Assembly (NCBI GenBank): GCA_036172245.1 | Contig: JAYWIR010000022.1 | Coordinates: 496,001-560,000 of the forward strand | Reading direction: 5' to 3' | DNA length: 64,000 nt | From: Raillietiella orientalis | Lineage: Eukaryota | Part shown: positions 1 through 64,000 of the stretch, in pieces | Layout of the letters: every line of letters begins with the position of its first letter | Position numbering within the stretch: position 1 is the first letter of the stretch | Notes under the pieces: model-generated | Told to the model about the DNA's origin: nothing | What the model saw: only the letters and a program-made list of their open reading frames with translations | The model's database searches: none | Translations under genes and position numbers: made by a program

Positions 1-3000
1 CACTTCTGGAGCAAAATCACTTATGTGCTGTTTTTCTTTTTCAAGTGCTGCATTGGAAACAAACATGGGAAAATAACAGTTCTGAACCTCCATAAGGTTA
101 AGTTTTGCATCAAAGAAGTTCTTAATAACATCCCAAATTGCATATGCCCAAGGCCTTAGGATGTAGCAGCCACTCACATCATAATATTCAATCATTTCAC
201 CTTTGGTTATCACTTGTGAATACCATTCTGCAAAGTTACTATGCTTTGCTGCTTCTAGTCCCAGACGTGTCTGCTTTTTGGTTAGTGAGGTTGCATTTGA
301 CTTGCTGTTCTTTGATAATGGAGACTTAGCATTATCAACTTGTTTGTCTGATACAGATTCAGTACTTTTACAATGAGTTGTCTTGCTTTTTGGTGATCTG
401 GAAACCTGCTCTGTTTGCTTCTGTTTGCCTCCCTTTTTTAAAGTCTCTTCTTTTTTGATTTCCAGCTTTTTCTCTTTTGAAATCTCTTCTTTTTTGATTT
501 CCACTTTTTTCTCTTTTAAAATCTCTTCTTTTTTGATTTCCACCTTTTTCTCTTTTAAAGTCTCTTCTTTTTTGATTTCCACCTAACAAAAAAAGTATTC
601 ATTTATGAATGAATCTATGTCAAACTTAATCATCATAATATAATGAAAACAAAGATTTTTATCCAATTTCTTTTGCTGATACGATGTGTTGATGGGAAAT
701 ATGTTAAGACAGAGAAGTAATAGAAATACAATCTGGAAACAATACATAAATGATGTGATGAGAACCAGAATGTGTCAAGATTTTTCACATAAAATATGAT
801 CACAGAATAGAATTTGTGTAAGAAAAAGGAAATGCTTTGAAACTAAGCATCCAAAAGCACACACAAACAATTGAAAAATAGATCACTTTACTGAGAACAA
901 TTGCAACAAAATATGGAAACTTTGCATATGTGACAGAATCAAAATGCTGATTAACTGACACAATGGCAACAATTTGTGGGCAGCATGGTATGTCAAGATC
1001 CATTTTGTTAGATGATTATGAAAACAACATGAATCTGAACAAAATCATAAACAAGGTGAACACACACACTTTGTGTTATTTGGTGAATACAGAGTAAATA
1101 AATGAAGAATTATACGATACAAAATAAGCATTTATGAAGAACTTGTATAAGGCTATACATTTGTTGACCTTATCAAATTGAATCACAAAGAATCCTACAT
1201 ATATTGTGAAAGGTTTTTTGGGAAAATTCAACATATAATGCTTACCAATAAATCAGTTCTTTCACACCTTACTCTACTTCTGCATATAACAATTCTAGTA
1301 GGCACAATATTTTCACTGATACATCCATTCCACAATTTATTTCATGCATCAAAAACACATGCAGTAGAATGCACAGCAAGACAAAATGCATACTGTACTC
1401 ACATCCTTAAAATTTTGCCCCAGCATAATTTTCTCAATAACCAATAAGGTGGATTTGGTGCCATCGGGAATTGCAATCAATTGTAAAGGATCTTCGAGCC
1501 ACGTATATTTGCTGCAAGTACACAAATTGTTTGACTTAAAACTAATGTTAGATAAGTAAGAAATCTTTTAAAATTACTACGTGAATATCGGAAGGGCACT
1601 CTAACCTTGTCTGAGAAACTACTATAACATAGTGTAAACTAATATTTTGCAAGAAACTATTCAAAACAATTATAATATTTACATGACCACTAATCTTATT
1701 ATTAAAGATACCTGGGTTGCTTGTAAGGTGATTCACAGATAAAATAACCACGCCGTTGCAGTTGAATAATGTCACCTTTGCATAATGTAGTCATTGCTGA
1801 CTCCACTAAAACAGGCAGCTCAAAATGTGACTGATGGTCAACAAATTGCTTAAAATCTTCATCCTTGGCCAATACTGCTTTGCTAATGATAGCTGTATAA
1901 TAATGTAAGGTGCAAGGAATGGGACAAACTCTTGATCCAATAGGTAACCATGTAAGCTTCAGAGTTTTTTTATAATTCTTGTCATCAAGATTTGCTTGCA
2001 AAATAATTTTTGTGATCACTTCTTCTACCCTTTAAATCTATGAATATGATTTTGTTCATATGCTACGTACTTTTGTATGTGATGCACTAACATATTTCCC
2101 CAGCCAATCAGAGTAACATTTTCACCTTGGATTACTAATTTAGCATCTTCTTGTTCTAATAACACCTGCGAAGATAACCATACTTTCTTGGATCCAACAT
2201 CTGCATTTTTTGGATGAAGAGCCATTTCTATTTCCTTTTCTTCAATTCCAATGATTTCTACTGGTACATGATACTGAGCATCAATAGCAGTATAGCGAGG
2301 AGCTACTGGATCAATAATCTACCAAAATACGTAACGAATTCTATTGGTATGCTATAAACATCAAAAGATGTTTTAAGGTGGATACCTTTTTATTGAAGGC
2401 CCATATTTTATCCCAATCCATTGCCACAACAGAACGAGATGATCCTTGAGCTAAAATAAACTGCTTCAATCCATCCACAGTCATTCCCTGTCTCAAAATT
2501 CCTCTGACTGTTGGGAAACGAGGATCATCCCTAAAACGATTATCATTTATTGATCAAATAAAAAATGCATGCTAGCATTAGCTACCAGCCATCAACCAAG
2601 CCTTTCTCCACAAACCAGGTGAGTTTACGCTTGGAAAGTACTGTGTGCATCATGTTGAGTCTGCTATACTCATAAATATAAGGCTTCCGTAAGTTCAGGG
2701 TTTCCAAAATCCAATAATACTGCTCATCTCGATCATGGTATTCAGTGGTTCGAAGTGCGTGAGTGACCCCTTCTAGACTATCTACTATTGGACAGGCAAA
2801 ATCATAGATAGGATATACTCTAATAAAACATAAATCAGAATTCGATGTGTATATGTATTCTCATACTTATGTTTGTGTCCAGTACGTGGATGGGGAACAT
2901 TCTTGCATCTATATATAGTGGGATCTCTCATGCATCCATTTGGAGACTGCATGTTGATTTTTACTCTAACACAAAAGTTCTGTCCTTTCTCACTCCCCAG

Positions 3001-4814
3001 TTTCATTTGCTCCCAAATTTCCAAATTGTATTTTACATCTTACAAGAACACACACTAACTTTTTGCAAGAGTAGCACCTTACCATTAGCTCTATTTCTGG
3101 ATTCCACTTTTTGTTCACGCTCTTGTTTCATCACTTCAGCATTTGTGTCATCTACATATGCTTTTCCTTCTTCAAGAAGTAGAGTGGCATAATGTAAAAG
3201 CTGATCAAAAAAGTCAGATGTAAAAGAAAATGAATCTGGTTGAATGTTTAACAGCTTCAGATCTTCTAAAATAACCTACAATAATGTATTTAATTGCACT
3301 GCACATGACATGGATGCCTACTTTTTCAAATTCTGCATTCTCTTTGTCCGGATTTGTATCATCGAATCGCATGATTAGTTTCCCTTCAAAAAACTGCTGA
3401 TAAAACTGATTAAGCAATGCAGCTTTTGCATGTCCAATGTGCAAATATCCACTGGCTTCAGGAGGAAAACGAACCACAACTTTGCCTTTCTCTGCATGAG
3501 GTAATGCAACAAATTTTCCTTCTTCTTTCACTTGTTGGTCCTGCTTCAATGTTTCTTTTTTAACATTCTGTTTCTTTTTTTCATTGAGTTTTTCACACTT
3601 TTTGTTTTGCTTCTCATGATTCTCAACAAGGCTCATATTTCTTTCAGGTGATATCCCTTTTTGCAAAACTGTCATCCAGTTTTTGAAAGTGCATTTTACA
3701 CATTGCTGCTCAGCTATAAATTTATACCAACGATGTATATGAAGAAATGTGTCTGTCTTTTCCAGCTTGGTCCATTCTGGAATGGCTTGACGACTTCACT
3801 GAGAGCATTTGATCAATAATGATACTTACAATTTAAGGCTGCCCAAACGTTTAAGTCAGCTATTGTCACTGTATATCCAACAAGAACAGAGCGAAACTGT
3901 AGACATCTATTAATGTACTCCAAACTACCTTTAATTTTACTTGGTTTCAACAGCTCTGTTTGAATAAATGTCAGCCAGTGATCAACCTGAAAATGCCAAT
4001 TAATTACCAAATGCATTTGAAGAACCACAAAAAAAAAGAATCAATGAACAAAAGAATCAAAGAATCAATCAATGTTGCTCAGCATGTTGTTTTTTTTCTA
4101 GATATTCAAAATGAGAGGAACAAGAAAATCAAGAGGTGAGAAATCAACAATTTTGAAAATCATTGTGATCTTTTCATCATACTGCAGTAACATAACTGAA
4201 TAAATTTGAATTCATTCATAAAATACAATTAAAATACATCATCTAACATAAGCATAATTTTAGAAAACACATTTTCGTACTTTTTTCAAACGTACCACTC
4301 CATAAGCATTCAAAAACAGAAAACTGAATAAACTTAAACTAAACCAATAGTAAAAGTTTTCCTATTCACTATTTAGGTATTAACAATGTTTAGCATGTAT
4401 GAGAAACTCAAATATACATCTGCAAAAATTTCCTTAAATACCTCAGTTTTGAGTAAGTCTGTTGAGCCATAGAGAGCTAATCTTGGAAAAATTTTTGCCA
4501 AGAATCGTGAAATAGAATATACATCTTTTAATTTAATTTCTGGAGATACTTCTAGCTCAGTGTGCTCATCCCAATGAATATCCACCAATGTTGGCTCTCT
4601 GACAAACTCTGCAGCTAACAAGGCACCTAAATTACAAAAGTTACACTCCTACTTTGAAATGAGATAAATAACTTAAAGAGAGGAAATAATAAAACGTAAA
4701 ACGATTGCTACTTTCGTATCGTATTTAACTTAGCGGCACACTGTGTGTAACTAACATTTGCAAGGAATACTCACCTAAGGGTGGTTCGTTTCTATTGCAT
4801 ATCAGTTTGTACAT
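1..4814 (-). CDS. EPRS: Bifunctional glutamyl-prolyl-tRNA synthetase (multi-exon, 3' part runs off the window start)
   Basis: Exon 1 4814-4775 ([14 protein letters not shown], donor GTGAGT), exon 2 4626-4442 (ALLAAEF...), exon 3 3986-3830 (VDHWLTF..., GST-like N-domain). GluRS core has [19 protein letters not shown] (HIGH), [10 protein letters not shown], a [17 protein letters not shown]-type motif and [10 protein letters not shown]. After a linker the ProRS domain starts: [12 protein letters not shown]...[31 protein letters not shown]...NCYFPMFVS...DFAPEV (about 280 to 1). The introns I checked are GT-AG with compatible phases. Confidence 0.96.
432..582 (-). repeat. Coding 39-bp tandem repeat (about 4 units) in the EPRS inter-synthetase linker
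   Basis: Unit GTGGAAATCAAAAAAGAAGAGA(C/T)TT(T/C)AAAAGAGAAAAA(G/A). In the frame continuous with ProRS it reads [50 protein letters not shown]. Confidence 0.93.
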
Positions 4815-7800
4815 GGTTAAAATGATTATGCCTGCAGATTTACTTTTTGTATCTCAATTCACGTGATGAATCTAAACCTACAGTAACAGAAGATTATACA
4901 CATTACTTACATGGACACAAATGAGCATGAAGTAGAGAACTTTAAAGCCCACTTCAAAACACAAAATACAATTTTATAGCTAATAAATGTTGCGGCACGT
5001 GAATCATGGTTTAACAAAAACGACGCAAGACATTCAAAATTTGCTTTCATGCAAACACCACGATTTCTGTAAATCTACCGAAATGAAAGATCAGTTTTGA
5101 ATCGCCAAACAATTTTGCAATTTTTGCTATTTCATATACTGCTTGAGATTTGTACTTTTCGGACTGTTACAGTCAGTTACTATAAGTTCACATGTTACAT
5201 CCACTCTGCATTCATTACTAAAAGTTCTCCATAACCTCAATTTCTACTGTTCTCTACAGACTCTTGAAATCACTAGAAAAAGAACTTTTTGAGGGAGGGG
5301 ATGCTTCTACAACGATTTTGCTTATGTTTCGGACTTTGTTCACATGGCAATCTATTTAAGATAGTTATGCACGAAAGGAGATAAACAGTTCTAGTCATCG
5401 TCCGTATTCGAGTGTATCGTCCCCTTTTCATCCATATTGAGGTGAACTGATGATGCTGTTTGTGATTCCATTTTATTTTAGTGAAACTATAAGTATGTCA
5501 AATGAAGACCACATTACACAGCTAGGTTACCTTAGGTTACCTAAGTCATCTGCGGGGAGTAGCCTAAATCATGAAAAATGTAACAAACAGTAAAAGATTC
5601 ATGGTACAGATAATCTATTTAAATTAATGGGAAGATGAGAACCCCAACATTTTTTCCGACCCTTTCAGTTTTCTCAGATTCTTTTTCTGCTGTACTGCAG
5701 TTTCTTTGCTCCCTTGATGTTACTGACCAATGTATAATTACAACCTATTCCAGTCTTGGAATTAAAAGTGATTACATTCGACTAAAAACCAGGTTCTTAA
5801 TAATCACTGTTTTAAGAAAAAGAATTGTACTGGGTAGAAATAATGTCTCATGATTCAGCAAGCTAGTCTGCATACTTATTCCTTCATACGAAATACATCA
5901 AGAACTCTTACAAGTGTTGATAACAACAATGTTCTAATCTACCGCGAAGTCTACGTTAACTTCATCACTGTGTGAGCTAAACTGCTTCTGGAATCCAAAC
6001 AATAGCCAATCATATAATGAGGTATATTTACTTATAGACTACTTTTGAGCTTGAACCTTCCCCATAATTGCTGCAACAGTTTTGGTAGGAATACTGATGT
6101 CAAGTCATTATCCTGCCTAGGTTCTTATCTGCCACACTGCACGTAGAATATACCAATGAATGACATTGTCTGTACCATTCTACACCCATGTCAATCAGAT
6201 GAATTGACCCGTGAACTAATAGTAACAATAGGATTTTTCCAAAACTTCTCCACAAGGACATTCAAGATATTATTTTAAATTAGGTTTTCAAAGAAAAGAT
6301 CATACTATGGTTCTTAAGGAAGGAACAATGCTTCTCAATTCTAGAATCCAAAGCGGCAAAAAATTACCAAGATTCTTACTTTTTAGTCCCCAAGCAATTG
6401 AAAGAAAATGCAAAAGAATGCTGAATAGTTTAAAAAAAAAGAAAACTAGAAAATTCAACAAGCAGACTGACTGATATGTATTGAAATTTTATCATACTTC
6501 TTATAAGCATGCAATGTCCAAATGAGGAGACATAACAAGACTTTTCACATTTATTCTTTTCATCTAAGACAAGCAATTTCCAACATTACATTAACTTGCA
6601 TCTCATACGCAAGTTAGTATATGTTAGTATACAAGTTAGACATACAAGTTAGTATCACACGAAAACTTGTATTTATTTTTTGTAACTTCCATACTCTGAT
6701 CCACATAACCGGAAGAGAAAAAAATAATGCTCTATGAATTATAAAATAACCAGCGACAGAATGCCAACAAACAAGGTTAACTGATTCAGAATTGTACACA
6801 GATGAAATGGAAAATATTTAGTCTTGTTAGACATGTCTTGTTTGGTTGATTGGTGTGTGCTAACCGAACCAAACACTCAGTAGCTACTTCATGGTGATTT
6901 ATAAATAAGGATATTTGTTGACATTCTTCATCTCGAATTATTGAATAAAAAGGCCTCGAATGAAGGAACAGGGATAACTTGTTTGGGGAAGTCTTTAGGA
7001 CTTAAGGGAAATTCATAATAATCCAATATTTGTGTCTGATTTGTGAAATTATGCGGGAAGCTGAAATCAATTAAATAGTGATGGGTTGCTTGCGATATGA
7101 AGACTGCCCTTAGAATGTATGGAACTTTATGCAATTTAGAAATAATCTAAGTTAATTAAAACTTACTACTGCCAAGTGTCAGAAAATCTCGAAGATTTTC
7201 AGTAATTTTTAAGAATTGATCCTCTAGCAGATATTCCTCAAAAATAATGGAAAGAAAGGAATATGGTTTTCGGTGAAAGGTAAAGACTGGAGAGATAAGG
7301 AAAGAGGTAGATTTCTTTTCGTAAATGAAAAAAGGAATGATTCAGAGCAATGTATGGGTTCAGTATCAGCTTCAAAGTTTTCTGTATTCATTCCCTAATC
7401 ATAGAGACAATTCCTTAATCATAGACAACTGCCAGCGGGATAATTTTAAGTAGAGAAATAAAATTTTGCAAAGGATTACTGCAATTAATTAATAAATTTA
7501 ATTAATTGTAATAGTAGCAATCACAGGATTAACAACAACATAATCAAACCCAGGACTTATCGAGAACTTATTGTACTCGGTTCATTTTGCAGTGACGAAA
7601 ATGTGAATTCGAAGTAGCTTCTAATTGCTACTTAAATGGTCGAATAATTCGATCTCCGATGAAAATATTCAACCTCGATTCAAAAACTATTCTATATCAC
7701 TCAGATTTGATTAAATGACTCTTACTGATCCATAAAACATTCTAAAGTTACTGTTTGTTGCATATTGATCCAATTTTCTCTTTTATTTGAAGTACTATGG

Positions 7801-8048
7801 AATGAATTGGAATTATGATAATACTTGCATACGCACACAATACACGCGCATACGGCAGTTTTTGGATTTACTTACGAAATTTAAATTATGAAGTAAACTT
7901 GCAATTCTTCATATTATATAGAAGGCAAGATATGTGCTGTTAAACCTTGGTAATGCAAATCAATTTGGCGGGAAGCTGAAAATGTTTTAACATTTTATTG
8001 CGCCCGGGGACTTTGATGTTTTGACTCGGTGACTTGAGTTTACGAGTT
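4815..8048. promoter_or_regulatory. Head-to-head intergenic region between EPRS and BRCA1 with CpG-enriched proximal promoters
   Basis: Divergent ATGs at 4814 (-) and 8049 (+). CpG is visibly denser at about 4690-5450 and 7550-8100 than in the flanking gene bodies. CACGTG E-boxes lie at about 4860 and 4997. Transcription starts are not determined. Confidence 0.5.
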
Positions 8049-11000
8049 ATGGATGTAGAATCTGCGAATTCGTTGATACACATCTGCCGGTCTTTAATTA
8101 AATCAATAGGATGTGTCATATGGTAAGTTGCGAAATCAAATGGCCATGTCCAGTTGATAATTTTAGTTTGGAAGTTGTTCAGTTCCCTCTTGTGACCAAA
8201 TGCGGCCATCTTCTGTGCAAAGTTTGTGTTCAGAAATACAATGAAAGGGGATATGTCACATGTCCTGTTTGCAAATCGAAAATTCATCGAAGAAGCCTTC
8301 AAAACAGCGATCCTTTTAATCATTTGGTCCAAGCTGTTGAACATTTGGTAAATTGTATATCAGAAGAGAGTGGTATTGAACTTAAAGAACAGTGTAGTAT
8401 GTAAAAGAATGTAGCATTTGGTTTTCATATCGAAGTAATGTGGTTTCAGATCTCACAACCAAAAACTTGAAGAGGAAAGTTCCATTACCATCTGAGAAAC
8501 ATGTTACAAAATTGTTGAATGCATCAAAGAATACTAAAAATTCGGATCTAAACGAGGAGCCGATCATTCAGAAAACAGATGAAGTGGAATCAAAACTGAA
8601 TTTAAGCAATACCATATGTAAAGTCGCAAAAGAAAATTTGCATGAGAACCAGACCATTTCCAAACATGAAACAAATGTTAATAAGGGGAGGTCTCGAACA
8701 TATTGTAATACATTGCGAAAGAGACTATCTGCAGAAAGAGAATGCCGAGTTCTGACAACCTCAAAAATAAATATCAAAGAAAATCAAACAAAGACTGCAG
8801 TCTCTTTTCAGGAAATCCCTTGCAATGGAGGAAAGCATCATGTGATCCATACTTCGGATGAAATTTCAGATATCATACATAGTCCAAAGCGGATAAAGAA
8901 AACATACATCAATAAATCATCGAAAGAATCAATAAGTTCTGAATTCATGGAAAATACTATGAAAAGGGATGTTTGGAAGAACTCAAAAAAGACAAAATCA
9001 AGAAAAGATTGTAAAGAAAATCAGAAGACTGATTTTTTAACAGCTGAAGGCTTTGGAGACAACAGGAAAAATTCAGGAACCACTTATGCGATGGAAAATT
9101 CTGGATCTAATGCTGAGGTGGATCTTCAGGAAAAGACCCTATCCAACTTTTCCAAAAGCTCTGTAAGCAATTGTGAGTCTTTGGAGGAAGAGGATTCTCT
9201 TACTCAGAATGGAGAATGTTTCTCGTTGGTTTCTTCTTTGGGAAGCTTTGTATCCGAACAAGGAAATAGAGAAATGCTTCAGACCAAGGAAGAGTCATTG
9301 AGTTTATCAACACCTATACAAACCAATGCAAGAAAAAGTGTTTTTCCATTCATCTATAGTGCAAAAGACGATCCACAACAAATGCCTTATATTAACACTA
9401 AAAATGGATTACAAATGGCAGCTTTGCCCTCTTGTCGTGTTCCCTTTTTTTTTCCAAACAAAATGAATTCCTTTTTGTTTTCTTTAAGTACTCATGAAAG
9501 AAGAAAAATACCATTTTTCCGTTCAGGACGGATTGTTAAGCCAAAACGAACATGCCATATTCGCTTCCTGCTGCTTTCTCCCCTAAGTGGAAGGTGACAC
9601 TAACTAACTGCAAAGTGTTTATAATGCTTGTTACAGAGATCAGCAGCTTGCAAAAGATATGGAAGTTGAATGCAATCTTTTGAATCATCATGATGTGTGT
9701 GCTGGAACAAAAAGGAATCCTATGGTATATTTAGATGCACGAGGTAAGACAAAATGATCAGTGAAAGTTGTAACTTATAACATTCTAGAAGCACTCAACG
9801 AGAAGTCTGTCCAGACACTCCATTCATCTCAAGAAAGTATACTCTTCAAAAAAGTTCCACCATTAGTGAAAACATCTGATAAATCTATTGATGAATGTGA
9901 GAAAGGGACTGTAGATCAACAGTTGTGTTTGGCATGTATGTGAATGCAAATTAACTGCTGCAGTGACTGACAGTGAGCATGTTGAAAAGCAACTGGTATA
10001 AGCAAATGCATTGCAGGTGTATCTTGTGAAGAACCTCCTGACAAGACAACAAACAATGATATGCAGGAAATCAGCACACTTCATCAAGCTTGTATTGTTG
10101 AAAGACTGTCAGCAGAAGCATATCAATCAACATGCAGTGAAAACTCTGTATCAGTGCTTATACATCATGAAGAAGAGAAATTGGAATCTTCATCCTTTTT
10201 TCATTCATCAATTCCTGAACAAATACATGATAAACTGGAAGATGCAGAAACCCAATGCTCTCCATTGGTTCCAACAGAGAAAAATAATGTAGATGGAGAT
10301 ATGCTCAGCTTATCACACACATCATTGGTAATGTTCTCATAGAAAAAAATAGATGGAATAACGATTATTTACAGGATCTTTCTGGGGAATCGAATCACCA
10401 ACATGTTGACAGTGTAGTAAACAAAGACAAGGAATCAGTCTTGTGTTCAGATCAGGTGTCTTCCCACATTCTAGAAGATACGCCAGATGTTCAGTCATCA
10501 GAAAGAGATGTAGCTAGAACATGCAACTCAGCATTTGATAATGAGTCTGAGCAAACTAAGTTGTTGGAACAAATGCTAGTAGGTAGCACTGTTAGCACTA
10601 CCCACATACTTGTGTGTAGATCAATCAACCAAGTGTCATGCCAACTGAGTCACCCATCCCATCTTCTTACCCAGCTGCACCTTCACAGAGTCTGCTATTT
10701 TTGGACAAAAGACAAGCCAAAGTTAATGACTGTGAAACTTCCAAACAGTATTTGATTGACTCTCCTCCATTGTTGTCACAATTGAGTATTACACATACCA
10801 TGAAAGATGACCAAGATGATCTTTTTTGGTAAATTGACATTGAAATGGATGGTTTATTGCTGTTTTATTAATCTCTTATAAAGCTCCCCTTTGCTATTGG
10901 ACATCTGCCCACCCAAGGCTCAGCTGTATCTCCTATGCACAGGCTTGGTGGCTTATGAGATGCATGAAGTATGTAAGTCTCAAATAGCCTCTTACTGTTT

Positions 11001-11821
11001 CTTTTTCAGGTCCACAAGTTTGCTCAGTTGTTCCATGCAGATGTGTTGACTTCTGCTACGCCTTGTTTGACTCACGTGATTGTTAAACATCATGCAGATC
11101 TAATTGCAGAGAGAACATTGAAATACCTGTTTGGATTAGCAATGAGTAAATGGGTTGTCAGCATTCAGTGGATTCATGATTGTTTGAAAAAGGAAAAGCT
11201 GTTGGATGAGGTAAGCAGCTCAAGATGAACAGAGACTATATGTGTATCTAGGGTCCTTATGAGATGGTGGATGTGTCTGGCTTTCCAGGACCTAGAGAAG
11301 CACGCTTGCACCCTCGAAAAATTTTCTCTGGTTTTGAATTTTGTTGTTTAGGCCCCCTAGAATCTTCCATGCCAATGTTCCAGTTGCAGGTCTTGTAATT
11401 GCAAGTACATTTCCCCAACTACTTTTGATTTTTCAGGAACTGATTATTCTATGTGGTGGTGTGCCACTTACATCTCCTGACATGTTTTCTTTTGAGCCAA
11501 CCACTGTGTCCCTAATTGTTGCTAGTGATATTCCCAATGAGCATCCCAGTCCACTTATGATGAGTATGTTTTTTTTTTCTTTCTTTCTTTTTTTTTTTTT
11601 TTTGCAAAGATCAGTATACTGCAGAGAGCCTCTTTTTAATAGATTGGTGGCATCAGTATAAGGTGTTGTCTGTAGGCTACTACTGGATAATTGAATGCAT
11701 TGGTTTACAGCAGCTGGTATCTGTGATTGATTATTTATTATTTGCTGTGGACATTGTTGAACTTAATGCCCTAAGTTTACCTGAGGGTATGTTGCAAGTG
11801 CCAAAATATGAATTTACTTAA
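8049..11821 (+). CDS. BRCA1: BRCA1 orthologue (N-terminal C3HC4 RING, long Ser/Lys/Glu-rich middle, C-terminal tandem BRCT); multi-exon
   Basis: Exon 1 8049-8122 MDVESANSLIHICRSLIKSIGCVIC, a 44-nt intron, then LEVVQFPLVTKCGHLLCKVC...CPVCKSKIHRRSLQ (cf. human [24 protein letters not shown]...CPLCK...KRSLQ). Large exon about 8449-9592. BRCT1 reads LYLLCTGL...VHKFAQ...THVIVK...AERTLKYLFGLAMSKWVVSIQWI, linker GPREARLHPRKIFSG, BRCT2 ELIILCGG...WIIECI. Stop TAA 11819-11821. Confidence 0.93.
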
Positions 11822-14079
11822 ATAGACATTAGTTATTTTATTTGTCACAAATATATGATGTTAAATTTGTAAAAATATTATTTGTTTACAAAGGCTTAAA
11901 TGGTCCAATACACAGTAACTCATGATGCAGCATTCCAACTGCATAATGAAGGTTATTAAAGGCCCTATTAAATGAACATTGTTGGTGTCATGAAAAAAAA
12001 GTTCCATAGATCAGATTAACAAGACTACAGTTACACATCATTTGTAATATTTATTGTAATTGTCTTCCATTCTGTTTCTGATTCCGCAAGTGCTTCCTTT
12101 TAGAGATTGAAACCTGTTGGAGATTTCAGTTTATAAGCTTTTCAGTGCAAGTGCAATGATGATTTTAGCTTTTTGATAAAAGTACATGCTCGACCTGGCA
12201 GTTTTATTAATTTAAACATTTATTTCATGGCCCTATTTTGAGAATTAAAATGTTAATGTTGTCTACTTTTAAAGTTATATAAATACAGTAAGGAAAGCTT
12301 ACAGTAGTCAGGAGCTATAATTCTGTATGTAGAAAGAATTGAAAAACTGAAGAAATTAAAAGATGAAAGTGGAAGAATGAACAGTGAAGGTCTTTTCAAA
12401 CCATAATTGGTTTGTAACTATGCTGTATACAGTTAAATCTGGATAAACCTCATCTTGATATGTGCTCCTATTGTGAGCTTTCATACAAATGAGGTATAAT
12501 TATAGGAGATATGAAATGAAACAAGTTACTCAACATAAAGAACATATGAAAAAATCAGGGGAAAGGCACTCGTTAATAGATGTGGAGATACATAGGAAAT
12601 CAGTGAAGTTTAAATGAGATGAATATGTTATTCTCTCGCTGAAATGTAATTCAGCAATATTATCATATTTAGATGAGAACAAAAATGCATTTGTTAATGC
12701 CAATATCAAATGAATTGAGTTTAGGGAAAGCAGAAATGATTGGAGCTAAGTGGGTGATATGAATTCATTTAGTTTATGTAATCAAGAAATATAGCTATTT
12801 CAAAAGATACATCAAAAGAGGGAAGAATTTCATATATTCCAAGACTGCATCCAACAATTCACATACAATACAACAATACGATATAATGAAGAGAGTGAGC
12901 TTTTTTTGGTCTGAACTTTAAAAGTGTGGGTTTCTGCTCACAAGAATGGGGCTATCACTTCCTAGCATTCTCTGGTTAATCGTGCAATGAGGGGTGAAGT
13001 TAGATCAAAAAACAAGCTAGGTTCCACATAAGGTTAAAAATCTAGAAAAAAATGAGCCTGCTCAGTTGCAAAAAAATAATAGGAAATAACGTAACATCAA
13101 CTTGGGCTATCTTATGTATCTCAACAAAGAATGAAGTGGAACCCCCTCCCCCCTTTTTTCCCCCTCCCTGCATGCTGGAGACAGAAACTGAACACGGGGA
13201 AGGGTGGGGGGGACTTCAATTGAAGTACATTTCAGTTTCAACGACTGTCCATCTACACTCAGCACGGTAAGTCGGGGAGAAACAGCATTTTAACGCAATT
13301 TCATCTTCGGCACATAAGCTGAGACAGCGAAACATGAAGACGATATTTTAAGATATGTGAAGAGAGAATTCCATAAAAGAGGAAACTGTTTCAGCCATTA
13401 ACGACCTACAATATGAAAACAAAAGGCATGGATAGCTGAAAATGAAACTAAGTGATCCATTAACCAAATTTCCGTGTTTATAATTTGGTGCTAATCGCAA
13501 AAAAAATGTGTGTGTGTGTACATATCCATGCATGCATGCATGCATGGATATAAACACAAATATATGGTTATAAACATGTCAGTTACTAGTATAGTCTTAT
13601 AAAAAATGAATTGGAAATTGGCCAGGGAAATAAAAGAAGACATCATTATCTATTCCAAGATACAGTTTCCGTTTGATTCACTATACTCATAAACCTAAAT
13701 GTGTCTGGTTCGCTGAAATTCATAAAAAATCAGACTTCCTCGTAATTAATAAGTAATTAGCCAGTTTCTTTTATAGTTTGGTCTTACGACACATCCGATA
13801 TAATGACTGTTTTCTTAATAGAGGAAGCCAATAAAACTAAAAGAGCATTTACTGTGTACTGAGTGCAGGCGTGCAAAAAAGCTAAAGATTAACTGAAGAA
13901 CCGATGAAGTTTGGTAAAGCAACTTTTGCGACGCGTGACAATTAGAAAGTCAAAGTAATCAAAGAATCAGAAGTTTAAACTTGATTCAAATTGAATATCA
14001 GTTGTCCCTAGTATGTGAATCGAAAAACAAATTGACAAGCGCTTGAAGATAAGATTGCATTACAAAAATTAAGCCGTAA

Positions 14080-15200
14080 TGGTTTACAAGGAAAGATCAA
14101 AAAGTGCATTCCATTGACTGGTCACATACTGACATTCTGCTCAGAAAGAGATAGAGAAAATATGAAAGCAGTGTTCAAGAAGCTTTACGAAGATTGCCCA
14201 AGTGTGTGAATTTGTATTATCAGGTCAGCAGGTGTTCACTGCATGATTCTCATTTCAGAAGTGGAAGAGCGCTCCATCAGTGCGATTGAAGACACTCCTG
14301 ATATTGTTTGGCGTCATCTGGAGATGCAGGATTGGGAGAATCGGCCTTTGAAAGAATGTCTCAGTCTTGTCAATCTGATGACAACTGCAAGTTGCTTCAG
14401 TCTATTAAAATCTCCAGACCAAGTCTTTACGAACTCTTCGAGCTCAAAAGACGATCAAGCCGTGCAAAGATATATGCAGTACGCGAACAGTAGGTTGTCA
14501 AGTATCTGGACAAATCCAAGTACTCTAGGCTTTTAAATACGGCGAACCAAAGAATAGCAATTAAGAATTCATGTGTGATCAGCACACAAAGCTCAAATTT
14601 ACTATCGGCGTGCACACAGTCCAGAGTGGGGAAGCATGGCACTGTTATCTCGAGAAGCACATAGATCAAAGGAAGGGCCATGTCCTACTTTGGACAAATC
14701 TCGTATGGAGTCGTTTCTGTTATACTAGGGATCAAATAAGATCTTCCCATTGCCTCTCCGTACACGGTAGCCCACATCAAACTTATTTTGCTCGAGAGAG
14801 ACGTCTGCGACTAGCGGAGGGCATCGCATGTGAGAAACCGTTTGGTGTGGAAAAAGTCATTGACGCACATTCTCAACCTCTGTAATCCTGTGTTCATTAC
14901 CAAGAGGCATGATCGTCTGGTTAACGAAATAGGAGCTATGCAGAAGAAACGGGAGCTGGTGATCATCAGCTAGGCAATTCTAGGATTCGACTCAAGTCTC
15001 CTAGACCCATGCTCCAGGACGATACCCGAGTCACCACACTCGATGTTTACTACCCTTAGGGAAACGCAAAGAGAGTTCTGGAGGAAGTACTATTAAGAAC
15101 GAAAATCAGATACGAGGAACTGTTTCCCTTGTGTGCCATAGTGCCGACCTCGGTGAGGGCATTAGTGGCAGACACCCTGGAAGCCTGAAACAAAAGAACG
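14080..15200 (+). mobile_element. Degenerate Ty3/Gypsy LTR-retrotransposon pol relic (RT-RNaseH, possibly integrase)
   Basis: LQGKIKKCIPLTGHILTFCSERDRENMKAVFKKL resembles a decayed YxDD region and following helix. It is followed in order by QDWENRPLKECLSLVN (thumb), TTAS...QYANSRLS (RNase H TDAS...AYASR) and AWHCYLEKHIDQRKG...WSR. Many stops and frameshifts; boundaries approximate. Confidence 0.5.
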
Positions 15201-18059
15201 ACGAGATGCTCGGACGAGTTGGGGTCTCACTCACACAGACAGAAAAACCTGAAGGAGAAGATGGCATGCTGTAATATCAGTTTAGCCATGACATGTAGAG
15301 TTCCTTTCTTACCTCTGGGGAGTCATCAGAACCAGCGGTTCAAGAATGAATACAGTGACCATGAATGAAGCTTAGAAGAATGAAGGCAGAGTGCTGGGAG
15401 ATGCTGACATCAAATCTATCCAACAGATTCCCAGGGAGAACTCCTGTCTCCGATCCTTTTCATTCTGAGTCTGGGACCTGAGAATGAAAAGGGATTATTG
15501 TCATTATGGAATTCGTCTGCCTGTTAGCAAGCAATCCAACGGCAGTAGAAGAAGCAGGAAAGGAAAGAGAGCAAGTTCTCGATCGCTTAACTTTTCACTT
15601 CATCGCCAGTGTCCGCCTCTCACGTCCACCAGTGTCCCTGTAGTCGGATCCTTACAACAGTGAGACCCAGAAAACGACAAGGTTCTCAGTGAGTTGAAAA
15701 TTTCAGGAAGACCGAGCTAAACACCTAAAGAATGGAATGATGAGCATCAATGTCCAGCTCTATCGAGAGGTCCACTGGTAACACCTAATAGGTCATTGCC
15801 AGTACTCCTACATATATGCAACCAGAACGATCATAGGAGAGGATGGAAAAGCGCGGAGAATGCATAAATTCTCGCCTCCTCACGCTTTGACGTACTTCCG
15901 ACATTTCCTTTTGCATACATTTCAAGAAGAATAAAAACTTCTGACCTGATGGTCAGATGATGAAAACAGAAAATCCTCTCGAACATTTATTTTATGCACC
16001 AAAAGTTTAAATAAAGGCGTCCATATGGGTTCTAAAATAACCAAGGGTTTAAAAAAAAAAAAAAGGAATCAAGATTTTAGAAGTCAAAAGCTCCAGTGTG
16101 TTTTAAAAAAACAAAAGAAAAACAATAATTTAAAGATCTAAATATAAATTTTAAGGAGAGCAAGATATTACAAAAAGTTATTATAACAAGAAATGAGGTT
16201 TTCTTTGAAATGTAGTGAAGCCTTACAGATCTGTGCTGAATGGAGTGAGAAACGAGCAATCAACAGAGAGATAAAGAGACCTGATGTGTCAAGCTTTGTA
16301 GACGAAGACATTTTTGAAGGCAATATCAATGGACCAGTTAACCATATAATAAGCACAAAACTTTTCTCATTTGAAGTGTAAAAAATGCTTCTTGACAAGC
16401 TGGGCTTTCAGCATTCCAGAAAACCAAGAGCTAATGAAGTAAGTAAATTTCAATAAGAGAGTACAAGTTAATGAAACAGTAAATGCAATAGAAAGTTTAG
16501 AATGCTAAAGATTAGAATACGACTCAGGGGACACTGAATTTTTTTAAAATGTGGTAAAAACGTAATAGGTAGAGCAAGTTGTGCATTAGCATAGAATTAT
16601 GCATTTCCTAATAAAGCAGAAATTCACTGTACAGACTGTATACAGACATACTAAATGTACAAAGAAAGACAGTAAACAGTTAAAATTCTGGAAGAGATTT
16701 TCTGGCACCAATGCAAGCAAATGCATATCATAATCTACTATACTGAAAAGATTCAGTCAGCATGCATCCATAGTCAGCAGACAATTTCTGAACAGGTGCA
16801 TGAGGCCTAAGTAGAGAAGGTCTGAAAAGGATTTTCCATTTTTTTTTTACATTCAAAAGATCCATTATCAGAGGTGAATTGGGTGCCGAATCAGACCCTC
16901 ATAACTCTCGTTATGGCAAAGTTAAGTTCCACATATTCACTTTGTGACATGTCATTATTGAAAAAAAACTTATGTATGATAAAGTATGATAAAACGAAAG
17001 CACTACGTTAATGTTTGCAATTCAGTTTCACATGCAAAACACCTCAGCAACATGCGCATACGATCGAGAATCTGTGGGGACTTTTTTAAATAGAAGTCAA
17101 TCTTGGATATGACTTTAGTGATTTAGTGATTTTATACGAACTGTAGCGAAGATTTGTTTAAAAACGCTAAAAAATATTTAAGTGAATATTTTAGAAGTAT
17201 TAAATATGTGTTTTGTTTTAACAGTGAAATTAATAGTAATGTTGAATGTTGATGGGTTAAATAAAATGATTGTTATGTGTAAGAAAATGATTTAATGGTA
17301 GATATTAGATTGTATGGCTCGTGCATGTGCACACGTACGTCATATGTATTATGGTGATTTCCTGAATGAAGATTCCTTTTAATCCTAGGTTGTTTCGATT
17401 TTTTGATGTGTAAGAAACGCAGGACTGTGTACTTAAGGATATTAAAAAGGGGCTGTCATTTTAAATTAGTTTTGTGAAAAACAGATACAGAGAGCAAACT
17501 ATGTACGAAAATTAAAAAGTCTGATAAGGCCTGAAACATATTCGCGAATGTGTAATGAGAATGTATAAACGTTGCACAGTTCTTGAATTTCTATCGACAT
17601 ACAAATTTCATCATAATTCACAGGTATTATTAGAGCTCGAGAATCATTTAAATCTTTAATCGTATATACATAATCTTATTAATCAGCTGTATGGTGTACC
17701 TATGTGAAATACTCCTCCCTCTAGAAATCACGCAATTTTCCTATAAGCAGAATTTCCACTACAGTGGAATATATTTCATTACATTGCCCTGTTGAAAATT
17801 TTCCCTCCCAAAGGAAGCATATTCAGTGCAACCACGCATGTAGGATAAATCTCGTGTACATTAAGATGAAACACCAGCTTGCTTTATAGCTTGCAAGAAA
17901 GGCACCAAAGTTTTTTTTTTCCAGATATGCGTTTGTGATTTCTTGAAACAGAGCGTAAACAGAAAGTACGAAGTAGGATTTCAGTTACACACAGTTTTTC
18001 CATTTAGATTGAGCCATATTATTACTGGCAAGTTTTTTTTCTTTGTTTGCACTAAGGTT

Positions 18060-18500
18060 TATATCCTAGTGGAATGAAGAAAAAAAATATGTCAGCATCC
18101 ATATTATGGTTTATTCGTCCATCTCGGTTCAAAATGTGTGAAAAAGATTTTCCTTTGAAGATTATCTGAAATGGTGATCTACCATTTCGCATATTCTTAC
18201 TGAAATGCATTCAAAATTTATGCCAAGATTGTTTCTAAATATCTGAATAACACACCGAAATACTTATTTCAAGTGGAACCTCATTCAGTAGCTGTTTGCT
18301 GATTACTGGGTACACGGAGTTTTCACAGAGATTTTCCATGAAAAAAAATTGAATTGATAATTATTTAAAATTTTGGAATCGCTGAAACAATGTCAACAAA
18401 TTTTATCGAGAAACCAATACCATAGATGAAGCTCTTGTGCAGCCTTCGACATTGCTTTCAGGTCCCTACTAAGCCTGGTGATTGGATTTGAGTGTTAAGC
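18060..18500 (+). mobile_element. piggyBac-like transposase relic
   Basis: About 18402-18490 translates, with one frameshift, as FYRETNTIDEALVQP / RHCFQVPTKPG. This matches the piggyBac catalytic block IDE-x-x-x-F-x-GR-x-x-F-x-Q-Y-x-P-x-KP. No intact ORF or TIRs were identified. Confidence 0.55.
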
Positions 18501-21500
18501 CATGTCATTTACTGAAAAATGAGATTACACCCAAATCTTTTTACACAAGGCAATTGCCGCCGTTGTTGTTGATGCAAACCATAGGTTGATGGTTTGCATC
18601 GTTAGCATACCACAGGATGATTTCTTGCCATTTGAAGTAATGTGTAGGTGCCGTATCCTTCCTCATTAGATGACCACTCCGTGGAAGCGGCCGGAAGTTT
18701 ATGCTGTACAAATTTCTGTGCAAACTTCTGCTGCACATTTATCTGAAACGACCGGATTCAGTCGGTGTGCTCTCGCTGTGTATGTACGATCGTGTCACGG
18801 TATTAATGTACCAGTTGTGTTGATGAGAGTGCAAATAAATTTCCGGTATTTATTGAACGTTGCACCTTGCGAGCGGCTCACTGCAAGCGCTGTGTCTCTC
18901 CCAGTGGCGTCCGGTCTGGTTGTGTCCGTGTCGTGGGGCCAAACTTTTTGCACTTCATCCCCTGAGTAATGCAACCTCCTACACCAAATCAGTTCCATGA
19001 TGGATCATTTCATGTGCTTGCATCAGTGGTAGGTTCCAGTCTTGATAATCCGTTTTCCCATCCACTTGGAGGAAGCAAATTGACAAAAAAAGGGCGATTT
19101 GTGTGTATCATTGGAGTAGATTTCAGTCTTTCTTCTCCGTTACGTTTAGGTATTTTTAATGCTACATATAGTTTTTGCAGCATTCATGTTGTCTGTGTGT
19201 GCAGGAGTGTATGCAAATTAGAAGTGTTTATGCTCGTGTTTTCACACTAGAATTTTTTTTTTATTTCGGGATGCGAAAAACGATTTAAACTCGAGCAAAG
19301 TAATCTTTCACATGTTTGGAAGTCCCAATTAATTATGGCCTGTTATAATTAATGCCCATTTCGAGTGTAACCTAATGTAGCTAATGTTCATTTAGATGTT
19401 TATTTAATGTAAGCAGTGTGATGCTGGCAAAAAGAGGTAACTGCTTGCGGAGTCTATTAATGCATTTTAAAGACTGAATTTTTTGAGTTCCTTCGTGAGA
19501 TTTCAGTTTTAACAAACAAAAACACATTCATAATTCCAGTGGGTGAACACTGAAAACAAATAGTGGTGACCAACTGACATGGAAGTTTTTATTCATTGCT
19601 TGATTTATTTCTATTTGTTGTGGTGTACTGAAATGTATATTATTTTAATGGATAACAGTAATATGTAACAATATATTAAGTATCCCCATGGGCATTGCTA
19701 AGATCTGCATTTTGAAATTGTTTCCTTTTTACAAACAATTAGATGTACATCAGTATATTCAATATTCTACATTTGTTTAAAATATTTGAAGCATCAAGGT
19801 TTTCATGAATTCTCCATTGTACTACTATCATAATAGTTTGCAATCGATTAAAGAAAATTGGATTGAGAATTCTCTTCCTGAGAAATGATTGAAGTACATC
19901 ATTTTTGGATTGAAATTTTGAATAAGTGGGATTATGGGTGGTTTTTATCATCCATTGGGGATCACATCTGCACTTATATTATGGTGCTTTAAAAAGAAAA
20001 TGTGTGAATGATAGAATCTTGTGTGTTCACCATTGCAAAAGTGAAGATTCAGTTGAAGATTCATGAATTTTTTTTGAAGCATTCTAAATTTGTACCTATC
20101 ATTTTGAGCAGGGGAAAATTTTTAGTTACCAAACAAGTATCAGCATTAATTAAATGTGCATTAGGATGAAACAAAACATTCTAAATGGCGAATTGACCCA
20201 AATTTAATGGATCTTCGAAAACCCATCTCACAAGACACTGAAATCTGTGGAACAATTAAGATGCAGCATTTTGGACATGATTTGAAAACTTGCCTCTAAA
20301 CAAAAGGACTTGGTGTCTCCCTGTGCATAGATTACTACAATTGCTGAAATTTTCTTTAAAAACTCATACTTGAATTGAAGTTTGTATTTGAATTACGGAT
20401 TCTTACTATTGTTTTGGAGGGAATATAGAGTGCATTTAGCAAAAATTTAAATTGCAGTGTTACACAATATACTGCATGCTGAATACATCCACAGTACAGC
20501 CCTTTTCTGTAGTCATCAAAAACATTTTAAATTTGAAATCCAGCCCATGGATTTTTGATTCTGAGTCAAAATCAAGTTTGAAATAAATTACCGTTAATTT
20601 TTGAATATGTTTTTCAACCGAATTTTGTTTGGCATTCAGTTGTAATCTTTTTGAATTATGATATTCAAATTCTGAATTTATTTGGTATTTTAATGCTTTG
20701 TTTTAGAATTGCACTTTCAAAAACTAAGAAGAATCTCACTTCTTGGATACAGAACCGTTGAATTACAGTGTGGATTGTAATTCAACAGCAGTTCGTAAAA
20801 TGTGATTGTGTCCTTGGTTGTTATGAATGTTACGAGTTTAAAATTGCATCCTTTTTTTTTTTTACCCCTTTTAAGTCTTCACATTGCAGTGTGGAGAGGA
20901 GTCCCCAAAATACATGCATTTCCTTTTTCCAAAATGAGTCGATTAATGCTTTTTGAAGTTTTTGCACGTTTTTAAGATGAGTTCGAATCGGAAGACATGA
21001 TCTCGCAGTTGTCAAATGACTTTTTTTTTTTGTCCTCTCGAGTCCAAGCAGCCGAATTTTTCTCTGATCCGTCGTTATAATTTTTCCACTTTAAATAAAA
21101 AGAAAGGAAAAGATCGCATCCTTATGCTTTGAACTCCGTAGGTTTCCCCGTGTGAACGTGGTTTTCGAACGCTGTTGAGGTTTTCTTCCAGCTGCCAATT
21201 TGTAATCAAGGAAAATTGATAGTTACATAGGAACCATAGAAATTTGATCACAAAGAGTGTGGCTGAAGTTATCCAGATGGTCATTTTGAGTAATAGGTAA
21301 TTTTGTCATCGTGGTTTTCAGCACTTTTGTCCCGTTACCTTGGAATTTCTGTGGTCGGATGTAACTTTTGAAATGCAACGTTGTGTTCTCGATGATGGTT
21401 CCAGCTTTGGACTGAGAAGGGATGTTGAAGAAAAAAACAGGACCGAGCTATTTGGAAAGAATGGATGAAACACGCGTCAAGTGGAGCCAGCACTCCATTT

Positions 21501-23729
21501 TTGCTTTCAGTACATCACGAGAAGAACTGAATGGGGCAGGAAAAGGAGATGAGATGGTTGCTGTTTTCACGTTTTTCACGTTGTCGTTTAGTAACTCGCA
21601 ACACGAATGTAAAAAAAGGAAAAAAAGGGTAGTTGCATCATTAGGTGACCAAGGGATAGGAACACTCCGTGTAGCAACTCGCTCATCAGGCCCTGTTGAA
21701 ATCAGGCTTGCCATGGCGCAGTGGAAAATTTACCATCGGTTGTGTTAACTTACCAAGAACCAGCTGCATGAGTAAATTACAGCTCTCTCGTTATTCATTT
21801 ACTTATGTAACATTAAAAAAAAAAAAAAAAAAAGAGCGATCGTGAGTGTGTTTTCTAAATGTTGCACTTGTGGTAGACTTCACGATCCGATTGCAGCACC
21901 CGGTTAAATCTTTGTATTGATTTTTGGCGGACAGATGTGATCGTTTCAAATGAATGTTTTTCGAAAGGTTTTCTTTCGTACGTAGCCGTTTTTGGAATTG
22001 TGGAACCCCTTGCGTGCTGCCCACCTTTCCGAAAAATCCACGGAATCCAGTCATTAAATGAAAGATTGATTTTTTAGCATACAGTTTTTTCGAGTGTCAG
22101 AAAGGAAATTTGTTGAAGCATCGCAGAGTTTAATGCCTCGCACTTGCGGTTTCTAGCAAATCTGGTGTTGTGATCGATTGACCATGTGGGTGAATTAGCC
22201 ATGGGCAGTTTTCCGTGAAGGAGGAAAACGTCATCGCCCGTGATTTCCCTGCATTCTCGATGAACCGCCGGGTCTCCGCTTCTTTCGCTAAATGAAAACC
22301 CTACCCATCCCATTGCCATCCCATAATCAGCGGTGTGCCTGTGGTTTCAACCTGGCCGGAATGTTGTGAAGTGTCAGCGTGTAGATTAACGTGCCGATTC
22401 TCTCTGATGGAACATTGGATTCAAGGATGATGTGAGCAAGGTGCCGGCTCACCGCGTTCTTCAGCTCGCGCCCATGCATTCGTTGGGAACATCCTTTTTT
22501 TTTTTTTCGGTGAAATGAAGCAGTCGAAAGGTGAAAAATTTCATCTTCGGAAAATGCTTTAAAAATACTCAGCTGTTTTTATATAGATGGTAAACGAGAG
22601 AAGTTGTTTCATTTTTGCAGTCCCTTCGGTGAAGACTTTGCATTTCCTCGTCCTAAACTCATTTTTCTCATCGATGCAAAGAAACTGTGTGCGTTTATTT
22701 TTACGGGCAGAGTTTCCAGTCGTCAAAGTTAAAGGTGAAAACGAAGTAAATTATTTTTCCCAATTTTTGTGTTTCACATGTCTACCAATTTTCCAAGTCA
22801 GCAGGACATTTCATAATTCTGTGCTTCCAAATCGAAGGAGTAATTTCCGTTAATAATTAATGGCTGCTGCAATTTGAACGGTGCTGGGTCACGTGCTTTA
22901 GATTTCTTCTGATTGTTCGCAATTACTTATAGAATAATTCATCGGATCATTAAAATGAATGTTGCAGGTTGTAGTGCGGCTTAAAGTGTGTGATCACATT
23001 TGCAAGAGAGTATTTAGACAAATTGATCATGGTTTCACCTTTTTTTCCCTTCTAAACCCCGTGTCCGGCTGTACGGTGTTCAGGTTCCACTCACAGGTGT
23101 CACGGTGTTCGATGGGAATTCTTTCGCCGTTGTAACTGCATTTCGTATTCATTGCGTGTAATGAAATCACCCCAAGTCATAACGAAGGCCTATGAAATTC
23201 ATAGTAACACATAGATAAATTTGTCTATTTAGCTGTCGTTTGCGATGACCGAGACGAAAAATCGAAAGAAAGGAGGAGGTGAATGATATTTATCCAAGTT
23301 GTTTTCATTAAGGTAAAGTAGTTTGAAAAGTGTTATACAAATACGAGTTAAGATTCCTGTTTGCATTTTCGAGATAACAATAACCTCAACTTTGCATTTC
23401 ATCCGAATTAGTTTGGTGAAAGCATGAATGAATTAGTGAATATATCTATCCACAATAAGTGTATGCCACCGTATCCACTAATACTGGAAACAAGACTGGT
23501 AATTTCTAGGTAACCCATTTGTTATAACCCCGTTTGCCAATGTAGTTTTTTTTTTTTGTATTTGCTTTACTTGAATCAAGTAGAGCAAAACTGTATGTAA
23601 AGAGTATCCACTGATCCAGAAAAATTGTGGAATAAATACTTACTATGGTTTGGATGGGGTTGACATTTTGGCGGTGGAAGCAAGGAAGCCTGTAAACTAA
23701 TGATTGGAACCATTTTAGGTGGATTCTAA

Positions 23730-26700
23730 ATGGATAACATGAATAATTCTGTACCTACACGTCTAACTAACAGCTACAGCAGTCAGAGTATTCATTCCAA
23801 TTTTTCTGATGATTCATTAATTTGTGGGGAAAGTAGAGCTGAAATTGCCAATTCTCCTTTCTGTAAGCAGTTGCCTGAAGATGAAGACACGCTATCTAAT
23901 AGTAGCACAATTGATACCCAGGAAGTGGAAGATCATTCTGAAAGTTCTTCAGATAAAGGTGTATTGCTTGTCTTGCATGAAAAGCTTCTTGTCTATATTG
24001 AATTCTTGCTAATTAAACTTTTTCCATAAACACACATAAATCATTTGTAACAGTCTCCATGAATGTTATTGGAATGTGTTTATAAATGTATTCAAATAAA
24101 AAGCACAATTTTCATGTGAGGATTCTTGCAGACTGCAGATTCTTCTAGATTAAGTTCGAATTATGTTATCTTTGTCGAATTCAAGTAAGCCTCCGGTTCA
24201 ATTTGTTTTGTGATGTATAGTGAGTTTTAGACCATCTAATGCAAAAGTGTAACTTTTTTAAATATATGTTGTAATATCGCATAACATCTGTCCTTGTTCT
24301 GACATTTGCCCCTGTTCAGATGTCTTGTTTTCATTCATAAAGGAGTACATTCGTGAAAAAAAAAAAAAAATCAATTTTCACATGAATTTACAATTTGCAA
24401 ATACTTAAATACAATTTGGTGAGGTTAAATTTGTATTTATCAAGAGATGTGGTTGTTTCAAGTGCGAATTTTTTATAGTGAACTTGAAATATGATGGATG
24501 TAGTCTCTGAGTTTGAAACAAACACCGAATCCAACTTTTTAACAAACTTCACAGTTTTTTAAACAGTTGTTAACAACGACGTGCAAAATTGTTTTGGGAA
24601 ATAGAGAACAGATTCTTAAAAAAAGAAAAAAAAAGAAAACAAAAAAAAGCCGTCAAATCGGTAACCTTGGTTACCACAGGAACCCTTTGCTTTCTTCGGT
24701 GTTCCCCTCTTAAGCTAGTCGCGTTTAGAATGAGATGATAAATATTGTGACTCAACTCCTTCGTGACTCAGCCCTTCTCTATGATGACCAGTCGCTACGA
24801 ATTCCTGTGGAATCATGCGTTTGCCATGAATAGCAAAGGGATAAGAGTCAGCATTTGTTATTCTTCATCGCCTATGCAGATTGTACGTCCCTGTCTCCAT
24901 ACCCACAGTAGGATGGATAGACTTTTTCTCCTTCTGCGAAAAGCTTCGAGTTTTCATGGGAACGAATTTGTCAGGCTTTTCGGTTCATGGCTCATTGATG
25001 ATTGATGGGTTTTCGACTATCACTGGTAGTTTCCCTTCGTCTACGTGCACCTCAGCTGCTTAGATTCTAGTGCAATCTTCTTGAACTTGAAAGATGATTG
25101 CCGTCACCGAACGCTGCTGTAAAGGCTGTGGAGTTATTTAAACCAATATGTGTGTTAGGGCCCAATGTGGCCCAATACAGGTTCGGGCCTTTCCGTCTCT
25201 CCCGTCTCATCAGAGTCGGAAATTTAACTGACCACGGATCATCGTGTCCATCCTTTTTGCAGGGTAAATAAGACTGGTAAATGGATTATTTGTAAGAAGA
25301 CTGCAAACTTGATGAAATGCTTACGATAACAAAATGGAACGTTCGTAAAGTCAAACTGGAAGCATCTGATTCCTCAGAAGAGGGAGTGCTCTTCATCCGT
25401 ATTTCAGGAGTTCTTGAATGCGGTTGGTCTCGGTGTCGGTAATTTGTCAACTGCCGATGCTTGTCAGTCAAGTGTTCACATTTGTTGTTGTAATGTAATG
25501 TCGAGCCTTCTCCGTAAGAATTTTCGCGCTTCGGAAATCACTTGGGTGAGCACGAACCGTTTTTCGGTGAAATAGGATATTGCCTTTCGAAACCCAGGAA
25601 GTGCGAATCAGTGCTGTAAATCAATTTTGTGTTGGAATGAATGAAAGAACTTTGCCAGTGTTCGAAAGTGACTTCAGTTCGATGCAAACTACTTGCACCA
25701 TGAACTTGTTTGGAGGCAATCAGCTATGTATCTTCAGAACTGCAATAATCTGCATTTTCTTTTCATTAATTACATTCTCCCCATGTTTACGTCACAGGAA
25801 TGTATAGGTCTTCTACCCGAAAACATGACATGCTCTGGAGAGACACTCAAGCTGATGGAATGTTACGTTGCTCTGTGTCCACTTCGTCCGATTCGGAAAG
25901 CCCAGGTGAGTGTTCTTCAGTTCAAGGAAAGTAAAAGAACTGACTTTCATATAACCGAAGTTGTGCATGCTTTCGAGATGTTCTCTGTATACTTAAGTGC
26001 AAAAAATACTTTGATTCATACCACTGTGTTCATCAGAACTCACCAATGTGTTCAGATTTTTTTTTCTTTTTTCTTTTTTTTCCAATGTATTGCGTCTTGT
26101 CCCAGCATTTGTCCGAAAAAGAATATCTTTAAAACGGTAGCAGTAACTGCTGTGCTTTTCTTTCAGCAGTGGTAGCTAACGCATTACGTGCTGCTGTCAA
26201 TGCAGTCGGATCAGTGTAATTAGCAAGGCTGGTCGAATCCCATGTGGGAATGAAGGATAACCCATTTTCGGAAGGAATAGATTGTTTTTTTCTTTTTCCA
26301 GTCACTTCGTTTACGTTTGCATGCTACTTTCATGCCCTCAGCATTCAAATCAACGATGGTAGGCTACTTCAATGTAAAAAGTAGATCACAGGAATCGGAA
26401 GCGGTTTGGTATTTTATCGGGATTCTGGATTTGGGGTTACATTCCCACGAATGAAATTTCAAGCGTGAAATGCAGATCAGGGGAGATTAACGAAAAGCAC
26501 TTATCAGAAAATCCAAATCTTAACTCAATCAGCTGTGTTCCGATTTCAAGAGGTGCCTTTGTGCCGCCCTTAATTTATAAGCATGTTCAGGAATGGCATC
26601 TTTTATTGTAAGCCTACGTGCCAAATATTTTGTTCCTTCAATGAAAGAATAAAAAGGTTCCGTTTGGCATTGCTTCATGAAGGGGAGGAGGCATCAGCAC

Positions 26701-27765
26701 GAATTGGTTGCGAGCATCTTACAAATTAGCAACTCTCCAATGCGAGCAGTTGAGCTGCCAATTAAAGCCTTTCAGAGGGAAGGGAAAAATTCTCCAGCGT
26801 TTCAAGTGTGAGGCTGCTCGTGAAGTTCTTAGAGTACCTTATTCAGGGAAGCAAAATGGGTTCTAAAGCCCTGTACCAAAAACCGGATCAGAAGGTAAAC
26901 TTCTCAGCACCAAAGTAATGAACACGTTTTCCTGCGTACACTCTCCAAGCAGAATCGGAAAGCCTGCAGCCCTGAAGTGGTCGGGGAATAATAGCTTTTT
27001 GTCAAATTAACGTAAGGAAGCATTGACTGCGTACACGATGGAATAGGAGATTCTGGAACATCTGTGATGTACACCGCGTTCGCTGCTGCCGGTTGCATTT
27101 TTTTTTTTTTTTTTTTTTATTTCTTCGGATCTTTTTTTTTTTTTTTTAAGCTGTAGTTCTAATGTGTGATGGGAACATGAAAGAAATGTTTGGTTGGAAT
27201 TCTGAGAAGTTCCGAAAGTTCGCGAACTCTGCCATGGAGTCCTGATGGGAATGCACTGTGTTTTTCACTTGCAAAATTCTGTCCATTCATCGAATTGTAT
27301 ACGCCATCTGACTGTGTGCAATTGTGGGAACGTTACTGTGCGTATTCAAAGTGTTTGTGTGTTGCATAGTATTCACTGACCGCATACGCAGTAGAAGTTC
27401 AGGCTCGTCGTGTGTAAAGATCCTAAGCGATTTCTTGGTTTAAGCTGATGCACCGTATCTACTCGGTGCATCAGTCCGATGCTTCGTCATTCAGGCTCTT
27501 TATTAAGGACGCATCTCCCGGATTCGTGTGTCCGGGAACACGTTCCACGACTAATGTGCAACGTGAGTGCGTCCAAAAAACACACACACATGGAACACGT
27601 AATGTTCTATAAAAGTCTTCTTCCATAGTGTTCGAAGGTATTCCAAAAGTCCTGGTGTTTGAAGTCTTGAAGATAATGCCTAAGGATATTTTCTCAGAAC
27701 TGTATTCATAATAGTGCAAGAACTGATCCTTTCGAGAAGGGCATTCAATGCACTATGTAAACCAC

Positions 27766-27815
<50 letters not shown>

Positions 27816-30800
27816 AATCGTGTAAATAAGGGAATTTCCGGATTTCATATAAGTAATGGAAATTCTGAGGCTGTTTGTGCATATGATGTTTCAAAGTCTG
27901 TTGTTTTGAGATAGCTAGATGGACGGGCTTAAATGTCGATGTCTGCTTAGCGTTTTCGTGAATTTTTATGGTTGAAGGTCGAGTTTCACGTGCAGGTTTC
28001 AAAAATGCTTGCCGAGTGAACGTAAAGAGTTAAAGAATTTGCCTCGTGACCGATTCCCAATCCGCAAACGGTATCTTTGAGCATCCAGAGGCTACGGGTT
28101 CAATCTAAAAGCACATTCGATTTCCAGCTTGCTAAATCTTCTCCTGTTTCGTAAGAACTCATCCAACTGACGTGCTTTCGGATCAGCAAATGCTTTCTTC
28201 GGAATTGGCATCTGTGCTTTGTCCGTGCAGTTGTAAAGAGTTTTCCTGCACACTGTAGACATGCTGAGCACATGTAAGAGTTTCGTAACGATTTCATTTA
28301 GTGCAATCGACGTTGGTTGCTTCGAGCTTTGAAATGAAAACACATTAGAGCTTTTGCTTGCGTGTGATCATGATGACCCACGTAAGTAGTCAACAGCACG
28401 TGTGACGTTACATCATGCCGAGCCCTCAGCACTTTTGCTCTTAGTGCTGCAACGGAATTTCGTTCGGGATTTCGAGCTGAGGTGTTTACCAGGCAGCAAG
28501 TTTGAATGGCTCGAACAGTGGTTTCTACTAGATACATGTTACTGGTCTCACACTCCACTCGACTTCCTCTAACAAGAGAAGCAACGACGGCGTCGCTTTT
28601 CCGACACGGAGAATCTCGACTTTGGGGGAAGGGGCAGAGAAAAGATTTAGAAAAAATTTACGTCTCGTGGTTCGTTTACATGAGGAGCAAGGATGAACAC
28701 GGTAGCTGAAAATGCGAACAAGAAGGGCCCTATTTCAAAATCCATGTCGAATCTGCCATCGCAATGTAAGTGGGACCGTAGTCGGACCATAGAAGATTCG
28801 AATCCAAATCTTATGGCGACCTCAAGTCGTCACAAGATTTGAAATCTTTTTTTGTTTTTAAAAATGCAAGAACTAGGCTTGCAACAGTTGAAAAATATGT
28901 AAAGTCTTGATTTTGTGTTTTGCAGAGGCATGTGGTGTTTTCCCTGGGGCGCAAAACGAGAACGTACGTGGGAATTTTCTCACTTCGGTTCTTCCCATTG
29001 TATGCTGGTGTGCACCAATGTTCGCATTTGTTTAAAACCGCGGCAATGCTAATGTCAATAGCCCTCTGGCTTCCTTGGCAAGTCTGGCATGTTGTTTCGA
29101 ATCCCCCTCACTCTTCCTTCCTTTGTCTCTTTTCCGGGAATCATTTTCTTCTTCTATCATGGGCTAAGCGAATCGCGCGCCAGTGACTTTGGGTCCATCC
29201 CTTCCTTTCAAGCTTCAGCCCGCAGGTGGTTTTCCTTCCGTGTGTTCGACTGTAGATTTTTCCCGATGCATGAGATCGTATTTCATTTTTTCGGGTGTCG
29301 ATGTACTCAAAATGCTTTGAGTTTCACAAATGTCACCATCGTGAATTTTGCCAAAAAAAAAAAAAAAAAAGTCCTTTCTGTTGGACCGTTCTTACAGAAC
29401 AGGCTTCCCGATTCTGCACAATGCCGAGATATACTTATGCTTTAAGATTTGTTGTGATAATTTCATTGTGCTGTTGAACCTCATGTTTTCCCTCTTTGTC
29501 AGATCATAATTTCGAACTGTTCTCAAGTTCATCTGATGCAGAACCAACGGATCACTCCGAAGTTTCCCGCAGCACCGTTAGGGAGAACACTGACGCAAAA
29601 ACAGTTCAGGCGTACCCTATGGCTTTCACTGTAGATTTGACTACGAACTCTTCTTCGGATATGGGGAAGAAATTAGAAATTGGTGATAGCATTAGCCAGT
29701 ATGTGCCAAAACGCAAAAAGGTTTCCGCCGTTTTGAAAACGAGCGAACATAAGGTGAATGCAAATCTTGCCAACGTCTTATTTTATGGAGTGTGAAAGTT
29801 TTGTGAAGTGCTGTGCTGTGTGGGCGAATGCGCACCGTGAAGTTGTGTTCCTTCCTCCTGTTGCTTCCACCTTCCACCCGGGATCGGAATGTTCCTTCAG
29901 TTCGAAGATTCACGTGAGGTGCTCGTTTACGGCGGTGGAACCGTTTCGGTTTTAAGATCGCCGGTGCGACTTGCGATGCAGGATGCTGCAAAAATCCAGA
30001 TCGGTATGCGACGCCTGCTCCGTGCATCTGATGCGAGAGTGGTCGTGAATTTCGTTCCCGGAAGACACGCGTGCTCTCGGAAAGGTGGAACCTGATTGCC
30101 GTCTTGCCTGCTGCCGATGAACGGCATTTAATCATTTGGTACCGTTTGCCGCGTTCCCGCTGCCTCCTGCCCGCCGGAAGACTCGAATCCCAAAGCAGTG
30201 ATGCCATGCATTTGTCACAGATTCACGTCAACGCGTACTTTTTGTCTGTGCCAGCGCCGACCTCCCCTCGGTTGCGTCTTCCGGATTGAAACTTAACCGA
30301 ACTAAACGCGGAGGTCTCTCGAACAGCATCGATGCTGTTGGCTGGCATCAGCACCCATTCACTCAAGGTAGAACTTTGATCATTATGATGAGGTCGGAAA
30401 CCAGCTGTCTTGTCTCGTTTTCGTTTTCGGGTTCCCCCCTTCCCCTCCCCCAAGAAAACATCTACGAATACAATTTGAAAACTCCATCAGAGTCGACGGT
30501 TTTCTGGAATTTTCGTTCCACAAATCCAAAGACTCCCAAGGGAAACCGGGTGAGTTCTCGGAAGCTTCTATGAACAAGCTTTCCATCACATGATGTGGAA
30601 AAAGGTTCATAAAAGCTTGTACTTACTGTATGCAAAAATCTTCAGAATCGTACACATATTGAGTAATGCAGTTTTCATTCCGTCCTTAACTTGCCACCTT
30701 TTAGAAGCGTCGTTCCAAGGAGAGCCTGTTTTCTTAAGCGGTTTTGTTTATTCCAAGATATTCGTGTTGAAACAAGCCAAGATTTCTTGCCGCTTTGTAG

Positions 30801-33800
30801 AACATCTTGATTGCTGCGCTGCACGCCGGATTCGAATTTCCAAAAATCCCATCCATTAGAGACCCCTTAAAGACCTGTTGTATTTCGTTTCCATGCATTT
30901 CTTAAACTCTGAGCTTGAGAACTGGGCGCAGTAAAACTTTTTCAAGCTTCTTTTAGTCACACGCCAAGGAAGTCAAGTAAAAGGTCAAAAAAAGATTTCG
31001 AGATTCAGTAATTGTAATGGGGATATATGGGGGGGGAGGGGAGTCGAGGAAACACACGCAGAATTGTAAGTGGGTCCTGATACACAAGTTGGCCCGAAAA
31101 GGTCACATTCACACAAGCTGCACGACTCTGCAGTGTCCTGTAACCGCACGTTTTGAGCACATAGAGCACTAGATCTTGGAGGAGTTTTCTCCCAGAGGTT
31201 TGGTGGTGTAGGCAAACGAGATCGTGTTGCTGCTGTCATGGCTAGCCTCCGCCCCACACTATCCAGGTCCCATGCAGTCCGGCGCTCCTCCCGTAGTAGA
31301 TGGTTGCCATATGGATGCGTATACTAAATTCGGGAATAAGAATCGTTCCTCCCCAAGCAAGTTTTCGCAGGTAAAGTGTCTGAAGCCGATTTTTGCTGGA
31401 CGTCCTTTTGGAGTGGGGGAACAGTGAGGTATTCTGGTCCTCCTCCTCCTCTTTTTCTTGTTTCCGCTGTTTTCACTCAGTATGGCTCGAATCGTACAAA
31501 GCAGCCCTACTATAATGGACGCTTTAAATCATTGTGCAGCAGCAACTCGAACTCCTGCAGTCAGCACAGTCAGTGGAAGGATTTCAATGCACGAGGGAAA
31601 AAATACGATCCTTGTACAAATTCCTCTCTATTCCGATACCTTAGCTTATGATCCACGATCGAGTTGCGGTTGCCGTGGATCGGTTTGCACGTGCGAACTC
31701 ACTTTTCCATGCAGGTGGAATTTTCTCGAAATCTCGTGTGCTGCTCTGCACTGTGTTTGTGTGGGCTTTCCTTTTTGCGTTATCGTTAGCCTCGAAGCAT
31801 TGCTTGCTTCTTCCTTGCATGGAGAATCTTCTCTCTCACTCGTATCAGTTGCTACGTTGTCCTAATGCTTTCCTTGCTTTCCGTTATTTTTAGGCTGCTG
31901 CAAACGATCGCCAGATCACCGTAAAACCGAAACCCGATATCAAAGCGAGAAATTATTTCGGCAGTAAAGATGCCAACAAAAACGGTGCAATCATCCGTGC
32001 ATCCCAATCTTGCAAGAGTGATGCTTCTAAGAAAGGTGGAATTTTAGAAAACCTCCTCTGTTTTTATGTTGTGCTTTTTTCCTGAATGATTTTTTTCTCT
32101 CTCTCTCTCTCCCGAATTTCAGTCAAGGATGGAAGAAGCGATCGAGTTTGCAGTGAGACTTCGGAAAAAGAGCCAAACAGATCTTCCGTGAAGATGGGTG
32201 CTTTGGCTGCTTCTCGGGTGTCAAATTCTTCGTCTGACGACATAGGTTCAGAAAGGGTTCCCAAGGAATCAGCAGCAGGCAGATCCGGCAGGAGCAAAGA
32301 CAACCCTGCCGTGTCGGCATTACAGAAATCGAAATCTGTTCCCAAAGTGTGTTCTCACGCGTGTCGGACTGCCAAACGGAATAAGCAGATCGGTTTATCG
32401 GAAATCAAAGACATGGCTGATCGCGATGCGAGTCTTAGAAGAGCGAGTGATAGCAGCGATACGATCAGTGAAACTGGCACGTATACGGTAGAGATGGATT
32501 CCAGCGTCTTGCAAGTGGAGGCCGCTTGCCAAGAGTACATCTCCGACAGCACGGTGAAGCTGCGAAATTCGGACGCGTACGTCAAGCAATGGGTTTTGAA
32601 ACACAACGAAAAGCATTCGTTCAATTTTCCCATCCCGGACATCCAGCAAGTTGGTCCCGGTTGTGCGAAGTTCGAACCCAGCGAACCCAAAAACATTGCG
32701 AAGAGGCCTCCCCTGTACAACAGCACCTCGTCCTCTTCCTTGAAGAATTGCTTGGGGTTTTCGAAAGCCGCGTTCTCCAGGAGTGCTGCCCACGCCAAGG
32801 TCGGTAGCACCAGATCTGCGCAACAGCAACAAGCGCAATTTGTGTTGTAGAACCTCTCTGGTAGTCCATCGAACTTGGAATTCTCAAAGAATTTGGAGCA
32901 TTTGCAGCAGCACGTGAGTGACGTTCACGTAAACAAGGCGTTTAGCGCCCAGAACATTGGAGTCAAAGCTAAGGGAGTGGGTCCGAAGTCTGCGCCCATC
33001 AAGCAGAATCTGATGGAGGAGGTGTCTTCAGGTCGTGACGCGGGCAAACCCGGTCGCATGAACAAATTCAATAAACGCCCAGTGCAACTTGAGAGGCAGG
33101 CGAAAAAGTCGGTCCCTCCTCTTTCACGATCTATGATAAGTGATAAACAGTTGGGCTCCACGCAATCCTATCCCGTTGTGAAATCCGCTTCCTTTAAACT
33201 GACTACCGAAAATGCGTTTGCTCGTTCCGAAAGAGGGCGTCAGAGTTTACGCGTAAGTTTGTATGATGGTGGGTGTCATTTCGCCTTTCTTTCGTCCGTG
33301 AAGACCCCGAAGTGCACTTCCGCGCAAATTCGCAGTAGTTCTGCTTTGTCGAATAAGGGTCTGGAGTTTCAAAATTGGCGCCGCCGCCAGGAGTACGATC
33401 CTCGGAAGGCGGCAGCTGAAGGTAGACGTAAGAAGAAGGAAGCTGTGCGAGCACAGGAACCCCCAAACATGTGGTAGAAAAATTCTGCAAGTGTGCTTCC
33501 TGTTTGTGATTTTTCTTTTTTTTTTTTTTTTTTTTCTCTCCCTCTCTCCCACTAGTGACGATCTCACCGGTGTGATGCGCTCTGCCTCGTTTCACTGTAC
33601 GGATAATTTTTCTCCTACTTGTTCGCATCTTCCAGTGGTCAACGGTCTGGAAGATCAAAGCTTGCAAGAGCAGGCGTATGGAGGATTAAGGTGTGCCAAG
33701 GTGGGGTTTATGTGCAATGCAACTTGGGGAAGCTTCGCTGCAGGAAGTTCCGTTTCACCAGGTCACCCGAAGTCTTGTGAAACTAGAGGCTCTTGACAAC

Positions 33801-34172
33801 TTGGTCATCACCACAATCTCAGTGCTTTCCTCCAAGCTGTGCCGGGGTGCGGAACAGCTGCTGCTACGGCTCAAGTAATGGGGGAGGCCCGGATTCGCGG
33901 ATGCCTTGACCTTTTTTTTTTTTTTTTTTCTTGTCATCTCAGAGGTGCCGTCGACGAAGGTGAGGTGGCCACCAGGTTGTCGGCAGTGCTGGAACAGCTG
34001 GCAGAAGAAAACGAGGATTCTAGGGAGCCCAAAACCGCTGCGCGGGAGCTGATTAACGTTTGGAAGAATCTGAAAAAGGTTGAAAGTGCCGAGGAAGGTA
34101 CGGTTCCGGAAGAAGGGAGAGCGGCACCGGTGCACCCTGAATGTTTCAGTGATCGCCTTGATACTCGAGTAA
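23730..34172 (+). CDS. CEP170-family-like (centrosomal/microtubule-associated) low-complexity protein; multi-exon
   Basis: Phase-compatible exons: 23730-23958, 29503-29753 (MAFTVDL...KLEIGDSISQYVPK), 31894-32035, 32123-32346, about 32389-32799 (SDTISETGTYTVE), 32851-33252, 33304-33473 (FQNWRRRQEYDPRKAAAEGRRKK), then MRSASFH, LEALDNLVITTISVLSSKL and KTAARELINVWKNLKKVE, with last exon VIALILE* ending 34172. These motifs resemble the CEP170 'SDAGTYTIE' block and the C-terminal blocks of invertebrate CEP170-like proteins as I recall them. Orthology is not verified. Confidence 0.7.
27445..27474. repeat. Perfect 11-bp-stem hairpin (intronic)
   Basis: CTGATGCACCG-TATCTACT-CGGTGCATCAG. Confidence 0.9.
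27768..27813 (+). repeat. Poly(A) tract, about 46 nt
   Basis: Uninterrupted A run in the long first intron of the CEP170-like gene. Confidence 0.95.
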
Positions 34173-34799
34173 ACGGCGAAAGCGTGGCTCGAGCCTTGAC
34201 GACAGTGGTGCCTGCGGTTTGTAGCTAACGGACCTTCAATAACCTGCAGCTACAGAGACGCTTCTTCACCTGATGGTCGAAGGGATCTGGAAACGTGGTT
34301 CTGGATTTCATCACGGCACTCGTGGTCATCCCGCAGCGTTGTTCTTATCTGACCTTCAAAGAGTAACAACCACGTCGAGTGCAGTTCTGCATTCTTTTTC
34401 TTTCCTCCCCCCCGCCCCTCCCTATTTGAGGTTGTTCGATAAGTCCAGAGTGCCTTCCAGAGTGAGCTAGCCCGCGATTGCGTAATGACTCGTTAGCTTA
34501 CAGTCGTCGGCTAACATGTAAATGGCATATGGGTTTCCACGTGCCTCAGGTACCTTATGAAACGAAGGATATGCATAGCTTGCAGCATGGCGTGAGAAAA
34601 ATGACACGCGGAAAAGGAAATATAAATTCTTATGCTAGCCCTGGTTGCTTTCCTCTGTACCGATTTCCCCGGAGGTAAACTTTGGACGTAAACCCAGTTA
34701 TTTCATGTTTGTGGAATCGGCGAAAAGGAAAAGCTCGAAGTGGATGTGCCGCAGGATGGGAAATGGCGAAAAGAGTGGACCGGATGTTTGCTCGGGCGT

Positions 34800-35800
34800 T
34801 TCACCGAAAGCTTTCGGTAATGAGATTTCTGCTGAAAAGTGGCTTCACTTCATTGAATCCGCCGGGTCGGCCCGATTCACTTCGCTCTCCTCGTGGAACA
34901 TCTACCGGGGAATCCGTCGCGGCGGAATTAGGAGGTGGGTGGTGTGCACTCTTTCAAAAGCTTGGGACACTCCAGATGCTGAAAAGTAGGTAAGGAGAGT
35001 AAGCGCGGTGAAGATGGAGGCAGAAAATGTAGTTTAGCTGGAAGGGACTCTTTTTTTTCCTGCGTTTGAAAATTCCGGAGACTGATCTGTCTAAAAGGTG
35101 AAAGGAAAGCACAGCTGTTTTTTCTCCCTGTGGAGTTCCGTTTCACGTAACCACGTCAGCACTTCCATCGAGTCCATCGTTCCCTTTGAATAGTGGTCTC
35201 TCTGAAAGGAAATGAGGAATCGAGCTGCAACAAGGCTGTTTTACCTGCATAAGGAATCAGGTATTGGAAGACACGGAAGGGGGGGGGGGACTGGTGGTCG
35301 GTCCATGGCAAGAGTCTGCGCCGTTGATTGGCCCAACATGATTTGAGCTCATATTCAGGGAACGGTTGCCTTCCGTGGTCGCATACAGATCCCTAATAGT
35401 GAGGTATGGGCCTGCAGCATTTCAGTGGTATTTTGGTTCAAAAAAGCTGTGGAGCTATGCTCATTACACGCGAGTGATTCATAATAATCTCAAGGGTATC
35501 TGGCGACTTAGAGTGGGGCTCTCCATAAAGCGTGGGGGTTCATTGATTGGCTCAACCATATGGCAGGTATTGCTGTGGCAGGTGAGCGTTAAACTCTGGG
35601 AGTGCCCTGCAAGAAATGGGCTTCGGGAGGGTTCCTGAACTCGCTTTAGGGAATCATAAACAAGAAACAGGCCGGGAGCTACTCAGGTGTGCAAAAAGCA
35701 GATACACTGACAGGAGAGCAAGGAAGGAGAACAAGGGGGAAGAGTTCCCTAGCTTGCAGGCCGATGGCTGCACTGAAGCAAACTCGACAAAGGGTGGGGG
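34800..35800 (+). mobile_element. Degenerate Ty3/Gypsy relic (gag-like fragment plus integrase core and C-terminus)
   Basis: SAEKWLHFIES is gag-like. Integrase-like stretches: SLIVRYGPAAF (cf. IVSDNGPQF), YTRVIHNNLKG (cf. YHPQSNG), MGFGRVPELALG (cf. tG.sP.EL) and KSRYTDRRARK (cf. K.YxDRRR). Catalytic residues are lost. Confidence 0.5.
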
Positions 35801-36319
35801 TGCACCATGTGCAAAGAGACTACCGAGGGAAAGAAGCAGAGTGGAACGGGGAAGTCTGTTTTTTCTTGATTTTTTGTCTTCGTTCCCCGTAGGTTTCGAG
35901 CGGAAGAAACTTCCGCCAATCGTGCTGAGGGACAGGCAGGCAGCTGATGATGGGGGCTTCCCAAGTAGTGGTTGGCGAAGGTTACAAGTGACTTGTAGCA
36001 CTAGGTACTCAGGGAAACCCGCAGGCTCTCTGTAGGGCACATCGGATAGGTGGCGAGCACTAGAAGAATGTAGAACTGATCAAAACGAATGGAAGAATGC
36101 CCGAATCGATGCTGGCGGGTAGATCTGCACTGCGTGCTTTTTTTTTTCTGGAGGTCATTATCCTGGACGGAAGTGAAAATGGAAAGTTACGGATGTGGTA
36201 TGAAAGGATGGTACAATAGGTTCGTGTGCATTCGGCATTTAAGACTCCCATTTGATCATAGGCTTAATTGGTGATGCTGGAAATCAGTTGCAGGATCATG
36301 TGATCGGTCCGAACAATCA

Positions 36320-36560
36320 TAAAAAAATAAACATATAAACATATACAGTCAGCTCATTCTATACATCAATATATATATATATATACATAAACATAAATAT
36401 ACATATAATAAGAGTGTATATTTATTTTTTATGATCATGATATATATTAATCCATGTATTAATCTTTGATCAACAATATATTAATATTTTAATAAAATTT
36501 CGTCACTGAATTTTTATAAATCTTTGTTCCAATAATATTGCTGTTAATATATATGCATAC
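36320..36560. repeat. Very AT-rich low-complexity/(TA)n tract
   Basis: ATATATATATATATATAC and ACATAAACATA units, abruptly flanked by GC-richer transposon-derived DNA. Confidence 0.85.
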
Positions 36561-36899
36561 GTGTTTATTTTTCATGATCGTTCGGGATTTTGAACCAGAC
36601 ACTATGTGTAGATAAGAGCTAGATGTGCTCTAGAGGACGGCTTATGGTGGTTGATGAAGATCGCACACGCTCCTGAACTCTTCGTTCTCCTTTTGCATTC
36701 TGAATATTCGGAATTGTGGCAGTGTAAATATCCTAAGAGATAATGATGGTAATGATTGCTGGTGCTGAAGCTCTCCCACTGGGTTTGCATATCGGTGCTA
36801 ATAACATGGCAAACTGTCCTTTGGCTGTCGAATTCGCATTCCTGGGAAACGGGCGTAGTCCCACCACCTGGCTGTAGGGAGGGAGAGGGGGGGGGGGGC

Positions 36900-37970
36900 G
36901 TCCTCCGGCTGATTGGTGACTCGCACACTTTTGCTGACTTTGTCCTTTGGCGAGCTCGTCCAGATGAGCAAGCAGCAGCGGAAGGAAGTGCCCAGAAGAC
37001 CAGAATTCTCGGCGGATCCCAGTTGCAGCAGCCGAGGGTAAGGAAAAGGGAGAGAGCGAGGAGTTCTCTGTCAAGATAGATGCTGGAGGCAAGGACAACG
37101 ACGGAAGAACGCTACATCGCGACCGGCTAAGAGCAAGGGTAAGCGCTGCGAGCCCAGCGGGTCGTGACATCCCTTCGCAGAAGCCGGCCTGCCGGACTTC
37201 TGCATAGGGTTCTCCGAGCAACGCCCGAAGATTGTCGGTACCACAATGTCACTGGCGGAAAAAATAAAAAATAAATGTGGCGAATGGGTGAATGCAGGAC
37301 GGAGACCGTGGAATTCCCAGTCCTTTAGAGGGTGTGTAAAGATCCACCTGCCGAAGCAACCGACCCTGAAAATAGAAGGTCCTCAAATGTCGAGCCCAGG
37401 CCCAACCGCCGGTACAGTGCCTTTTCTCTCCTCCGGCATCCCTGGATCGGGAGACATGCGGTTCTGAGCGAATAGGATGGTTGCGACGATGTTTGCGCAG
37501 AAAAGTTCGATACGTGAGCTCTCCTGAAGCTGCAGCCAGAGGAGCAGATCTTGGTTATGGTAGCAAACGCTGAAATGAGACTCCGATGTTCTGATGACCT
37601 GATGCGAAGGTTCCTTGGTAGCAGCCTTTGGGCACGGCTCAGTCGATCATAACTCTCCGGAGTTCTGGACCTGACCTAGGGCGGGTTATTATACTCGATA
37701 TTTCTCGCTCCTGTCGACTGCTTCGGAGGAACCGTGGACAGAAGCAAAGTAAACACCGAAAGCTGACCCTCTGCTTCACCAGGAGAGTACCTGCTTCGGC
37801 TGGAGCACTCGTCGTGGGATCCCTGGGATCAAAGAACGGAGCTCCCACTAAATGGAGAACTCGGAGAAAGGAATGGTGTGCTTTAGCATACAACATTCCT
37901 CAAATGATAGATTGGATGCAACCACGGCTGGACGAATCGAGGGAGCCCATCGTGAAGGTAGTGTAGAATT
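36900..37970 (+). mobile_element. Degenerate non-LTR retrotransposon (LINE) ORF2 relic
   Basis: RLIGDSH (cf. endonuclease GDFN), MSSPGPTAGTVPFL (cf. KSPGPDG..EF), and MRLRCSDDLMRRFLG (cf. RPISLLN.D.K..), in the expected order. Heavily frameshifted. Confidence 0.4.
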
Positions 37971-38176
37971 CCCCTTGAACACCTATTGGATGCATTTAAA
38001 CGTGAATAAAATACACGATGTCAGAGTGGATACGCAAGATGAGTAGAGGTCTGGAGTGTGGAGTGGCGTTTGGTAATTATGTCCGTTAGAGATCGTCAGT
38101 AGAATCGATTTGCCTTCTCCATTCTGAGCCATCGTTTTCGATTTCCGAGTTTCAGGCTTGGTGGAAAGCATAGTGA

Positions 38177-38430
38177 AAACAATTCAAAGAATTTTATTTC
38201 AACATTGCCTTTGTTCCCCTCAAGTCAGCTATCTGATAGATCCACGTAATGGCCTTGCCCAGGCCGTGCTCAAGACAGTCTCTTGGTAATAGCTCTTTAA
38301 GCCTGAAGTCTGAATGTGACTTTTTCAAGAGGCCCTTCATTCTTTGTAGAGATAGAGGTGAAGGGATGATCTGCACAGTCTCTTTCATCTTTATGAGGTA
38401 TGCATGAAAACCGAGTTTTGCAGCCATGGC
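38177..38430 (-). mobile_element. LINE RNase H-like fragment, copy 1
   Basis: Minus strand KAITWIYQIADLRGTKAMLK resembles the RNase H motif i.l.WvpgH.Gi.GNe.aD. 38177-38250 is a near-identical direct repeat of 40189-40260. Confidence 0.45.
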
Positions 38431-40188
38431 TCTACAGGAAAGCTACTCGCTTGAGCAACAAACTAACCTAATTGGAATCTGCGAAATCAGTGCTTTCTTC
38501 AGTCTAACAAACAACATCCCGAAAACTTCTTGAAACGGAAACCTTGGTCTAAGAGAAAGTCAGAGTCTACTCTGACACCATTTGCGATTATTTCCCGATC
38601 TCCAAGCAATGAATTCGCACCGCCATCCCCAGCTTTCTGCTCCGACTACTCCATTCCCTACTTCAGCTCCGCCCATCAAACAATATTCCTGAGGCCAAAA
38701 GTAGGCCATCTCCAGAAGGAAAACAAACACTTCTTCTATCTTACATCATGAATTTTGTTGATTGTGTGAAATTATTTTCTTCATACTTTATGTTGTAGGA
38801 TGCATCCTATGAAACAGTATAGGTATATCCAGCTATCAATTTAGTAGAATACGGGATGATTCCTGAATGTCGACATTAGGTTATTGTTTCTTTTGAAATT
38901 ATGCATGAGGATTCCTGTAACGAGTGCTTCATATCACAAAAACTCCAAGGTGAGACTGCGAGTCAATACACATTACCTTGTAAATAGTGAGCTTAGTCAG
39001 TTGAATCGTTTAATAAGAACTTGCAGTATTTATCAGTCCATGGCATGTTGTATGTCCAAGAGTTACTGCGTTTACATTTTAATTACAGAGTACTTGTCTT
39101 CGAATTACTGAATTGTCATTAAGGCATTTATAGGAAAAATAAAAAAATTAAAAAGAGATGTATAGTAAGGGCACAAAGTTCAAAGCTCCAAATGCAAAAA
39201 TATCGGTATGAATGTCTTTGTTTTTGTTTTTTTTCACTAATTTCTTTTCTTTTAGCTGTTGCATCTGGATGATGCGTCAATTACTAGGTATTTTATTCAT
39301 TTCTTCCAGAAGGAAGAAAATCATATTGGCAGTACCTATTTTGCCATGAACATGCTGACCTCGTGTTGTGGATGCCCAAACACTTTTCCTAGCGTCGCAG
39401 TCTCCATCAGTAGTTAAACAAAGTTGTGAAGACCGTAAAACAGTAATGAATGTGGATCTGCAATGAATCTTGGGGAATCTGATTTTGCAAGTTTATGGTT
39501 TTGTTTCTTCGTTCACTAGGAATTTTATGACTTTGAATTTCACGCTTCAGGTAAAGAGAAACTGCAGAAGGTATGCGAATAAATAAATAAAAAAATCGTT
39601 ATGATTAATTATCTGGATAATAAGTAAAATGCGTTTTTTAATTTCTTTCCACCCACCTCAGTAGCAGCAAATGAAAGCAGCCTGCGATTTTTTGTTCTTC
39701 ATTTCAGAATAAGTAATTTACGAAATGTGGTTGCTTAATGAAGCTTTTGCTTTCACCTATGAAATAGTTTTTCCTTTTTTTTTCGAATAACGAAATTATG
39801 GGAAGCGAAGGTGCTCTATTCGAGAGATGATTGCTTTCGTATCCACGGATCTAAACGTGTTCCTCTGAACTCGAACATTGGACTGCACTGCTGATCTTTG
39901 CATCGAAAACTCATTTCCTGCATTGAGAGGAAAAGAAACGCACACACACACGGACACGCGAGGATGGAAAGCAAAAACAACAAGCAAAACACGTTTCCGA
40001 TGCTTCCTGAACCGTGTAATGCTGTGTACCGAGCCTGAATTACACGAGGACTCTGTACTACAAAGTTGGCAGCGGAATTCATCAAACCTGGGAACTTTGT
40101 TTGCCCTTCATTTTTCCTTTTTGCACTGATAGGTTTCATTCGTTCGCCCAATTTCTCTACGTGCACTAAATGGGGCATTAATTTCATC

Positions 40189-41100
40189 AAAACAATTCAA
40201 AGAATTTTGTTTCAACACTGCCTTTGTTCCCCTAAAGCCAGCTATCCGATGGATCCATAACAAAGCAATGTCTTTGGATGTCTATCTTCTTACCCCTAAA
40301 ATGCACGCTTGCATTTCATTATTTGAAATTTCAAGTTCATTCACAGAGATGATAAAGTATGTATGCATGCACTGTGTACACACATACCCAGGGTGTGCAT
40401 TGATGCATACACCACAGGCCTTTATCAATGCCCCTTCACAGGGGATTAGGTATAAATGAATTTTTCGATTCAATTGCCAATTAGGTTTTCAAATACGAAT
40501 CCGTGTTTAGAAATTCCTTCCAGAAATTGAGCAAGTGATCATGAGAAACTATAAAGTATGCAAAGTCCTGATTCACACCTTTATTTTCTAACATCTGAAT
40601 ATTCAGAACCCCAGGAATGAACTGATTCAAGGATGACATTTGATTTTGAAACTTCTGGGACATCAAGTGGCAGCAACCAACTGTTGTGATCAATGGATCA
40701 CACAAAATTAGAGTGGGTGCCCATTTCATTTTTTTGTGGTGCATTGTTCAAACCATTTCATAATGTGGCCTTTCCTTGATTTCCTTGATGAGATGAAAAA
40801 GGACAGCTCTTGGGACTGATTTTTTATGTTTGAAAACCCTTTTTGTAACCCAAATCTTGCATTTAAGATAAAAATGATTTGAACTCTGGGACCTTTGTAC
40901 GTTAGAAAAGATTTTTACACCAGAATTGTCTGTTGTAATGGAATATGCCATGGTGTTTAAGTTTCTTTGCTTGTGTCCTGGTATGCCTATGCAAGTCGGT
41001 GCACACAGCTTTGCGAATGACACAACTAGCTTGGGTCAAGTGACTCAACATGAAATACAAGCATGAGACTCTTTGGAAGAGGACAACCATGTAAAGTCAA
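40189..41100 (-). mobile_element. LINE (I/R1-like, RNase H-containing) relic, copy 2
   Basis: Minus strand WAPTLILCDP...QKFQNQMSSLNQFIPG (RT C-terminus-like), LIPCEGALIKA (cf. aE..AI..A) and IALLWIHRIAGFRGTKAVLK (RNase H). Shares about 72 bp with 38177-38250. Confidence 0.45.
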
Positions 41101-41588
41101 AGTATCAATGATGCTTGAAACCTGGACATTTCATGTATCCACATCAAGCTTCTTGGCTTAATCTGTTTTAAAATCACTTGGAACAAATAAAAAGTCATTC
41201 CAAACCAGTCACATATTATTTTAGATAAGACAAATGTTGAAACACAATGTCCTTGTCAAAACCATCATAACCACTAGGGAGAAGGTTTGCCATCAAACCT
41301 GCAAACAGTATGAAAACTGTCATCCTCACTAACTTTGCACTTTGATATTTCTGAAAATACTTATGGGAAAATACTTTCACTTTCTGAAATTTCTTAACTA
41401 AACAATGATAAATCAATACATATACTTATGGGAAGTACTGGATTATCCCTGTCAAATTTCACATGCACATTCAACTATAAGTGAATCAAAGGAAAAATGA
41501 AATATAACCTGAAGACCCACTAAGTTCATCACTCACATTCACAAGGTTCATCAATAATTTCATATTTTATCTGCTTATTCAGAAAACA

Positions 41589-42686
41589 TTATTTTTTATT
41601 CTGATCAAGAAGATCTTTGGCCTCATTAATTTTTGCAGCCAAATAGGGAGAACCTCCTTTGTCTGGATGATTCAGTATCATAATTCTCTTATGAGCTTCC
41701 TGAAAAATATTTTTATTGCATCCCCAAAACACTTCTACTGACTTTGATTCGTAGCTTGCTAGCACTAGGAGAAACTCCAAGTATTAAACCTGCTTCTCGT
41801 CTGTTCATCTTAGGTTCAAATCCACCTTTGTAATATTTACTGTTAGCAAATGCCTTCATATGTTACATTAAAAAAATGTAACCAACAACAAATCATACCT
41901 GAGATGATACTTGCTTGAAAGCTTCAGATACTTTGACTTCTGGTAGAACTCTGACTAGGTATTTTCCTGCATATGCTAGTGCTGCTAGCCCTAATCCAGC
42001 TAGTACTATGCTTGACTGAAAGGAGAGAAAACTATCACAGCAAGGAAAGCACACAACTGAATCAAGTTTACATGATTAATTTGTATACACCTATTTATAT
42101 GAAATGTAAATGCAGAATTTCAATTGTGTTTTACGGACAAAAACCTGTATCTCAAGCTTATCTTGATGTACGCTAACCAATCAATGCATAATGCTTCTTG
42201 GAAAGACTATGAAATTCAAATGAGAAACACCAGTCTTTGAAGATATGAACTTAACATGTTCATGTATTTAAAAAATGGCACATGTCTCCAAAACATGCAG
42301 ATGAATAGACTGAGAAAGACCTTTTAAATCATCATATATTGAGTAGGAATGCATCATGTCCTGGTGCAGCTACAGACACAAACAGCAACTTCCAAACACA
42401 AATCTTGAAAATTTGCTAGCAAAACATCTGCAACAATCACAATAATTACAACAAAACTGCCAAAAGATGCAGCAAAGGTAGGATAACGAATCAATTGACT
42501 GTAACCAGTAACGAAAATTATTTCTTGGTTCATTCCGGCCCTAAACATATAGGTCGAGAAAAAAAAAAAAACAGGGCCCATGTCCTTTGGAGGGGGGGGG
42601 GAGGGCAAAAACGGTAACGCAACAAACCCGACTCTGGACTTACACAAATTTATTCTGAAATTTTCATTTCTTACAATACTTACCAT
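41589..42686 (-). CDS. DNAJC19: Mitochondrial import motor J-protein Pam18/Tim14 (113 aa)
   Basis: Exon 1 coding part is ATG only (42686-42684, followed by GTAAGT). Exon 2 42015-41899 [39 protein letters not shown]; exon 3 41853-41743 [37 protein letters not shown]; exon 4 41699-41589 [36 protein letters not shown]. Has the HPD J-domain motif and the GGF..KM...EA.LILG signature. Confidence 0.96.
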
Positions 42687-43632
42687 TATTAATTCCCCTA
42701 AGGAAGTAACAAAAGGTTTTGCAACGGGGTCACACAGAAAACAAGTTCCCCAACGAAACACAAGTTTCGATTACTAATCAAACTTTTGCCACCAACTTAT
42801 TGCCTTTAGAAATCATCTTTTGGATGCTTCTACGCTTTACTCTACCTACATTTCCATTACTGGATTTCAAATGAAGGTTTTCTATGTTTACCATAGCTGT
42901 TTGAAACCTGGATGCTCGTCAGCCGTGGAGCGAAGAGGACAGCACGATCCCTGGCAGGCGCAGGGCGCCCCCGGTGCTCGCTTCCGGGAATTCGAATATT
43001 CACGTAGGTGGGCAAATTTGAACGAGCATCCTGTCACCGAGAGAAAATATTTTTCACACCGCAAAAAAAAATATTAGTTTTGCGTAATTTATTCGAGCCT
43101 GCAGTCCAAACTCACACACACACTTCAAACTGCAAGCATAATGCACAAGAACACTTTTTTTCTATGTAGGTGCAGACATAAATAATCAAAGTTTGCATTC
43201 GAATTTCCTAAAAATTGGAAGCTCCGGATGCAGTTTTCAAACGTCATTTCGAAATCTCGATTAGTAACTCTGGGAAAACTTAATTTTTGCTAATTAGTCT
43301 CACAGAGGACTTTCAAAGCGTACGTTGCCTATATATGATGATAAAATTCCCTCTTATAAGTAATGGAAAAGTTGACCAAATTGTCTTTCGTTCGTTAATT
43401 TGAAAGTCGAAACAAATGTTCGATACCCTAGCATATTTGTATGATATTTATTATTAGCTTTACGTATTGCACACCCGTCCCCAAATATATGATCTTCAAT
43501 ACAAGAGATCAATTTAAATCAAGGGAAAAATGAAATATAACATGAAGAAACCTCACCAAGATACGGAGCATCTAGCGGATCAATAATTCCGAAAGCATTA
43601 CTACAAGAACTTGAATCAATCAAGTTTGCATT

Positions 43633-43784
43633 ATCATGAAAACTTGATTCATGCATCAGTTCTGTGCTTTCCTTGCTGTAATAGTTTTCTCTCTTTTCAG
43701 TCAAGCATAGTACTAGCTGGATTAGAACTAGCAGCATTAGCATATGCAGGAAAATAGCTAGTCAGAGTTCTACCAGAAGTCAAA
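43633..43784 (+). pseudogene. Inverted partial duplicate of DNAJC19 (intron 1 3' end, acceptor and most of exon 2)
   Basis: Reverse complement of about 41932-42078. It keeps the TTTTCAG acceptor, but TAC>TAG creates a stop at 43755-43757 and GGG>GAA changes the TM segment; truncated after PEVK. Confidence 0.9.
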
Positions 43785-46700
43785 AGTTTGCTAATTAGCA
43801 CATTGTTGGCTAAAAACGACATCATCTAATTTTGATCCTATGTGAAAACACACAGTTTGTTTTAAAGGACTTTTAAGAAACAGAATGGATAAAATATCTC
43901 GAGTATTTCTGAAGCCTTAAAGAACTTGAAAAGCCAAAATAAAAAAAAAAAGAAAAGGTAACAGTCAAGACTTTCAATCACTAAATCATCTGCAGGTTTA
44001 CATTGAGATCCTTTCAGGTTACCTTTGCAAAAAATCAGAAGATGCCTTCTCGTTCAACGAAAGTTTTGAGAAGTTTAGTCAAAATTCAAATTGAAGATTT
44101 TGTTTGAACCATTTTTGGTGCACACCCTTCCCATGGGTCACTTGCTTATATAGTCAATGGCTTTTGTGTTAGATTCAGTTGCAGGTTTCATTTTTGGTTC
44201 CAGTTTTGTATACGAAGTCGTCCTGAGAATCGAAGCATTTGCAACTAGAATATTTCGGACACTATATGTCCCAATTACTAGAAATGTAAGCGACTTTCAG
44301 CGTTTCTTCATTTGCTGTTGTTGGAGGATGTGAATGTGATCGGAAATATCCATGAAAAAGAAAAAAGAGCTATTTGTAAATTCAACAGTGAATTTTCAAT
44401 GTAAATTGAAAAATGAAGAATATTAGCAAAAATCGGGGAAGCTAGAAAGAAAAAAAAATAATACAGTGAATACGCACAAACTGCCATATAACAATACATG
44501 AATTATAACAGAGTAAAAGTTGTATAAACAGTATACACATACACTGACCGGAATACATCATTTGAATAGCTCCTACATGCATTTTATTTTGCTAAACTAA
44601 TGCCGATACGTAGTGAAATGGAATGGTAACATAACCATGTTTATTAGTCCCCCAAATCTAGAAAGCATCCAAATCAGCAAAATGAGAAGGATCGCTTGTC
44701 CTTTGCCTTCCTTTTTCATGTTCTCCTTTCAAAGCCTGTAACTCGCATGTTTAAATTTTCATTTTCGAATACAGTTTTCACATTTCTGATTGTGAAGTGG
44801 ATAGTTTATTAGTAGCCTGTTTACATAGAGCGAATATGAATTGAGTTTCGTCCTTTTCTCTTCGTCCACCCTCTCTAGCGTGGATTGCCAGATGCATTCT
44901 GACTGATTAGGTATCTTAGGTTTACAGAAGCAAAGCCTAGCTCTCATTCAAAGAAGCGTTCATCTTTTCAACTTTATGTAAAAATGTTTTATGAGACTTT
45001 ATAAGATGGAATGTTTTTTGTTTCTGTTTACAAATCAGGAAAGCCTGCATTGCAATTAAGAATGTACCCCAGGGTCCACCATATCCTACTGTTTCCATCA
45101 ACACGGTTTATTACCTGATTATTATATAGTTTCCTTTAGAAATTGTGCTTTTGATGACCATTTCTGTACTTTGTTCTCTGAAGGAGAACGTTTTTCTATT
45201 CGAGTGGGCAGTTTTCCCTTTATTGGTACATTTATTCATCTACAATTCACTGATAATCATTTTTACTAAGAATTCAATAAACGAAGCTCTCAATTGCAAA
45301 TATTTCTTTAAGTTTAGATGGGCAGCTGGGGAACTACGCTGAATTCTGGCAAGAACCACTTATCTAACAAATCTAGAGATGAATGGATCGTAACGCATTC
45401 CTAAGAGAAAGTTGCCATACATAAACATCACTTAATTTTTTCCTTTTCCAAGGCTGTTCTGTGGAAGTAGTGCAACCCTTTTTTTTCTTTTTGCAAAATT
45501 CAGATAAGTGTTTTGGTAATTAAAAGTTGGTTCACAAAATTCTCGAATTTTGAGAAACGAGTATTTAAAAAAAAAAAAAAAAAACTCCAAAGCAAAAAAA
45601 GAAGAAACGCTTGGAAATGAAAACACTAACGGTAAAAGTGTTTGCTACGTCTGCGTCCACTAAGGATCGAACGAAAATCCATTTCTACTTGCCTCCGTGA
45701 CCACTTCTGCAAACGCAAGAAGGTTTTTAGAGAATCGAAAAGAGGACTTCTGGAGAACTGCTGTTTCATTGTGGGCTTACAACGTGTGTGTTTGTGTGTG
45801 TGTTTTTCTTCTTTCTGCAATGTAAATGTAGGAGAATGTGTAAGAAGGCAAATGAGAAGGAAGAATTTTTTCCTTCTACCTAAAAAACAACCTGCTATAT
45901 TAAGAACTTGGGATTTTCACTTGAATTTGAAGCTGCAAACTTCTCTCTGGAGCTCGTAAGCAAAAGCCTTTGTACATACTCCTAATGTTTTGTCCAAACG
46001 GCAATCAAATGCTTTCAACTTTTCAGCAAAAAACTGCAGTCCCGGGCAAACGGCCCTATCATCATGTTAATCAAGGATAGCAAGGAGCCCTGCCCGCATG
46101 ATTGGAACAAGCATACCCATAGAAACGAAACTTTCACTCCAGCAGAAATTTCAGGCTTCTTTGGCTTGATTAAGAGATGGCTGATGGATCTGTTCTCGTT
46201 TTCCCTCATTAGGTTTAGTTTTGAGACGGCAACTGAAAGGGAAACGCTCGAGGTTCCAGGTTTCAACCCGAGCCATCCTGCGCAGAAACGCAAATAAAGC
46301 TCTTAGTAGGATTCACCCTTTGATGGCTTAGCACGACAGGGATGCCCAAGCAAAATCCACAGACCCAAGGGATTTTTAGAATCATAGAAAAAAAAAAAAA
46401 AAAGACCAACTATTTATTGTTTTTCACACGAAACCTTCAGTCAATAGATGGATTGATTAACCGGAACCATCAAAATAACACTAACCAAAAATCACTTACA
46501 AAGAACACAGAAACAAATATCATACGGAATAAAAATGCATTTGTTCAGACCTGCTGAGCACCAGAAGCAGAGAGTAAGAGGTTAATTTTGGGGGGAGGAT
46601 GAGTGTCAGCCGTTATCGACAAGCCCCTTGATCATCATCTGATGACTGCCTGATCAATGATCTCAATTACCCGAATGTTCAGTTTTTTTTTTTTTGTTGA

Positions 46701-46899
46701 TGGTAGGCATTGCAGCATAATTCAATGCTTAATGATAAGCAGGGAGCATCGAGATTTTTTCCGAACAGAGGCAACAGATGATTTGAGAGCACTGTTTTAT
46801 GTTTCTCGATTTCTCAATTTATTTTATATCTCGACACTGCTCCTATTTACGGAAAAGTAATGAGCAGAAGTCGTTTACGTTGCAAAACTGAGAGTGTCC

Positions 46900-49632
46900 A
46901 TTGAAGGGATCGACTTGACTCGTGTACACATCACGATGTAGCAGATACGGAGACAGTGGTACTGTATTCAGAACTAATCATGAATTGGCTCTAAGAGTGG
47001 ATTAATGAAGGTTTCAGGAGGAAACCAATAGAAGATTCCATTGTACACGGATGACTGCACTCTGATATTACACAGTCGTGTTCATTGATCAAGGAGTAGT
47101 TTCTCCATCACTTAAAAATCGAGTCACACGAAATGACATGAAACCCGTCAAGGAAAGAGGACATGGATCAAATCATGCAACCGCAGTGTGAGTTTTCCGT
47201 ATTTTGCTTTCCTTTACTCTCGTCATCTATGTGAACAAAGATTCCAAAAATCTGCACACCTTACTTTTAGCACTCAAATGAACATCCGGCATTCGTCTTC
47301 GTCTACTAAATTCTTTGGCTGTCAACGCAACGGCAGTGTCGTCCAAAGAGGCGAAGGCGACTGCACAGAGGCCGTCCAAAGATTCTTCTTTCACATGTGC
47401 TGGTGACTGCACTATGAATCGAAGTTTTCTGACCGTGTTTCACATTCGTGGCTGATAAGACGGGGCGGCAGGGCCTGGTACACCGGGATCGTTCCAGGAG
47501 CTTCTCAACATGCTTCCCGTAGGGAAAATGGGGTGAGGGGAAGGGAAGGAGGAGCAGCAGCGTGTCTGTCCGACAACGACCCATCCATCCTGCTCTCGCC
47601 TTTTGGGTTATTTTGTTTCTGTGCCTCGACCTGTGCCCCCACGCGTCGCCAAAGACGATGACGTCGTCTCGACAACGTCGCCTCCGAACAGACCCACTAC
47701 AGTTCCTCAGACACGGGAGGATGCAACTTTCGAGAGGGCTTACGGTCTCGAGATTCCCTCTGGGAGCAAAGGGCCATTGTGTGCTGCAGCGACGGCAAGC
47801 AGGACAGTTACGAGCGCTGCTGCTCGCGAATGAGATGAGCAACATTTAATTGCTTTAAAGCACCGAGGGAAGGAGGTGTTTACTTGGCTATCCGATCACC
47901 TTGATTTGTAGTTAATTTGCAATTTTATCAACAGTCCACTTTAATCAGCAGTGCATTCTCAAACATGCTAGTCATTAAGTGAAACCATCGGCGAATTGAC
48001 TTGACTTCCGAAGAGAGACTTGACTCGTGATTTATTCGAAGTTTGATTTACTTGTAATTCATTTAACTTTCCTGATGTTTAAGAATTAGGAGTGAGCCAA
48101 AGTGGAAATCAAGTTCTGATTTAGCTGATTGGCTTAGGATCCAGGGAGGGGAAAGGAATTCCAAGAACAAAACGCAAGATCTGTGTGAATGATGAGCAGC
48201 ATGCTGACTTTTCTTCGAGATACACAGGGGCGTTCCTTCAAACGCAATAAACATCCAGCACGGAGGGAGTTACAACATCCAGAGGGACAGTGCTTTGCAC
48301 AACGTAAGCAGATGTCGGATAAAGGATAAGGAGGGAGGGGAAGGGAATAAATAAGCAAATAAAAACGATGAGATCACCAATAGCCAGCACTCTATGTCCC
48401 ATTCAGGTAGTCTCCTGGAGATTCATACATGGCCACCTAGTTGCTCCCATTTTTAGGGAGTACGTCATTCCTATGGCCTGTTGACGTAACTGAAGTACCG
48501 GCTTCCCCATTCACTACCTCTCGGACGTAGCAGCAGGGAATGGTGATGGTTGCAGGTGGCAATAAGTCCGTCCACACGGAAAAACTTCCTTAGCAAATCT
48601 TTTGGACTATCCTTCTTCGGATGGTCGAGGGACTCTGCCACGCGCCTCCATCCCGAGCATATAGCCACTCAGAGCTCCACGTGGTGCAGGAAAAATTCCG
48701 AGTCCGCGCCGTTTGCAGCACAGGGAACGCCGCACACCCCGACCACCCATTACAAACCTCCCTAGGGGACCCAGCGTAGAAACAGGAGCAAGTCGTGTTG
48801 AGCTCTGAGGGAACCATTTCAGTCTACACATGGGTAAAGGCCACGAACTCATCCCATTCGTCCGTCGCCGAAGTGCCTTCAGGGCGCGAGAGTCATTCCC
48901 CTCCTCCGGAAACCTGACGAGTTCACGCTGCACGGTGCTCTCATCAATGCCAATCCCTCGCGGCCGAGACCAGCTGCACAGCGTGGTCAGGCACCCGTGT
49001 TCCTTCCGCAGCTCACTCGGTCAGAACCATTCTCCGGAAGTGAGCCTGCGGCTCCGTCCTCAGCAGAGTTAGAGTGCCAAAGCCACAATCCCACTAGAGT
49101 GACGAGATGTTCCTTGAGGTGGGCTTGGGGTCTTTGGGCGTTCCACAAGGAATTCCCGAAGAATAGTTTGTCCTAAACCCGTCTGGCCTCAGATGGGAAG
49201 GGGGGGGGGGGAGGCAAAGAGAAAGAGAGCCGCAAAGGTGTTCCAAACGAAGTCCCGAAGACTGGCGGATGCAAGCAATCATCTGAACGAATGAGTCTTG
49301 GTGTCCTCGAAATGAGATGCACGAGGGACCAGAGGATTCCAAAATATCGTCGCATCATTCATTCATGCCAGGATGGCAAACCGAACCAAAAATCAGGACG
49401 CCAACGCTGTGATACGTTGGTAAGCAAGTAGAGAGATTGCACGGAGCCGATGACTGTCGATGAAAGAATGCGCTTACTTCAGAAGAGTGCTTGTCCTGAC
49501 TGATGTGTGGTCGCCGCGCTTTCCATTCTATCCAGTGTTCCCAGGGAAGGATGGGAAATTCAGTAGAATTTAGGAAAGCCTTGCAAGGTGCCGCCACCTC
49601 ACTGGTTCTTGCCACAATAGGTCAGCGCCATT
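46900..49632 (-). mobile_element. Internally deleted Ty3/Gypsy LTR retrotransposon relic (gag, RT, RNase H)
   Basis: PBS-like TGGCGCTG at 49630-49623 just upstream of gag-like APCKAFLNSTEFPILPWEHW (cf. PPFL...P.IPW..W). RT PRGNLETVSP...CRDDVIVFG (YxDD-type) lies at about 47760-47640, and RNase H AVAFASL...KVCRFL at about 47370-47240. Domain order is correct; LTRs were not identified. Confidence 0.7.
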
Positions 49633-50143
49633 TTTGAGAAGTCGCATTTTTTAAAAGACATGCTTTTCAACTGAGCTATAGCGAGGTGTCGGGTGAGTGT
49701 CAGTCTCCCCGAAGCATGATGCGACACGATGAAGCTTTCGATGGCTACACCTCCCTGCTGGAAGGGGCCCTCTTGTAAAAACTAGAACCGTATAGATGCA
49801 AAGCACGGAACAAAATGAACGAACACAAAGTAGGAACGCAAATGAGAGGATGCTGTAATCTGATCAGATCCGGTTTCATAGGCACATTTTCGTTTCCATC
49901 CACTCATGCCCCCTCATGATGTGTTTCCGTGTGGCCATTCCCTCTTGAATATCGCAAAGAATCTGTTTTATGGGAAGGTTCATCAGTTGGTAGGATCCCA
50001 GGCAATAACCGTGTATATGTCAACGCGATCAGTTTCTTACACTGCGAAATTGGGTTCTTTTTCAAGTGACATTTATCGATGATGTTCTGCAAACAAAAAA
50101 GAAAAAAGGTACTCTTATGAGTATTTTTGTTTCGAGCGTGAAA

Positions 50144-51004
50144 TACCTGATCCCGGTCCCCAGTGTTAGGCGGACCTACCAGCAGCCCAGAGTCACCCTA
50201 CGAAAGATACAAAAATGGAGGAGTGGGTTCTTCCACCACACCAGGATACTACAGCATGTTGACATGATGACGGGGAGGTTCACCCACAGGACCCGCGAAA
50301 TGTGGAAGAACCACAATAACTAAACGTGGCGCAGGGTAACCAAGAAAAATCTACGCCGCATCATCAAAGAAGACAAGAACACCAGTGCCCTCCAGGAGGC
50401 AGCCCATCGCTACGGGGCTGACACACTCAACCTGTTGGCTATAGGGGGGATACTCTGGAGGAGTGACCTACCACCGGACACCCAGAACAACCTCCTCATG
50501 TTCTATCATGGAGGAATCCTGAGCGGGTCCAGAATGAAATACTTTACAAGAGCGAGAGAAGACGAGGGCTGCAAAGCATGCGGGGACGCGGACACAAGGC
50601 TTGACCTTCTCCACAATACATCAAGACTGGCAGACTCTGCAAGAGTCACAGGGCTGCAGAACTATTCGCCAACGGAAGTCCTGGCCAAGATGTTTCAAGG
50701 AACCGGTAACGTTTCTTGTTACAATCCCATGCTTAGGGCGACCATTGCCCTGTTTATTATTACGGCCATCCTAATCAGATGGTGGAAGATGAGGACCAGT
50801 GGAACGGCCGTATCTCCCCTGGAAATCCTGAAAGGGATTATCCGAAGAGAGATCGGCATACGGAATTGTGGTAAAGTGGACATACCGATATATCCTAAAA
50901 AGGATTGGGGTCAATGTCCAAACCCACCCGAACCCACCCTAGTGCACAACCTCAGTGCAGTGACTCCCCGAAGTAACCTTCAAAATGGAAGAAAAAAAAA
51001 ATAG
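50144..51004 (+). mobile_element. 5'-truncated L1/Tx1-like LINE 3' end with zf-RVT-like domain and A-rich tail
   Basis: ORF 50435-51004 contains ILWRSDLPPDTQNNLLMFYHGGILSGSRM...CKACGDADTRLD, the W..lP.....f..h..l....CxxC pattern typical of LINE ORF2 C-termini. It ends in GGAAGAAAAAAAAAA and has an A/C-rich sense strand. Confidence 0.65.
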
Positions 51005-54000
51005 TCATGAACTTTGTTCATAATGGAATGAATGAGATTGCAGTATGAATGATCAGAAAATAAATTTACCCCACCCCCTGTGGGATTGGGGAAAGTGAAG
51101 TACCTGATCCATAGAACCTTCCTAGATGGAAGAACATTTTTTATGCATTCGAGTACATTTATCTAGTAAAAAATTCCAGGGTTTGCTTTCGCCTACGTGT
51201 GCAGGGATAAGGCTAAAGCAACTTTCAGGATCGAAGGTTGGGAAGAATGTAAAGACACAACAAGGTAAGCATGCAAATGCATTTTTTTTTTGGGGGGGGG
51301 GGAGGGAGGGAAGGGGGGGGGGTTCCGGCTCTTACGCACAACAGATTCACTTTGTGATCCGGCGCGGGTAACCAAGGCAACGCATCGATCTAATTTTCTG
51401 GAGGATTTACATCGCCCTTTCCAGTTTGCAAGTGGTACCTGGCAGTATTTTTCACTTCTGTGTTCACACGGTTGCAGTGCAGTAAACATCGATTTTAAGT
51501 AATTGCCATTACCTGTAAGTGGGAAGTGGAATTCAGCAACCACGTTCAAAGCTTCCTTTTCTTTCCTCCAGAATAACGGGTTTCGGGAATGGAGCACGAA
51601 ACGCAAGCTAAGTACACATTCCAGTTTATGCCGACGAAAAAAATAAAAGCCTTGGAATCTAAGGAGATGCTGGAATATCTGATGAAATGGTAATTTTTAA
51701 AAGTTTTCCGAGAGTCGTTTTTTTTTTTTTTTTTTTTTTCTTTCGAAAGTGGCGACTCGCTTCCGTTTTTATTTCTTTTCTTCGAACTGAAAGCCTGAAT
51801 GCTCGTTTTCTTCCTCTTTGATGGGTGGCGGGTTGGAATTTGGAATTTGGAAATTTTTATTTTTTTTTTTACAAAAAAAAAATGAAAATGAAAATGAAAA
51901 CGAGCGCTTTTGAAAAATTTCTATTAACTTTCTATTGCTGAATCGATTCATCGCTATTTTATTCTGAAGCTGCAACTCACTTGAGCTCTTTGGTATGGAT
52001 CGGCATCCTCCCATACTCATTTCGAATTCCACTGCTATGCTTTCGGTCTGTAAAAGATAGCCTGGCAGCTTTTGCTGGGGAGAGCGAAAAAAACGGAAAA
52101 AAAACGAAAAAAAAAGACAAAATTTGTCAAAATGTCACAATTTTGTCAGAATGGCTTCCCGTGATATTCTTGAAACCGTGTTAAGCTCGTTAGGCGCTTC
52201 TGATTTTAATTGCTGTAATTTGTCGATCAGGAAATATCGGTGCTTCCTGTTGCATGGCTTCCTCATGCCGTCACAGGCAGCCTTTCAGGACTGATTTACA
52301 GGAACCCCAGCAAGCAGGCTTCCAAGTTTTGGAAAGCCTTCCACACAGCCAAGGCCAGCGCCGTGTCTTGGACCAGCAAGTAGGCTGCACAGTTTTCTTC
52401 CCGTGTCTTTGAAAACGATCAAAGGAACTTTGGAATTTTCAAACCCTTTCGGTGCACTTCACTTCCGGTAGGAGGACAATCGGCACTTTCAGGAGACAAC
52501 GCGAGAAAGCGAAAAGGTCCATTGAATTGGAAGCAGGTCAAGGATTCTCGAGTGTTTTTCCACTTACCCTAGAACGTTCCGTGGAATGAATGGTCCATCC
52601 TATGTTTTGACTTGCTGTTGATGAGTTCCTTCAGTTTCCTTGTTGAGGAGATGTTCTTGAAGAGTGTTTTTGAGTTAGAGCAGATACAAGCAAGAGATTA
52701 TCAAAAACCTGGAGTAGAAATTTTCGTCTTAAAGGAACTCGGTACGCTTCGCCGGAAAAAGGACTGTTTTTGAGGACTCGATTGCAAAGTGCAGCCACAC
52801 ACACCTTATTACCCTGGTCAACCAAAGACCTTCCCCTGCTTTAGAACACATGCCTCGGATGTGGCAATGTAGAATAATTGATTGGTGTAGACATTCCTGT
52901 TTTTGAACCCGAACATTCTGGAGTTTCCTTATGAGAAATTTCATTACGCATTTTGTAGTCAGGAAAGGTCTAAAACATATGAATATATGTTTCTGTATAT
53001 ATTCATATATGAATATATTCTTCTGAATTAACTGAAGTGTAAAATTTCCCGTTATGATGGAAGAGTGCTTTTTTTTCTCTCTCTCCCTCGTTTTCTTACA
53101 CCAAAGTAGCAGTAGTGCTTCTGAAACAACTATGTTGGGAGCACAGCATCTGAGGAAATGCATCCAAATGAATCTTAAGTGGATTCTTTTTATCGAGAGA
53201 GAGATTGCGAGCCAAAGGAAACTGAGAAGTTGTAAGCAATAGAAGTAGAAGCATGGAGCGTAATTAGAAAGATTCTGAATCTGAAGGGTTTAGAAAGAAG
53301 GTGACCGAAGGAGAACGCGAACCGTAGGAAGCGGGGCGGCCATCGGGGCATAATCATGATTCCGGAAATAAAGAGAAAGAAAAATTGAATTTAGAGAGTG
53401 GCTGAAACCAAAACGAGTATAGAAAGATGGGAGAGGAGATGAAATTAAGGAAGAAGAAGGCGTGCTTCAGTCAATTGAATATGCAACTATTGATCAAAGA
53501 ATGTTCGGATTCGGGTTGACCAATGTATAAAGGTCAAACGATTGTATCCATATCGTATGTATATTTCCTGGTAGTTATCAACGAAATCCTTTAGAAATTT
53601 CGCCGCCCAAACGGAATCGCAAAATAGCAAAGTATGATTAAAGAGTTGCTTTCAGGATACGGAATCAGAGTTGTAGTACTTCATTTGTACTTATTGTACA
53701 CACTTTTAGTACACAGGTGCTTATTGTTTGTTCAAGTGCTTTGTGTTCGTTATTCATGAAGAGTTTGCACGAACCTCATTTCATTCCCCCCCCCAAAAAA
53801 GTGATTTTTGTTTCAGATGATATTCATTTTGAAAGGAGCTGCATTGTGTTTTAGACGACTGATAGCGTCCCAGCAAGCCTGGATTATCCATTGCAAAAAT
53901 AGATGCAAACGAAGGAATGATACAGAAAAGAGGAGGAACGAATCCAAGGAGTGCATGCATGGGGAGTGGAACTACAGGATGAACACAAGACAGATTTTTT

Positions 54001-56893
54001 TTTCTCAAAGAGATTAGAGGAATCCACTGGAGTTTCATGGCGTGCGTTTTGGCCACGGTTTGCTACGTTCTCGTGCAGAGAAAGAGCTCTCTGCACGAGA
54101 AGGTAGCAAATGGGTAGCAAACGGCACGATGGATGATTTTGGACCAGCTGGCTGAAACGAAAAGCTCCAGACTGCAGACCCCAGTTGCTGCGATGAGTTC
54201 ACTGAGTTTCTGCTCATCTGAATCCACGGAGTGGTGCAGAGGCCACTGCCGCGCTCTGATTGAAATCAAACACGCCGTGTCCTTTTCCGCGGCTTTTATA
54301 TAGAGGATGGTCTCATCTTGGATGGCAAATCGGCGAGACAACCATGAACTCGTGTACTCATTCGTAGGGTGAAAACGGATTGTACAGAGCACAGCATTTA
54401 CGAGGATGTCCTAAACCCCGGGGTATAGTATTTCCATGTAGGTGGGCCCGGGATACAATCAAAGACGAATCTCGTTTCCTCGGCTACTGTTTCAGTAGTA
54501 GCAGTAGGCATTCGTGGTAATAATCATAGACCTGATGGTTTGTGCTGAGGAAGCGTTGGTTTTGGCGTACTGTGGCCACACTTACTTTTGAGACAACCCT
54601 TTCGTTCCACATTCGCCGCTGACGCGGTATCGAAAACTGTTCAGCGCACGCTCAGAAAACGCAAAAGAAGGAAAAAAAAAAAAAAAAGGAAAAACAGCTA
54701 GAAAATGACAGTACGCTACTAATCGAGGAAACTGCAAGTTTTCCACTTGGATGGAATCGCGTGGTGATTTCGTAAAATTTCTTCTCCTCCTCCAATTGAA
54801 CACATGCGAACGTTCGAAAAATACGAAGGCGGTGCCGCAAAATGGATCATGATGTTCGTCTTGGTACACTCGCTTCTGTACGTATACACGCGCGCGATCC
54901 TGTACGTGCATATGCATCTACTGCGCACACGTGTACGCTTTCGTACAAACAACTCGTGCAGCCGAAGGATGCATGTGTATTGTGTTTACGTGTGCTGGCA
55001 TAAATAGGAAATGAGCATAATAACATGCGAACTGCTTGCTTTCAATGCGTTCCTACCGGATCCATTTTTTCTTTTTTCACCACTCTGTCAAAATGGGCTG
55101 CTCAACGTAGGGCCCGGTAGACGCAGGGCGTCGTTTCCTTTAAAGGTTTTCAAAAAGTCTCTTTAATCGCAAGTGAGTCACATCTATTTTGAAAAATGCT
55201 TCTTGTTATCTATTTTTGTAATTTTATTAGAAAATTCGAGCTTAGAAAACACGATCGGTCCGCACCGAGTCCTCTGCGAGCTCTGCTTTTGACGAGAAAT
55301 TGAAAACTTCTCGGAGCTCAATGGCAGACTTGATGTGAAGTGAATCTCAGCCTGAATCGACCATTATTAATCTAAACTAATCTAAGCTTATCGCAGAATT
55401 TAATATTATCACTCGTATTTTACCTTTCATTTCGTAACAACGGCGGAGCTGATTCTGGGTCTGGATTGGGATGAGCAGATGTGGGGTCGAAAGATGCAGC
55501 AGTACATCGGATTACATGCTGATGCTCATACAGCTTTTAATATTATTCTAAACATCCATGAGAGTTTTTTTTTTTTTTTATTTTCTTATCAAGAGTCAGA
55601 ATGAGGCCATCGGCCGACGCTCATGAGTGGTCTCCCTCATCCCTTCGTACGTTGACTCTTCCCCATATAATATATGAAGTGTTTTTTTTTTTTTTAAAAA
55701 AAAAAAAAATGCATGTGATGTAGATACTTTCCGTAAGTACACTGCACATGGAATTTCAGCCTCTGTCTTTTGAACTAAAAACATTGGAAAGTATCGTGAA
55801 AAGGCATGCATTCCGATGATCTCAGAAAGAGTGGCTGCCCATGCTCTGACTGCACGCCTAAATTGCTTCATCATTTGATAAATAGTTTCGTATTTATACA
55901 CCAACAGTTCAGTTAACGAAAATTATTACCGAATCAGAGATAAGCCCAGCTCAAGGGATGCGCGTTGCGTGAATGCAGTATTTTCATAATGGGGGGAAAG
56001 AGTTTCTTTGGAAGCGTTTATTGTGCAATGAGGAGAAGTAGAAGGGACGAGGAAGACTTCGGAGTCCCCGTGTGGAGTCCACCCGGAGAACACAGACGCA
56101 GTGGAACTTCCTTGGCTTTGGATGCATGGATGCCGCTGATTCTCTTGAGGATGCTGCGAGAATCAATTCAGAAGTCCCCCCCCCCCCTTTTTTTTTTAAA
56201 GAAAAAAATCAGCATTCAAACAGAGAAAGGACCGCTAGAAGATATCACTCTGGATGAAAAGGAGGCGGAAAAATTAAGCAGTTTCTTTATATATGAAGGG
56301 ATAATGGATCGAGAAATCTGAGAAGAAGATGAACATTTTTTCGTACTTGCTTCAATGTGGATGAATTAGGTGTACCCAGGAATAACAGAGTCCCTTAATT
56401 ACTATCATCCACAACCTCGAGAAGAACTGATCCTATTTGAGTTGGAAACACGTGGATAATTGATGGAAAATGATTGGAAATGCATGAAATAAAGGTCCCG
56501 TTTGAGGTCCCTCTTGGCCATTTTAACCGAGACCCGGGTTTCTCGTTCGTAAATTGCCTTCTGATTCAGAAACTTGTGATTCCCGTGTCGCGAGATTTGC
56601 TGGCAACACGAAATAGGAAGCGAAAGTTACAGCCAGGAATCAGATGGGCTTCCGGATTCTGGATTTGATTTTCATCTGCGAGGCTATGAGGAATCCGATC
56701 GTGCACTTCAAAAGGGACAAAGTTTGCCAAAGTTTGTCCAGCCTTGATTTAACGACGCTTCTGGTAAAACACCACAGTTTCGAATAACTGCGGAGCAGAG
56801 TTAAATAAATACACATGTAGTGCGTTTCGACAAGACATCGAATTTTGTACACGACGTTTGCTAATGGCGCCCACTTTCGGATTTTTCCTTCTT

Positions 56894-56913
56894 CCCCCCC
56901 CCCCCCCCCCCCC
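56894..56913. repeat. Poly(C)/poly(G) 20-mer
   Basis: Uninterrupted run of 20 C on the + strand. Confidence 0.95.
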
Positions 56914-57935
56914 ACTGGAAAGAAAAAAAAAAAACAAAAAAATGCAGAAATAGTTTTCGCGGTGCACGATAAAACCGAAAGGATCCTTGTCTGCGACGGT
57001 CGGAGGCAGTGTTTGAACACGCGGTCCAATTCATAGAACGAAAACCCTCTCAGCTGGGTCAATCCAAGAAACACACCGTGGGGCACGTGAACCGTCCAAA
57101 CAACAGCGAAGTGGTCTTCAGCGAGAGGAGTGAAGGATACGCACATCAATCCGCTTTCCATTTCAGTTCATTTTCCTTATGTTATTGTTTGATAATTGGC
57201 TTCCTTTATTGATTCATTATTTGGAGATTTATACCAAACAACATGGCACAAGAAAAGAGCAAAACAAGGTACTAAAGGAAAGAGGAGCGCTTCAGGAGCG
57301 AGACAAAACGGCAACCATGCTGCGTCGTTTCCATTGTACAGTGCATGTACAGAAGTAGGAAGCACCATAAAGTCACCAGTTTGAGTTCTACCTCACCTAC
57401 ATTTCCTTATTATAGGTGGATTTTATGTAGACATAGCGGTAATCAAGATGACTGTAGGAACATAACTCGAAATTATAGCTAATGTATCTCTTTAAGGACA
57501 GCCACAAAACTGTTACAAAAGAAAAAGAAAAAGAAAGTCATAAATACAGAAACTCCTTCAATAAAGCTAAGATTGAGATTGATAAAGCAAATAAGGAAGG
57601 GGGGGGGAAAATGTACAAGTCAAAAATGCAGAAAGCTAATTGATTCGATTTCTTACCTTGTCAGATGGAATAAGTTATGAGAATCTACACATCTATTCAT
57701 GATTTGCTTCCTCTTTTTTTTTTTTTTTTTTCATGGCATCTGCATTCTAAGATCAAGGCAAACAGCGCAGAAGAGTATTGAAAGACGTGAAACGTGCGCA
57801 GATGACTTCAAGCCCATGCAAATCTAAGGATCCGGAATAACTCCAATCAAAAATTTACCTTAATGATCGAAGACTTGGTTTCCTTTTATTTTCGGTGTGG
57901 TACTTATGCCCAGAAGTTGCAATGAAAGAAAAAGA

Positions 57936-59051
57936 AATAAAGTCCGCATCTTATTTGAACGTTTCACGAAGCTTTGTGTATAGGATCTTTCTTTCTTTTT
58001 TTTTTCATTTGAATCGAAGCTGGTTGAAGCTATTAGCAATTTAGAATTTGGCTGCCATAAAAATATCCATAGCGGATAGCAGTCAATTTATTAGCATTTC
58101 GATGAGTTTTTATTCCATAGCGGGGAGTGTCTCGATTTCGTTTTGGGAACGCAATATGGATGTGAATTTCCGATGGCTCAAGAAAACGAATGTTGAGAAA
58201 TTCTAAGCTGCAATCCTCGGATGCTGGCTGAATCCAGATGTTTTGAATTTCATCATCCCTAGAAGCAGCGCCGCTGCACCTTCGGCTGTTTGGGTCTTGG
58301 AATTTCTGGGCACAAAACCCACTATAGGACGGGTGGAACATGCGAGAACCACCTGGACGTAGAAGTGTGTAAACTACGGGTTCGGGATAAAAAATAATGA
58401 GGTTGTCCAGAGGTTTGTCTTCGCTTAGACAAAAAGAGCTGTACAATGCGATGGAAGCATTTCGAAAAGGTGGAATACATCAAGTTCCCAAAGGAGGCTC
58501 ATTACAGAAGCAAGCACGAAAGTTGATCATATCTAGAGATTCTGCAGTTGACAAGGAACTGACGAGCAGAAACTGCTGTCTTGAGTATCGCGTTTCATAA
58601 TTCCACCCAACGTTAACTACTTGCTATAAATAAATTTTGTGTTCATAAATTCTGCCAACTTTCAAAAAATGGTAAGAAGCTATTAACCAGAAGATTCCAA
58701 GGGTCCTGTAGAATCTCAAGCCCTTCTATTCGAACGTTGGAAGACTTATTTTGTTTATCGCTAAAAACTGAAGGAGCGAGGGGGGGGGGGAAGAAAGAAA
58801 CTGATGTTCTCATAATTGGGGCCTTGGCAACTAATTACTGTTTTCCTGCCAATTGAACTTCTAAATCTAAATATAATCCATAGAGCTTTTTTGCGTTCAC
58901 AAGAACTTAAATTCCCATTGGCAGCCAAATTCTAAATTGCTAATAGCTTCAATCAGCTTCAATTCAAATGAAAAGGAAAAAGAAAGAAAGATCCCGTACA
59001 CAAAGCTTCGTGAAACATTCAAATAAGATATATGGTGATGCGGACTTTATT
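57936..59051. mobile_element. MITE/foldback-like element with about 120-bp inverted arms
   Basis: 57936-58057 (AATAAAGTCCGCATC...GAAGCTATTAGCAATTTAGAATTTGGCTGCCA) is the reverse complement of 58919-59051 (TGGCAGCCAAATTCTAAATTGCTAATAGCTTC...GATGCGGACTTTATT), with few mismatches and a short insertion. The spacer is about 860 bp with no recognisable coding content. Confidence 0.8.
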
Positions 59052-62000
59052 CCTTCCTTTGAGTTCGATGTCAAGGATGCTTGTTAGGAGGATATGTAAA
59101 TGAGGTCAAAAAAGAAATAACTGGCGACAGGGGGTTCGTCTCTTCTTTTTTCTGCTCCCCACGTTACGCGGATAAGAGCATAGTTCCATCAGGAACAAGA
59201 GCGAGATGCTGCTTGTTGAGGAGGGACTTGTTCCCGTTCAAATTAGAGGGGGGACAGTCCTGATTCCGTCTGGAAAGCGAAAGAATGTCACTTTGCATTG
59301 CTCACTGGAGATCGAATTCAACTCCCAGATTGCTTGCTTAATGGACTGCCCGAACACGGTGATGCATATCCGCTGGAGAGCGAACAGTTATTTGCATTGC
59401 TCAGTGGTTCTTCTACCTTCCAAAATGGCGTGGTTTTTGCCGCCTTCATCCGTGTTGCTTTTCTACCGAAACTTTTCTTTGATAACGGGACGAAAGATTC
59501 AGAAAGAGAAATTCATGGCGGCTGCACACTCTTCGTTGGTGTCAGCTGAGGAAGTATGAATAGGAATTTCTAGTCGAGGGTTTCCAGCATGGATCTGCTA
59601 TGCGTGCATTCATTTGGTTCCTTAATTCAACCGAGTTTACTCCTCGGCAATGACCAGCAAGTGTACAAAATCTACAGAATGGCTCATTATAAAAACACGC
59701 CAAGACTTGCCATTTTGATAAACAGTGTGCATGTAATTTTGTTATAGTGTACTGATGATTTTGTTAATGATTGTTCCAAATCAGGTCCATGAAGGGTCAC
59801 ATCAAATGTGAATGTTTCTGCTTCGACCAAGCTTTCCACATTTATCAGAAAGAAAGTTTCGTTCGTGTAAGTTTTTCAAGAATTTTCCACCTTATTGAAA
59901 TGCCGCAATATGTTCTTAGCATACAGACTACTGGTATTTTGTGTGTGTCTGTTCTACAATCCTATGCAGCATGTGATCAGGGCCTTTTCTCGTTAGCAAA
60001 TGAGAAAAAGAAGATTTTGTGGGGAAGTGAACTTTATCAAGTTTTCCCTTCACAGTTTCAGTATCTTTGAATGTGCTGACATTTTTTTTTTTTTTTTTTT
60101 TCAAGCAGTGCCTCTCAAGGAATGTATATTTGTATGTACGTGTTCTCGACTCTGATTGTACGTCAAGATTTATCACTTTTATTTGAATCATCCATTTGCT
60201 TGCTAATGAAAGTGTTTTTTTTTTTCTTTTTTTTTTCACTTTTCCGTGTTTACCCACTGCTTTGCTTATTTTACTGGTTTCGTTTGCTGCTTTTATTTTT
60301 GGCGTCTTCTGGAATCTTCAGCATAAAATAGAGAAAATAAAATAGATTGGTCTAGAATGTGAGGTTTTTAAAAGTTCTCCAACCTTTTTTCTTCTTCTTC
60401 TTCTCCAAGTGCTCCTAATCGAAAAAGATAGACTCAAGTTTCTCAAGCGGAAAAAATACTTTGCAACCGTGTTCCAATGATATTTGCTGCTGGTTCCCCA
60501 TTAAAAGCCTTTGCTGCCACGCGTTGGCTGCTTTATTAAAAAAAAAAAAAAAAAAAAAGCAACTCTTTCTTACACTGCATCTTAATTGCAGTATAATTAC
60601 GTCTCGATTGTGTAATTATAGCGGTCCAAAGCAAAATGCCAAGCCTGAGTTATTACGGAGGTAACTTCATTTTTTTTCTGTGTCCTAAGCGGTAATGCTG
60701 CCCCGAAAATGGCGGCGTGCTGCTTGCTGTACGTACAGCGAAGAGCGCGACTTCAGCATGACTTCCTTGCAACTTTGCTCCCTTAAGGAAAAAGAGCGGA
60801 CCTGAGGAATTCTGTTTGTTGCCTTGATTTCCTTGATTCGTTTCATTTCGTTTTCCTAATAACTCACTTTCTAATTTCCCCCTGACATCGATTTCCACAA
60901 AAATCAAATGAGTAAGTAATAACTGAAAATGACTTTTTTTTTTTTATTTTAACGGTTCTTAAGATGCGAGATGTCGGATTCTTGGAACAGAAACCAACAC
61001 TATTCAAGTGCTTTGGAAACGCCCGCGCATTCATCTTCAATTTCCTGCACAAAAATAACCGCTGGAGATTCATTACTCTTGCAAATCATTTCGAATAGGT
61101 CGAAAAGCGAAGTGGTGGACTTGGCCACCGAGCACAACGTTGACGTCCTTTAGCACGCTTGTAATATAAAATTCACCAGCCTGGTTACTGCTAAACATTT
61201 CGAAGAACGGGTAATCGGAATATTCAGGCAGCAATGATTCATACAAATGTTCCTAAAACACACAGTCATGTCGAACGCCCATGATAAACTTGATTGATGA
61301 TTCTGTTGTTTGATACGGAAGCATGTAGATATGCTGTTAATCGTCCGAATGGTACACCTGGATTCATTTTTCAATTCCCATATTGTTTGTTTAGTGGGCA
61401 AAGTAAAAAAAAAAATCCCCCCTCCCCTCAAATGACGATGATGGTTGATTAAAAACACGTTCGAGTAGGGAGGAGAACCTCTGGTTCAATCAATATGCGA
61501 CTACACATCCACTTTAAAATGTAAATGTTGCCTTTTGTCTGTTGAAGGATTTCTTCCACGATGACAACGTGTGCACTTCTTTGAGCTGGGTATCAAATGA
61601 CGGGGACTGGCTTCCAATCAGTAAGTGATTTCCCATGTCCTTCTGGTTTCGTCAGGGGTCCGCTCGAAGAAGATTTCAACCGCTCCTCGATGGATGCCTT
61701 CTTGGGTTCCCTCCTCACTTTACAGCATCATCGCTCACCTATCAGTTCGGTCTCGCAGTTTCCAGAACCTTCCTCATCCCGTTCGTGTTAGATTCCTTCG
61801 ATATGTTATGTTTCATTCCGCGATGAGAGAATCGGACGTGATTTCGATCCTAAAGTACCATCCAATTTCGTTCGTCACAGCCAAATAAGGTAAAGAGGAG
61901 AACTTGAAAAAATGGCACGAAAGTTGGACCCGTTCTTGCATTTTCGGAGAAAGTTGCTGTTGTTGTTGTTTTAAAAAAATGCTTGTTGTAAATGATTGAC

Positions 62001-62479
62001 GGGGAGACAGACTTTTGGAAGAAAGCACACTCTTGAAGTATTAAAAACGTTGGTAATCCTGACAAATTTGAATTCAAGGACAAAAACCAGACAGATTGGA
62101 AGTAGAAGAAGTTCCCTGCTCCATAACGACGATGGCCTTCTTCGACCGATTATTCGGATCAGCAATGGTCACAAATGATGGAACTCTGGTACAATGCGTC
62201 GATGAATCCATTGACTCCTTTTTGGTATGCGATGAATTGCACAAGGTAAAATGATGTGAAAATCCTGATTAAACCAAATTACGGAAATTTCCATAAGGAT
62301 TTCGAATGCTCTTTGCACCAGAGCAGCGGCGGGGCATCTCAATTTAATGTGAGAACGGGAAATTACATTTTTGCGCTTCCGATTCAAATTCAAAGCTTTA
62401 TTCCATGTTTTTCTCGTTCCATCATTTTATATCAGCCATAAAGCCATGAGAAAACGTTCTTATTGACTCACAAAACAGA

Positions 62480-63520
62480 TTTCGGAACTGTTAATTATTC
62501 CCTTCAAAGCACTCCCTTTCGACTCCCATTCAAAGGCCCTGGCTTTTCACCCAGCTGTTGTAGCACTTCTCAAAGTTGTTTTCCATTAGATTATTTAAAA
62601 CTCCGCCAGACCTCTTTGAACGTTCCCTATTGTTCCAGAATGAGTTCCTTTCAGGTGACTTCAGTATTGATAACAAAAAGTCACATCGCGATAAATCAGG
62701 GGAGAACAGAGGTTGTTCGGTCACTGAAAGTCGTTTTTTCTTTCCTTTTCCTGGCCAGATAATTCCGTGGCGAGAGTGCAATGTCGAGCCCAAGCGTTGT
62801 CATGTAGCAAAATCCATTCGTCGAGGAGCAGCTCCGTTCTCACAGCCCCAACCCAGCACTTTCTGAACCTGAAACCGGTGGAAACGGTGGGTTCGCAATG
62901 CTCCGGAAGAACGGATGCGGCATTCTCTGGAGCCGAACGAAGAAACCCAAAGTGGTTTCATCTTTGACTTTGGCACTTCCGTGCCTTTCTAAATGGCGGA
63001 GATCGCAGCGGTTTCTCTACCGAAGACTCCGTTCGATTCGAAGTCGTATTTGAGCACGCTCGGTTCACTCTATGATAATGGAGACTTGCGAAACCCCAGT
63101 CATCAACTTTCCTGTTGCCCCGGTGATCTTCATCTCACAAAATCTGCCCGAATCTTTCCCATCTTTTCTGAAGTCTGTTCATCGGTAGGTCAGATTCCGT
63201 ACAGTCTGTGCTCAAATTTCCCACACCCCTATGTTTCCAGCCAAAATTAGTCACACCCTCCCCGTTTCTGCCATGCTCTAAAGCATGAAACGATGATTAT
63301 TTCTGATGGTGTCATTGCCATAAACCCTCGATCCAACGATCTCCCACCCCTCTCACTTTTGTGTTTTCCACTTTTCTTTTGTCGTTTTGAGGCTGTTTGA
63401 TGGACCATAAACAGCAACTGCTGACTAGGACGGTTGTCATCTCCATGAATCTGTTGCAACATTTGGGGAATTTCCAGGGTTGCCTTATGCAGTTCAACCA
63501 ACAACTCAGTGTTGGTTCAT
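62480..63520 (-). mobile_element. Degenerate mariner (Tc1/mariner, DD34D-type) transposase
   Basis: N-terminal LVELHKATLEIPQMLQQIHGDD (cf. KLGK.a.Et..Ml...yGd), middle LKYDFES and TTLGFF, and C-terminal TEQPLFSPDLSRCDFLLSILKS...NNFEKCYNSW (cf. hPPYSPDLaPcDF.lF..LK...f..W). Collinear but frameshifted. Confidence 0.8.
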
Positions 63521-64000
63521 TATTCCACAAATCAATCACTCGTTTCAAGACGAAATTGAAAAGCAAAAAAAAAAAAAAAGCAAACAAACAAGCAAAAAGC
63601 CAATAAATCTGAACGGCAGCTACCCCGTTTTGGTAGAGACGTCGGCCAGAGACTTCAGCATCTCATCCCTGTGCCAATACTCTCAAATGTGGCGTGCTAT
63701 CCTCTTCCATCGGTTTCATTTTTTGTTTGTTTTTTCTTTTCCTTGCGTTTCCATCAGTTTCATCGAAGATCACTTGGCGTAACCCACATAACCGAATTTT
63801 TCTCTCCATTTCATTCTCGCGTCATGCATGCAGCGCAAAATACTTCGAAAAACGAACTATCCATAAACTGCCATCATCGTTTCGAATATTCACATTGTAT
63901 AGGACGACCACATGTGAACCCTCGAGTCACGTTTTTTGCTGTGTTTCGAACGGAATCGTGACATCCGAATCGTTGCCACTGCTGCCTCGATTGACCATTT

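What the first reader, a model, noticed from the sequence alone, without database searches (positions are those of the whole stretch)
270..1510. Fused EPRS whose linker appears to have no WHEP domains, replaced by a Lys/Glu tandem repeat
Seen: GluRS ends at ...[25 protein letters not shown] with a phase-0 donor (GTGAGT, 1402). The next clear phase-0 acceptor (TTTGTTAG, 583) opens an exon reading ([13 protein letters not shown])x~4, then a Ser/Lys-rich stretch, straight into ProRS ([10 protein letters not shown]). That gives a linker of about 120 aa with no QG..VR.LK WHEP signature, and I saw no Gln-Gly codon pair on the minus strand of the 820-nt intron. Known: characterised metazoan EPRS proteins carry WHEP repeats here (three in human, used for GAIT/RNA binding), while C. 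elegans has split GluRS and ProRS genes. Inference: this may be a third architecture, fused but WHEP-less, with a recently expanded charged repeat that could form a helical spacer or bind tRNA.
Basis: partly seen in the sequence, partly recalled or inferred. Interest (0 to 1): 0.72.

Follow-up and report, generated by a model that had tools for sequence, protein, structure and literature searches.

The report
Fused EPRS gene without WHEP domains
This animal's fused glutamyl-prolyl tRNA synthetase gene joins its two enzymes with a short lysine-rich linker containing a young 13-residue repeat instead of the usual WHEP domains, an arrangement already described in a few other invertebrates.

Summary
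On the minus strand, the last GluRS exon ends at 1403 with a GTGAGT donor. An 820-nt intron follows, and a strong acceptor at 583 opens an exon (582..1). That exon reads 3.8 copies of a 39-nt/13-aa Lys/Glu repeat, then a 51-aa Ser/Lys stretch, then ProRS. No WHEP domain appears in any frame of the intron, the linker or the whole 64-kb window, by Pfam, tblastn or a purpose-built WHEP profile with positive controls.

Ray & Fox 2014 (PMC4072531) already reported linked EPRS without WHEP domains in Schistosoma mansoni, Pediculus humanus and Acyrthosiphon pisum. I found three more in the databases: Opisthorchis viverrini and two unnamed proteins. On a quick tree the loss occurred four separate times.

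The Ser/Lys stretch resembles the Lys-rich spacer that precedes ProRS in WHEP-bearing EPRS. So the WHEP array was lost rather than replaced. AlphaFold predicts the repeat as one long helix.

The splice itself is inferred. No RNA run and no whole genome were available, so a second, WHEP-bearing copy cannot be excluded. This is a new member of a known kind, of low to moderate interest.

The parts
4775..4814 (-). EPRS exon 1: ATG at 4814, [13 protein letters not shown](G), donor GTGAGT at 4774
   Evidence: Read directly. It resembles the N-termini of the EPRS proteins shown (M.L.L..S.S.PP).
1708..4626 (-). GluRS body: GST-like N-terminal part and class I catalytic and anticodon-binding parts, in about 9 exons separated by short introns. 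HIGH motif ([11 protein letters not shown]) and LSKRK motif are present.
   Evidence: Colinear tblastn HSPs to EPRS proteins. Pfam PF00749 E 4.5e-24 on 3217-3795. Motifs visible in the ORF translations. Splice contexts.
1403..1511 (-). Last GluRS exon: (S)[36 protein letters not shown], ending in phase 0
   Evidence: Weak tblastn match to the ...IPDG end of GluRS in Lingula and Saccoglossus.
583..1402 (-). 820-nt intron, 30% GC, GTGAGT...ttttttgttAG, with no coding signal
   Evidence: Pfam on 27 six-frame segments of the region found no WHEP at E<=10. With the custom WHEP profile, the best score inside the intron was 1.2 bits, E 77. There are 0 phase-0/phase-0 cassette-exon candidates, 1 AATAAA (at 1341), and 32 short hydrophobic ATG...GT mini-frames.
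433..582 (-). Tandem repeat, 39 nt x 3.8: [13 protein letters not shown] / [13 protein letters not shown] / [13 protein letters not shown] / [11 protein letters not shown]. 19 K and 15 E in 50 aa.
   Evidence: TRF score 263, 93% matches. Codon-split copies, pairwise identities, composition. AlphaFold2 single-sequence model: residues 3-50 form one helix, with block pLDDT 88-95 from residue 11 and 78 for residues 1-10.
280..432 (-). 51-aa Ser/Lys/Thr-rich basic stretch ([17 protein letters not shown]...NATSLT), net charge +6, predicted disordered
   Evidence: Translation, composition, pLDDT below 50 for residues 54-115. Same type as the Lys-rich spacer before ProRS in 211 WHEP-bearing EPRS.
1..279 (-). 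Start of the ProRS catalytic part ([44 protein letters not shown]...DFAPEV), cut by the window edge
   Evidence: 71-80% identity to the same part of EPRS from many animals.

Best explanation
[quoted passage not shown] After splicing 1403 to 582, the GluRS C-terminus joins ProRS through about 120 residues: a 19-aa tail, a roughly 50-aa Lys/Glu block, and a 51-aa basic, disordered Ser/Lys stretch. The Lys/Glu block was made by recent tandem amplification of a 39-nt unit, probably by slippage or unequal exchange. The Ser/Lys stretch corresponds to the Lys-rich spacer that all EPRS carry just before ProRS. My inference is that the linker acts only as a tether. The repeat forms a stiff charged helix of about 7 nm, and the basic tail adds flexible reach and perhaps unspecific affinity for tRNA. 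Both aminoacylation activities would be kept, while WHEP-dependent RNA or protein binding of the kind used in the mammalian GAIT system is absent. What is shown: the sequence anatomy, the absence of WHEP, the repeat, and the predicted helix. What is inferred: the splice, the single transcript, and the tether and tRNA-affinity role.
For: Anatomy and phases. Repeat: TRF 3.8 copies, 93% matches. Copies 1-3 share 37/39 bases and the unit is found only here. The differences between copies are mostly single bases: T/I, L/S and V/L changes plus one synonymous AAG/AAA. No WHEP: Pfam gave 0 of 27 segments at E<=10. tblastn with Lingula (3 WHEP) and Saccoglossus (6 WHEP) EPRS at E<=10 gave no hit from their linker parts anywhere in the window. 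A profile built from 467 WHEP segments of 221 proteins scored at most 7.3 bits (E 0.92, at 21806-22096, unrelated to this gene) over 3956 six-frame segments, against 70-76 bits per domain in the controls. The linker exon itself scored -8.3 bits. Fusion: the frame is closed by the acceptor's TAG at 585-583, and there is no Met between 582 and the catalytic core. Donor and acceptor are both in phase 0 with consensus signals like the gene's other introns. The frame stays open for 101 codons upstream of ProRS (P about 6e-4 by composition). Precedent: WHEP-less linked EPRS are in print (PMC4072531). Among 183 fused EPRS recognised by motifs out of 238 fetched proteins, 2 have 0 WHEP; Opisthorchis P0190 adds a third. 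Four independent losses were counted on a 34-row tree, and a single clade was rejected (p-AU 2.8e-7). A Lys-rich spacer is general. Helix prediction.
Against: No transcript evidence exists, because no RNA run was listed. The junction 1403/582, and therefore the fusion, rests on sequence signals alone. A weaker phase-0 donor (TTG|GTTATT, about 39 nt upstream of the 1402 donor) would shorten the tail by 13 residues without changing the architecture. No whole genome is held, so a second, WHEP-bearing EPRS copy, as reported for the pea aphid, cannot be excluded. ProRS is cut at base 1, so its integrity is unknown. This EPRS sits on a long branch (0.96 against a median of 0.29), which could mean a fast-evolving lineage or a relaxed paralogue. 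The helix comes from a single-sequence AlphaFold model with mean pLDDT 52 overall. The repeat is 68% charged and 26% hydrophobic, so it is not a textbook ER/K single helix. The tether and tRNA-affinity role is inference from general knowledge of Lys-rich synthetase appendages, which I recalled and did not test.
Confidence: 0.7

Rival explanations
1. This WHEP-less gene is one of two EPRS paralogues. A second copy elsewhere in the genome keeps the WHEP array, as reported for the pea aphid, and this copy is a derived, possibly specialised or relaxed duplicate.
For: Ray & Fox 2014 describe exactly this situation in Acyrthosiphon pisum: a WHEP-less EPRS plus a variant with six WHEP domains. The window's EPRS has a long terminal branch, 0.96 against a median of 0.29.
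Against: Nothing in the 64-kb window shows a second copy. The GluRS exons are intact, with catalytic motifs and colinear HSPs. Two other WHEP-less rows, Opisthorchis and P0043, are equally long-branched, which fits fast lineages as well as it fits paralogy. The question could not be tested, because no genome is held.
Confidence: 0.15
2. GluRS and ProRS are separate transcription units here, a fission like that in Caenorhabditis. GluRS would read through the 1402 donor to the stop at 1351-1349 and be polyadenylated after the AATAAA at 1341. ProRS would start from a small first exon inside the 820-nt interval.
For: Read-through adds only 17 codons before a stop, and an AATAAA follows 8 nt later. 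The interval contains 32 ATG...GT phase-0 mini-frames. Fission is documented for C. elegans.
Against: One AATAAA in 820 nt of 30% GC DNA is about the chance expectation (my own arithmetic from the base frequencies, about 0.7 expected). The mini-frames are all short, hydrophobic and without good donors. The consensus GTGAGT donor and the strong pyrimidine-tract acceptor are in the same phase. An open linker of 101 codons upstream of ProRS would have no purpose in a stand-alone ProRS. Per Ray & Fox, fusion is the rule outside Caenorhabditis.
Confidence: 0.08
3. WHEP-coding exons exist but were missed, because they are divergent, split into small exons, or lost through an assembly error in a repetitive linker.
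For: WHEP arrays are tandem and can be near-identical (Saccoglossus), which makes them prone to assembly collapse. Ray & Fox report highly degenerate WHEP domains in Trichinella.
Against: Collapse would leave at least one copy, and none is found at any threshold in any frame of the window. The window has no N. The interval is only 820 nt, 30% GC and full of stops. The 13-aa unit is too short and too young (93% DNA identity) to be a decayed 50-aa WHEP.
Confidence: 0.04
4. The locus is a decaying pseudogene copy of EPRS.
For: A long branch and the loss of a normally conserved module.
Against: All GluRS exons seen are open and colinear, with HIGH and LSKRK motifs and canonical splice sites. The visible ProRS part is 71-80% identical to functional EPRS. 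The linker frame is open.
Confidence: 0.03

Closest known systems
Linked EPRS lacking WHEP domains in Schistosoma mansoni, Pediculus humanus corporis and Acyrthosiphon pisum (Ray & Fox 2014, PLoS One 9:e98493, PMC4072531; passages read)
   Same: GluRS and ProRS are in one gene with no WHEP domain between them. This is a lineage-specific loss within a family that otherwise carries 1-7 WHEP domains.
   Different: The species and probably the lineage differ: no protein above about 60% identity was found. The linker here contains a young 13-aa Lys/Glu tandem repeat. I did not see the linkers of those three species, so I cannot say whether any of them has a repeat. The paper links WHEP loss to parasitism, and the lifestyle of this organism is unknown.
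Opisthorchis viverrini 'proline--tRNA ligase' P0190 (1223 aa) and the unnamed proteins P0043 (1141 aa) and P0090 (1310 aa)
   Same: All are fused GluRS-ProRS with no WHEP by the precomputed Pfam annotation and by my profile. Their linkers are 88-104 aa, Lys-rich (K 0.18-0.29), net charge +6 to +12, and end in KKQT before ProRS.
   Different: Their linker sequences are unrelated and none contains the [13 protein letters not shown] unit. They sit in four separate places on the tree.
Canonical metazoan EPRS (human, 3 WHEP; 2-7 in the fetched set)
   Same: The GluRS core, the ...IPDG end of GluRS, the Lys-rich spacer, and [10 protein letters not shown] opening ProRS. GluRS identity is 54-59% and identity over the ProRS start is 71-80%.
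   Different: There are no WHEP helix-turn-helix modules. The linker is 120 aa, against several hundred in the WHEP-bearing EPRS sequences shown.
Caenorhabditis elegans split ERS (six WHEP) and PRS (one WHEP)
   Same: Both depart from the standard fused, WHEP-bearing build.
   Different: C. elegans keeps WHEP domains and loses the link. This gene keeps the link, as inferred, and loses the WHEP domains.
Lys-rich helical N-terminal extensions of eukaryotic class IIb synthetases (LysRS, AspRS) that add unspecific tRNA affinity (recalled from the literature, not looked up here)
   Same: A basic, Lys-rich, partly helical appendage next to a class II synthetase core. This is the functional analogy I propose for the linker.
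   Different: No sequence relationship was tested or claimed. The position differs (between two enzymes rather than at an N-terminus), and tRNA binding is untested here.

Membership tests
Bifunctional glutamate/proline-tRNA ligase (EPRS) | Class I GluRS catalytic domain with HIGH and KMSKS-type motifs | tested here: met
   PF00749 E 4.5e-24 on 3217-3795. HIGHAKAA and LSKRK in the ORF translations. Nine colinear tblastn HSPs at 54-59% identity.
Bifunctional glutamate/proline-tRNA ligase (EPRS) | Class II ProRS domain downstream on the same strand | tested here: inconclusive
   Only the first 93 residues of ProRS lie in the window. They are 71-80% identical to EPRS of many animals. The rest is beyond base 1.
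Bifunctional glutamate/proline-tRNA ligase (EPRS) | Both halves in one mRNA and one polypeptide | tested here: inconclusive
   The splice sites are phase-matched consensus sites, the ProRS exon has no Met, and the linker frame is open. No RNA run was listed, so no transcript could be examined.
Bifunctional glutamate/proline-tRNA ligase (EPRS) | WHEP-TRS domain(s) in the linker (typical, not universal) | tested here: not met
   The positive controls scored 70-76 bits per domain, and the linker exon scored -8.3 bits.
WHEP-less linked EPRS (Ray & Fox 2014) | ERS and PRS linked, with no recognisable WHEP domain between them | tested here: met
   Absence of WHEP is shown. The linkage is inferred as described above. 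The class definition was taken from passages of PMC4072531.
WHEP-TRS domain (PF00458) | About 50-aa helix-turn-helix with the conserved QG..VR.LK core | tested here: not met
   No Pfam hit at E<=10. No Gln-Gly codon pair on the intron's minus strand. No custom-profile hit.
Single alpha-helix (ER/K-type) domain | Long uninterrupted helix, stable as a monomer, very rich in E and K/R with i/i+4 pairing | tested here: inconclusive
   AlphaFold2 single-sequence model gives one helix over residues 3-50, with block pLDDT 88-95 from residue 11. Charged residues are 34 of 50, and V/I/L are 13 of 50, which is more hydrophobic than classic ER/K helices (the comparison is recalled). Monomer stability cannot be tested with these tools.

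The most novel reading that the evidence does not exclude
The young Lys/Glu 13-mer array is not neutral slippage. It is a selected, convergent substitute for the lost WHEP array: a rigid charged helix that restores the spacing between the MSC-anchored GluRS and the dimeric ProRS and supplies unspecific tRNA affinity. Repeated WHEP loss (at least four times in my small tree, three of them on very long branches) would then mark lineages with fast-evolving or reduced translation-control networks. In those lineages EPRS reverts to a pure enzyme, and the linker is free to be reinvented from low-complexity sequence.
Probability: 0.15. Interest if true: 0.45.

Novelty: new member of a known kind. Interest (0 to 1): 0.22.

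Why it matters
EPRS is the textbook fused synthetase, and its WHEP linker carries its best-known non-canonical function, GAIT-type translational control. Each natural WHEP-less EPRS shows that the fusion itself does not need WHEP domains, and shows what minimal linker suffices. This instance adds another independent loss. It also gives a compact natural linker (helix plus basic tail, 120 aa) that could be used to test what the linker contributes to aminoacylation, complex assembly and tRNA handling. It does not change the picture drawn in 2014. Its value is as one more data point on how often WHEP domains are lost, and in what kind of lineage.

Tried and rejected
1. RNA evidence. The look-up of sequencing runs (kind rna, window 1-4700) listed no RNA holder. 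Read laying therefore could not be used.

2. Whole genome. None is held for this window, so a search for a second EPRS copy was impossible.

3. Identifying the organism or close relatives.
- Two 'longer' protein searches gave no protein closer than about 55-60% over GluRS.
- A 'near' search with the linker (residues 1-125) gave 6557 candidates, none at E<=0.001.
- The earlier-findings look-ups gave nothing relevant.
- Rfam found nothing in the window.

4. ESM Atlas on the linker: no usable hit.

5. Complex prediction with two copies of residues 1-56 of the linker exon, to ask whether the repeat pairs as a coiled coil. The verdict was no support (score 0.01, mark 0.32). This is not evidence either way.

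6. Pfam on 95 further open frames of the window (15, 80), looking for taxon clues or a WHEP-bearing neighbour. The only hits were RING, BRCT, a weak CFAP300 match, and the GluRS exon.

7. Rejected: the 4 x 13 aa block as a decayed single 50-aa WHEP. The copies are 93% identical at the DNA level, and the block scores -8.3 bits against the WHEP profile.

8. Rejected: the repeat as a dispersed minisatellite or mobile element. The unit occurs only in this array.

9. Literature. Searches found only PMC4072531 dealing with WHEP-less EPRS. I saw no paper describing a Lys/Glu tandem repeat in an EPRS linker, but I ran no search specifically for that. Subscription journals are not covered.
Full report
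**What is there**

On the minus strand, the first 4.8 kb of the window holds the 5' two-thirds of a metazoan EPRS gene.
- The start codon is at 4814: [13 protein letters not shown], with donor GTGAGT at 4774.
- The GluRS body follows in about nine short-intron exons between 4626 and 1708. It matches EPRS proteins in colinear tblastn HSPs at 54-59% identity.
- It carries PF00749 (E 4.5e-24) and the HIGH and LSKRK motifs.
- The last GluRS exon (1511..1403) reads (S)[36 protein letters not shown] and ends in phase 0 before GTGAGT.
- An 820-nt, 30% GC intron follows.
- The acceptor tttttttgttag|GTG opens the next exon at 582 in phase 0, and its own TAG closes that frame upstream.
- The exon is open to the window edge, 194 codons. 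It holds a 50-aa repeat block, a 51-aa Ser/Lys stretch, and then [34 protein letters not shown]..., the start of ProRS. That ProRS start is 71-80% identical to many animal EPRS.

**The repeat**

Tandem Repeats Finder gives 436-584, period 39, 3.8 copies, 93% matches, score 263.
- In frame, the copies read [39 protein letters not shown] and [11 protein letters not shown](GG).
- The differences are single bases: ACT/ATT, TTA/TCA, GTG/CTG and one synonymous AAG/AAA.
- Copies 1-3 share 37 of 39 bases, and copy 4 shares 30-32.
- The unit occurs nowhere else in the 64 kb at up to 8 substitutions.

So the array is a young, local expansion inside a coding exon. It is not a dispersed element.

**No WHEP**

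Four tests agree.
- Pfam on 27 six-frame segments covering 1-1567 at E<=10 gave no PF00458.
- tblastn with Lingula (P0064) and Saccoglossus (P0037) EPRS at E<=10 gave no hit from their linker parts anywhere in the window.
- I built a profile from 467 distinct WHEP segments of 221 fetched proteins and ran it with all filters off over 3956 six-frame segments (8 aa or longer) of the whole window. The best score was 7.3 bits (E 0.92) at 21806-22096, far from the gene. Nothing in the intron did better than 1.2 bits (E 77). The same profile scored 70-76 bits on each of the 6 Saccoglossus and 3 Lingula domains.
- The linker exon itself scores -8.3 bits.

In addition, the intron has no phase-0/phase-0 cassette-exon candidate under my criteria (15 codons or more, pyrimidine tract at least 0.7, GTR donor; 0 found). 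Its 32 ATG...GT mini-frames are short and hydrophobic. There is no Gln-Gly codon pair on its minus strand.

**Is it really fused?**

This is the weak point. No RNA run was listed and no genome is held. The case therefore rests on sequence logic:
- Donor and acceptor are both consensus sites in phase 0, like the gene's other introns.
- The ProRS exon cannot start translation on its own, because it has no Met before the catalytic core.
- The frame stays open for 101 codons upstream of the conserved ProRS start. The probability is about 6e-4 at the intron's composition, and 453 of 20000 random starts in the rest of the window, which has GC-rich parts, did as well.
- A weaker phase-0 donor lies about 39 nt upstream of the 1402 donor (TTG|GTTATT). 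Using it would only shorten the GluRS tail.
- Read-through of the 1402 donor gives 17 more codons, a stop at 1351-1349, and an AATAAA at 1341. A GluRS-only short form is therefore conceivable, but one AATAAA in this AT-rich interval is about what chance gives.

I put the fused reading at about 0.7-0.75 and true fission at about 0.08.

**What is already known**

- Schistosoma mansoni,
- Pediculus humanus corporis,
- Acyrthosiphon pisum, which also has a second variant with six WHEP domains.

They also report highly degenerate WHEP domains in Trichinella, and that only C. elegans had unlinked ERS and PRS. They suggested a link between WHEP loss and parasitism. So the 'third architecture' is in print. 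Three literature searches (listings only for the other papers) turned up no further treatment of WHEP-less EPRS.

**More examples and recurrence**

Of the 238 proteins fetched are recognisably fused by motif. Their WHEP counts are 0 (2 proteins), 2 (16), 3 (96), 4 (39), 5 (11), 6 (18) and 7 (1). The two with none are the unnamed P0043 and P0090.

Opisthorchis viverrini P0190 escaped my motif filter. It has GluRS and ProRS Pfam domains, no PF00458, and only 1.2 bits against my profile.

These three linkers are 88-104 aa, Lys-rich, and have net charge +6 to +12.

I built a quick maximum-likelihood tree of 34 rows: 33 proteins chosen by me for taxonomic spread, plus the window. The other 205 fetched proteins were left out.
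- The four WHEP-less rows sit in four places, giving 4 state changes.
- Forcing them into one clade costs 137 log-likelihood units (p-AU 2.8e-7). The group was named after the tree was seen, and long branches are involved.
- Three of the four have terminal branches of about 1.0, against a median of 0.29: the window 0.96, P0043 1.02, Opisthorchis 1.07. P0090 has 0.41.
- Among the 30 WHEP-bearing rows, only Culex (1.03) is comparably long.

**'Replaced' or 'lost'?**

In 211 WHEP-bearing proteins, the stretch between the last WHEP and the xLGLE start of ProRS has a median length of 64 aa (range 10-66), a median K fraction of 0.23, and a median net charge of +6. The window's Ser/Lys stretch (51 aa, 9 K, net +6) is of the same kind and in the same place. 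It ends in the same KKQT. The simplest history is deletion of the WHEP array with retention of the basic spacer. The 39-nt unit then amplified at the spacer's upstream edge. Low complexity prevents a real homology test.

**How it probably works**

AlphaFold2 without an alignment predicts residues 3-50 of the exon as one uninterrupted helix. Block pLDDT is 78 for residues 1-10 and 88-95 for residues 11-50. Residues 54-115 have pLDDT below 50. The ProRS fragment is not informative, and the overall mean pLDDT is 52.

A 48-residue helix is about 7 nm long (1.5 Å per residue, general knowledge). The repeat is 68% charged and 26% V/I/L. The 13-residue period does not keep a hydrophobic stripe in register (my own helical-wheel arithmetic). 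I therefore lean towards a charged rod rather than a canonical coiled coil, but this is open.

The proposed function is a tether: a rod plus a flexible basic tail that keeps the two catalytic bodies apart and may add unspecific tRNA affinity. The analogy is to the Lys-rich appendages of other eukaryotic synthetases, which I recalled and did not look up. WHEP-dependent functions would be absent.

**Organism**

The organism is unknown. No protein in the 5.8-billion-sequence collection is close.
- The best hits of a moderately conserved GluRS exon are mostly insects and Daphnia, at 45-54% identity.
- The tree puts the window next to Daphnia plus insects (SH-aLRT 99), but on a long branch.

A pancrustacean origin is my best guess, at about 0.6, and long-branch attraction is a real risk. 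It is not a close relative of any annotated species.

**Verdict**

This is a new member of a known kind, with interest of about 0.2.

Noticed in passing
window 8102-11225, + strand: A neighbouring gene, divergent from EPRS, has a BRCA1/BARD1-like build. It has a RING-finger exon (8102-8401; zf-RING_5/zf-C3HC4, E about 7e-07), a 399-codon open exon with no Pfam hit (8398-9594), and a BRCT exon (10977-11225; PF00533, E 4.4e-10).
   Followed up: partly
window 28000-38000 and 46000-50000: GC content rises from 0.33-0.38 in the first 28 kb to 0.45-0.50 in these two blocks. They hold many long open frames on both strands and in several frames, and none has a Pfam hit. The cause is unexplained. It could be repeats, a CpG-island-like region, or a different kind of gene.
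   Followed up: partly
window 1336-1351, minus strand: If the 1402 donor is not used, GluRS reads 17 more codons to a stop at 1351-1349, followed 8 nt later by the only AATAAA of the intron (1341). This could give a GluRS-only short isoform, or it could be chance in AT-rich DNA.
   Followed up: no
window 59771-60067, + strand: A weak match to CFAP300 (PF14926, E 1.8e-4, 21.3 bits, below the 27-bit cut-off) in a 99-codon open frame.
   Followed up: no
window 3530-3640, minus strand (GluRS N-terminal part): A second Lys/Glu/Asn-rich stretch ([38 protein letters not shown]) lies between the GST-like part and the GluRS catalytic core of the same gene. Charged low-complexity spacers seem to be a habit of this protein.
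   Followed up: no
proteins fetched (tree): Three of the four WHEP-less EPRS rows have terminal branches of about 1.0, against a median of 0.29. WHEP loss seems to go with fast-evolving EPRS or fast-evolving genomes, a possible alternative or complement to the parasitism link proposed in 2014.
   Followed up: partly
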